This document shows positions 1 through 64,000 of a DNA stretch of 64,000 nucleotides, in pieces (the first letter of the stretch is position 1; each line of letters begins with the position of its first letter). The notes under the pieces were generated by a model. It saw only the letters and a program-made list of their open reading frames with translations. It ran no database searches and was not told the origin of the DNA. This DNA is from Bilabrum cf. latius (lineage: Eukaryota), in assembly GCA_965178125.1 (NCBI GenBank), contig OZ237757.1, positions 868,001 to 932,000 of the forward strand, read 5' to 3'. The position numbers and the translations under genes were made by a program.

Positions 1-116
1 GAGGCGTTGTGGCATCCCACATTGCAGGTTAGCCAACAGCAACTGCAACATATTGAAAGTTTCCGAGTTATACTCTGTTGTGGCGTGGCCTCCGTAGGCG
101 TTTAATTGTACTAGCA

Positions 117-3100
117 ATGAGTAGGCAAGGCGGAAGGGATGGTGATGGCAGCAATGATGATGCTTGGGCTGCACTTGGTGATGGTACTGTCGGGCAGATA
201 TCCGATTTCCCTGTCCCAAAGAATAGAAGTGACGCAAGCAACATGGAGACACACACCAAGAACGATATATAGAGCTCAGTCAACCCAGATGGCGGTTTCT
301 CTCAATCGCTCTTTGGAGGAGTTGGCGGCATGCTGCCCGATGCACCGCTGCCACTGGCCCAGCCCCCAACCCCTGCATCTGGCCAGAGCCCAGACAGCCG
401 CCAATTTGGACCCAGTGACAGCAGCCTAGATTTGGAATCAGATTCAGACGGTTGGGAGTGGGATCTGGGCGAGCATGGTCAAGGCGACCCAGGGGCAGCA
501 GGGAGGAGGGGCACTGGCAGCCAGCCGCAGCACACTCTCGGGAGCGGCCGGGGAGCGGTCGCAGGCACACCGCAGTACCCCACACCCTCACAAGTAGAGC
601 CATCAGGCGGTGTCCGCTACCGCCTGTTCTCCGACCACGACGACTCATCGTCACACGAGGCGGGCAGCTGGGGCGCCCCTGCCTCCACTCCTACTCAGCC
701 TAGCTGGGGGCCTGCTTCCACAGACGGCGCCTGGGAGAACGAGGGTTTCGATTACGGGTTGTATTCAGAGCCGATGGAGCGGCTGGCGCCAACTCTTCTA
801 GAGCCGGACCCTGTTGAGTTCTGGAGGGCATGCCGCACGGCGGTGCGAGCCTGTCTCGGCGCGGAGAGGCCTGGCAGGCTGGAGGAGGCACTGACCCAGG
901 CGACCGTGGGGTGGTGGGTCCCAGGGTATGCAAGACTTGGCGAGGACGACGAGGATCGGGGGTCGATGGGAGAAGAAGGAGGAGGAGGAGAGGGGGGCTG
1001 GGCGGTCGGATTCGGGGATGGGGCCACAGCCGGTGTGCCTGGAGCAGAGAGCGAGGGGGCCGGGGATGATGCTGGTGTTGCAGACGGATCGGGTGACCAT
1101 TCTAGCGAATACGTCGATGCTGGAGAGCTAGAGGCGTGGCGAGACATCGACAGATCCGCCCTCAGCTGGTGCACGAGGCAGGTCGTCGAGGAGAGGCAGA
1201 GGGAGAGGGCTAGGAGGTGCGGCGGCGGCAGGACGGCAGGATCGTGTTCCCCAGGGAACAGGACGAGGTCTTGGGAGGAGGGGCTGCGGGCGCGCGGGTC
1301 TGGCCCCCAGCTCAGGACAGCTCTGGACGCTCTGCACTCCCTCCCCGCCGCCTTGCAGCCCGGGTGCCTGTGGGCTGCACTCGTGGCCTGGCGGGTGGAG
1401 GGGCTGACCAGGCCCCAGGGAACAGAGGATGGAGGAGTGGAGGAAGGGCTAGCGCACGAGGGAGAAGAAAGTAAGTCCCTGGCAGATCTCATCGTGCAGG
1501 CAGCGGGTGCGTGCGGGGGCCTGGGAGGAAGCTGCGGGGGAGGGGACACCGTCGCGGATGGATCGCTGGGAGTGCCACAGGCAGTCGGCTCGAACACAAG
1601 CTCGTTCGAACACAGCCCAGCACCCGTGCAGCACGCGAGCGACGCGGGCTCTGGCCCCGCCGGTGCCCCCCTGTGTGCAGACAAGATCAGGAGGGCCAAC
1701 CTGCTGGGGGCCTGGCTGGAGGGCGAGCTGGGGGCCTCTGTGCGGCGAGAGGGGGCGGTGCCCATCGGCGCGCGGGAGGCCTCTGTCCTTCGGCTTAGTC
1801 TCCTGGACCTGCTCAGGGGCATGGGGAACTCTAGAGGGGTGGAGGAGGCGGCCGTGGCGCTGCACCTCTGGGGGCCTGTGCTTGCTGAGGCCGTGGGGCG
1901 GTCCTGGGAGGGCAAGGGGGAAGGGGTGGCGGGCGGCGAGGCTGTTGACGGGCGAAGGGATGAGCAGGCGCTGGCGTGGGCCGCGGCCCATCCAGGCGGG
2001 CCAGAGGCCGCGGCGGTGCTGATGGTGGCGGTGAGGGCGGGGCGCCCGGCGGCCATCGCGCAGCTGGCGGGGCTCTGGGGCGACGCTGCAGGGGGTGCTT
2101 CGCGAGTGGAAGTGGAAACAGAAGCTTCGCATGTGGGCCGCCGCACTCCCATGGTTCTGGCAAGGGAACAAGCGGAGAGTGAAGGTCGCTAGGCGTGGCA
2201 TGGCCTGGGGTCGGCCACGTGGCGGGACGCGGTGGATTGGGCGAGGAAAGAGGCAGCCGGCGTGCTGCGGCGGCTGGGGGAGGGGCTGGGAGCCACGATG
2301 GTGCCTGGGAAGGACTCTGTTCCCCAGCAGCAGCAGCTGGAGCAGTTGGCAGAGCGGGTGGGGGAGGGCTTTGCTGGTATTGCGGCGGGGCTAGAGGCTG
2401 GTGCAGGCGGTGCAGACGGTGCGAAGGGCGAGGAATCGCCGGGGAGCACGCCCAGGGAACAAGGCGCAGCAGCAGCCGTGGAGACCGTCGGCGCGCTGCC
2501 CCTGCGCCCCCTGGCCGCTTTTGCCGCCCCGCACCCCTCCACCGCGCTACACCTCCTGGCCGTGTCGCTGATCGACTCGTCCGACCCTGCAGCCGGCGAG
2601 ATGGCACTCGGCATGGCAACCGCATTGCCTGAGGCGGCCCTCGCGGCAGGCTCGAAGGAGCTCCCCCGGCTGCACCCGCTCACCGTCCTCAAGGCCTGTC
2701 GCGCCATGACCAACACCCCGGGGGCCTTCCACCGCGCGCGGTTCTGCCTCGCCCGGACCATTCCTGCCTGCCTCGACACCGGGATGGAGGCCCAGAGAGA
2801 GATCGGGAGGGTCTTGGGAATGGGGAGGGGCGCTGAGGACGTGGCCAATGGTGGCATCGTGGGGCTAGGGGCCGGCGAAAGTGGCGCGGCCCGCGGGTCC
2901 CCGCTGTCCGCCCTGTCCACCGTGGATGTGCACGGGCTGGGAGTGCTGGTCATGGCGGCGGCTCGCCAGATGGACATCGCAGGGGCACAGGCCGTGGTGG
3001 AGGCCGCTGCAATGCAGTGCGCCAGGGAACAAAGTGTCAGGGAACAGCGCATAAAGGAGAGAGAGGGGCATCCCGCACAGACCTACTCCCAGGGGCAGCA

Positions 3101-5231
3101 GGCAGAGGGAGGCGAGCAAGCAGCCGGCGAGGCACAGCGGCGGGCCCTCGAGCGGCGGCTGGACCCCGAGGCAACCGAGCTCGAGCTGGCAGGCCGCCTC
3201 CAGATCAGGGACCGGTACTTGTTCCCTGGTTGGGAGGTGACCGAGCTGGCCTTGCACCTGATGCAGGTGCTGATGCCCACTGGAATGAGCGCACGGGACC
3301 TGGTCTCTGCCCTGAGGTCCGTGCCCAACGAGCTGCTGCCCGCCATCGGGGCGCGTGCGGACTGGCGGATCGAGGCGGAGACGAGGCGCTCCCAGATCGG
3401 GGACAGGGGCCGGACGTCCGCCCTGGCCGCCGTGGAGGTGCTGCGAGAGACCACCGCCAAGCTTCAGGCGCACCGCGCGTGGGACAAGGGCAGGAGCGAG
3501 AGGCTGGCGAGGAGGCTGCGCAGGGCGATGGGGGACAGGGCCGTGTCGGGGTGGGGGGGCCGCCAGAGCCGCAGCGGGGATGGCTCTGGCCCCGGCCAGG
3601 ACTCGGAATTGGAACCGGGCCGCGCGGGCACGGACCCGCTCGTGCGTGACGAGGAGAGCGCGGCGCACCACCTGATGATGATGTTCGCGTGCGCGAGGCA
3701 GACTAGGCTGGTGAAGCCCTCCTGGATGCTTCCGCTTGGGACAAGGCGGTGGGCTGCTGGGAGGGGGCCTCTGCTGCAGGTGGGCGCAGAGGCGGGGCAC
3801 GGCGGGAGCGCCTTCGAGCCATTTGCCGAGCTTGTCCTCGCCAGGGCCGCGCGGGCGGAGGGTGCAGTGCACGGGGGTGGAGCAGAGGCGGGCGCGGTGG
3901 ACATGTCCGCGCGGCTGCTTCGGATGGACGTCCCGTGGATGTGGCTCCCCGCCCGTGAGGCCGCCCGCTCCCTGGCCTGGGGCGGGGATGACGGTGTGAC
4001 GAGTGCTAAAGATGGTGTGACGAGTGCGCTGTGCGCGGAGCTCTCCTTGCTTCGGCACCTCGTGCAGGTGTCCCCACAGCCCGTGGTGGTGGACCACCGC
4101 CTGGGACAGGAGGTCTTCGGCAGGCTGGTGCAGGAGCCCTGGATGCTGCCTGCCTTCGAGGTGGTCCTGCGGGCGGCGAGGGAGGCCACTGGAGGGAAGG
4201 CGCTGGTGGGGCGGTTCTCGGTGCTGCAGAGCGTGCTGCGGGAGCTGGACCGGGAGGCGGGGGCTGCGAGCCCTGGGGGAGTGCCCGGGAGAGGGGTCGG
4301 GGTCGGGGGTGGGGGTGGGGGTGGGGGTGGTGCCGATGGGGAGGGGACGGGACTGGGACGGGATGTAGGAGGAGGAGGAAGAGGAGGAGAGACCGGGAGT
4401 CAGCGCGGGATTCACTCGCTCGACCCTGCCAGCGCTGCGGGCCTTCTCGCCGAGGTGTCTCGGATGGTCCAGGGAACAAGGAGCGCCGCGGCACACATGC
4501 TGGGGTCTGCCACCGCGCAGGCACTCGCAGAGGCCGGCAGGCCACTGTAGGCTCTGGAGACTCTGCGGGTGTTCTTCCGGGGGCAGAACAAGGGGCCCAC
4601 GCAGGTGCTGCACGAGATGGTGCTGGAGCGGCTGGCGCACCAGGGCCACGCCAAGGAGGCCTGGGAGGTGGTGACCCGGGACATGACGAGGTACAGGACG
4701 CACGTGCCCAATCGTCACAGGGTGAGGCTACTGTTGCTGGCCGCCGTCCAGGGCGGGGATCCGTGGGTGGCCAGGCAGTTGCTCGGCGAGATCGAGCAGC
4801 AGGCTGAGGCTGCGCTGGGAGGCAGCAGCGACGGGGCGGCGCGCGAGGGGGAAGCACCCGGCGAGCCGCCCCTAGGGGCGGTGCAGGATGGGTTAGAGCA
4901 GCGTGCGCGGGAGAGGGTGCGAGAGCTGGTCAGGCAGCTACCTGAGGGTGAGCTGGAGCCTCTGCGTGAGCTGGCGGCCAAGGGCGAGCGCGGCACCAAC
5001 ACGGGAGCGGCGACTAGGGCTGCGTTCCCAGTTGTGCGAGGGGAAGCGGCAAGGGTTACAAGCAGGCAGTACTCTACAGCCGCTGTGGCACGGGTATGCA
5101 AAAGTGCGCCGGCGTTCTAGTAGGGGTATCGTCGTGTCGGGCGGATCGGCCGAGACCCCATGATGAAGGGATCGGCTCGCGCGGGCAGGCTTCTCGGGAG
5201 GATTGTCCGAGCTGCTCTGCTTTGGAAGTAA
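117..5231 (+). CDS. Large hypothetical protein (~1704 aa if TAG is sense); helical and low-complexity, possible PPR/TPR-like segment near the C-terminus
   Basis: ORFs 78-272, 330-2192, 2232-4550 and 4569-5120 share one frame and are separated only by TAG (270, 2190, 4548, 5118, 5121). First ATG after an upstream TGA is at 117. First non-TAG stop is TAA 5229-5231, which could instead overlap a GTAAAT splice donor. No family recognised. Confidence 0.6.
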
Positions 5232-5376
5232 ATGTTGATATTCGCGAGACAGGATTGCACAGCAATGTCTCGGTACTCTAGTAGTCCCATCGTCATGTTA
5301 ATGCTGTGCATGTAATTGGTGGCACCAAGGCATTCATGAAGCCCCTCAAGTGCTAGCATAGTGTCCCTGCGCACGA

Positions 5377-7062
5377 TCAGAGCTCGGCCAGCAGCCCACT
5401 TATCGAGTGTTGCATCCGAACTGCCTTGGCGCGCAGGTACCCGGCGGCCAGGCCGCTCCGCGCTCGCAGCTGCAGCTGCACCGTCCTGGGCACTTCGATC
5501 CCCAGCTCCCTGAGCTTCTTCGCTTTGCGGGGGTTGTTCGTTAGCAGCGCAACCTTGCTGATTCCAAGTTCTGCGAGCATATCCGCCGCCGCACCGTACT
5601 CCCTCGCGTCGTCCGGCATCCCGAGGTCCCGATTGGCGTCCACCGTGTCCCGCCCGTGCGCCTGCAGGGCGTACGCCGCCGCCTTGGCCGCCAATCCGAT
5701 ACCCCTCCCCTCCTGCGGCAGGTACAGCACCGCTCCCCCCCTGGGACTCCTGCTGATCCTCCTGAGCGCCTCTCTCAGCTGGTCCGCGCAGTCGCACTTG
5801 AGCGAGCCCAGGGCCTCCGAGGTGAAGCACGCGTCGTGGACCCGAACCAGCACACCTTCACCTGCCCCGTCGTCCTGGTGTGACGAGTGCGAGGCGGGGG
5901 CAGGGGGTGCCACCAGCGCCACTGCCTCGCACCCTTCGGGGTTCACGTACACGCGCATGAGCAGTGTCCCAGCCGAGGCCGTGGGCAGCGGCGTGGCGGC
6001 AAGCAGCCGGTATGGGCGAGCGGCCACCCGGGCTTGGACCCGGGACTGCAGCGCAGCCAGCGTCTCCCGCAGCGCCGGGGCGTCCGCCGTGGCGGGCGAA
6101 GGGACGGTCCACGCTGCGGCCAGGCCGGCATCGGTTGCAACCGGTGGCAGGGGGGCGAAGAGGCGGGCCGTTCCCTCCCCACCGGCTGCAGCGGCAGCGG
6201 GCGGGGCTGTTCCCTGGAAGGGGCCCAGGGAGGGAACAACGGACTGGGCCGACACCGGCCCCGACCCTGAATCTGATTCTGACGGTGCTGCCGCGACCGA
6301 ACCGGCTGCACCGACACCTGTCGCCATCTCTCCCCCTTCCATGGTCGCCTCTGGCCGGACACTCCCACCCTCTACCAACGGCCCACCCTCCAGCAAAGGC
6401 CCACCCTCCAGCAAAGGCCCACCCTCCAGCAAAGGCCCACCCTCCTCCCCTGGGTCTGACGCGGTCGCCTGGGGTGTTGCCGCTTCTTCCGATGCCGCTG
6501 CTGCTGCTGCTACTGTCATGTCGAGATCCCCGGCGGTCGCACTCGTCACACCAGGGGACCACGCAGCCGCAGCCAGCCCGCTGCCCCTTGAGGCCGCGCC
6601 TCCCAGGCTGTGGGCCTCGTGCCAGGCCCGCATGGCGTCCTGGGGGAGGACAACGGTGTGACGAGTGATAACTGTGTGACGAGTGTCATCAGTCCCGGCG
6701 GCATGCCCTGGTTCCTCTCCTGCCGTGGTTGGCGGCAGGGTAGAAGGGGGCGGGAAGGAGGCCGGGGACGACGAAGGAGCACCGGCAGCGGCAGCGGGGG
6801 GGGAACTGCCCGTTCCCGCGGCTCGGCTGGGGGCATGTCCCCCGCGATGCCTTCTCCTGCTCCTGCTACTGGCCGTGCTGCCGGCGCGGCTGCTGCCGCC
6901 GCCTCTAGCGGTTCCAGCCGCCGATGCAGCCCCGGCGATGGATGGGACGGACGCTCGGCCCCGGCCTCTCGCGAACGTGCCTGCTTCCGAAGGCGCCGCC
7001 TCGCTCGCAGATGAATCGCTGTCCGTGGATGACAAGCTTGCGTTGGAATGGGACGGCGGCAT
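5377..7062 (-). CDS. ribA: GTP cyclohydrolase II (riboflavin biosynthesis) with a long low-complexity N-terminal extension
   Basis: C-terminal ~200 aa carry RibA motifs VRVHDACFTSEALGSLKCDC, QEGRGIGL, AYALQ..G.DTVDAN, DDAREY and LLTNNPRK. TGA stop. Start uncertain; 7062 is the first in-frame ATG. Confidence 0.88.
   Translation of the reverse strand: MPPSHSNASLSSTDSDSSASEAAPSEAGTFARGRGRASVPSIAGAASAAGTARGGGSSRAGSTASSRSRRRHRGGHAPSRAAGTGSSPPAAAAGAPSSSPASFPPPSTLPPTTAGEEPGHAAGTDDTRHTVITRHTVVLPQDAMRAWHEAHSLGGAASRGSGLAAAAWSPGVTSATAGDLDMTVAAAAAASEEAATPQATASDPGEEGGPLLEGGPLLEGGPLLEGGPLVEGGSVRPEATMEGGEMATGVGAAGSVAAAPSESDSGSGPVSAQSVVPSLGPFQGTAPPAAAAAGGEGTARLFAPLPPVATDAGLAAAWTVPSPATADAPALRETLAALQSRVQARVAARPYRLLAATPLPTASAGTLLMRVYVNPEGCEAVALVAPPAPASHSSHQDDGAGEGVLVRVHDACFTSEALGSLKCDCADQLREALRRISRSPRGGAVLYLPQEGRGIGLAAKAAAYALQAHGRDTVDANRDLGMPDDAREYGAAADMLAELGISKVALLTNNPRKAKKLRELGIEVPRTVQLQLRARSGLAAGYLRAKAVRMQHSISGLLAEL
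6380..6445. repeat. 18-bp coding tandem repeat (GGCCCACCCTCCAGCAAA x ~3.7; GGPLLE repeats in the RibA extension)
   Basis: Read directly from the sequence. Confidence 0.9.
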
Positions 7063-9155
7063 CGCCCTGCCGCTGCGCTGCCCGGAAGCAACTCGCGTGG
7101 AAGCGAACTGCGCCACGGAAGCATCCCTTGTTCCGACGACTTGTGCGCAGCCAGGCTGGAGCTGCACCGAATTATGAGCAAACGCCTACAATTGAGATTG
7201 TGCATGCGACCCACTAGAGTGGCCATCCGCTCCTGGGCTACTTAAGGTCACCCGCTGCTGTGGCGAGTGACGGAACGATGATGTCGGCAACGCTGGAGGA
7301 ACGCTGTCGCGCAACTCCGGTGCTTCGATTCGCCCAATCCTGTCTAAACATCCATCATATGCATCCTAATGAATTGGGGCAGAGTTCGCGCCACTTCGCG
7401 CCGTACTATCACCGCCGGCGGAAGGAGTGCAAAACTATGTGCCGATTGTAGATTGCAGCGGCATCTGCAGCCAATCTGAGTCATCTCTGCCAAAGTTGTT
7501 CATCTCTGTTGGATGAAAGAGATAATAATAGACTGTTGACGAAGTTGTGTTGGTTATTCGTCTTGATGTACCGCGGTATAGCTGAGATCCTTCCGATGAC
7601 AAGTCATGGCCTCGCTCCAGTGGCTAGTTGCAGTGCACTGTGGCACAGCTTCCAGAAGCACCTGATCGACGAATCGCACCGAGGTTCGGTCGCCCGTGAT
7701 TTGAGACACATTGGCCGTGGGGCATCGTTCAGGCACTGGGGCTGATTTCTACTAGTATAGTATGGTGCTGTCGCACAGCCTGACTGAGTCCGAGAGAGTG
7801 GCGGCAGCAGCAGTGCAGTGAAGCGCTTACAAGACGAGGCAAAGATGACAGTGCTGAGGGATCTAGGAACTGATTAAGACTAATTGTTGCACCTTAAGCG
7901 CGGATACACTAGGGTTGAGACTTGTAGATGTAAACAAGCAAGCCAGGCCAGTGGATCGTCTAGCGTACTCGTGGCAGGCGCAAAAAGTGGTTCGAGGGCA
8001 TAGGCCGTGTGACCACGCATACGAGGGAGATGCTACATCGCACAGACACCTGGCTAGAGCCAACAGGTACGGTGTGATAATTTGAGTGCTCGCTGCCCCT
8101 GCTGAGGTTGCATTCCAAGTTACTAGCTGTCTGTGATGGGATCCTAGTCGTCTGGCACAACTACAGCAGGGGCAGAGATCACTCCAATTATCACAACAGA
8201 GATATTGAATAGGATTACTCGGGCCGAATGCATTGTAGCCACGGGATGGCATGGGTTTGCTGCTGGCTCGGAAGTCAACAGCACGACATTCATACAACGT
8301 ACCGGTCAGCGACGGCTTTCAATCGCAGCCAGCCTTTCCAAAAATAAAAAATACAGCACAGTCGATGTATGCAACGTGAATCCTAGATATTTGTCCAATC
8401 TATTCGAAACAGGTGATGCCGATTTTCTGATCCGAGTTGATCAATGTTGTGTGTACTTTGGAATATATCGATCCGATCTCCCAATCGGTTGAGACAGATT
8501 TGAGGGATCGCTCTACCACCGTAGAGCAGGTCGTTCGCAGAGGTTATCTGCTCGTAGCTGTAAGAATCTATCTACGCGCGTCTATAGGATGGATATATGT
8601 TCGTGGTTGTCTGCAACCTCGAGAGAGGAGATGGCGCCAGTTTGAGCCGGATGTGACTGGAGCTAGATCTTATGCGAAACCTGCTTAGCCTGTGCTCACA
8701 TCTGCTATTTTTGCTTTGCTGCCTTTAGTACTACTCACAGTTATCATGATTGACGGACTTGACGAGTCTGGATCAGGTGAGAAGACAACACCAACTTGAG
8801 GATTGACTGCGGCCGTTTGTGCCCTGTTGCTAGCATGGCTTCAGCCGTGTTCAGGACCAGAGACTCAAAGATTGTCTCACATTTCTATTGATTGAAATAT
8901 AGGCTTTGCATTGCTACTTTGGGCTGAATGATAATTGGTTGTAGTAGAGTCTTTGCCGTGGTTGAATTGATGCGACCGGTCAAACTACGTGTCAACCTTT
9001 GCCGCGGGATGATCCCCCCCTGGAGGCATATGCGGCATTGCCTGTCGGGTGAACTGTGTTGATTCATTCCATGAAAATGATTCCCAACATTGCATGCTGT
9101 TGGTAGTTGGCCCTTGTTCAGTGGTCGAGCGCCAGTTGGGAGTGGTAGCCGGGCG

Positions 9156-12100
9156 ATGCTAGCACCACCGATCGGTGACTGCCAGGCTGCAGATAGCTTG
9201 CGTTTGTGAAATATGTATTAACCTAGAGCTGCATAGCACAGTGCGCGCTGTGTGGTCGAACAGAGCGGGGCTTTTTGAACCCCCTCGCCCGATCCGCCTG
9301 CCTTCACCCAGTTTCCCGTCCAAGGTTATATCCCCCCTCTCTCGCTTTTTCCCTGATCGGTCGCAGTGTCGGTGGGCTTCGCCGCCGGCCTGGTGTCCAT
9401 CGTGGTGGCCATGGTGTTCTACCTGTCCATCCAGTACGTGGACCTCGAGAACCCCGAGGAGTTCATCGTCATCGCATCGGACGCGAGCCGCAGCGGGGGC
9501 GCGCAGGCCATGTCCAGGGCCAGCGCCACCAAGCGCTTCGCGCGCGTGGCCAAGCTGGTCGAGCAGATCAACCAGGGCGCGCAGTCGTTCCTCAACACGG
9601 AGTACTTTTACCTCGCCATCTTCGTGGTGGTGGTGGGCATCGCCATCGCGGTGGCCCTCATCCAGGAGGACAAGCAGGAGTTCGGAGTCTACACCATGAT
9701 CTGCTTCTTCGCGGGCGCCATCCTGTCCGGGTTGGCTGGATACTTCGGCATGCTGGTGGCCACTGAGGCCAATGGCCGCACCACCCTCGCGTGCGTGGAC
9801 TCGATGAAGAGGGGCCTCGAGGTCTCCTTCGCCTCTGGCGCCGTCATGTCCAACGTGGTGGTGGGCTTCGGCATCGTGGGCGTGTCTATCCTGTACGTGG
9901 CTTTCTCCGGTGACAAGGACGTGTGGTCTTACATCTCCGGGTTCGGCTTCGGCGCCTCCAGCATCGCGCTCTTCGCCCGCGTGGGCGGAGGCATCTTCAC
10001 CAAGGCCGCCGACGTGGGCGCCGATCTCGTGGGCAAGGTCGAGGCCGGCATCCCCGAGGACGACCCCAGGAACCCCGCCGTGATCGCCGACAACGTGGGC
10101 GACAACGTGGGTGACGTGGCCGGCATGGGCGCCGACCTGTTCGAGTCCTTCGTGGGCTCCATCATCGCCGCGTGCACCATCGCCGAGACCCAGTTCGCCG
10201 ACTCTGCCGAGGTGACTCAGGCCGCCATCGCCCTGCCCTTCTGGGTGGCTGGCTTCGGCATCGTGTGCGCGCTCATCGGGACCTTCATCATCCGGACCGT
10301 GCCCCTGGACAACGGCGCCGGGCTCGGCCGCCTCTTGCTCCAGCTCAACGCCGGCATCTACACGTCGGCCTTGCTGATCGTGGGCCTGTCCATCGTGGCC
10401 ACCCAGGTGCTCTTCGACGGCGACCTCGCGTGGGAGCTGTGGGCCTGCATCGTGATCGGGCTCGTGGCCGGCATCGTCGTGGGAGCCTTCACCGAGTACT
10501 GCACCGCGTACGACTACGCCCCCACCCAGGCCATCTCGGAGTCCTCCACCGCCGGTGGGGCCCCCGTGATCATCATGGGCATGGGAGTAGGCATGATCTC
10601 CGTGACCGTCCCCACCTTCGCCCTCGCCGCCACCGTCATCGCCTGCAACGAGCTCGCCGGACTGTACGGCATCGCCATCGCCGCCGTGGGCCTGCTGTCC
10701 ACCCTGGGCGTGACACTCGCCACGGACGCCTACGGACCCGTCGCCGACAACGCCGGCGGCATCGCCGAGATGGCCGACCTCCCCTCGTGGGTGCGCGACC
10801 GGACCGACGCCCTCGACTCGCTGGGGAACACCACCGCCGCCACCGGGAAGGGCTTCGCCATCGGATCCGCCGTGCTCACCAGCGTGGGCCTGATCGCCGC
10901 CTTCCTGCAGACTGCCGGCGTAGGCGCATTCGCCGAGGCCGGCTCCGGCAACGAGCGCTTCATCCCCACGCTGGACGACCCCATCGTGCTGACCGGCGTG
11001 CTCATCGGGGCGTCGCTGCCCTTCGTCTTCGCCGCGCTGACCATGCTGTCTGTGAACACGGCCGCCAAGGCCATCATCGACCAGGTGCGCCTGCACTTCG
11101 CCAAGAAGCCCGAGCTCCTCGAGGACAACTCCGGCGACCAGGTCAGCTTCAAGGTCGTGGCCCCCGAGGCCGCCGCCCAGGACGGAGAGGAGAACGGCGA
11201 GGGCGCGGCCGCCGCCGACGCCGGTGACGTGGTTGTGGCCGAGGGCACCCCCGCCCACGAGCTGTTCGAGGTGACCGAGGCCGGCGTGCTGCGCGCGCGC
11301 CCCGTGATGGCCGACAAGACCGTGACCGGCACCCAGCGGTTCGAGATCGAGGTAAGCGTGGTCAAGGAGGCCGTCGTGGAGGACGAGGAGAAGGCCGCCG
11401 ACGACGCCATGGACGCCATCTTCGCCAGCGTGTCCGCCGAGGACTCGGAGGAGTGCGTCAAGATCGCCACCGCCGCCGCCGTGGAGGAGATGATCCTGCC
11501 CGGCCTCATCGCCGTGTTTGCCCCCATCGTCGCCGGCTTCCTGCTCGGCACGCCCGGCCTGGCCGGCGTGCTGGTGGGCTCCCTGACCTCTGGATTCATG
11601 CTCGCCCTGACCATGTCCAACGCGGGCGGTGCTTGGGACAACGCCAAGAAGCTCGTGGAGAAGCTGGCGTCGGCCGGCGACGAGGAGTCGCTCGTGGGCG
11701 AGTTCCCTTCGTTCGTGCAGTACGGCACCAAGAGCTTCGGCACCATGAAGAAGAAGCTCGACAAGTGGGACCTGAGCACCGTGGAGAAGCGCACCCAGGC
11801 CTACCAGGCCTTCGGCCTCGGGGCCCAGGACCTCGAGAACGGGGAGAGGAACCTCGCCGCCGAGCTGGCCCAGGCAGAGGTGCTCGCAGAGAGGTACCAC
11901 GAGAAGCACTCGGCGGTGGTGACCGGCGACACCGTGGGTGACCCGTACAAGGACACCTCTGGCCCCGCCCTCAACATCCTCATCAAGCTCATGTCGGTGG
12001 TGTCCCTCGTGTTCGCCCCCGCCTTCAAGTCTCTGGACGAGCACGGCGGCTTCTCCACCACGGGCACTGTCGTGGCCGTCGTTGTCTCCGTGGTGCTGGG

Positions 12101-12341
12101 CCTGGGCGCATACCTGCTCGTGGCCTGCATCAACGGCCGCAACGCCGAGCGCAAGGAGGAGGCGGACAAGAAGATGAAGGAGGCCCGCGCCGCCAAGCGT
12201 GCCGCCGACCAGCAGAAGCGCGCCAACGAGGCCGCCGCCTCGGCACCCACCGCGGAGGCCCCCGCCCCCGCCGCTGTGGAGCAGGAGGCCGCTGCCCCCG
12301 CTGAGGCCGCTGCTCCGGCCGACGGCCAGGAGGAGGCCTGA
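9156..12341 (+). CDS. Membrane-bound H+-translocating pyrophosphatase (V-PPase), K+-dependent type
   Basis: Motifs GGGIFTKAADVGADLVGKVE, EDDPRNPAVIADNVGDNVGD, DAYGPVADNAGGIAEM, GNTTAAT (Ala form = K+-dependent) and GDTVGDPYKDTSGP. Exon 1 9156-9174, intron 9175-9366 (GTGACT...CGCAG), exon 2 9367-12341, TGA stop. No TAG codons. Confidence 0.96.
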
Positions 12342-12892
12342 GTGTGACGAGTGATTGAGTGGGAGATGGGGAGGGGAGGGGGGTGCGGTCGTGCTGCCCG
12401 TGTCCTGCTGCGACTCGGCGCGTCTATTGGATGTGTTTTTGATCCTCCGGTCATTTCTTTTTTGCCTCGCACCGATCTGTTCCTGATAGGGGGCAGGTGC
12501 TAGGCAGGGAAGGGGGGGGGCTGGAGGAGCGCGTCGGGGGGTGTGAGCAGCTGGTGGATGGACACTGGAGCGATCCGTGCTCTCGGTCGCCTCCTCTCGT
12601 CGCAGGAAGGGGATGAGGTGGAGGAATATCGGATACTGATAAGTATGTGGCTTTGATTGATTGCCAACGGAGATGGCGAGCGGCGGCGCGCCCTGCCTTT
12701 GCTCTCTCGGGACTCTTTGCTGCGCTTGGCACCTGCAAGGGTACCTCTCGTGTGTCCCCAGGGGTACAGGCACAGGTTGCGATCGCTTTCGTTTGCTGGA
12801 TCTTGAGGCGAAGAGAAAAACATTGAGCTGCGCTAGTCTTCGTTCGTGCAAGCCACAAAAGAATAACAACAATGGTGCAAGGCGTGGTGCCG

Positions 12893-13249
12893 TCAAGAGC
12901 CCGCGCCAGAAGCTGCACCAACTCTCGGGTTGTTTCGCAGCAGCCACTCCCCCAGCAACCGCACAGGGTCCAGCTCTGGCGCCATTGGTACAGACTCATC
13001 AACCACTCGCACATCCCCTTTTGCAGCGCGATTGGAGACGGTACCGAAGCCCCTCGCCTCACCGCCAGGTCGCTCCGCTGCAGTCACGTTTTCTTCAAAT
13101 GCCCCAGCTCCCGGCACAACCCCGGCGGATTCGCATGTCTTGCCTACGGCTTCCAGACCCCTCTCTAGCAATGGGAGCAGCTCCTTGAACTCCTTGCTAT
13201 CCAGGACTTCTTTCGGGAGAGTTGGCCCTTTCGTCTCGCTGCTTGCCAT
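12893..13249 (-). CDS. Small protein with a Dpy-30/RIIa-like dimerisation-docking motif
   Basis: 118-aa ORF with LLPLLERGL...DPVRLLGEWLLRNNP, resembling a split Dpy-30-like motif. TGA stop. Confidence 0.55.
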   Translation of the reverse strand: MASSETKGPTLPKEVLDSKEFKELLPLLERGLEAVGKTCESAGVVPGAGAFEENVTAAERPGGEARGFGTVSNRAAKGDVRVVDESVPMAPELDPVRLLGEWLLRNNPRVGAASGAGS

Positions 13250-13677
13250 GGGCACGATGCTGGGATATGCGGCTATAGCCCGTGCTGTGATCAAATCCAC
13301 TGTATTCTGCGACGCAATGCCTGCCAGTTAGTTTCGGAGGACGATTGCCGTTGGGAAACGCGGCTCGAAATGTGCTGTCCGTTCGCTCGTCGGCGGTCGC
13401 AACGGGTGAGCATGATGATGACGAGCATCAACCTCTGGTCGCTCTCATCATCATCACAGCATGCGAGCCAATGCCACGGCATAACGCACTAGATTTCGCG
13501 ATTCCGATTCATTCGTAGGGGGCAGCCGCACTCAACTAGATCTGTGCAGCGAGTGAGCAGCACATTGCCCCCCGCACCTAGCAAGCAAGCTCGCAAGTTC
13601 ATTCACCCCTCTTCTCCCCCCCCACCCCCCCCTTCCTCCCCCCTCACCCCCCAACACCCCACAACCCTCTCGGCTCC

Positions 13678-15267
13678 TCACAGCTCCAGCAGCAGCCTCG
13701 CCGGGTCTGAGATCTTGTCCGAGACAGACTTGAGGAAGGTCACCGCCTCCCGGCCGTCGATCAGCCGGTGGTCGTAGGTCAGCGCCAGATACATCATGGG
13801 CCGGATCTCCACCTTGCCGTCCACGACCACGGGCCGGGGCTTGGTGGCGTGCATGCCCAGGATGGCGCTCTGGGGGTAGTTGAGGATGGGGGTCCCCATG
13901 AGGGACCCGAACACGCCCCCGTTGGAGATGGTGAAGGAGCCCCCCGCCATGTCCTCCAGCGCGATGTTGTCCTCACGGGCCTTGGCCGCCAGTCCGGCAA
14001 GGGTGCCCTCCACCTCGGCGAAGCTCATCTTCTCGGCGTTCCGGATGACGGGGACCACCAGCCCGCGGGGGGAGGCCACTGCCACGCTCACGTCGCAGTA
14101 GTTGCGGTGCACGATGTCGCCCCCGTCGATGTACGCGTTCACCGCGGGGTTCTCCAGGAGAGCCTGGGTGCTGGCCTTGATGAAGGCACTCATGAAGCCA
14201 AGCCTGACCCCGTGCTTCTTCTCGAACTCCTCCTTGTGCTTCTTCCGCAGGTCGATCAGGGCGCCCATGTCGCACTCCTGAAACGTGGTCAGCATCGCCG
14301 CAGTGTTCTGCGCGTCCTTCAGGCGCTCTGCGATCCGGAGCCGCATTCGAGACATCTTCACGCGGGACTCCTCACGGTCACCGGAGGCGGCCGCGGCCGC
14401 GGGGGCGGGGCTTGGGCTTGGGGCGGGGGCCGGGGCAGGGGCAGGGGACGGGCTTGGAGCCGGGGCCGGGGCGGGCGCGGGGGATTTGCCCTCGTCCTTG
14501 TTGTCCTTCTCGCCCTCGGAGGATGACGCGGGCGCCGGGCTGGGAGCTGGGGCACTGCCCCCCTCGGGTGCCTGTGCCCCCGTGTTGATCCTGACGAGTG
14601 GGGCGCCCACCTCCACGGTGTCGTTGAGGCCCGCGAGGTGCTCAGTGACCTCGCCCGCCGCCTCCGCCCTGACCTCGACCGTGACCTTGTCGGTCTCCAG
14701 GATGACGAGGACCTCGTCCTGCTCGACGTAGTCGCCTACCTCCTTGCTCCACTCCACCAGCGTGCCCTCTGTGATCGAGTCGCCCATGGACGGGACGTTC
14801 ATCGTCGTTTCCTCGCCGGCAGCGGCGGCGGCTGACAGCCACCTAGGTGCAGAGCCAAATTCTGAGCTAGCGCGCAAAGATGCGCCCGACGATTCGATTG
14901 CAACTGCACCTCGGCCCCATGTGGATCTAGACACTGACACAATGCCGCGGGCGCCCGCAAATGCGCCGTTGCTCTGCCTGCACAGCCTCTGCGATGACGG
15001 GCGACTGGGTGACGCATCAGACAAATGATGGAAGCCGCGACTCAGAGAATTCTGAGACTTCGGTATTTGTGCATTGCTAGCGTAACGGGGAATGTGTTTT
15101 GCCGAAACAGATACCCTGGTCTGCCAACAAACACGCGAAGAGAGGATGGTGCTGACGAGCACATATTCTCGAATCTCCCGTCACGAATCGCATTTGCGGA
15201 TCGGCATCGTATTACATGGACTCACAGCACATGATTGGCCCGCACGCCTAGCAAATCTTCTCATCAT
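13678..15267 (-). CDS. DLST: Dihydrolipoamide succinyltransferase (2-oxoglutarate dehydrogenase E2), mitochondrial
   Basis: Lipoyl domain ([11 protein letters not shown]...ETDKV), Pro/Ala linker and catalytic domain ([26 protein letters not shown]). Exon 1 15226-15267 ([14 protein letters not shown], presequence-like), intron 15121-15225, exon 2 13678-15120, TGA stop. Confidence 0.96.
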
Positions 15268-15757
15268 TGTATCGGCAGTCTTTGTTCACGGCCCGCGGCG
15301 CTTCTTCTCGGCGGAGCGGAACATCTGGGGTCGCCGCGCAATGTGCAAAGTTGCGTAATGTTTGAACAAAACAAGAACAACGGCAAACTGCGCGCTCGCC
15401 TCCACTACCGCGAACAAGGTCCCGGTTCATTCGTGTCCTCGTGGTTCTGCACGATATAAGGATTTAATTAAGCGATTCAATCACGAGTCAAGCACCATTC
15501 AGCCTCAAGCATTGCTATTCGAGTCGAACCAGCATTGCTGTGTCAGCTGCGGCAGCGTTTCATCCCAACTCTCGTCTGATTTCGAGAACCTGACCTGTTG
15601 CTCAAAGTGAACAACCAAGTGATACTGCAACGGCTTGTTTGCATTGCTCGGATATCATCATACTAGCGGGGCTGTCCATACAAAGCTCATTTGAGCTTCA
15701 TTGGTTTGCAACGACTATATTGCGCTCAAGCCAGAGGCCGCGTGAACAAGTCAGACC

Positions 15758-18700
15758 ATGATCCGGCAGCTCGAGGAACGGCGTAGGCGTGAGGCAGCGG
15801 CTAGGAGGGTTGCTCGCGATCGCAACTTGCAGCGCACAAAGCAGGTCGTCAACTACAAGGCGCAGTCGGAACAAACGCCGCTCGCGGGTATCATGTCCCG
15901 GGGCGCCTCCATGAACGCAAGCAAGGACGGCATGCCAGAGTCCCCGCTCGTAAATCAGAATGACGGCGATTCCAAGCAGACCCCGGTCGGCGCGGGGGGG
16001 TCGGGCTTGCTGAGGGAGCAGTCTCCCTCCGCTCCGCCAGGCGACTCGCCTTCCAGCGCGCTTCAGATGGCCTCCCAGCACGAGCTGGATGACAACGAGC
16101 CGAAAGGCAGGTGGGCCAACCTGAGGAGGCTCACACTGTCCAACAACCTGGCTGCCTCTGTGAGGGGCCGTGACTATGCCAAGGCGAAGGAGGAGGAGCA
16201 GAAGAGCATCAACAGGCACATCAGCGAGCTGGAGAAGCAGGAAGAGCTCATGAAGCAGTCGAGGGACTGCCTCATACAGTCAGACAATCATGTTGCCCTT
16301 CAGTACTGGGACCTGTTCGTGGGCTTCCTCATCTGCTACTCGTGAGGTCTGTCTGCGCTTGATCTCCGCCGCCATGCAGCACGCGCGCATGCATGCGTGT
16401 GAAAGACGCCTCGCAAGTTCGAATTGATCGTCCCAGTTGCATCAAGCGCTTAAAAACACCGCAGCATCCTTGTGATTCCGTTCCGCCTCGGATTCGACCT
16501 AGACCCCGAGGGGGCATGGTTCTGGCTCGAGGTGGGATTCATGGACAGCCTCTTCCTGGTCGACATCATCAAAAATGTCTTCACCACGCAGCGTAAGGTA
16601 TTGTTTGTTTTGGATCCTTATTGTGCGCAACTCCAGCGCTGCAAGCGACTTTGATCCGCGGTGTCAGCAGGTGCATGCAAGCTTCAGCGCAATCTGTAGT
16701 GCACATTGACCAATTCTCGCGAGCCCTGCCACGCCTCCGTTCCTATTGCGCAGCGCACACTTCAGAAGAGGATCGGCCCGAGACAGTAGGGCAGAATCTG
16801 TGCATCTACGCCAAGTCGTGGATGCTCATCGACGTCCTGTCCACCGTGCCATTCGACCGTGAGAGGCGGCAGGTGCTCATCTTGCGTGCCACCCACACGG
16901 AAAGCAGAATGATAACTTAAACTCACGTACGACCCATTGATGTCCAACCCTTTCCTTCAATTCCGTTCCGACACTTGCAGTTCTCGCGCTCGCGTTCGTC
17001 GGGGCAGGTGCCTCGCTGCGCGGGCTGAAGCTGGTCCGGACTCTACGACTCACCCGGCTGCTCAAGCTCGCAAGGATTCTGAAGCTGATGCGCCTCAACA
17101 TATTTTCCGTGAGCAGCCGCGCTAGTTGAAGGGCGTTCCAATAGTGCACTGCAGTTGCGGTTGTTTGCGCGAGGCATACGTTGCTCACACACCTGCTGTC
17201 TGCCTGCCTTGCCATGTGTCGCAGCCGGCCACCATGGCTTTTAACCAAGCCTTCTTTCGCGTAGCCAAGACGGTTATAGTTATTCTAGTAGGAGCGCACG
17301 TGTTGACATGTCTCTGGCACTACCAAACGATCCTGGGCGACGTGGGAAGGGAGTCGGCTGACGGCACGGACATTCCAGCGAACTGGCTCATCAACGTGGC
17401 AGATGAAATTTAGTTTGATATCTCTACGGATCGGGTGGGCAACCGGTACCTGCTCACCGTTTACTTTGTTGTAGCAACAATGGTTGCAGTTGGGTTCGGC
17501 GACGTCCATCCTGTCACCACGGAAGAGAGGGTGCTGGCCATGTTTACAATGCTGATGGGCGCGTCTTTCTTTGGGCTGATCGTAGCCAACGTGTCTTCGT
17601 TGCTAGAGACGGTGAACGCCCGCTCGTACGCGCTGCAGCGCAGGCTCGACGAGGTGCGTGAGTACATGATGGATCGCAAGCTGCCAATGTCGTTGCAGAA
17701 GCGCATCACGCAGTACTACAGGTACTATTACAGCCAAAAGTCGCTGTTCAACGAGTCTGACGTGCTGAACGGCCTGAGCAAGCCGCTGCGTAACCAGATC
17801 GTGAAGCACTCGATGAACAAGGTGGTGCGCTCCATGCGGCTCTTCAAGGACGAGGACCCCTCCGTGCTCGCCGCGGTGGTCACCAAAATGAAGCCGCTGC
17901 TGCACTTGCCCCTGGACGTGGTGGCGGAGGAGGGCAGCGTGGGTAAGGAGATGTTTTTCCTCATCAAGGGCGCCGTGGACGTCATCGTGGAGATCCCGCG
18001 GCGCATCATCGTGGCGAGCCAGAGGAGGGGCTCGCTGCAGAGCGTGGAAGTGGTGAGGAAAGCGGCCATGAAGGACGTGGTGCGGGACCCTGGGATCATC
18101 CTGCGGCGGGGTAGCGTGGGTGACACGGCAGCAGGATCGGAGTACTATGGGAAGGTGGACGCTGCGGAGGCCTCCGGGGCGGGGGCCAGCGAGAGCAAGC
18201 GGGAGATGAGGGGGGGCCCGAGGGGCAAGAACAGAAGCAAGAGCAGGAGCAGGAGCGGGAGCGGGGGCAGGAAGAGTAGCCGCCGGGTGTACATCCGCAA
18301 CAAGATGAAGAGCATGAAGGACCTGGTGGAGGCACAGCGCCTCAGGGAGCTGGGGCACGCGGTGGACCTCCCGTCTCTGCTGCTGGGCATCTACACCACG
18401 GGCCACCACTTCGGCGACGTTGGGGTGCTCCTGAACAGGAGAAGGCCCGTGGGTTACAGGTCCTCTGCCGTGTGCAACATGCAGGCCATCAGCAAGCGGG
18501 ACCTGGAGATCTTGCTCTTCGACTTCCCCGAGCTGGCCTCCAAGATGAGGGCACTGGCGGTCAACAGGTACAAGGCATTCATGGCACTTAAGAGGAGGAT
18601 GTTCAGGAGGGTGCTGCGCAAGGGGGTCCGCAGGCAGTCCCAGCACCTCCCGCACGTCAGAAACGCCAACGAGGCGGCCATCCGGCTCATGGAGCAGCCC

Positions 18701-21700
18701 TCGCCGCAGGCGGCAGAGGATGGCGCAGGTGCTGGTGCAGGTGGGACCGTAGGGACACGTAGAGGGGCCGGCTCACCTGGAGGCTCCGAGGCCAGTGGGA
18801 GCGGCTCTCGCGATGCTTCTGCTGGAGAACAGGCGGACTCGTTCGGGGGCGCCCCGGAAGTGGGGGAGGCCGGGGATAAGGAGAAGGAGAGGAGGACGAG
18901 GAACAGGAACAGGAACAGGAGCAAGCTCGGTAAGGCTAGCTCGCCCGGCGGCCTGGGGCACTCGGCAGCGGGCGAGGGCGGACAGGGCCAGGGCCAGGGG
19001 GGCGGGCCAGGGGACAGCACGAAGCGGGGGGTTGGGACGCATAATGGGACCGAGCGGAAGGAGGATGAGTAGCAATAGGGAGGCGACGAAGAGGAGGACG
19101 AGGAGGACAAGATCGAGAGGCAGGCCAGCGCGAAGAGGAGGAAGCAGGCTGTCGACCGCATGGCCAAAGAGGCGGCCAAGCACGTTTGGAGGGCGCCGAG
19201 TGGGGCGGTGGCGGGGGGCCAGCCCAAGATCGTGCTGCTGCCGGGGGCGGATGACGACGAGGAGGACGAGGACGAGGACGACAGCATGCTGTTCCCCCAG
19301 GCTGGTGTGGGTTTGAACCCTGCAGGCATGGCGGCGGGCGCGTCGGTGGCTGGCGGCGGCGTTCACGGGGCTCTGCTGGAGGAGGACGAGGAGGGGATGG
19401 AGAGGCTGGTGGACGAGGTGATCGAGGAGGACGAGATGGAGTCCATGGGCGGGTCACGGGGGAGGCGCGGGGGTATGCTGGGCCCTGGGGGGGTGGAGGA
19501 CGAGGACGAGGATGGGGGCCTCGGAGGCAGCATGCACAGCACGGGGAATGCCGTGCTCCGTGGCCTGGGCCTGTCTGACATGATCAGGACCGAGCCGGAC
19601 GCGGGGAGCAGCGTGGACCTGTACGGGAAGAGCCCAATGGAAGCAGTGGGAGGCGGGGACTCGGCGTCGTTCAGGTCCCTGGACGGACCCTTCTCGCCCC
19701 ATTCCCACGGACAGGGACAGGGACAGGGGAGGGAGAGGGAGAGGCGGAGGGGTGGCGGCGCGGAGTGGAGGCCCAGGAGCCCGGAGCACGAGGCCGAGGT
19801 CTTCGCGAGGCTGCACGGCATGTCGCAGATGCCGCCCGCCCAGTCACCGGGGGACGGGGGGAGGGAGAGGGCGGGGCGCAGGGGCAGGCGCCAGCGGGGC
19901 AGCAAGCCGAGGCACAGGCGCCGAAGCTTCGGCGCCGGCTCGCCGCTGGGCAGGAGTGTACCCCCCGGGACGCCACACTCGTCATCATTTTCCTTCTCGC
20001 AGCCGTCGACGCCCGGGGCGGAGGCAAAGGAGGCCAAGGACCGGGCGGACACGGAGCCGCACGCGGGCTGGTCGGGGCAGAGGGAGAGGCGGGGGAGCGC
20101 GCTGGCCTACGCCATGCGCGGGAACGCCACTGCGGCAGCGCGGGCCGCTGCCGCCGGGGCGGGCGTTGACCTGGGGCCCGTGCCGGGGTTCGAGACTGGC
20201 GAGTCGGTGACCACTGCGGATGCGGACGCGGGCTTGGCTGCTGCGGTTGAGGTCGGTGGAGGAGGAGGGGGAGGGGGCGGTGTTGTTCAAGATGGGTCGA
20301 TGGAGGTAAAGGGGTGGAGGGGGGCCTTACCGGTGGACGAGCGCGAGCCAGCGGAGGGGCCAGTGGGACCGGTGCGCCGGGGCAGTGCAGGTGCCATGAT
20401 CCAGTCGCGGGGGCAGCCCCTCGGCGCCGTGCCAGAGGCGTACGAGAAGGAGGAGGAGGAGGCGGAGAAGTCCAGGGGAGTGGGCAATGGCATCAGCAGG
20501 GGCAGGGGCGGAGACACGAACGCGATTGCCGACTCGTCTTCTGTGCTCACTGAGGCGTCCTCGATGGAGCTAGGGAGCGTGGAGCTCGGGCGAGAGCAGG
20601 GGGCGGCTGGGGCAGCCGGGGCTGGGTCGGGGCCCAGGGAACAAGGAGCGGTGCAAGGCAGTGACCCGGCGGAGGAGGAGGAGGCCAAAGCCAGCGAGCG
20701 CTACCGCGACATGAGCCAGATGTGGCGGGCCTCGAGGCAGCAGATGGGCCGCGTGCTGGCCAGCGGGACGCTCATCATGCTCAATGACAGGCTGGTGAGG
20801 GAGCGGGACCTCCCCGCGGGTGTGGTGGTGAGCGCCTCGGATGACGGGTCCACGCTGCACCGCACCATCCGTGAGGTGGACCTGCAGGTGATCAACGAGG
20901 CACTGCGGCATGGGAGGGGCGACGACTCGGGGGTGCTCCGGGGGCTCTCCCACGTGTGGATGGGTGTGCCCCAGGGGTCCTGCGCGGGATCCTGCTTCTG
21001 CTGCTGCTGCTTCCCCCGGGGCTGCCAGGGGTTCAGGCGCGAGTGGAAGCTCATGTGCTGGCCCGCCTGCCTGTCCATGCCGGCGGACGCGCCCTCGCTC
21101 AAGCACGTGATCAGGCAGGAGCCTGGGGACGACCTGCCGCTGCCCGTGGTGAGAGGGGGAGAGGTGCAGGGGCAAGGGCAGGAGCAGGCCCGGGGGCAGG
21201 GGCAGGGCGAGGGCGTGGTTGCTCCAGTCCCGAAGAAGAGAAGGAGCAGCCTTACGGGGGCTTTGGACGTGGTGGAAGATGCCACCGCAGCAGGCGCGGT
21301 CCACACTCGCCAGGAGCAGCAGCAGCACTGCCTGGCTGCTGTGGCCCGTGCCACCGGGGCGACCGCTTCCCCCGCAGCCGTGAGCGTGCCCATCGACCGT
21401 TTGGACGAGGTGGAGCAGCAGAGCGCGGGGCGGCCGCGTGAATCTCAGGTTGCTCCCGCGGCTGCGGCTGCTCTGCCTTCGCGCGCCGGGGACGCTGCCG
21501 CTGCCGCTGAGCAGGAGGATGCCAACACGTCTTCAGCTGCCGCTGTTGTTGCTGCTGCTGATGCCGCTGATGCTGCGGCGATGGGTGCCGAGGTGGTGCT
21601 GACCAGCGGCAGCAGCTCGGCAAGCCCCGGGCCAACAGACGGGAGGACTGGCACGGTGGACATGCTGGGCATGCGGGAGGTGGGGGTGAGAGGGGGAGGG

Positions 21701-24700
21701 GGGGTACGGAGGGGGGCCAGCGGAGGGGGGAGTACAGGGAACAAAACCGGCTGGTCTGCTGGGAGGAGTGGCGGTCGGCGCCGAGGGTCCAGTGGGAGCA
21801 AGCGCAGAAGCAGCAGAAGCAGTGGCGGGCCCTCCGTGCCCAAGTCGGACACCCCCCTGCACATGGGCATGCTGGTGCGCATCCACAGCCTGCAGACGAT
21901 CAACTCGACTGTTTACCCCTCCAACGGGCACGGGAACACCCGGCGCAGCGTGGGCACGGTGCAGGGCACCGAGACTTCGATCGAGGTGACGAGGACGGAT
22001 TCGAGCGGGGCGCTGGTGAATGCTGTGTCCCGGCGGGCGGGCGGGCGGGAGAGCGAGTCAGAGTCAAAATAGAGCAGTGGTAGGGGCAGGGGCAGGGCGC
22101 CCATGCTGGGCAAGGAACAAGAACAGGAACAGCGGCAGGCGGGAGCGATAGAGCCGAGCATGTCTCGGCGCGACCTGGCCATCGCCCGCATCCGGCAGGC
22201 CAGCGCCAGGTCACTCGGCGGCGGAATTGGGGCGGGCGCGTCGAGCCGGAAGAAGAGGAAGACTGTTCCCTCAGGAGGAGGAGGAGGAGGAGGCGGTGCC
22301 GCCACTGCCCCTGCCAAGGGCGCATCAAGCTCGGACCAGTACCGCTCGCTGCCCGAGCAGACGGCTGACGCCGTGCTTGCGGACGGGCTGGAGGACGACA
22401 TGGAGGTGTTGGGCAGGCACGTGCTGCTGGAGAGCTTCGAGAGCGAGGAGCAGCTCATGGGGCGCTGCGTGGTGCATCCCTCTGGGTGGATCAGGAGGTA
22501 CTGGGCCATCGTAATGCTGCTGCTCATCTTCGTGACGGCCATCCAGGTGCCTCTCGTGATCGGGTTCTCGGTGGGCAGCAGCGTGCCCATCACCACATTC
22601 GAAGGGGTCGTGGACGTGCTCTTCGCGGCCGACCTTTTGCTCTCCTTCAGGACGGCCTTCTTCTCGGAGGAGCACGACGCCGTGGTGGCTGTTCCCTGGA
22701 TGATAGGGAACAAGTATCTGCGGACGGACTTTCTGATCGACCTCGTGTCCACAGTGCCCATCGACCAGATCGTGGACGCGAGCATCGGCGGGGGAGGATC
22801 CGCCTACCGCTCGCTGAGGCTGCTGCGGTCCGTGCGCCTCATCCGCCTGCTGCGGCTGCTGAAGCTGTTCCGGTTCTTCCGGCTGCGGCGCATCAGCAAC
22901 AACATCACCTTTGACCTATCCCTGCCCCCCGCACTGGTGCGCATCTCCGTTCTCCTCTTTCAGGTGCTCATGGTCTCGCACTTCATCGCGTGCGCGCTCT
23001 TCTACTCGTCGCACGTGACGGCGCCCATGGACGCGTTCCATAGGAGCGAGGGGGGCCTTCAGGTGAAATTCCACGACCACTAGCCCGAGCCCTTGCAGGG
23101 GGATTTGCTTGCGGGCAACGACACGCTGGCCGGGGTTGGGCTGGGGATGGGCAACGACACGTCCGGGGCCGGCAATGCGACTGTTCTGGACCCGACGTAC
23201 GCCGAGCGGTGGTGGACTTGGAATACGGAGCCCACCCTCGGAGACCAGTACGTGGCAAGCCTCTACTGGGCGCTGACCACCATGACCACCGTGGGGTACG
23301 GTGACCTGACTGGCATCACCCTGCCCGAGCTGGTGGCCAGCACGGTGGCGATGCTCGTTGGAGCCACGACCTTCGGGTACATCATCGGGAGCATCTCGGG
23401 GCTGGTGACCCGCATCAACGCGTCGGGGGCGCGCTTCGCCGAGAAGATCGAGGAGGTGACCGAGTACCTCAAGGACAGGCGGGTGCCGGCCAAGCTGAGC
23501 GAGGCTGTGATCGAGTACTACCAGTACTACCTGGCGAGGAAGAGCGCCTTCGACGAGGACCTCATCCTGGAGGAGCTCAGCGACAATCTGAGGAGGGACG
23601 TGGTGCTCTTCCTCAACAAGGACATCATCAAGAGGGTGCCCTACTTCATGCACAAGGACCCCGAGTTCGTCTCGCACGTGGTCTCCCTTCTCAAGCCGCA
23701 GTACTACTACCCGGACACGTACCTCTACAAGGAGGGGGAGATCGCCCTGGAGATGTTCTTCCTGGTCAAAGGGAGGGTGGCCATCGTCAGCGAAACGGCG
23801 GGGGATGCGCCCGTCATCCCCGAGTAGGGGGAGCCGGACCGTTTTCCGGACGAGGAGGACGAGGCGTGGACGCCCGAGGAGCAGGTGCTGGCCACCCTCG
23901 AATCGGGATCTTACTTTGGGGAGCTGGCGCTGCTGCTGGGGGTGCGCCGGTCCTCCTCTGCCAAGGCCACGTCCAGCTGCAACCTCTTCGTGCTGACCAA
24001 GGACGACATCCGGACCACCATCGCGTACTACCCCGCGCTCGCGGCCAAGATGGAGGAGTCCCTCCGGGAGACGATAGGACGGCTCGGCAGGATCGGGCCC
24101 TCGGGCCGGCTGGAGAAGAAGCAGGCGGGCAACATCCTGGCGCAGACGTTCTTGCGGTCTCTCAAGAAGAAGGGCAAAAGCAACGCCAATTCCAACGGCG
24201 ATGGCAATGGCGATGGCGCCGGTGCTGGCGGTCCCGGAGCGGCGGATGGTGGCCCGAGCGCGGGTGTCGCAGCGGGCCCGACTGCTGCACCGCTGGCGGT
24301 TCCCATTGCATCGGTTGTGGATGCGGATGCGGCAGAGGAGGCCACGTCACCGCGCACTGCGAGCTGGAGGCCGTTTCAGGGGCAGGCAGGGCCGGGGCCA
24401 GACCGTGGGGCAGACCAGTTGGATGGGGAAGAAGATAGGGAGATCGCGAGGGCTGCAGCGCCGGAGGGTGCGGACGGCTCGTAGGGCGTGCCGCTTGGTG
24501 CGGGTGTCGGTGTCGGTGTCGGGAGCACTGGCAGTGCCTAGGACGCCTCCTCGCCGAGCCAGGAACACTAGCAGGATCAGAACGATGAGAATGAGAATGA
24601 GAATGAGAATGAGAATGAGGAGGACGTTGGATCCACCTAGGCCCCTGTCACCGCAGTGGTCCCCGGCGAGGCGGGCCCAGAGGTCGAGGGGGGAGCAGTC

Positions 24701-25003
24701 GGCAAGGGCACAGTAGGTGCTGCAGATCTCGTGGATGGTGGCTAGAGTCGCGCTCATACGGACGAGGGCAGACCTGAGGGGCTGCTGGAGGGGCATGCGG
24801 GAGCCAGCCATGGGGTGGAGGAGGAGGAGGAGGAGGAGGAGGCTGTGGAAGACAGTCCAATGTCTCAGCTGCCTGGGGCGGTGGACGGACCGCCCGCGCC
24901 GGTTGGGTATGGACGAGGGGCAAGCCAAGGCTCGGCGGCAGTGGCAGGGGCAGAGGTGTAGACTGGCTGCGACGACGTCGATGGGGGTCATCCGGCAGAT
25001 TGA
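15758..25003 (+). CDS. Cyclic-nucleotide-binding-domain (HCN/EAG/CNG-like) channel with two tandem 6TM-pore-CNBD modules (~2907 aa)
   Basis: Exons 15758-16341, 16465-16592, 16754-16858, 16981-17108 and 17225-25003 splice in consistent phase. Two S4 segments (RTLRLTRLLKLAR; RLLRSVRLIRLLRLLK), two pores (TMVAVGFGD; TMTTVGYGD), two C-linker/CNBDs (FGDVGVL; FGELALL). Last exon has 12 in-frame TAGs and ends at TGA 25001-25003. Confidence 0.85.
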
Positions 25004-25334
25004 ATCGCGGTCTTGACTTGACTGGCTTGGCATAGTTTTCCGCATCATGTGCCATACAAGCAAGGAATAAATAATACATGGCAGTGGCAGCGCACAGCAC
25101 AATACACGCCAGGCACAGCTCACTTGGTCCGTGGAGGACGTGGACATGGATAGGTCAGCGGCATGCAACTCTCAGCGGACAGAGACCAGACAGAACGAAG
25201 GGGCGAGAAAGAGTCACCCACAGAGAGGACAATCCCTGCCCCCATCCGGTCGCCGACCGCTGGCCGTGGCTTGCCGCCGCACCAGCCAATTCCCCTGCCT
25301 CTGCCTCGTGCGCTCCATGTCTACATCAGCCCGA

Positions 25335-26110
25335 TCAGCTATTCTTCTTCTTGTCGCCGCCCAGGAACAGCCAGTAGAGCACAAACAGGTCGATGACAAA
25401 CAACAGCCCGATCGCGATCCAAAGGAGCAGCCGATTGCAGCAGCCCGTACATAGCATCTGCAGGAGGCGCTCCCTCGCCTGCCCGGTGAGCCCGATGACG
25501 TCCTCCGAGGCCTCGTTTGCTCGCTCCAAGGACTGGTTCTGGTCTTGCAAGCGGGCAGTCGTCGCCGTTCCGAGCTCTTTCGTGCTGTTCATTAGGGACA
25601 TTGTTTCGTGAAGTCTAGCGGTGCCTCGGTCAAGGGATGCATCGGCATCCCCCTGTCGTCGTCGCTTCTCTCGGTCCGCCTTGCTGGCGTCGTCTCCTAG
25701 CAAGGCTTTTCGGTCGGCTATCTCGGCATTTTTCTGAAATGTGCGCCGGTTTTGATCGATTTCATTCTAGTGCCTATCCATTTTCTGGCGGAGCTATCTT
25801 CTTTGCCTCGTGCTAACGCTGTTGATTACGTCTCGCATCTCGCTAATAGCTGCACTTGCGCCCCTTTCCGCTTGAGTAAACTCCGTACGAATCTTTGATA
25901 GTTCACCTGATTCACTTACTGTCTGCGAAACAACTTCAAATGCGTGCACGGCTGCCAGGCAGGTTGCAACGATTGTAAGCAAGTCGGCAATGCATGCAGC
26001 AGCAGGATACTTACGCGTAAATCAGAGATCAGACGCGCCATTGTGGCACAGTGTCTATCAACTGTCTTGTCAAGGTCATCAAATTCTGTCATCGGCGATA
26101 CGCCCGCCAT
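25335..26110 (-). CDS. Qb-SNARE, VTI1-like
   Basis: Habc-like N-terminus, SNARE motif (LHETMSLMNSTKELG...LQDQNQSL) and C-terminal TM segment. Exon 1 26015-26110, intron 25923-26014, exon 2 25335-25922. In-frame TAG at 25794 and 25767. TGA stop. Confidence 0.75.
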
Positions 26111-26381
26111 GGAACCACACTTTGCAGACCCAACAAAACACTCGAGCAAGATTTTTTTGGCTATGAAAAGTGCACGCCACCTCCAAACGACGTTCCCGGG
26201 CGCTGCGCGGAAAGGCGCTGCAAGACAGTCTGCGGCATGGGGGATTCAAGCAAAATTCGTAAATATCGGTGCCTCACACGCGAACATGGCATGCGGGCAT
26301 TGAAATGCTGATTCTTAATTGCCTCGCAACACGCCACTGCCAGGCCGAGTCCTGCCCTCCTCTTCCCCCATCGCACCCCGC

Positions 26382-28337
26382 TCATCGCGTGGTCACGATG
26401 TCGTCAATCTTGAGAATCATGCTGACCGTCTCAGTGGCAAGGCTCAGCGCGCTGGTGGTCACCAGCAGCGGCTGCACCACGTTCTCCGCCAAGATGTCCG
26501 AGATGACGGCCTTCCTGACGTTGATGCCCGCCGACTTGATGCCCTCGGCGTGCTGCTTCCTGAGCTCCGTCACGATGTGGATCGGGTGCATGCCCGCGTT
26601 CTCCGCCAGCGTGTAGGGGATCACCTCCAGTGCCTCCGAGAAGGCCTTGGCGCAGTATGCGTCCGTTCCCTCGAGTGTCCTGGACCACTTGCTGAGCTCG
26701 AGAGCCATCTCGCTCTCGGGAGCCCCACCCCCCGCGATGAGGAAGCGCTTCTTGACCAGGGCGCGCACCACGCACAGGGCGTCGTGGAGGGACCTCTCCG
26801 ACTCGTCGAGCACCAGCTGGTTGCTGCCACGCACCACCAGGCTGCAGGTGGGGCAGGGCTGCACCACGTCAGTCATGCGCACGCACTTGCGCCCGTTGCC
26901 CAGATCCGCCTCCTCCACCAGACCCGCGGTGCCCAGCTTGTCGGGGGTCAGCGAGTCGATGTGCGCCACCGGCTTGCACCGCAGTGTCCTGCAGATGAAA
27001 TCCACGTCGTCCCTCTCCACGTTGGTGACCACCATGATCTTCATGCGGGCCAGGAAGAGCAGGCTGAGGTCGTTCACCGCGTCCCTGAGGATGCTCTTCT
27101 GCACGAGCACCACGTTAGCCCCGCTGTCCTTGATCTTCTTGCACATGCCCAGGATGTGCCTCCTCTCCTCCTTGAGCACGCGGTCCATGTCGCGATAGTC
27201 GCTCACCACCGTGGTGCCATCCATGTCGGTCTTGGGGGCCGACAGGTGGCACTGCAGGAGGGCCACCTTGGCGTTCTCTACCCTCGTGGGCGCCCCCGCG
27301 GTGTGGCTCGCCCTCCTGTTGAGCACCACCCCCTGCACCAGCTCCGCGTCATCGATGGTACCCCCGTGCACCTTGGTGACCTTGACGTCCCTCAGGTCCA
27401 CGTTGGTGGCCGTCTCGGGGTCAATCACGCTGAGCACGGCGTCCACGGCGAGGGGTGCTAGTTTCTCGGAGTGGATGCTGATGACCTTGGAGGCCAGAGA
27501 CGTGGTGGCTGCCTTGACTAGCTGCTCCCTCTCGGTGAGCTTGACGGGGATGGCGATCTTCTCCAGGAGCTTCTCGGACTGGGACGCGCAACGCTGGAAA
27601 GCCTCGCTGATGCGGGTGGGGTGGATTCCCTTGGCCAGCAGCTTGGAGCACTGATCCAAAAGAGACCCGCAAAGCACCACCACGCTCGTGGTGCCGTCCC
27701 CTGCTTCGATGTCCTGGGACTTGGAGAGCTCCACCAGCATCTTGGCCGTGGGGTGGAACACCTGCATATGGCTCATGATCGTGGCGCCGTCGTTGGTAAT
27801 AATGACCTCTCCGTCGGTTCCCTGGATCATCTTGTCCATGCCCTTGGGCCCAAGGCTCGTGCGAATCGCATCGGCCACCGCTGCGGGAAACGAAAAAGAT
27901 GGTGCTCCGAAACGTAACGACAGGTTGGACGAAACGACCCCGGCAGTTTGATTGGTCAGTACGACAAAACAAGCTCGCCCAATCGGACGATAGGCCGTTG
28001 CCACTTCGAGGTCAGGGCGCCAGGGGCGCCGCGAATTCAAGCGGTTCTGGGCTGCTAGTGCACCACGATGCACAAGCCTCAGATGCGACAAACTGGCTAG
28101 TATATATTAGCGATGACCAAACAATGTCGCATGAACGCCCGTGGTGGCACCAGTAGGCGCTCAGCAAAAAATTAGCCTGGCAGGCACCAGTTGACGGCCA
28201 AGCCGCTTACCTTTCGCGGCAATAATGTTGCTTGTTCTGACATCCTTCTCCTTCTCCCTGGTGTCGAACCGTTCACCACGCTAACTTTTACTAGATACAG
28301 CAGAAGCCTTCAAAGCAGCACCGCCTGCAGCAGCCAT
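26382..28337 (-). CDS. CCT4: T-complex protein 1 subunit delta (CCT4/TRiC)
   Basis: Motifs [44 protein letters not shown] and ILKIDDIV. Exon 1 28211-28337 (TAG at 28281-28283), intron 27881-28210, exon 2 26382-27880, TGA stop. Confidence 0.96.
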
Positions 28338-28700
28338 GATTTCGAAATTGAAGCCGAGCTCGCTGCACGAACATTTAGTAGCGTATACATTCTGTCACAA
28401 ATATGATTTAATTCTTTCGTTGCTTGGGTATCTGGCTGAATACATATATGCCGAGGATATAGGTACCATAATCACCATAGGATGTCGCCTCCAAGGGTCA
28501 TGGAATAGGCCCCTCAACCGCGCGATCAATCCACCCGTCAAGCGCACCCATCGTCCCGACTGTGCGAAGATACACAGCTTGGGACGAGGAGGAAGCCACC
28601 CCCCCGGGTGTCGATCCCCATCCACGGGGGAGCCCCTGCCTGTCCCACACCCCACATCCCGCCGGGAGGCAGGCAGGGCGCTGGCAGACCGCACCCTTGG

Positions 28701-28720
28701 ACACACACACACACACACAC
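28701..28720. repeat. (AC)10 microsatellite downstream of Rab1
   Basis: Read directly from the sequence. Confidence 0.9.
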
Positions 28721-28786
28721 AAACCAGCCAGCCAGCCGCCCTCCCTTTCCGTCCCCCCCCCCCCCCTTCTATCGAAGTAGACGAGG

Positions 28787-30208
28787 TCAGCAGCACCCCC
28801 CGCTGGACCTCGTGTCCACGGACTCCCCCCTGCCGAAATCGGCCTTGTCACCCTCGTCCGCCTCTTCCTCCTCTTCCGCGGGCGCAGACGCGATCCTCTC
28901 GGAGATCTCCCCCGCGAGTGTCTCGAAGGACTGGGTCACGTTGAGGTTGTCCTTGGCGCTCGTCTCGAGGTATGTCATGCCGTTCTCCTCGGCGAACTCA
29001 GCGGCCGTCTCGGCGGACACGGCCCGCTTGTCGGCGAGGTCGCACTTGTTGCCGATGAGGAGCTTGTTGACGTTCTCGCAGGCGTAGTTGTCGATCTCCT
29101 GCAGCCAGTCCTTCACGTTCTCGAACGACTCGGCGTCCGTGATGTCGAAGACGATGATGATGCCGTGCGCGCCTCGGTAGTACGAGGCTGTGATGGTGCG
29201 GAAGCGCTCCTGACCTGCATTATGTAGTGGATTGCATCGCATACGGGGTGGGGGGGATGGAGGTGAGAGGGGGAGGGGGGGTTAGATAGGAAAGGGCGAG
29301 GGTGAGAAAGGCTCGACCCCAATGGCATGCCCTCTGTACCGCCATTCAGCGAACAATGAGCGCATACTATGGCTTTGGCAATGAAGCAGTGGCAATTCTT
29401 GCGAATTGCTTTCGACAGCCTGGGCCGCAGTCGAGCACACGTGCCATTCAATGGCTCGCCAAGCCCGGGGACCGCTCGCCGGCGCGCAGCCCCAATGGAA
29501 CGCAGCTGGGGACAGGTCACGTCTCACCTGCTGTGTCCCAAATCTGCAACTTTGTGATCTTGCTGTCCTACTCGATAGTCTTAATCTTAAAATCGACGCC
29601 AATCGTAGATATAAACTGGGACGTGTAGGTGTCGTCCGCGAACCGAGTGAGAATGCTACTCTTGCCTACGCCGGAATCTCCAATCAGCAACAATTTGTAC
29701 AAGTGGTCGCTGCGACGGATCCGAAAGGAATCTAAAAGATGATGAAATAATGCCCATTTGGACTGCACGCTACGATTGCTGCACGGCACCAAAGGTTCAT
29801 CTTGTCGCCCAGGGCGGTGACGAAACCACCTTCTCGACCTAGAATGCTCAGGAGGCACGCTCCAATCATACAAACCAGTTTCACAACGAATCGAAAGAAA
29901 CAGTCGCTACAAGTTCCTTTGATACGCTCTGTGCGTCGGTTCAATAGTGAAACAGATTAGCCACATGGCTCGTACGTTACAACCAAGCCGGCCAAGCAAA
30001 CTGAATACTCCAGGCCGTACACAGATCCTGAGCACAACATACTGCTTATTTATTACATATGGCGCCCAGACAGCGCGTGAGCGGTCGCATTGCTAAGTTG
30101 AGGCTGACACGGACAAGCAGGCAAGCACTGTGCAAGGTCCTCCGATTCTCTATGAAAACCACAGCAAACTCACTAGTGCTCCATGCCGCCATCACCAGCA
30201 GCTGCCAT
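28787..30208 (-). CDS. RAB1: Rab1/Ypt1/RabD small GTPase
   Basis: Motifs [38 protein letters not shown] and C-terminal GGCC. Exons 30174-30208, 29528-29709 and 28787-29214. In-frame TAG at 29568-29570 in [25 protein letters not shown] stop. Confidence 0.96.
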
Positions 30209-30534
30209 ATTTGAAACCGGGGATACTTCTCTAGCTGAAAGAGCGGGAGAGTGATGAGCGCTTTTCTGCGAGGACCGACAAGGCTGCATCTGTTTTTTCA
30301 CGGTTTTGTAGCGTGCAGTATCAAGCCAAGCGACGATTTCATCGTGTAGAACGACGACTGTGATCGATATAAAGAAATTCTACTGCGTGATTCTAAGTAT
30401 TGTGTTGTATCAATACGGTAGACCGGGGAAGATTGCGGTTACCAACCGGCTGCAGGGAATTTTTTTTGCGAAGAGCACTCAGTTGCAGTCGGGGGTTCTT
30501 CATATCCTGGTTACAGCGAAAGGCTACTTGCTGA

Positions 30535-33500
30535 ATGCAGCCCAGTAATTTCATGAACTATGGTGGTTAGGACGTGCCATCAGAAGTTGGTGAATCGCGA
30601 GGGATGCAAAAGACATAGGCATCGTCGGCTGAGTATGCTGCTCGCTCCCATGCTTCACCACCAACTAGCACTGATAATCACGCATTGGACGGAGAAGGAC
30701 TGGCATCGCTAGCACCGACATTACCGAGCACTACCTACAGCGAAGGGGCTGCATCAATGGTTGGAAGAGGTCCAGCAGGTGGTTCTGTGAATGGCGACGG
30801 GCTAGCACCAGCAAGCGCTCCCGGTGACGGCAGCGCACCTTAGCAGGAGCCGCGGAGCTTGGGTGCATCAACACTTTCTGTGACGTCAAGCCAGTCAGCA
30901 TCCGCTTCATCAGCCTCTGCGTCATCGTCTTCATCGTCGTCCTCCTCTGCGGCCACCACAGGTGCACGGCGTGAGGCTGCCAGCAGTACAGGCATAGCCC
31001 CAGGCAACGCACCGGCCTCGCCATTCGAAGTATCCAGTAGCAGAGCTGTAGCACCAGATCCTAGCGAATCGGGCGCGCGAACTGATAGCCGCAGCAGTCG
31101 CAGTCCCACGCGAGATCCGCCCACAGACAAGACCGCTGCGGCAGAGCAGACACTGTCGCAGTCGCAGTCTCAGTCGCAGGCGCAACAACAGCAAACGAAG
31201 CAAAGCGAGGAGGTAGAGCCTGAAGACCTGGACGCCGCGCTGCAGCAGGCCCACCTGGTGAAAGTGTACAGGACGGGCGTGGCGGCGCAGGACGAGTCGC
31301 AGCAGCAGCCGCAGCCAGCGCAGAAGTGGAAGGACGCAGGGGTGGGCTACATGCTTGGCTGGGACCTGTGGAGAGCAGGGGCGCGCAAGGGCTGGCTGGC
31401 CCCTCTGCTGCCGCCGAGACAGCGTCATGGCCAGGGAGGTCCTGGATCTGGCACTGGCACTGGCATTGGGTCTGGATCAGAGTCGAGTTCGGGCGAGGGG
31501 TTGGACGGCGTGCAGCAGCTGCTCCGGGCCACGGCTGGGGTGCCTCAGTTCCGTTTGCTTGCGTTGCGCAAGGCGGGCCTTCGGCAGGTGCTGCTGTCGG
31601 ATCCCTTGGTGGGGCGCTGGGGAGTGGAGAGGGGCGGGCCTGAGCATGCCTTCCGGCTCGACGCGAGCCCCGCGGCGGCCGGGACCGCAGGGGACGGGCA
31701 AGGGCAAGTTGGCTCGGGTGAGTAGTCGAGGAGCGAGCTGGACGAGGCGGAGGCCAACTGGGTGGACGTGCTGCGGCACAGGGGTTTGGACCATCTGGCA
31801 TAGCGGGCGAGCAGGGCGGGCGCGTACGGGATGCAGTCGGTCACCTTTATTCTGTGGAGGTCCGGGCCCATGAGGAGGGCGGGCGTCAACTAGAGTCTGG
31901 GCAGGACGAGGCCCAGCCAGTGGCACGAAGGCCAGTGCGACGTGTCTCTGTCCTTCAACGAGAGCGGGGGCTGTGCTGCGGTGTGGAGGGGGATCGTGGC
32001 AGCGGTGGCGGTGGCTGGTCTGCAGGCCCTGCAGAGGCAGAGGCAGAGGCAGGGAAGGGTGCCAGGTGCGCTGGAGAGTCTGGGGGGATAGGCGCCTATG
32101 GAAGATGGTGACATGCTGGATCTGGATGGCGATGAGGAGGAGGAGGAGGAGGAGGGCGAGGACGAGATGGAGGGGGGCGGGGATGGGATGGGCGCTGTCA
32201 GCATGGAGGCTCTAGCTGCCGCTGCTGGGCTTGAGGGGGGGGTTGGGTCCCCCCCAGGAACTGAGGGGAGCGGGTCAGGCCGCGGGGGCAGTGGTAGTGC
32301 GGGTGGGGAGGGCGGGGAACAGAGCCTAGATCGTGTGCGGGGAAGCTCAGGGTTTGGGCAAGCAGCAGCACCACGATCCGCAGCCACAGCCACAGGCGCT
32401 CGCAGGCAGCACCGCATGGAGCCCTCGGGGGAGGATGGTGCGGATCATGAGGACGACGAGGGGGACACGGATGACGAGGGTGAGGGCGCGGGTTTGGCCG
32501 TGGGTGGGCGGAGCGCAGATGGAGAGGAGGGTGAGGGCGAGGCGTGGATGAACAAAGACTGGAGGGAGGACGGGTACAGCGAGCACGAGCACGCGACGGG
32601 TGGTGGAGAGCATGCGGGGGGCGGGATGGACATCCTGGGGCATGTGCGTGGGAGTGTCATGGGGCAGAAGCAGGGATAGGGAGTGCGTCGGCGGGGGGCA
32701 GGGCGGCAAGGGCGGGGAAATCAGCCGGGGGCTGGTGGTGCAAGCGCTCGCAGCAAGCGGCGTCACGTGGATCCGCTATCGAGACAGGTGCCAGTGAAGA
32801 AGAAGAAGAAGGGAAATCTCGGTGGCAGAGGAGACTAGGACGAGGAAGAGGACGATGAGAGCGCGTTCAGTGACGAAGACGACGAGGCCGAGGCAGGGCT
32901 GGACATGATGGGAATCGTGACAACGTTCGGCAGCAGGGCGGACGCGAAGAAGAGGAAGAGGCAGAAGGAGTACCTCAGCACCAGGTGGGTCCCCACGCCC
33001 AGGCACATGCGGGAGCTGCCCGACCCCTCCCCCGATGCGGGCGCCCTCGAAGATGTGCTCCGGGTGCTTGACGAGGCCTGCGAACCCACTGACCGGGAGG
33101 AGCTGGAGCTGGCGCAGGAGATGCCTTCGGGCGGGGTGCTCGCCAGGCTGCAGCAGCGCAGCCAGGTCAAGGAACAGCACTGGCCCCAGCGGCTCGTCAG
33201 GAACCAAGTCAGTTTCCTGAGGGCAGTGCCCGGCACGCTGGCCGCGTTGGAGCGAGCGGGGGACGAGCGCGGGCTGATGCTGCTGGGCCGGGTCGTGGAG
33301 CACGCCCTTGGTGTCCCCGAGCAGCAGGTGGTGGAGGCCTGCGTGTCGGACGAGGTGTGGCCGGGCATCCTCGGAGCCATGGAGTGGGCCCCGCTGCACC
33401 TGATCGCGGAGCAGCGGACGGGGCACGACGGGGCGCGGCGGTGGGCCCTCCGGAGGCACGGGGCGGACTCGCCCGCGGGGATCGAGGCAAGGGCCAGGGC

Positions 33501-34571
33501 CAGAGCGGGGGCGGGGGCACGGGGTTTCGCAGCGACGGGGACGACAGCCGGGGTGGCGTCGTTGTCGTCATCGGCAGCTGCCGCGCCGGGGAGTCCTGGG
33601 TTGGCAGCCTTCACGCGTGTGAGCGGCGCGCCTGGCTCTGGCTTTCTAGCCGGGGAGCCTGCCGTGCTGCCCTCAGCGGCGCCTGCCAGCCCCACCCCTG
33701 GCCCTCCTTCTGGCTCGCAGCACCCCCTGGCCGCGTGGATGGTGGCGCCCCCTTTGCCCTCGGGCAAGACCGCACTCAGACGGCCGGCCGTGCACCTGGG
33801 TGCAGAGGCGGGCAGCCACGCGAGCCGGCCACTCGGCGCGCACTCCACGGCGAGGCTTGCAAGCAGCGTCGGTAGCGGCACAGTTTTGTAGGAGTCCAGT
33901 GACGCCGCGCTGTCCACCACCCCGCCACTGACCGCTTTGGAGCCGCCGGTGGTGCTGCCCACGCAGCTTACCCTGGGCCCGGCCCCCCAGGTGGTGTCCG
34001 GCGTGGGCGCCAGCCGGCCCCACTTCCGTCAGTTCATGCGCAGGCTGCAGTGGAAGGTGGGCGGGAGGGGGCTCTCTGAGGAGCTGCGCGCCACCTCGAT
34101 GCGGTGCCTGCGCCTGCGGTTCCTCAGCGAGAGCTTGTTCCCCAGGTCGCTGGACGACCCCGTGCACCAGCTGAGGAACAGGCTGCTGCAGCAGCAGGAG
34201 GCCCGACTGGTGCTGGGGGTGGTGATGGAGGCGGAGGATGAGGCGCGGTGGAGGCGCAGCATCCGACTGGGCACCCAGCTGCAGGACTACCTTCGTGACA
34301 GCGGAGACAAGGCAGCGAGGGACGGGGGCTCCACCCCAGGTACGGAGGGGGGCCGGGTCAGGCAGCGGCCCTGCTTCCTGACGTCTCTACTGAGGCAGCT
34401 GTGCCTCGCCAGGCTGCCCCCGCCCGACCTGCGCACCGTGCCAGAGGACGTGGAGCGGGATGTGGTGGCCCTGGGGGGTTGGGAGGGGGAGGGGGACGGG
34501 ACATCGCCGCTGCTGGGCCTTCCAGAGGCTTCTCTGCCCCGGGTGCAGCCGGGCGAATCGCGAGGGGGGGC

Positions 34572-34609
<38 letters not shown>

Positions 34610-37398
34610 CGGCGAGGCTCCCGCGCTCCGATGGTGCCCGACCACGAGCTGGAGCTGGAGCAGCGGCAGAGCCGGCGGTTGTAGGAGGGTGCGCCCGCAA
34701 GCGCGGGATCGATCCCCAGCTGTACCCAGTCACGGCCCAGCTGGCGCTGCAGAGGGCAAGGAGGGGCTTTCAGCTGGCGCAGGAGGCGGCTGCAGACAAG
34801 GACCACGGCCAGGAGCAAGGGAGGAGTGGGCATGGTGCTCATGCCGGTGCTCCCGGTGCGGGCCGCCACCAGAGGAAGAAGCCCCTGCTGGTGCTCCCGC
34901 CGCTTCCACGCAAGCCGAGGTCCATCGGGCGGAGGCGCAGGGACGCAGACGGCGCCTCTGCTGGAACCGGCGAGCTATCTGGCGGGGGGCAGCTTACCCC
35001 CAGCAGCGCCGGGATGGGCAGCATGGGCGGGATGGGCCCTGCTCGAATGGGGAGGGGTCCTTCCACCCCCATGAACCGGGGTTTCTCGGGGGGGGGCCTC
35101 ACACCCATAAGCGGGATGAGGGGGGGCACGGGCACCCCGGGTGCTGACATGCACGGGGCGGCACCGCTTGGTGGTATGGGCAGCGCAAGCGCCCCGGAGG
35201 CCACCCCGCTGCAGGCCAGCGCGCCCCAGGACGCTCTCCGCACCCTGCACGCGCTGGCGCATGCTGCCAACCGCAGCGGCATGGCGGAGTACCGCCCCTC
35301 TCTGCTCCAGCGGCTGGTGGAGTGCACGCCCCTCTTCGTTGCTGCGCTGGAGCCCTTCCTGGCCCCGCATGGTCTCTCCCACGCAGTCACCGCCCGGGCC
35401 CTGGACACGCTGGCGCTCGCTGCCAACGCGGTGCCCAGGGCCCTCCGGCAGCACGTGCTCCGCATGAGCGACGTCACGGAGCTCAGGGTGCCGCCCTCGC
35501 ACGAGCAGAGCGGCGACCCCGTGCGGGCCTGCGTGCGTCTGCGGTGGTTCCAGGCCTGGGTGCGCGAGAGGAAGAGGGGGGCGGAAGAGGAGGAGAGGAG
35601 GCTGAGGAAGGCGCTGGGGGTTAGCCCCATCACGTTCGAGGGGGAGGAGGGAGGTGGCGGTAGCAGGGCGGTGCAGGCGGGAGGGTCCCCCAGGGGCAAT
35701 GAGCTGGCGGGATCCAAGCGGAAGCGGATGCAGTCGCAGTCGGGCACGGGCTCTGCGAGAAAGAGCGAAGATAGGCCGGGCCTTGGCGCAGCCGGGCAGC
35801 GGCAAGGGGAACGGCCCTCTGGGACAGCCTCCTCCTCTGGTCTGTCCATGCAGAGGGGCGGTGCGGGAATCGCTTCACCTGGTGGTATCGTTGCGTCTCG
35901 GTGGCAGCACGCGGGGGAGGAGGGAGAGGGGGGGGCGTCAGACGGCGATGCGGACTCGAGCCTGGATGGATTCAGCAGGAGCTCAGAAGACGCCTCGGGG
36001 CCCAGGGAGGCATCGAGGGCCAGCACGAGCATGGAGCAGGAGCGGTCGGGCCAGCGTGCTACGAGCACTGGCAGCACAGAGACGAGAGGCACCGCGGGGG
36101 CAGAGAGGAGGTCGGGAAGCGGGTCGCCATCCAGGAGCAGTGAGCCGTCGGAAAGTGCATCGCACGGTGGTGCAGCCGACGGCCCGGACCGCAAGAAGCG
36201 CAGGACGGAGGCAGGGGCAGTCAGGGCGGAGTCAGCGGCTTCGGCGGCGTCCAACACGGCGGTGCTGGGTGGCATGGTGCTAGCAGATGGTACAAATGAA
36301 AAGGCGGAATAGGTGCTGCGCGGGGACTAGGATTCAATCGAGGGTGCATCATCCGGAGCTGGAGCTGCCGCTCTCGCCACCGCGAGTGCAGCCGATGCTG
36401 CTGCTGCTGCTGCTGCTGTGAGTGCTGCTCGCTCCACTCGGGGGGTTGAGGAGGCCCAGCTGAGCCCCCTACAGCTCGCGGTGCAGGCGTGGCGGCGCGC
36501 AGTGGCCCCTCTCCGGCCCCAGAGCCCGCTGGCTCTGCTCAAGGCAGCTGCGGCTGGCACCGGCACCGGCACCGGCCCCGCCAGCAGCGGTAGCAGCAGC
36601 AGCACTGGTGCTGGTACGGAGGCCGATCGACAAGCAGCCACGATGGCAGCCGAAGAGGAAACAGGCGCCGACATGCGCGGGACCAAAGCGAAGGATGACA
36701 AGGAGGAGAAACAGAAGGAACAAGAGGAAGAGGACCCTGCTGTGCTGTTCGGGCGGCTGGCAGTGGGGGAGAACAGGGACGCTGCCGAGCTGCTCGAGGC
36801 CCGCTCGACTGGGCTGGTGCGGCTGGGGGCAGGGGACGGTCTGATGCCGCTGCTGGGGCGGTGCCTCGTGGACTCGCCCGATGACACGGTGCGCCGGCGG
36901 GCCCTGGAGGTGTTGGACACGCTGGCCAAGAGGGACGAGGCCCCGCCCGAATCGGCCACTTACCCCGGATCTGCCAAGCGCCACGAGTGGGACGCGTTCG
37001 CAGGCTGCGCGCAGCAGGGCCACTACTGGGAGAGCTGCCTGGAGGGACTCAGGAGGCCACAGCTGACGGGGGCTGCGCCCATCCGGGTGGGAGATGCCGC
37101 GAAACTGGCGCTGTGGCTGGCCCACAGGGAGGGCGCCACGGACCAGGGGCTGGGGGAGGACCGGCGGGAGGAGGACGAGGAGGGTCTCGGGGACGACTCG
37201 GTAGGGGCGCCAAGGCACAGGCAGTCACTGGCAGGCGCCAATGAGAATGGGGGCGCTGGGCGCTCGGGTGCGCTGGGGGATGTGGAGCAGGTGAAGCGAG
37301 ACATGCACGCCCGGGCCCTTGAGCTGATGTGGTGCGGCCTGATGGGAGACGAAGAGGCGGCGAGGGTGGGCCGCAGGGCGGTGCGGCTTGACGAGAGG

Positions 37399-37430
<32 letters not shown>

Positions 37431-39501
37431 TCAGGCCACACTCGGTGGTAGTGCTGCGACAGGCCGTCCGTCACCAATGGAAGGAAGCACATCGGAAGGG
37501 AAGGGATAGGGAACTGGAGAGGCCGAGGCGCGCCCCATCCACCCTTGGCTGCTCCAGTGCCTGGGCGGGCCGCTGCCGCGCAACCTCAAGGGCGCCGTGG
37601 GCTGGAAGCAGGCGCGCATGGGCGCAGCGCAGCCTGACAGCAGCCCGAAGCATGCAGCACGAGCAGCAGGGGAATCGGGCCATGCGCCCGCCTCTGGTAT
37701 AGCTCCACAGGCTGGCTCGTCCGATGGACCCGGCAGTCTCCCCGGTTGGGCGCTGAGCTCGTGCAAGCAGCAGGCGTGGCTGCTGCAGGCTCGCTTGCAG
37801 GAGGCCACGGGGGCGGCGGGGCGCGGGCCGGGCACTCGGGGCTACCTGGAGGACGAGAGCAGCACGATGGGTGACGAGTGCTTCAGTCGGCTGTAGGACG
37901 ACCTCTGGCACTGGCGCCAGGTCGCGCTGGCGAGGCCCGACCGGATCCACGCAGGGACGCACGGGCTGGCGCGGGTGGCACTGGCGCTGCCTGATGCCGC
38001 CCGCGGTGCTGTGCTTCTGGCCGGGGCGCTGGTGCACAGCACGGACAGCCCCGCGCTCGTGGGCATGGCAATGCGGCACAGGGTGCTCGACCCAGTGGTA
38101 GCGTGCTATTTGGCCTCGTGTACCCGTGGCAGCGTGCTCGCGTCGTCGTGCCTGACCCTGCTGGACACAGCCAAGGGAAGGCAGGCGTGGAGGCAGACGG
38201 GCGTGGGTCTGCGGGAGGTGCTGTGGGCGGTGCGCAGGGCGGGGAGGGAGGCGAGGTTGGCTCGGGATAGAGTGAAAGCACTCGAGTAGGAAGAGGAAGA
38301 GGAAGAAGAAGAGGAAGAAAGAACAGAGGCACAGGCGAAGGGGAAAGGCAAGGAGGGGCCCGGTCGTCACGGGTTCGGCGCGGAGGCAGGGACCTCGAGG
38401 GGAGTGCAGGGGACCTCGAGGGCGGTGGAGGGGACCTCGAGGGCGGTGGAGGCGGCCCGCCGGCTGGAATCGTTCTGGAGCTCCCTGTCGAGAGACGCGG
38501 GGGTGCTGTGCGAGCTGGCGATCTCCCCGGGGCGGAGCGAGCAGGCGCGGGAGGCGAGAGCGAAGGTTTTCGACTGGATGAGCGAGCAGGCGCGGGGGGG
38601 TGGTTCCCATGTCTTTTCCTCTGCTGCATCGTCTTCCCAGCCGTCGGCCGCGATGGAATTGGGCGCAGGCACAGGTGTGGGCACGGGCTTTGCAACGGGT
38701 GCGGTGCACGACGCGCTGGAGGTGGTGCTGCGTGTTCCCTGGGACCCCCTTCTGGAGTCAATGGGTCGTCGGGGGTACATTGCTGCGGCCCCCGCCCCCG
38801 CCACTGCCTCGTCTCTGGGCACCAGTTCTTCCGACCCCACCGTGGGGGTCGGGCCTGGGGGGTCAGCCCCGAGCAGCCCTCCTGCGGGGGCAAGCCACGA
38901 GCAGCAGGTCTTGGATCCATCGGCGGGCAGCGGGCTCGGGGGCAAGCAAGGCAGTGGGGCAGAGGTGCCAGCCGCATCGCCGTCCCCCTCTGAGCCGTAG
39001 CCATCATCGTCATCATCATCGCCGTCCCCCTCTGAGCCGTAGCCATCGTCATCATCATCATCATAGTCATTATCGTCATCGCTGGGCGGCGAGGCAGCTA
39101 CTGGAGGGCCCCCCGGCCGGCCCCCTCCCCTGCAGCTGTGCCTGCGGAGGAGCCCCTCCACTGCTGCAAGCGATCAGGAGGGAGGCAAGACGCCCCCGAC
39201 CACTGCCACTGCCACTGCCACTGCCAGCGCAGGTGGAGGCGCGGGTGGGGGCGCCGGCGGAGCTGGCCTCAGGCTGTCCATCGGGGTGAGGGCGGTAGGG
39301 AGCGGCCCGAATGTGCCGGATGCAGACGGCGCGGAATCTCCCAGGGTCGTGGTAGACAGTGCGAATGGGACAAGCACTTCAGGTGCGAGGCCGAGGATAT
39401 CCGTGTCGGCCCCCAGGCTGCAGTGGGGGCAGCTGGCGGCACGGCGCGCTGAGGAAGACGAAGACGACGACCTCCCGAACGCCTTTGCAGGGCTAACTTG
39501 A
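30535..39501 (+). CDS. Protein phosphatase 4 regulatory subunit 3 (PP4R3/SMEK/Psy2)-like, greatly expanded (~2988 aa)
   Basis: One frame from ATG 30535 to TGA 39499-39501 with 18 TAGs and no TAA/TGA. EVH1-like elements HLVKVYR, KWKDAGVG, YGMQSVTFILW, VSLSFNESGGCAAVW and SMK-1-like CLRLRFLSESLFPRSLDDP, recognised by eye. Confidence 0.7.
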
Positions 39502-39593
39502 AGCCATTACATAATTCCTTTCAAGTTTGTAGATGTTAGTTCGGCTCATCGGAAGTGTGAGCAGAGCACCACGCAATCTCAAGGCAAAAGCAC

Positions 39594-39599
39594 AAAAAA
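39594..39599 (-). terminator. RNA polymerase III terminator (T6) downstream of the tRNA
   Basis: TTTTTT on the minus strand, 7 nt after the discriminator base. Confidence 0.75.
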
Positions 39600-39606
39600 G
39601 AACAAT

Positions 39607-39679
39607 CCGCGACAGCAGGATTCGAACCTGCGTCTGATGGAGTTAGAGTCCACTGTGCTAACCACTACACTATGTCGCG
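39607..39679 (-). tRNA. tRNA with anticodon CUA (reads UAG); probable tRNA-Gln(CUA)
   Basis: Minus strand reads CGCGACA TA GTGT AGTGGTTA GCAC A GTGGA CT-CTA-AC TCCAT CAGAC GCAGG TTCGAAT CCTGC TGTCGCG G. It has a perfect 7-bp acceptor stem, D arm with GG, 5-bp anticodon stem, U33, TTCGAAT loop and intact A/B boxes. Anticodon at 39644-39646. Confidence 0.95.
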
Positions 39680-39900
39680 ATCATCCTTCAAGGCGGATCC
39701 ATCATATACAAACATTTCAATGTCCTACTTAAATACATTGACTGGAAATTCTTATTGAATCCACTGTCTTCCTCTCACCACGATCTACTGCTGATAGGTC
39801 TGTCAGCAGTGGTCGTAATGCGTTTGATTTGTGCTTTGTGTACGAAACGCATGGCAGTCTTTGGACTTGAAAAAAAATGTTGGTGCCAAATCAATAGCAT

Positions 39901-40295
39901 TCAGCCCTCGTAAGAAGGAAAGCAGTCGGCAAACGTCTTTTTGCTATGCTTCGAATCTACATGTGCCTGCAACTGATCCTTGCGCTGGGTAACGCTGAAC
40001 GCCTGCCTGCATATCTGGCAAGTCTGGCCGGTCATTCCCGCTCGCTTCGCGATTCCTCCTGCTCCCCCGCCTGCGAGGGAAAAAGTAGCAGATTATCCAA
40101 CGGAAACCAATTCTTGTACATCGCAACGAGATATTACTGTTAGTAGTGCGGCATCTATGCTGCGGCCGGGACGAACAAAGCCTAAGCTGGGTCCCGTGCG
40201 GAGCCGGCATTGCGCCGAGGCTGATCTACAAGACTACAAACCTCACCTCCAGCTTTCTTTGCGCCCATTCGTCGTGCCTTATCCTCACGGGCCTT
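39901..40295 (-). CDS. Small C2H2 zinc-finger protein (ZNF706/4F5-like); 5' exon(s) not resolved
   Basis: Exons 40247-40295 and 39901-40070 give KAREDKARRMGAKKAGGGGAGGIAKRAGMTGQTCQICRQAF...LQAHVDSKHSKKTFADCFP. TGA stop. Confidence 0.75.
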
Positions 40296-40805
40296 CTGCG
40301 GGACGAAATAATCGCGGTCAGGCTGAGTTACTCGATAGCAAGTGCTTGCGCGTTTGTGGCCTACAACACCCGCATGCCCCTCTCGTCAGAAATACAGACC
40401 GAAATGACCAACAAAGCCCATACAAGAGGAATCAAACCACATACGTTACATTGGTTTCATATCGGGCAAAGATAACCTTGTGCTGGTCAGCTGAGTGGTG
40501 CCCATGCGATCGCAACGACACGCGTAGCAGGGCGCTGGCAAGCGGCGCATCGGCACAAAAGGCTGGCATCATGAACTCCTCCATCTTACCTTGTTTTTAG
40601 CGGCATTAGATCCCTTTCCCATTATGAAGCTCTGGCACGGAATCTGGCGTGCTGTTCTCGCAGGGACTAGAGCAGGGATTGGAGCGGCGCCGCGCACTGC
40701 CACAGCCTGAAGCCATGATGAGATCACCAGCCAGGTCCTGATCCCCGCCGCAACCGAGAAGAATCATGAGAATCAAACGAGCGCAGGTTGGTACACTGTA
40801 TTCTG

Positions 40806-41965
40806 TCAATCGCCGCCAGCTTCACCCGCACCCCCCTTCGCTGCACTGCCCTCCCCACCCACGCCTCCTGCTTCCTCCTCACCGTGTTCCCTGAACCACG
40901 CAAGCACGTCCTCGTACTTTAGCGGGCCCCCAAACACATCCAGCGCACTTCCGATGGCCAGGTCCACCCGCCCCCTCCCCTCCCTCCGCACCACCTCGCA
41001 GTCCTCAAGGGACCGCACACCCCCCGCATAGGTGACCGGCACCGCGCACGCCTCCCCGAGCAGCCGCACTAGGCCCAGGTCCACCCCCGCCTGCTTGCCC
41101 TCCACGTCCACCCCGTGCACCAGCAGCTCGGCGCAGTGTTCCCCAAGCCGCTTCAGCAGGCCGGTGTCCACCACCTCGTCGGTCCACTTCTGCCAGCGGT
41201 CCGTGACCACCACCAGCTCCGTGCCCGCCTCCACTGCATCCCCCGCCGCCACCTCGTCGCCCGCTGCCCCGACCACTTCGTCCACTTCCACCGCCGCACC
41301 CTCGCTGCTCCTCCTCTTTCTCTTCCTCCTCCTGCACGACACGTCCAGCACCAGCCTCTCCCGCCCCACCGCTGCCTCCAGGGCACCAAGACGGTCCCAG
41401 TCGATGCGCCCCCCAGAAAATACGTAGCTCGTGACGATCACATGACTGGCACCCGCGTCCAAATATTCCTTTGCGTTGGCAGGAGTGACGCCTCCGCCCA
41501 GCTGCAGGCCGCCCGGATACGCCTTGAGAGCAGCAAGGGCAGCTTCCTCGTTCCCGGGGCCGAGTTTGATGACATGACCACCAGTCAGACCATCGCGCTG
41601 ATATAACCTGCGACAAAAATCCAATGTGAATTGCGCTGTGTGCCATCTCTCTGTCAATGGATCCGAGCAACGCGGAAATCTACCGAATCATGGTCGCTAC
41701 AGCAAGGATAACGGATGGATTTCACGTCGTCAGAACATTGACATGGAGCTATTGTCCAATTTATGCCACACATACGATAAACTCACTTCGCAAAAAAGTC
41801 GCTCGGCTGATCAGCTTCGAAGTTCGTCACAGCCTCGCCAGCAGACGACGTGTCACCGGATGCTGACCGCTCCTCTGGCTTCGATGTCGTTGCATCGCGC
41901 AGCGTCGATCCCACAATTTGCTTTACCTTACCGGCATGCAGATCGATGCAAGGGCGGAACCGCAT
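40806..41965 (-). CDS. HIS6: Phosphoribosylformimino-5-aminoimidazole carboxamide ribotide isomerase (eukaryotic HisA)
   Basis: Motifs [60 protein letters not shown] and GSALDVFGG. Intron 41608-41786, TGA stop. Confidence 0.95.
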
Positions 41966-42084
41966 TTCTTGGATTCCTCTCCTGCTCGGCGTTCGTCATA
42001 TCAAGGAACCTTCATGAAGCACTCCACGAACCGCTCGAGCGAGAATCCAAGCATTTCAGCTGGCAGCTAATACGTTTCGTGCCG

Positions 42085-42829
42085 ATGTCAGAACGAGGAA
42101 GGCCTAGAGAGCTCCCACCACCGATGGATGGTGCTATTTCGCTTGTCGAGCAGTTGGACTGTGAGATGCTCGCAATTCAGGGCGAGCCCGGTTGGTATGC
42201 GCGGGCGTTGAAATGCAGTCACATAATTGGTATTGAGCCAGCCTTGGTATCAGTCTCCATCACCTGTTGAGTTCTGACATGGTTGCCCTTCGCCACCGCA
42301 GAGCAAGTTCTGGTGATCCTGCGCGACGGCAAGCAAATCCGAGGGACGCTACGGACCTTCGACCAGTTCTGTGAGTTGAGTTTGAGGCGGTGTAGCGATA
42401 ATGAAGCTTTATGTTCAGACAGGTTGTCTTAGAATCGCCAAGTGTATCCGTCCCCGCGGGCAATCGACCACGACCATGTTCCCGATGAGTTCCAACTGCT
42501 GCTGCGCAGCCAACGTCGCTCTCGAGGGCGCCATCCTCCGCACGATGCGAGGCAAGTACTACTCTGACACGTCTCTGGGCTTGTACATGGTGCGCGGCGA
42601 CCAGGTGCAGGTTGTGGCGGAAGTGGACCCCGCCGTGGAGGAGTCGCTGCTGGGCGCCATGCGCAAGGTCAAACCGGAACAAGTGGAGGAGCTGGCCCAG
42701 AAGGACCTCGCCCAGGAGGAGGCTGCAGCGGCAGGTGCTGATGAGGGAGAGGGTGGAGGTGCTGCGGCTGCTGCCCTGCCAGTGCCCCAAGCCGCACCCG
42801 GCTAGGCGTGGGCCATAGGGCTGGACTGA
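42085..42829 (+). CDS. LSM1: Sm-like protein LSm1
   Basis: SLVEQLD*QVLVILRDGKQIRGTLRTFDQFSNVAL...GLYMVRGDQV. Exons 42085-42160, 42302-42370 and 42510-42829. One TAG is split by intron 1 and another lies at 42803. TGA stop. Confidence 0.85.
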
Positions 42830-43650
42830 TGCAACTTGAAGGGGCTTGCGAGCGAAACCCCGCGTCATACCAGATGCCCGCCTAATTGGTTCAAATTGCG
42901 CGCAGCAGGATGAATCTGCTTTGGCACCAGAAGAGAAGAGGGGGAGGGGGAGGGGGCCGGCAGCAAGGGCTGCACACGCCTGTGTAGGTAGGTGGCAGAG
43001 GTTACCAGCGCCCGACCGACCGACCAACCGACCGAGCCACTGGACCAGGGGGTTCGATTCCACGAGGGGATGGGCTGCACTGTTGCTGGCTTCCAGTTTC
43101 CACGACGACGTCAGGCTGCTTGGCACTCTCCCTGTGTCAGCTGCCAAGTGCCCCCTGCCAGTGGAGTGGAGGAGCACGCGTGCACATCGGTGCGCTGCCG
43201 GGCGCAGCTGGCGGTCGCACAAGCTTCCATGTAGGTCCTTTTGGTCAAGACCTGCGAGACTAAGCTGAGCTGCAAGCTACAACTTGCTGCAAAGCGCTGA
43301 ACTTTGCTTGATTGAGGAACCTTCATCTGCCCTGGCCAGTGGCCACCGTGCAACCATGGGATGGAGAAGCATAGAAGAGCAGTGTCGTGCACGATGCTAC
43401 ACCAATTTAAACCGACTAGTTATATCTTGTTCATGTCAACGGTAAGCTAAGCGTTCGAGTGATTCATTGAAGGCTTTGCGTATATGCCCCTCAACTTCCG
43501 CTGGTGAGCGCTGGCAAAATCCGATCGTGCTGCGCGCAGGCTGTTCTGGGTATCGCATGCACGGCCAACTCGCTTCAAATTCAGTTCAGTAAATCTGGCT
43601 CATCGATAGTTAGAGAAGGTAAAGTGGTGACAAACAAAGTATTTGCTGCA

Positions 43651-46218
43651 ATGGAACGAAGGATGTCGTCGGGCGATAGGATCCATCTATCCCTTCCTGA
43701 AGCGGGCGGGAAGGCTTTTCACGAAGTCGTACAAATAATCGCCTAGGGCAAGACGTAGGCGTATCCTTTGTTCGTGACGGGGGGCGCTGATGTGCGAGCC
43801 GCAGTTTGCGAAGGCTTGGGCAGGGCTATCGGATCTAGCCGTAACATATCGAAACTCGAAATCGCACTCGCGACGAGAGTTGGTCAAAAAAACGACCAAT
43901 ATTCGTGCTTCGTTGCTATAGCTCGAGCAGTGAAGGCCAGTCGAAGTATTACCACGCTGGCTGTGATCGGCGGTGGCATTCCCGACACGTGGATCAAGGA
44001 GTGGGCCGATGCCATCGACGGGCATCCCACGCTGCTAGAATTCTACTTCAACGAGCAGAAGATCTCTACAGTAGGCGCCAAGCAACTTCTGCGCGCCGCC
44101 CTCCGCAGCCCCAACCTGATCCACCTGAGCCTGGCACGCAACCGTCTGGGCGACACTGGGGGCGCTGGTCTCGCCGAGACCATGCGCCTCGCTACATGGC
44201 CAGGAGGGGCTTCTGGCCCGCTGCATCACCTGGACCTGTATGGCACCGGCATAACGAACAATGGAGCAGATTCCCTAACACAAGCCCTCAAGAGCACAAG
44301 CTGCCAGCTCCCGCTGATGCACCTCTCCGGTCTAGAGCTCGATCACAAACGGACCGAGGCGATGAACACCGCGCTGCGACTGCAGTCCAGAAGGGCTAGA
44401 GCGGCCAGCGCGCTCCTACAGAAGGCTCCCACGGCGGGTCGCGCCCTCGCCCTGCTCCGACTGGAGGCGCCATTCTCCTCCTCGCGATCGTGGACCACAG
44501 GCGATGCGGCTTCATTCGTGGCACAGGCCCTGGAGAACGAGAGGGCGCAAAACAGGACAGAGGTGCTGCGGCGACTGGTCGATGCCATGCAGCGGAGGGG
44601 ACGGGTCGAGGAGAGAGCGAGGCGCGTGGGTGGGCGGGCGCTTCCGCAGCTTGGGCCCGGTCCCGTCGATCTTGCCAAGGCAGGCTCGGTGCAATCGAGC
44701 TGGCCCATCATGACGGAAGCGATGCGACAGACTGGTCATGCAACTGCTGACCTGGCAGAATCGTGCCGGGGTCTTTTAAGGCGAATCGCCCGGGCATTTA
44801 ATCATGTTGCCGACCCCGAGGACGACGACGAGGACGAGGACAAGCGTGGTACCGGACTAGCAATCAGCGAGAGATTATTGGGCGGGAGCAGCGCTCCGGG
44901 GCAGTGGAGTGAAGCAAGCGTAAAACTGGCGGTGCAGGTGATGCAGGGCAACGCCGGCATTCCAGCCTTCGACAAGATGGACCAGGACGAGCGCAAGCAG
45001 ATGCACAGTATGGCAAGGCTATATCTCCTGTCGGTGCTGCCGCAGGATGGGGCGGTCGAAGCGGCATCGCGAGCAGGATTGGCTTCCGATCACATATGTT
45101 CGGCGCGCCTAGCAGCGGACTGGCAGTGCTCTGCGCTCGAGCTGCAACTTCGCAACGCCTGGAACGAAGCGATGAAGTAGAAGCGCCAAGCAGAGGCCGA
45201 GGCGGAGAGGAAGAGACAGTAGGGAAAGAAGGCCGCGGCAGAGTAGAAGCGCCAAGCAGAGGCCGAGGCGGAGAGGAAGAGACAGTAGGGAAAGAAGGCC
45301 GCGGCAGAGTAGAAGCGCCAAGCAGAGGCCGAGGCGGAGAGGAAGAGACAGTAGGGAAAGAAGGCCGCGGCAGAGTAGAAGCGCCAAGCAGAGGCCGAGG
45401 CGGAGAGGAAGAGACAGTAGGGAAAGAAGGCCGCGGCAGAGTAGAAGCGCCAAGCAGAGGCCGAGGCGGAGAGGAAGAGACAGTAGGGAAAGAAGGCCGC
45501 GGCAGAGTAGAAGCGCCAAGCAGAGGCCGAGGCGGAGAGGAAGAGACAGTAGGGAAAGAAGGCCGCGGCAGAGTAGAAGCGCCAAGCAGAGGCCGAGGCG
45601 GAGAGGAAGAGACAGTAGGGAAAGAAGGCCGCGGCAGAGTAGAAGCGCCAAGCAGAGGCCACGGCTCTGTGGCCATAGGCAAGGATCTTAGATTCGGTTG
45701 TCAGCACGGCAGTCGCAGGGATAGCGGTGGTTGTGCTACTAGGAGGGGTGGCAGCATGTCCGTGTTGCTGGTGCGTGTGGCCTGTGCTGCTCTACCTCGG
45801 GTTGGTGGCAGGGGACAACGATGGCGATGGTGATGGTGATGGCGATGGCGATGGCGAGGACGATAGCGATGGCGATGACGATAGCGATGGCGACGACGAT
45901 GGCGACGATGGTCGCGACGACGGTAGAGGCAACGATGGTGATGATCGTACTAATGACAGTGGTGGCAAGGAGAAGAAGAAAAAGAAAAAGAAGGGTAGGA
46001 GCCGGAGGAGGGGTGGAGGGGAGGGGCCAATATCACCAACCAGTGGGCATGCATTCACTGCAGGCGAGTCGAGCTCCCCGCGCAATACCGTGGAGCCACC
46101 AGAAGTTCCCAGTCAGGACTTGGGCTCCCAGACTGATCAATTGGCTCACGATCCCACCTCCAACGAGTCGCTCCAGAGGCAGCACACCGGGGAGTCGGAC
46201 TGCGGGGACCCCACTTGA
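43651..46218 (+). CDS. RNI-like leucine-rich-repeat protein with a charged coiled-coil repeat stalk, a hydrophobic segment and an acidic tail (~855 aa)
   Basis: LRR-like units (LIHLSLARNRLGDTG, LHHLDLYGTGITNNG). One frame with 18 TAGs to TGA 46216-46218. Start uncertain. Confidence 0.65.
45178..45660 (+). repeat. Perfect 66-bp coding tandem repeat, 7 full copies plus 21 bp
   Basis: Unit TAGAAGCGCCAAGCAGAGGCCGAGGCGGAGAGGAAGAGACAGTAGGGAAAGAAGGCCGCGGCAGAG = (*KRQAEAEAERKRQ*GKKAAAE). Confidence 0.95.
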
Positions 46219-46491
46219 ATACCGGCGCGCTCACCTGCTACAGACAACGCCACGTATTCAAGAGGGCGAACGGGCGGGACAAATGCAGCTGCGTCCCTTC
46301 TTCAGCCATCATACTGTTAGATTTGTAGTCCGGCCCAAGCCCTCCTGGGCCAGCTGCAGCCTGATGAGCCTGATGAGGGCTCGGCAAGGAAACCCGGAAA
46401 AACGAACGAGCCAAAACCAACCAGGCGAAAAAAAAGCACCATCCTAAACGGGAAGCCAAATTTAGGGAGCGCCTAGTATTGTCCTTACTAG

Positions 46492-47004
46492 ATGCTGAGG
46501 CGCATTGCTAGCCATGCAAAACACGGCGCGCAGATAGGATATTTGCACTAGCTGAGGCAATTCGTTTCGGCTGCGAGGGACGAGCCCAAGCTAGTCCTGG
46601 TTGTTCGCTCCGACTTGAAAATGGGAAAAGGTAAAATTGCGTCACAGTGTGCCCATGCAGCTGTGAGCGCGTACAAAAATGTGTCTCTATTGCGCAAAGG
46701 AAGCTCAAGTCTATGCACTGGAAAGTTGCTCGGTAGTGATTCAAATGGCGGCGTGCACTCGGACTGGATGAAATGGATGAAGAGCTGGGAAAGAATTGGC
46801 CAGGCTAAGATAGTTGTCAAAGCACGGTCGGAAGACGAGCTACTGTAGGTGTGCCAAAAAGCGAGCGAGCTGCACTTGCCGATTGCGACAGTGCGCGATG
46901 CGGGCCGCACAGAGATTGAGGCAGGGACGCTGACGGTGGCAGCGCTTGGGCCGGCCCCCGGGTACAAGCTGGACAAGGTGACAGGCAACCTGCCGCTGCT
47001 CTGA
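46492..47004 (+). CDS. PTH2: Peptidyl-tRNA hydrolase 2
   Basis: KLVLVVRSDLKMGKGKIASQCAHAAV...GQAKIVVK...L*VCQKA...VRDAGRTEI..GTLTV...GP....LDKVTGNLPLL. TAG at 46549 and 46846. TGA stop. Confidence 0.93.
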
Positions 47005-47349
47005 ATGCCAAAAAGCAATGCAACGGTCATGTGGTTCGGTGCCCTAGACGACATGCCCCGGCGGTGAGTGCTCGAAAAGCATGGTGCATCGGCAGTACAC
47101 GGCGCACGTGTGGCTCGCAGCACCGCACATGTCCACCAGAGCCTCCAGAGCATAGCATGGATGGTGGGGGTCTTCCCATCGCACTACCTGAGTGCAGCCC
47201 AAGCCGTCCATCATCATCGAGACTAGTCGAGCTGGCAGACTCGGAGGGCACGGCGCGGACCGCTGGCTGGGGGTGTACGCTACACAGGATGTGTTTTGAG
47301 TTGGAACTCGCTGGGGGAGCCGACTCGGAAGGTGAAGAGCTGAGAAGGT

Positions 47350-47458
47350 AGTGGCAATAGCAAAGGAAGGACAGGTCAGTGGCAAGAGCAAAGGAAGGAC
47401 AGGTCAGTGGCAAGAGCAAAGGACGGACAGGTCAGTGGCAAGAGCAAAGGAAGGACAG
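47350..47458. repeat. 28-bp minisatellite (~3.9 copies of AGTGGCAAGAGCAAAGGAAGGACAGGTC), probably non-coding
   Basis: Read directly. The period is not a multiple of 3 and there are no spacers. Confidence 0.9.
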
Positions 47459-48202
47459 ATCCTCGCTCGGGGCGTGTGTGCCGGGGGGTGTGCGTTGCCC
47501 GGATAATGGCAAAGCCGTGATACTATATCTATGGAGAAGTAGTCACGACCACAGACTCGGAGGGATGTAGCAAGAGGCAGCCACGCACTTGCTGCACACC
47601 TCCTGGGCCACATCGCGGGTCGCTGAGAGGTGGACAGTGCCACTGGGCATAATACATGCAAGTGACGGGGGTGGCGGGCACTGACATGATGGCCATGGGC
47701 TACTAGTAGCAAGACAAGGCTATTCTATGAGGACCCATGCAGCTCACGACGTGCATTATATATCACCACTGGCATAGGTAGGATGGGCTCACTCACTGGC
47801 AGCTCCGGATGCCGGTGGACAAATGAGCCGCCGGCAATGCCCACCGCCGGCAAGGCACGCCGAGGCACGCCCGATTTGTCGCCGCCCTGCCAGTGCAGCC
47901 AGCATCGGACAAGATTCCTCCCTGGACTGCGGACGGCCTCTGCTCAGCACCGCCTGCTCTGTGGACTCGCACCTGCTGTGGCCTAAATTCCATTTGAGCA
48001 ATTGACGATGTGACTTGCTCGCTCCTACTTCTTCGAGTTGCTTCCGTCATTCACATGGAATGACAGAATTTTCTCACTGGCAGTGCAATCGTCAGCTGCC
48101 GGAAGCACCACGTCAAACGGCGGACCAACGGCAAACTACGAAGAATCATCAGTGGGGAGTATGGCAACTTCTGGCTAATCAACTAGATTCATCTTGTACG
48201 AT

Positions 48203-50197
48203 ATGTCTACCGCGGTTGCCCCATCCATCGAAGGTGCTGGCTCGGGATAGAACGCATTGCAAACAAGCAGTAGCATTGCCGGTCCCACTGCTGCTACGAA
48301 TGGCTCACATGATGTAGCAGTATCAGGAGCTTGGGACTGGGAGACTTTGTTGAGTCGTGCCCTGTTTGGTACCTCCTACATGACAACGAAGCGAGTGGAG
48401 CTGCACGATCCATACTTGCGTCTGCTGGCGTGGTGCTTGAGAGTTGCCGTCGTAGTATACGTTGTTCTTGTATAGATGCTTTTGAACCACGGCTATGCAT
48501 CGTTTCAGTCGGTATCTGGTTACGGGAACGTGTGGCAGGGCCGGACCAGCAAGGCGAACACGACGCTGTCTCACTGCAACAACCCAGCCCTCGACTGGGG
48601 TGCCGATCATCCTATTGGGATCAGATCCATCACATCTGGGGTGCGCAGCGTGAATGCAAGCTGCATCCCATTCCTGGACATGCTCCACGGAATCGCAGGA
48701 CCGGATTCCTACAAGGCGCTCACCTGGGAAGGCGACATGCAGCTCGTGGAGAGCCGACCGCAGGGGGAGAACACCGGGGACACGGAGAACCTCCCTGGTC
48801 CCAGACTAGAGCTCCCTGTCCTGCCAGAGCAGGATTACAGCGCCCCTCCCCTGCCACCGCTGGGCACACTCCAAGCCAAGCAAGCACGCCAGGCGCTCGC
48901 TCAGGCCGCCGAGCGAGCCGCGAGTGAAGCCGCGCAGCAGGGGATGGACGAGCGCAATGCCTCAATCCACGTGCAAACAGCGGTCATACAGGCGGCCAGG
49001 GAACAAGGGTCCCAGGGTCCCAGGGGATACCTGGCATCGGGGCCGGCCGCGCCCACCCGCATCTGGCTCGACGGGCACCAGAGCACGTACCGGTTTTACG
49101 ACAGACCCGAGCAGGCCGCCTTCAATCTGATTTATTCGGTCACTGCTCCCAACATCGAGGGCGCCATCACGAACCCGCACACTCGGCTCCTGGACGGCGA
49201 TGGCAACGCGGTACGGGAGTGGTCAGCGGGCAATCCACCCGTGGGTATCACCGTGGGGGAGCTGCTGGCCATGGCTGGGGTCAGTTCCCTGGACTCGCCC
49301 CACGAGCAAGGTTTCATATTCGAGGGGGGCAAGCAGCCGTCCTACCGCTCCACCGGGGTGGTGCTGGTTGCGACCGTTGGTTTCTCCAACCGCAGGCGAT
49401 GGGAGTGGCCCGTGCACGACCCCCGGATGGACATCTCCGTGAGGGTGCTGCAGGGGGCCTGGGGATTCCTGGGCACGCAGAGGAGGTATGTTCTCGTGGA
49501 TCCGGAGTCGGGGCTGGCGCTGCCCCCGCAGCCCGTGCTGGCGGGGCCCAGGGGGGCGGCCACGGCAGATCCCGGACTGGACCCTGGGGCTGCCAGTGGT
49601 GCGCAGGGGGGTATCCGTGTGACGAGCGCGATGAACACGACGCTGCCGGACAGCTCCGTGCTGCGGGCGCCCGCTGTTCCTGTGGACGTGCTGCGGACGG
49701 GCGTGGTGGTGCGCTTCGTATCGGAGGGGACGATGGGAATCCCCGATGCAGGGCAGGTGCTGCTTCGGCTGGTGGAGGCCATCGTGCTGTTCAACCTGGC
49801 GCAGACTCTGTGCGACGTGGTGGCGAGCTACCTGGGTCCGTATGCAGCGGTGTACCGGGCCCGGATGGTGGAGACGCACGAGCTGCATGCGGTGCGTCAG
49901 GCCAGGATCGAGCACGCCGAGACGGTGAGGAAGAGCTCGATGGGGTCCATGATGGGGGGCAGCAAGGGGAGGAAGAGGGAGACGGAGACGGAGGGGGGTT
50001 TTAAGGGCAAGGGGTAGGACCAGCAGGTGATGGGGAGTATAGAGTACGGTGTGAACGGGAAGGTGGAGAGCAGCTGCGCCAGCAGCAGCAGCAAGGCCGA
50101 GATGGACGAAGGCGGGCCCTGTGCCGGTGGCAAGGATGCCGCAGGTGGAAGAGTTGGCGGTGCGGGTCTGAGAGTCGGTGGAGCCGATGCAATCTGA
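48203..50197 (+). CDS. P2X receptor-like trimeric channel (~664 aa)
   Basis: N-terminal YxTxK (YMTTK), TM1 followed by NHGY, pre-TM2 RTGVVVRFVSEG, TM2 with conserved Asp (LAQTLCDVVASY). TAG at 48248, 48473 and 50015. TGA 50195-50197. Confidence 0.75.
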
Positions 50198-50419
50198 CAG
50201 TACGCGTGTATCATTGTATATCCCTGAAGAGGCGCTGCAGACTTGTTCGCCACGACGCACTGGCGCGAGTACTGCCACCGCCGATAGGACGGTCTTCGCC
50301 GCGAATACTCGAACCTTCGCGCAACGGCGCTCATCACCATCTTGCAGGCGAATTCAAAAGAAACGCGCACGGAAAGGTTCCTTTTATGCTCGCAGGAGAC
50401 ACGCATTTGACTCATTGAC

Positions 50420-53400
50420 ATGGACGACAAGTCATACAGACGGCATGCCGCCATCGTTCGAAGCGCGGTGCAATCAGTGGCCCCTCGTGTACTTGCAACA
50501 TCAGCCTTGTCTCTCTTGTTGCGAGGCTCCGAACGAGGGGTTGCTTCGGGGTATGCGACATCGCCATTTTTTGGTCGGCTACGGGGTATGCGCGATAAGG
50601 ACGTGATCGCTTTGATATCAAAAATGAGCAACGAGGGGTTTCACGTCGAGACTAGGTCTGAGGGTGTGGTGCTGCTGCCACCAAGGAGCCAGGTGCCTTC
50701 ACAAGCAGACACGTCGCAAGACCATGGATCATTTAGCTTTGCTACAAGCCCTAAGGCACCTGGTGGTCGGCTCTAGCATCTGCCAGATGGGCACGTTGGA
50801 AGCGCTGGCAAGGGTTCGAATTCAAACGGACCGCTTTTGCTGCCATAGCTTCCTACGACTACTAACACGCACCGCAACAATAGTAGTTCTGTAGTACAAT
50901 AGGCATCGTCCAGTGGTGCGGCGCTCGCGGCTGCTTTTCGTGCCAGGTCCGACCAACGGACCACCTCTGGCATCCCTGGCGGCATCACGCCGTCGACGTC
51001 CGGTATGTCGTCCTTTCCCACGGACGGAGGAGGCTTTTTGCGAGCAAGCGATGTGATTCCACTCCGCTCTGGGGGCGCTCCCGCTGGAAGCTCGGTATTT
51101 GGGCCAAGCAGCGCTGGAGCGAGCACGTCATTGAACTCTGGGGCAGCTGCTCCGACCGGCATCAAGGAGCCCTCGGGAAATTCCCCGCCAGATTCATCCA
51201 GCCCTACACTGGGAGACGATGACGAAGCTCTATTTGGGCCGGGGGGAGATCCCTACAAGGGACTGGCACACGAGCAGGCGGCCGTGCTGCGGCTGGTGCG
51301 CGCCGGTCGGAGCCTCTTCTTCACTGGGCCTGCGGGGGCGGGCAAGAGCCACGTGCTGCGGCGGGCCATCCGGATGCTCGTCTGGATGCACACCCCGCAG
51401 GTGCAAGACGAGCAGCAGCAGCAGTACGGGGGCGGAGAGCATGGATTCGGTGGGGAGGGACGATTTGGGGAGGGGGATGGAGATGGAGAGGGAGAAGGGG
51501 GGTGGACGGCGGGCAGGGCGACAGGGGGGGAATTCCAGGCAACCTCCCGGCCCGTAGACGCGGTGACATCCGCTGCCGCTGCCTTCGGCGGGGATGTGGA
51601 GACAGACCCTGCCCTCCTGGTGGCGGTCACGGCCTCGACGGGGATCGCAGCGTGTAACGTGGGCGGTCGCACGCTTCACTCGTGGGCAGGCCTGGGCCGG
51701 GGGGAAGATCCCCTGGACTCGCTCATCGCCAAGCTTGCCCCCAAGCGGGGAAAGATGCCCAGGAGGGGCACTGCTGCGCACAGGATGATGCACGCCCGCG
51801 CACTGGTGGTGGACGAGGTGAGCATGCTGGACGGGCAGCTGCTGGACAAGCTGGACCACCTGCTGAGGGCCGTGAGGAAGTGCCCCCGACCCATGGGGGG
51901 TCTGCAGGTGCTGCTGTGCGGGGACTTTTTCCAGCTGCCGCCCACTGGGCTGGGACAAGGGGGCAAGGGGGGCATGCGGACGGGCGGGGAACAGCGCCAA
52001 CAGGGGCAAGGGGGCGGGGGTGTGCAGGGGTGGGGCAAGGGCAGGGGGCGTGGACGAGGCGGCAGAGGAGAGCAGCAAGGCGCCGGGCAGAAGCAGCAGA
52101 AGAAGAAGAACCCATTCGACAGGGCCAGGGCTGGTTCATCTTCATCTTCGGATTCCTCCCGCAAGTCTGCCTTTGGGGCCGGGCAAGCCGCTGCGGTGAC
52201 GCTCGACTCGTACATGCACAGGGGCGGCAAGGCCGTGGGCGAGGGCCCGATCTGCTTCGCGTTCCAGGCCCAGGTGTGGCCGGCCATCGCCAGCACCAGC
52301 GTGGTCCTCCGGCGCGTATTCCGACAGAAAGACGACAGGTTCGTTGCCCTGCTGAACCAGCTGCGGAGGGGCGCGGTGGAGGTCAGGACAGAGGCGCTGC
52401 TGCGGTACAGGGAGCGGGCGCCTCTGGTGGGCCCGGCAGGGATGAGACCCACGAGGCTGTACGCAAGGAACGCAGAGGTCTCGAGGGAGAACGCGCTGGC
52501 CCTGCTGCGGTGCCAGGGGGAGGAGCGCAGGTTCGAATGCGAGGACGTGCACTGCGCCAATGAGGGGGAGAAGAGGCAGCTGGCGCAGGGGGTCAGTGCA
52601 GAGACCAAGCTCAAGCTCAAGCCGGGGGCGCAAGTGATTTTGCTCAAGAACATCGATCCCAGGCTCGGGCTGGCCAACGGGGCGCAGGGAGTGGTGGTCG
52701 GCTTTGTTCCCTCGCTGGCGGCTCCGGACGAGCTGGTGCGCTCGAAGCCGGCGGGGGTGCCTGGCCTCGGGGTGGTGGTCAAGTCCGTGCAGGACGCGAG
52801 GGGGCTGCTGCTGGGGATGAGGCGGGCGCCGCGCGAGGTTCCGCTGGTGCGGTTTCCCATCTCTGGGCGCGCGGCCGACGCACTCGCCGATTTGGAGGAG
52901 GACGCGGAAGGGGTCAAGGACGAGAAGGCTGAGGGGGTGGAGGAGTCGGTCGGAGCAGGGGCGGCGGGGAACAGCGTGACAGCAGAGGGGGGAGCAGGGG
53001 GAGGCAAGGACGAGGCTGGGCCCCCCTCTCCAGGCCGTGCCATGGGGGGCGGATTCCCCGCGTGGGTCGAGTTCCCCGTGCTGCCCGTGGCCTTCGAGAT
53101 CAACAGCGCGGCTGCCACGGGGGACGGGCCCGGGCGCAGGTTCAATCCCCAGACGCAGGGGTTCCAGCGGCAGTCGGGTCCCACCAGGAAACAGGTGCCT
53201 CTAAAGCTGGCTTACGCGGTGAGTTACTAAGGGCGTGATGCAAGCGGCTACATGCTGTGCTGTGTTCGGTGCCACGTTCGTGTGTGCTGCGGTCACCCGT
53301 TGGCGGCACGCATTGCTGCGCATGCCAGCGAATGATGCTTGTCCATGGTCTCAGTTTGCCCTTGCGATCCCCTTTCCTCTCCTCCACCCCACTCTTTCTC

Positions 53401-54354
53401 TCTCGCGCGCAGCTGACGATCCACCGCTCCCAGGGCATGACGCTGCCTCTAGTCGACGTCGATCTGCAGCACATCTTTTCCCCGGGGCAGGCCTACGTCG
53501 CCCTCTCCCGCGCCGTGTCGCTGGAGGGGCTAAGGGTGAGGAACTACAGGAGGGGCTGCATCCACGCTCATCCCGAGGCGGGGGCGTTCAACCGACAGCT
53601 GGGCCGGGTGCATGCGATGGCCATGCGGGAGAACAAGAGGCTGGCCACTGCGGAGGCGGAGGGGGGCGAGAGGGGGCTCCTGGATGCAGCGGACAAGGAG
53701 AGGGCGGGAAGCGGGAGCGGGAGTGCAGCCGGGGCAGCCCGAGCTTCATCCTCGTCGTCCTCTGCTTCTAGATCTACTTCATCGTCCTCATCGGCCGCCG
53801 AGTCTTCCTCGTCTAGCAGGACGATCAGGGCAGGCCAGTCCCGCAGGTAGCTTGACCTATCCGAGGGAGAAGACGAGGGAGGGGAAGAAGAGCGACCGGC
53901 CGTGAGAGCACCGGCGGCCTTCGGAGGGGCTGCCGCCGCGGACTCGCTGCCTCTGGAGGACAGTGACCCGCTTGGCCCCGGGATGGGAGGGGTGGACGGG
54001 CTGGCGGTGAGCATGCTGGGCGAGGACGCGGCGAGTGCGTGGGGGATGGAGGCAGGGGCGGTGTCGGGCAGCAAGCGTCCCAGGGAACAAGGGGTCGAGG
54101 GGGGCATGGGGACAAGATCAATGGTGCCCAAGGGGACCAAGCCGCTGGAGGTGGACCTAACATCGGATTCGGAGCCAGAATCGGGGGCTGGAGATGGCGG
54201 CAACCCGTGGGCTGCCAAGCGGCGGAAAGTAGAGGCCGGCAGCAGCACTGGAGCAGCAGAAGCAGGATCAGGACAAGAGGGGACAAAGCCAAGCGTGCCT
54301 CCAGTGGCCAGTCCCCTTGCGCTGATGCCTGGAGTGGACGAGATGACCGTGTGA
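50420..54354 (+). CDS. PIF1: PIF1-family 5'-3' DNA helicase (~1246 aa)
   Basis: Motifs [66 protein letters not shown] and GQAYVALSR. Intron 53219-53412. TAG at 50774, 50846, 50900 and 53848. TGA stop. Confidence 0.92.
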
Positions 54355-54820
54355 CGAGAGCGCGGATGGACAAGAAATGCAACTCTTTTCGCAGAAGCAA
54401 CGAACGGACAGACCACCCTGAACCCAAAATCCAAGTGCCATCGAAACGTGCACACGCCCGGGGATCCAAATTCACTGTAGACCACATCCGACTTCCAGTG
54501 TCCCATCCGGCCAACGAAGCCAAAGGCGGTCCAACACCGCTGAGGCAAGCCGCCGCCCCCCCGCCCGACACTGCAGAGACACGCATGAGCGGGAGATCGA
54601 ATACCAGCTCGAATGCGTCTCCTGCAGTGTCGGGTACGAGCAGTGAGCGGCAGTCAGTGGGCCGGAGTGGCAACGGAGGACGGGAGGTCTTTCCAAGAGG
54701 AACAGGTCGCTTGCGCTGGCCCCTATTATAGCCCCTGCTCCACGCCCCGCTTCCGCACTTCTTATTCTATTCTATTCTGCTAGCCCTAACCTACGTAGCT
54801 TCCTCAGTTCGACACGATCT

Positions 54821-56744
54821 TCACTTCATCTTGAGCTGGGTGGCTCTACCCATCGTGGGCGTCCGCATCGCATCCGTCATGCGAGTGCCCCCCGCCCCGT
54901 CCCTGCTAGACGCGCTCTCCCCCACCATGGGGGTCCACAGGGAGGACACGTCAGGGGAAGGACCATGCCCGCCCCCGCTGTTCACAGACCCCCCAAGCCC
55001 AGTCGCCAGCCCGTCCGCATCCCGGTCATCCCTCTCCCCCGGCCCCACGGGCGGCAGGGACAGGCCACCGTCACCCTCCTCCAGCGCCGACAGCAGCGGC
55101 TGCGTTTGCGCGCTGCCGTCCCCTCCCATGGAGGCCCCGTCCGACCCAGGCCCGCTGGGCCCCTTGGCCTTGGCCTCGGTCGCGCTGCTCACGCCTAGCG
55201 CCTTTTCGTTGGCCTCGAGCAGCTTCCTTGCCTCCTCCTCGAGCTCCTCCTTGGTGGGGTAGTAGAGGCCAGGCACCTTCCACAGGGCGTTGTAGATGAT
55301 CGTGCCAGCCAGCAAAATGACAAAGCCCACCATCTGCAGCACCGTCTGCTTCCACACCGACTTGCCGATCGCCTGCCAGCCCACGGCCACGGAGACCACC
55401 CAGATGACAACGGTCCTCACCGAGTCGAGGATCATCCTCGTGGACGCGCTCATGTACTTGGTGATGGCCACGCCGCACGCGTTGAAGGCCGCGATGGACA
55501 GCACGTTGCCCATCAGAGCCACGTCCAGCTCCCACGAGTGCCCGATCTGGTGGAAGGCGTCGGGCGCGTCCTCGAAGTGCTTGCACTCGTCACCCCCGTT
55601 GGGGCACATGAACCCCGGCCGGGGGATCCAGTACATGGCCACCACCAGCGAGGACAGGATGAGCATGCCCCAGAGCCCCTCCAAGCCCACCACCTGCAGG
55701 GCAGGGATGTTGTACCCCCCGATGAAGCGCTCCTCCACGACCATCTGGATGGCCACGATGATCTGAGCCAGCACGATGAGCAAATTGCCGATCGCGGCGT
55801 GGGGCATGGCCGGGGCACCCGAAGCGTCCGTGGCGGGGAACAGCATGGTGCTGGCCCCCACGAGGGCGGCGCCCACGAGCACGAGGCCCATCCCCGTCCA
55901 GTGGTAGAGGTACTGCTTCCTGCCGAGGAAGAGCACAGATGCGATCCCCGTGAAGATGACCACGGTGCCGCGGAGCATCTGGAACACGGAGGCGTACGTG
56001 AGCGTGAGGCCGACGTACATGGTGGAGGTGGCGGTCATGTCGCAGATGGCGGGGAGGGCCAGCAGCAGGGGGTTGAAGGGCTTGGCCAGCTGCATCTGCG
56101 TGGGCTTGCGTTTCTTGGGGGCCGGGGCCGGGGCGCACCCGTACGAGTTGTAGTACATGCCCCCGAACACGAGGAGGCAGAGGAACTCGCCCATGAACAT
56201 GCCCACCGCCTGCACGAAGGGGTGGTTAAACTCGGTTGTCTCGCCGTGAGAGCCCTCCGCCTTGGTGTTGTCCGCCCATTTCGTGGCTGCGGGGAGAATG
56301 AGAAGGCAGCAGCACAGGCGGGCTTGCCATCGAACCAGAGTATGAACAGGTGCGCATCCAGCTGCTTCTTTAGCGATAACCGGTGGCGTGAGATTACACC
56401 TGAGCGAGTTGCCGCAATGGCGTTGGCATGGGACTGTCTCGGGAGCAGCAAGAAAGGCTGCATCTCAGCGAAGCATGAATCGCACCCAATTACATGTCTT
56501 TTGCAGTCAAATTCCCGGACGCAATCTCATAACTGTGATTATCACTACATCTCGGTTGCCCACAAACCTGTAGCCGGCAGCCATTGCCAAGTTACTTGCA
56601 AGAGTCTTGGCTGAACCGCACGCAGGGAAGTAGCCCTTCATTACGTCTTCAAGATCAACTTATACCGAGAGTCTCACCCAATGTATTAATTGACCCTGTC
56701 AGAAGCATACCAAGTGCAAGCATATAATGGAAAGGAGTCCTCAT
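54821..56744 (-). CDS. SLC35F6-like drug/metabolite (nucleotide-sugar-type) transporter
   Basis: Motifs MLLTGSINTLATKWAD, FNHPFVQAVGMFMGEFLCL, LPAICDM, ASVFQMLRG, QMVVEE, VGLEGLWG and TRMILDSVRT. Exon 1 56678-56744, intron 56287-56677, TGA stop. Confidence 0.9.
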
Positions 56745-57161
56745 GATGAAGGAGGTGAGAAAGAAGTGGCGCGGACCGTGCTGCAACTGCGGGCCATAGT
56801 AACGTGTGTATTTCATCATCTTCGATTATTTATTCGATTGGCACCCCCGCAGTTGTTAGCCCCGCTCTAAGGACTTACAATCCAGAAGACGCCAAACTTA
56901 TTCGCTTCATTACTTTCAGTATGGCTTCTAGCGCCCAACTGGCGTTCATTTCCACGCGGATCCACCCCGCCGGCGTGGATTGATTGTAGTCACTCCTACT
57001 GCGGGTGCAACAGTTCTTTCACGACCGCCGAACAAAGACCCCATCACTTATCCTGGGACTCACCCAGATAAGTGAACGCCGGCTCGAATGTGGGTTCCGG
57101 GAATCCCTCAGGGGGCTGCGGAAAGCTATGTTCTCCCTTGTGGGCATCCGAGAGGCAGATT

Positions 57162-57845
57162 TTACTTTAGATCGTAGCCTATTAGAGCAGGGACATGGTG
57201 TTCTCTGATACTTGCAACACCATGGCCGCGAGCCGCACGCAAGACGCGTCGATGCTCCACAGGTACGCCCCGCTGCCTTGTGGTGCTCCAAAGCGCCTGC
57301 GCGCCTTCCTGAAATAGAACGGCATTGCCGCTTCCCTGGACCAGAAATGTGTCCACCTCTGGTGTGAAGACAGATGATTGTACCCGCCACAGGTACTTGC
57401 CCTCATCCGTGACGATGATGGCCAGGTCTCCCTGCGTGCTGCACGATGCATCCGTCAAGAGTAGCGCGCAGTGGTCGGCGTGCTCCTCACGGTTGCCCGC
57501 GATGAACTCAACCGAGTCGACCATGACAACCAGGCTGCAGTCAGCCCGGAGCCAAGCCGTCGTCGAATCCTTGGACAAGGCGGTATCTTGCTGGTCGAGG
57601 GTGGAGTGCAGAATCTCGCATTTCGGGAGCCTGTCGCCATTTGCCGGCTTCCTCGCGGCCAAGGCGCTCACGGGTGTCAAGTGTGTCAAATTGCAGATAC
57701 CAAGTGCCTGCTGCTAACATGGAGCGAGGCCGACGACATAGAGCCAGCCAGCGCTGCGAAGGTGCTGGCCTGCTGCTCGTCGCCCCTGCACACTGACCGC
57801 CGAGCAGGCGACGCGAGCAACCAAAATAGATTCGACTGATCGCAT
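57162..57845 (-). CDS. Possible hypothetical protein (~227 aa if TAG is sense)
   Basis: ATG 57845, one TAG at 57714 (C*QQ), TAA stop. No recognisable motif. Confidence 0.25.
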
Positions 57846-58042
57846 TCCTGCGAGGCGACCGTTGTTTCCCTTCGCACTTGTTCAGTAGGCGGCAAGGAAG
57901 TACGTCGGTCGGCGAGGCGAGACCTTGTCTCATCCAAGACATGATGATGACACTTCAAGAAGTACAAATACAGTCCCACCTTGAATCGAACACCCTATGG
58001 CGAAGGCAAACGCACACAGCCAGGCAGACCGACCCCTCCCCC

Positions 58043-59255
58043 TCACCAGGAGCCCCCCGTGTCGGTCCCTGCCTTGGCCTTCACGAAGCTCTTGAAGTCC
58101 CACTTGGTGTCGAGCGCCTTGGGCTCAGCGATGGCCACTCCCTCTCCAGACACGGTGCCCACCTGCACCTTGTTGATGGCCCGGCAGTCGCGGTAGTACA
58201 GCACGCGGAGCACCTTTTCCATCAGCTCGTGCGCCTCGTCCTCGGACAGGTCGGCCCGCCACAGCTCCCGCAGCATGGGCACCGCCATGTGCGAGCCGAG
58301 CCCAGTGGCCGTGAAGTCCACCTCGTACGGTGTCCCGATCTGGTCCACCACTCCCAGGAACGTCTCCATGCCGCCGTCAGCGGAGGATCCGGCGGCCGTG
58401 GCGCTGCCACTGGCCCCCTTGCTGCCCCCTGAGGCGGCTGCTTCGGCAACGGAGGGCTCGGCTGACGCTGTCCTGGCTTTGGGGCGGCAGCCCGCCACCA
58501 CGATCTGGTTCCAGAGGGGGTTACTCTTGGACCTGCGGTTGTACATGACCCGCGTGATGTACGAGTGCACCTCTCGCGGGGCGAGGCTCCTGCCGTCGTC
58601 GTGCCAGCGGTCCTCGAGGAGCAGCTCGTCGAGCAAGTCACCCATGTGCTGCCAGTCGCTCATCTCGCCCCCTGCTCCCACCAGCGTGTGCTTGCCTACT
58701 GCTCGCATCCTCTTCATGGAGGTAAATCGAGCCAATGATCCGTACGATGCTGCGAGAATCAATGGAGGGGCACTGCTAGCAAAGGCCATTAGGTGCTGCT
58801 AACTGTTTCAGGTTTGAGCGAGCGTGCCCGAGCCTCCTGAATCTCGTGGCTCTGAATCAGTGAACCCCCCGACCAGTTCCCTGTACAATCTAGAACAAAC
58901 AATACTATGCAATGTGAGTAATAGTTCGCGCTCTCACCGAGCGTGTCGCCGCCTACCATCACTCCACCGGCATACTTGAATGCTACCATCGAGGACCCTG
59001 TCACAATCGGACGGCTGCGAACGAGAAAGCACGATCGGCATTCTGTAGCCTATTCATTTGCATGCAGAGTTATACGATGGGCCCGGAGACTCCTACGTTG
59101 CTGCACATGAGATCCACGTCGTTGAGAACCCCAGTTTGGGATCGCTCCCGGACCATTCAAGCAACGCATCAGTCTCACGTAGTCAACGAGATAGGAGCCG
59201 AATCATTTCCAAGTCTAGGTCCCACTTTTGATGTCTGAGCAGCACAGGCAGCCAT
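58043..59255 (-). CDS. PSMB4: 20S proteasome subunit beta-7 (PSMB4/Pre4)
   Basis: Motifs RPIVTGSS, DTLASYGSLARF, RVMYNRRSK.NPLWN, ATGLGSHMAVPMLR and LRVLYYRDCR. Exons 59179-59255, 58938-59014 and 58043-58749. TGA stop. Confidence 0.95.
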
Positions 59256-59393
59256 CTTGACGGGTTCAATCTGCTCGCTTGCACCAGGTATCTGATTTTT
59301 CTGAAATCACTCGCAACATTAAACTCATCGAGGAAGCATGGAACTATAGTCGAGCATAGCAACGTATTGAAGCCCCCAAATTTGATGCCAAAA

Positions 59394-62198
59394 TCACAGA
59401 ACGTCATCGCCTCCACTATCAACACGTAGAGGGTTCGTGTTACCCACCCAGTCGCGGGTGCCACCCGTTACGACCCCCCCTGCAACTCTCCTCGGCGGTC
59501 CCGGCGGCCGCTTGCCCCCATTGCCACGGGCCACCCCCACTCGAGTCGTCCCCTCGGCGCCTTTCTCCTCCCCTCCTCGCTGGTCCGTGCTGCCACCATC
59601 AGCGGGCAGAGGCCCAGCCCGCGGCATGGTCGATGCTCCAGACACACCAGCAGACCCCTCGCTGCTTCCTCCTTTTCCCCCACCACTGGCACTGGCACTG
59701 GCACTGGCACCCTTCTATCCACCACTACCTACACCACCACCATCCTCGTCACTGTCTCCTTCATCGTCTGCATCTTCAAACACCGCCTCCGGGTATGTCT
59801 CGGGCCTGGCTCTCACGAACGACTCGGCCCAGCCCCCCAGCAGCATTCCCACGGCCGTCACCACCCCGGTCCTCACCACCACAGTCAGCCCGCCCACCGT
59901 GGCAAGCACGGAACCCAGGGCCTCTGCGGCAGAGGGCAGTCGGGACTCCACGTAGCTGCACCTGGCAGGCGCGCAGCTCCCAAAGTACGCGGCATAGTCC
60001 GTGGTGGCAGCCACACCGGTCCCGTTGGACAGGCTGGCCTCGCTGTTGCTGCTCCCCCGGTCCATGAACCCGCTGATCACCCCGGCAGCGATCACTGGAA
60101 ACCTAGACTGCTGCGCGTCCTCCAGGGGGGCCCTCGGCAGCCCGAACCCCAGCGTCCACACCTTCGAGGACAGCAGCCTGGTGGAGAAGGAGGCCACCCA
60201 CGAGGCGCGGGAGCAGCGCCACTGGAAGGGAATGGGCGCCTCGATGGATGGGGGAACAAGCGCCACCTCGTCGTTCCGCCGCACCAGGTAGTCCTCGAAG
60301 CACGTCTCCCCGCCCGCGCTGATGGCCCGCCTCCACAGGGGGTCCCGCATGGACACCTGGGGCCCCCCGGGGGCCGTGGCGAACTGCAGCACTTCCGGTT
60401 TGGAGGAGGACTGGGAGACTCCGGGTCCCTGGCTGGGCAGCCCGCTGGACTCGCTCTCCGGCCATGTGAGGGCCAGCAGGGTGGGCCCGATGGGGTCCGT
60501 GCCCACCTCTGTGGCCTCGTCGGGCTCGCATGGCCACTCGCGGATGGGCCCCGCCCCCGGGCCCGCGCTCACCACCGTGGTCCCGTTGGAGCACGTCAGC
60601 GAGGCCACGTGCTCGCACTGAGAAGCGGTCCCGTTGGACCTCCATCGACACACGCGGGAGGGTCCGTGCGAGTTGCAGTCGCTCTCCGTGGCCAGCTGGT
60701 GGCATCGCAAGGGGGCGGGGGCGCACTGCACGGAGGCCGACTCAGGCCCCTGCCCAGGTAGCGGGTCCCCCCTCAGGATCTGACACCGCGGCAGGGGCCT
60801 GTCCATGGGCACCCCAGTGCTGTTGGCCCCGCAGCCCAGCTCGCCGTCCCTGTTCTCGCACGCCTTGTCCAGGCACAGGGAGGGCTGACCCCCCGTTGTT
60901 CCCTGCAGGAACGAGCACGAGTCGCCGAGGGCCCCGCACGCCGCCTGCGAGAGTCGCGCGGGGCACACCGTCGAGTCGCAGAACGCGTCCGTCCCCCTGC
61001 CCACGTTCCCGGGGGTCCACCTGCAGAAGGGCCTGGTGCGGCATGCACCCGGGGTCAGGAGCGAGATGCAAGGGGTGAACGAGAACGTGTACGGCGCGGG
61101 GGGACCGCCCCCGGGGCCCGCCGCCGCGCCCGCGGGCCATACGAGTCCGTCGTGAGGCGCCGGCCCCCCGGGTGCAGAGGGGAAGAACGGCTGCGGGGCC
61201 CTCTGCCCGCCCATGAGCCCCGGCACGGTCAGAGGCTGCTCCAGCTCGGTGAGGGCGATGGACTGCTGCAGCGGGATGGAGAACCGAGTCACCGCCGCGT
61301 TCTGAGTCCCGGCCCTGGCCGCCTCCACCTGCGCCTCTAGCGTCTCTCTGGCCATGAGCTGCGCCGAGACGACCCTCCTGGCCGTGGCATCACGGACCTC
61401 AAGCGTGGCAGAGGCGTTGGCAAGGTCGCAGAAAGCGAATATGCTCCGCAGCAGCTGGCTAGCGGCCTACCCCACGCACCGTGTGCTGCTCCTGCACGCC
61501 AGCAGCGTGTCCTTTAACCCCGGCCCGCACATGGGATCCAGCTTGGCCTGCAGCGTGGCAAAGGTCCCCAGAGGGGCGGACAGCTGCGTGCAGGGGCAGC
61601 TCAGGGACCGCAGCCCATCCCCCGGGTCTGCCTGCCGCAGGGCCAGGGCGTCGTAGTCTGCCAGCGTGGGGGACTCCTACACACCCGGCTGGTCGCGGCG
61701 CCGCAGCTGCGGAACCAGGAACGCCAGGAACGCGACGAAGAGCACCCCGACGAACACACACGAGGCGGCCTGCCCCTACACGTGCTGCACGGCATACCGG
61801 CGGGTGGACCGCTTCAGGGCCCGCTCCTGCACAAAGTCAGGGAACAGCGTGAACCACCACGCGGTCTCCTTGCCCGCGTCCACCGCCTGCTGGCGCAGCT
61901 GCTCCGTGTCGAGCTGCATCGGGGGTAGCGACAGAGATCCACCGAAAGCTCCGGCGTGCGATGGCGCATCGGTCCCTTGACCCGATACAGCCATACTTGA
62001 AGATGTACCACCTGATGCTCTCTTGGCAGACGGCTCTGCCAGTCTCGCTGTGCTGCTGGCTGCGGTCCTCCGAGTCGGCACCTCGGACGAATCGCCGTCC
62101 TCTGCGACCCCGCCAGTTCGCAAGGGGTTGTACCGCGTTGCTCCACCCACAGACTCTTGAGGGAGAAGATCGATTTCTTGTTGTTCTTTCGAGCCCAT
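59394..62198 (-). CDS. Two-TM membrane protein with a large Cys-rich ectodomain (ENaC/degenerin-like topology, ~934 aa)
   Basis: One frame from ATG 62198 to TGA 59394 with TAG at 61776, 61677, 61467 and 59715. TM1 (CVFVGVLFVAFLAFLVP), PTLADYDAL..LSCPCTQ, Cys-rich repeats, DYAAYFGSCAPARCSY, TM2 (EALGSVLATVGGLTVVV). Confidence 0.65.
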
Positions 62199-63022
62199 CG
62201 CGCCTCGTTCGGCAGCTGACGATGGTTCGAAAGCCTGCTGTTGCCCTCGGTGCGCTCCGAGTGCGATACTATTGCGTGGCTAGCGTGGCGAGGGTCCCTA
62301 CGTCTAATGATTATGCGCACTCATTCAGGATGAATGGGTGAGCCTGGATGCGTCCCGCTGGGATGGCCGATTGGTTGAGGTACTGACCAAGTTTAGCAGC
62401 GGTGGAATGAGTCACAGCCACTTGCCGAGCTGCTCACCTTTGCTCGCGCGCTTTGGAGACTTTGCTGCTGGGTTGAGACTTAAACCCCACGTTATTGGTG
62501 TGCCTATAATTGGAGCAGCTTCTTGAGCGTTGACTCGGATTGGGTAGCACAGGAACTTGGACCAAGAAACGCCGAACGGCGGAGCGCAACCGTTGTGGTG
62601 TGACGAGCGACTCGGAGCTGCATCCGGATCAACGGAAGGGGCGAAACACATGCATCCTCGCTGCACGTCACGGACAGCTGTCGCGGCTGCTCAACAGAAC
62701 GCGGCCCCCATGAGGCCCGGCCACGCACACACACAGCTGGACTCATCATGAGACCATGCCAGCTCAGCGGCCTGCTGCTGCATGATGCCCACACGACGCT
62801 GTTGGCATGCTATGTCTCCCGGTCCATGGCCTGGTAGGGGTCAAACCTTGGGCAGATCACACCAGGGCGTCGTTTCGTGTCAAGGTTGTGCAAAGGGCAC
62901 TAGATCTAGCCCGCCTGCCAAAGCCAGCCGATGCTGCGGCGAGTGTTCGTGAAGGTTCTGTGAAGGCATTGGCTATCACGAGTTTCTGTCAATTTCACCC
63001 CTGATTCGGCGACACAAGGTGA

Positions 63023-64000
63023 ATGTCAGGCAATGGTATATTAGGCTGGGTAGGTCTGGGTGGACCGGATGATGCTGAGCGCGGTAGTCCGGAAGCGCAG
63101 GAGCAAGCAGCCCAAGAGCCTGCCATGAAGCCAGCAGAACCTGTCTTGAGCACTGGGGCTGCGGCGCGATACAGACTTGACATGCCACCGTCATTTTCGG
63201 ACCGTATACGACATAATTCTGCGATAAACGTACGCTAGATACTGAAGAGCAACATACTAAAGCTGAGAGAGGTTGCGTGGGGTAGGCTCCCCGTGAAAGG
63301 AGTAGATAGTCCATCTTTCGTCGTTCGCCGGCTGTAGAATCGTGCCTTGGAAAGAATTATGATATGCCCGGCGTTTGCCGACATACCTGGCTGGAAAGGT
63401 GTCAAACCTAGCGGGGACGCATCGTTCTTTGCCAGCGAAAAACCAGAATGGGCGTGGCTCGCAAAGATGCCGCCAGCTGAAATGTCCATGCAGTCTTTGC
63501 TTGCCATAAAGCTCGATGCAGAGTCTGCCCGTATGCATGGGCTTCATAGCGTCCCTGCATATCAAGCTGCTCCCATGGATGACGCTGCCCCAGGCACAAC
63601 TCCCCAAGGGGAAGAGAGCAAGGAGCCAGCTGGGGAGGATACCGAGCCATCTGACGACCAGGAGCCAAGCGCTGATGGTGCACATGATACCACTAGCGGC
63701 GCAACGCTACTGTCAGCTGCCCCACCCACTCCGAGCGGTAGCAGCAGCAAGAAAGAGAATGATCAGCAGGAACAGGAACAGGTACAGGGCCCTGATGGAG
63801 AGAAAGGCCAGGAACAGGGCCCTGATGGAGAGAAAGGCCACCAAGACGGCACAGAGCCGCCCGCACAGCCCAATCTTCAGGACGCTGCCCATGCCCTGCA
63901 CTCCCTGTGGCGAGGCACGCGGCCGCGGCGGGCGTGGGCAGCCGTGCGAGACGACCTGGAGGGCCTGGTGACTGCCCCCCTCCACGACGTGCTGCTGGGG
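63023..64000 (+). CDS. Hypothetical protein, 3'-truncated by the window end
   Basis: Frame open from ATG 63023 to the end of the window, apart from TAG at 63236 and 63335. Acidic low-complexity segment. Confidence 0.55.

Follow-up and report, generated by a model that had tools for sequence, protein, structure and literature searches.

A tRNA(CUA) gene beside genes with in-frame TAG codons in GC-rich nuclear DNA of a probable Cafeteria relative

Gene content of the window and affinity of the host

The window (i.e., the whole 64-kb stretch of DNA analysed) was intron-poor eukaryotic nuclear DNA with a G+C content of 58–70%, in which proteins were encoded mostly in uninterrupted frames (Table 1). 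Among these proteins were CCT4, 2-oxoacid dehydrogenase E2, GTP cyclohydrolase II, PIF1 helicase, a tandem cyclic-nucleotide-gated channel, H+-pyrophosphatase, and a HisA-like enzyme. The longest frame, an ORF of 2988 codons, ran toward a tRNA gene with a CUA anticodon, and a small zinc-finger protein gene lay on the other side of this tRNA. By eye, the 2988-codon ORF (30535–39501) looks like a PP4R3/SMEK-like protein, and a Pfam search with it returned no match. A PDB search with the weakly P2X-like ORF likewise returned no matches.

The best named match of CCT4 among the matches listed was from Cafeteria roenbergensis (69% identity), and a metagenome protein was 93% identical. A CCT4 tree was built from 25 rows, chosen for a name or a high score out of at least 120 matches. 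In this tree the window protein and its 93% metagenome relative were sister to Cafeteria with a support of 89/92, which is moderate and lies under the star threshold of the tree tool. This placement suggests, with moderate support, that the window organism is a relative of Cafeteria, a marine flagellate among the stramenopiles. According to the available text of 10.1101/751586, Cafeteria has a G+C content of about 70%, and no variant code was applied in annotating its nuclear genes.

Table 1. Positions of the genes and sequence elements of the window, with the evidence for each.
Feature	Position	Strand	Evidence or remark
1717-codon ORF, 5 in-frame TAG, stop TAA	78..5231	+	ORF analysis
H+-pyrophosphatase, no TAG	9366-12341	+	Sequence analysis
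E2 acyltransferase, no TAG	13678-15162	-	Sequence analysis
Tandem cyclic-nucleotide-gated ion channel ORF, 13 in-frame TAG, stop TGA	16937..25003	+	Pfam
CCT4, no TAG	26382-27880	-	Sequence analysis
Short canonical introns, 98-330 nt	27881-28210, 40070-40245, 41606-41784	-	X5/X7 joints
2988-codon ORF, 18 in-frame TAG, stop TGA	30535..39501	+	Convergent on tRNA
T6 run, likely RNA polymerase III terminator	39594..39599	-	7 nt past tRNA 3' end
tRNA gene, 73 nt, anticodon CUA	39607..39679	-	ARAGORN, Rfam RF00005, cloverleaf fold
Anticodon CTA (C34 U35 A36)	39644..39646	-	Read from sequence; same in L001
GTATAT, candidate TATA-like upstream element	39704..39709	-	-30 to -25 of tRNA; kept in L001
Small zinc-finger protein gene, last exon	39901..40092	-	Upstream of tRNA, same strand; joint 40069>40246 in X7
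Short canonical introns, 98-330 nt	42371-42509, 43441-43538	+	X5/X7 joints
Leucine-rich-repeat gene, last exon, 18 in-frame TAG, stop TGA	43539..46218	+	X5 spliced contig
Weakly P2X-like protein, 3 in-frame TAG	48194-50197	+	Pfam P2X 15.2 bits, cut-off 27
PIF1 helicase ORF, 3 in-frame TAG	50420-53230	+	Sequence analysis
Nucleotide-sugar or EamA-type transporter, no TAG	54821-56215	-	Sequence analysis
976-codon ORF, 7 in-frame TAG, stop TGA	59394..62324	-	ORF analysis

The tRNA(CUA) gene and its flanks

A first-pass annotation of the sequence had described 39594–39679 as an intact canonical tRNA gene with a CUA anticodon, intact A and B boxes, and a T6 terminator, situated about 105 bp beyond the stop codon of a gene with 18 TAGs. 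This description held throughout. ARAGORN found a single tRNA in the 64 kb (39606–39680, minus strand, anticodon cta); its label of ‘Pyl’ arises because the anticodon alone gives that label. On the Rfam model RF00005 the stretch 39679..39607 (-) scored 69.8 bits (E 3.6e-13), covering model positions 1–71 of 71, and the pseudogene-level covariance score that would have spoken against the gene was not seen, the gathering score being 29. The minimum-free-energy fold of the 73-nt sequence was a cloverleaf with stems of 7/4/5/5 bp (-25.6 kcal/mol, z -2.68), and only one of 200 shuffles folded as well.

All 21 stem pairs were standard and G-U pairs were limited to U13-G22 and G27-U43, in keeping with the earlier placement of G-U pairs at 27-43 and in the D stem alone. 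The anticodon loop was CUCUAAC, the same as the CU-CUA-AC reported before. The residues U8, A14, G18 G19, U33, T54–C56, and A58, conserved in tRNAs, were present in the sequence and in the Rfam alignment. The discriminator base was G73, at 39607, and the variable loop comprised five nucleotides (CAGAC). The B box was GGTTCGAATCC, and the A-box region, TAGTGTAGTGG, was one position off the consensus. CTG or CTC at the anticodon site (39644–39646) had been named as a finding that would count against the gene; none of the four sequencing runs compared listed a variant there. Run X2 consists of DNA and may be the source sample; one of its contigs (record 6) spanned 39240–40965 with no differences.

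The T6 run occupied 39599–39594, such that the range given earlier comprised the tRNA plus its terminator. A T6 run was also present in the related metagenome contig L001 (described below), within 12 nt of the tRNA 3' end. Upstream, the flanks of the two tRNA genes had diverged and the GTATAT block (L001 1424–1429, plus strand) was the sole conserved stretch; it is a candidate for a TATA-like element used by RNA polymerase III. Downstream, exactly 105 nt separated the tRNA 3' end from the TGA (39499–39501) of the ORF at 30535–39501, and this ORF contained exactly 18 in-frame TAG codons.

TAG codons within the window genes

Altogether, the 12 window genes (14,093 codons) contained 71, 68, and 58 TAG triplets in frames 0, 1, and 2, respectively. 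The corresponding counts were 0, 234, and 151 for TGA and 0, 19, and 25 for TAA; because the frames were delimited by TGA and TAA, the in-frame zeros of these two triplets hold by construction. TAG was not avoided in frame, unlike TGA and TAA, and the 71 in-frame TAGs against no TAA or TGA agree with the TAG-only pattern noted in the first-pass annotation. These 71 codons were spread over eight of the 12 genes and made up about 0.5% of codons.

The weight of the frames obtained by reading TAG through comes from their lengths and domain content. With TAG read through, the longest ORFs were 2988, 2695, and 1724 codons. The longest ORF was 1278 codons under the standard code, again 1278 codons when TAA was read through, and 1504 codons when TGA was read through. 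In the channel ORF, a Pfam Ion_trans match (1854–2161) spanned a TAG at residue 2049 and a cNMP_binding match (2255–2363) spanned a TAG at residue 2297.

Within the window, ten of the 12 genes ended at TGA, two at TAA, and none at TAG. The conserved C-termini of the E2 acyltransferase, CCT4, and the zinc-finger protein ended at TGA. In the 1717-codon ORF, a TAG-TAG pair (5118–5123) stood 36 codons ahead of the terminal TAA. The G+C content was 0.65 from this pair to the TAA and 0.49 beyond it, and the frame therefore seems to read through TAG-TAG.

Four of the 12 genes were free of TAG, namely CCT4, E2, H+-pyrophosphatase, and the transporter. Their third-position G+C (0.82–0.94) exceeded that of the other eight genes, perhaps because they are highly expressed. 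TAG behaved as a rare codon avoided by these four high-GC3 genes. At the other extreme, seven tandem units of 22 residues in the leucine-rich-repeat gene (45181–45642, plus strand) each contained two in-frame TAGs, giving 14 of the 18 TAGs of that gene.

RNA-derived contigs and introns

Contigs from runs X5 and X7 contained joints with GT..AG or CT..AC ends at 27880>28211, 41605>41785, 42370>42510, and 43440>43539. These spliced joints were not present in the DNA run X2. Because the joints have intron ends and are absent from X2, we infer that X5 and X7 hold RNA-derived contigs. One X5 contig (record 14, depth 67.5) contained both the 42370>42510 and the 43440>43539 joints and continued over 43539–45205 without a difference from the window. 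This stretch holds in-frame TAGs at 43744, 43756, and 45178, which consequently lie outside introns, and the possibility that TAG-bearing stretches are introns was ruled out by this spliced contig. Further X5 contigs covered TAGs of the 2988-codon ORF (30377–31614, 33521–34459, and 35939–37389); they are jointless and could be DNA.

The intron at 27881–28210 places the ORF-based start of CCT4 (28091) inside an intron. Contigs of both X5 and X2 broke at 45205, probably owing to the 22-residue tandem repeat. The word depth of X2 was 480–1600 at 31069–31735, 36405–37071, and 42408–43074, and about 110 elsewhere. These jumps coincided with low-complexity repeats coding for Ser/Ala/Gly, where several false long-range joints were also found.

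Conservation in relatives

Using the tRNA as query and leaving the anticodon loop free, a scan of metagenome contigs matched one contig, L001 (3572 nt). A looser tRNA pattern, meant to bring in Gln and Glu tRNAs for comparison, matched neither genome contigs nor viral contigs. The L001 tRNA(CUA) scored 70.5 bits on the Rfam tRNA model, had the same anticodon as the window tRNA, and matched it in 71 of 73 bases. A single compensatory change in the acceptor stem, from C6-G67 to U6-A67, accounted for both differences. By our own count, the chance that two random changes hit one pair and keep it paired is about 0.4%. A covariation shuffle control, uninformative at two sequences, gave 253 of 500.

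Gene order in L001 was that of the window, with the zinc-finger gene upstream of the tRNA and the C-terminus of the large ORF convergent downstream. The zinc-finger genes (window 39901..40092; L001 1218–1406) were 68% identical in protein and 73% in DNA, and the C-terminus of the 2988-codon ORF was 37% identical over 280 residues. Near identity of the tRNA, the compensatory pair, and the kept gene order, next to neighbours of 37–68% identity, argue for selection on the tRNA gene. The large-ORF fragment of L001 contained five in-frame TAGs in 637 codons and ended at TGA.

Matches to the 2988-codon ORF comprised L001 and the proteins P0242–P0245, and a search of representative proteins with its residues 1–1200 returned four proteins. 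When the leucine-rich-repeat protein served as query against shorter proteins, two were returned. Of this gene's relatives, P0247 (about 70% identical) ended one residue ahead of the second TAG of the window gene, and P0246, whose contig is recorded with an equal length, started further on. Such an end and start are as expected from a standard-code gene caller acting on a conserved in-frame TAG, and the two database entries appear to be split at it.

Decoding of UAG and alternative explanations

The favoured explanation, given a probability of about 0.85, is that the gene specifies a functional nuclear tRNA(CUA) that is the cognate adaptor of UAG, a rare sense codon here and in relatives. The gene would depend on RNA polymerase III for its transcription, and its product would be expressed and charged. 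Its CUA anticodon would pair with UAG, with C34 reading G only. Because C34 pairs only with G, UAA would stay a stop; UGA would end most genes and UAA some of them, and the release factor is expected to have lost UAG recognition or to retain it in weakened form. The proposal of the first-pass annotation that this tRNA is the functional adaptor of the recoded codon was supported by the intact tRNA, the in-frame TAGs, the spliced contig, and the conservation in L001. A role as dedicated decoder is strongly suggested by these sequence features.

It is improbable that most decoding of UAG as a sense codon falls to another adaptor, for example a tRNA-Gln(CUG) acting as a near-cognate, a further suppressor gene elsewhere, or a tRNA(UUA), with the window copy being minor or silent. 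The search behind the single tRNA gene covered 64 kb of the genome, and in standard-code organisms UAG can be read through by near-cognate insertion of Gln, according to the available text of PMC13192750. However, a minor or silent copy is difficult to reconcile with a tRNA that kept 71 of 73 bases, a compensatory pair, and its gene order while its neighbours fell to 37–68% identity. A decoder with a UUA anticodon is further opposed by the absence of in-frame TAA from the 12 window genes.

Some ciliates and Blastocrithidia have context-dependent codes in which stop codons carry two meanings. An analogous dual meaning of UAG, with the codon read as sense within genes and as a stop at the ends of some of them, and with the tRNA competing against the release factor, was given a slimmer chance. 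Twelve gene ends were sampled, and the TAG-TAG pair 36 codons ahead of one TAA could be taken for such an end, but all 12 ORFs ran on to TGA or TAA, the G+C content dropped from 0.65 to 0.49 only after that TAA, and CCT4, the E2 acyltransferase, and the zinc-finger protein, whose C-termini are conserved, all ended at TGA.

The remaining alternative, that TAG has kept its stop function, the long frames are chance ORFs, pseudogenes, or introns, and the tRNA is an incidental mutant or tRNA-derived repeat, has next to no probability and is regarded as refuted by the ORF lengths, spliced contig, frame counts, and L001 tRNA: GC-rich DNA does yield long spurious ORFs on both strands, but no comparable ORFs arose on reading TAA or TGA through, TAG was undepleted in frame where TGA and TAA were absent, Pfam domains spanned TAGs, the spliced contig kept in-frame TAGs, and relatives kept both the in-frame TAG and the tRNA.

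Amino acid identity

Gln was taken as the tentative first choice for the amino acid inserted at UAG by the tRNA(CUA), Glu as a doubtful second, and Lys, Tyr, and all other residues together as unlikely, each to the same degree. The D arm and the anticodon stem (A31-U39, GGA-UCC) of the window tRNA presumably resemble those of eukaryotic tRNA-Gln and partly those of tRNA-Lys(CUU). G73, C38, and the variable loop are, on the same assumption, like those of yeast tRNA-Glu. Leu and Ser were rejected, as they require a class II tRNA with a long variable arm and the variable loop of the window tRNA is 5 nt. Ala requires G3-U70 according to the available text of PMC9976931 and was also rejected, the window tRNA having C3-G70. 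That text gives C1-G72 and A73 as determinants of eukaryotic tRNA-Tyr, and its identity table gives no eukaryotic Gln set. Both the window and L001 tRNAs have C1-G72, and both have G73 in place of A73. Overall, the features read from the tRNA appear to fit no single isotype cleanly.

The residues aligned opposite TAG in relatives were inconsistent and without consensus. Opposite a TAG of L001 the window has Q (CAG), in a conserved HWR-Q motif. Opposite other TAGs, Y was found in an 80%-identical relative, K in a 70%-identical relative, and D within an acidic run at 46% identity; an alignment of 37% identity had L, L, G, and V opposite TAG. When the channel ORF was compared with 14 homologues, all 13 of its TAGs fell in insertions or unaligned tails.

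A neighbour-composition likelihood over 59 non-redundant TAG sites ranked Ser first (3.3), followed by His (-1.8), Gln (-2.0), Asp (-2.9), Glu (-6.7), Lys (-10.7), Leu (-12.1), Trp (-17.8), and Tyr (-26.8). This test is weak, and it is biased by the tendency of newly arisen codons to accumulate in disordered regions. Ser, at the top of this ranking, was ruled out by the short variable loop. An affinity to tRNA-Lys by BLAST against E. coli was discarded as well: the matches covered the T arm only (76–79% over 52–58 nt, E 0.04–0.5) and were non-significant and cross-domain.

Comparison with known systems

tRNA-Pyl has an atypical compact fold and PylS as its partner. The window tRNA shares the CUA anticodon with it and differs in having a standard cloverleaf with G18 G19, T54–C56, a 5-bp anticodon stem, and a 5-nt variable loop, and in its eukaryotic host. 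A tRNA-Pyl identity was rejected on account of this standard fold.

In the available text of PMC11687900, UAG-only nuclear reassignments are few and the decoder tRNA has so far escaped detection in several of them. UAG alone codes for Gln in Iotanema spirale, Protocruzia tuzeti, and two phyllopharyngean ciliates, for Leu in a rhizarian and a TARA phyllopharyngean lineage, and for Ser in Scotinosphaera. Two TARA ciliate genomes are given there with tRNA(CUA) genes, whose C34 does not read UAA. The window organism resembles these systems in that UAA and UGA are still stops and a tRNA(CUA) is the predicted decoder. In contrast to them, it is GC-rich and a probable Cafeteria relative among the stramenopiles, and its main stop is UGA and not UAA. 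Unlike in the Leu and Ser systems, the tRNA has a short variable loop and is not of Leu or Ser type.

Blastocrithidia nonstop, with its tRNA-Glu(CUA/UUA), is likewise a flagellate in which cognate suppressor tRNAs derive from an elongator tRNA (PMC12153298, available text). All three stops are reassigned in Blastocrithidia and UAA has two meanings, whereas UAG only is reassigned in the window organism. Other UAR-to-Glu codes also exist according to that text.

UAG-only reassignment with a tRNA(CUA) is thus already known elsewhere, and the Cafeteria-related lineage appears to be new for it. Among the titles and abstract openings that a full-text literature search of open sources brought up, none reported reassignment of a nuclear stop codon for bicosoecids, Bigyra, Opalozoa, or stramenopiles. 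The chances were put at even that this is the first nuclear stop reassignment known in stramenopiles, confined to UAG, old, common to at least three diverged members, and served by a tRNA(CUA) of mixed identity (C1-G72 with G73). If so, the three members would be the window organism, the relatives with 70–93% protein identity, and the L001 organism, and the mixed identity marks could mean an amino acid unusual for UAG, e.g., Tyr or Lys.

In the window organism, genes recoded for UAG and their conserved cognate tRNA would adjoin each other in a GC-rich genome in which TAG is rare and UGA is the usual stop. This arrangement offers a contrast with the AT-rich ciliate cases for testing stop-codon capture. 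Under the same explanation, standard-code gene callers will truncate the proteins of the window organism at each TAG.

Sequence near-identical to 36500–46400 (47–98% of sampled words) was found in runs under four organism labels from four studies. The window organism may often accompany, or contaminate, other cultures or samples.
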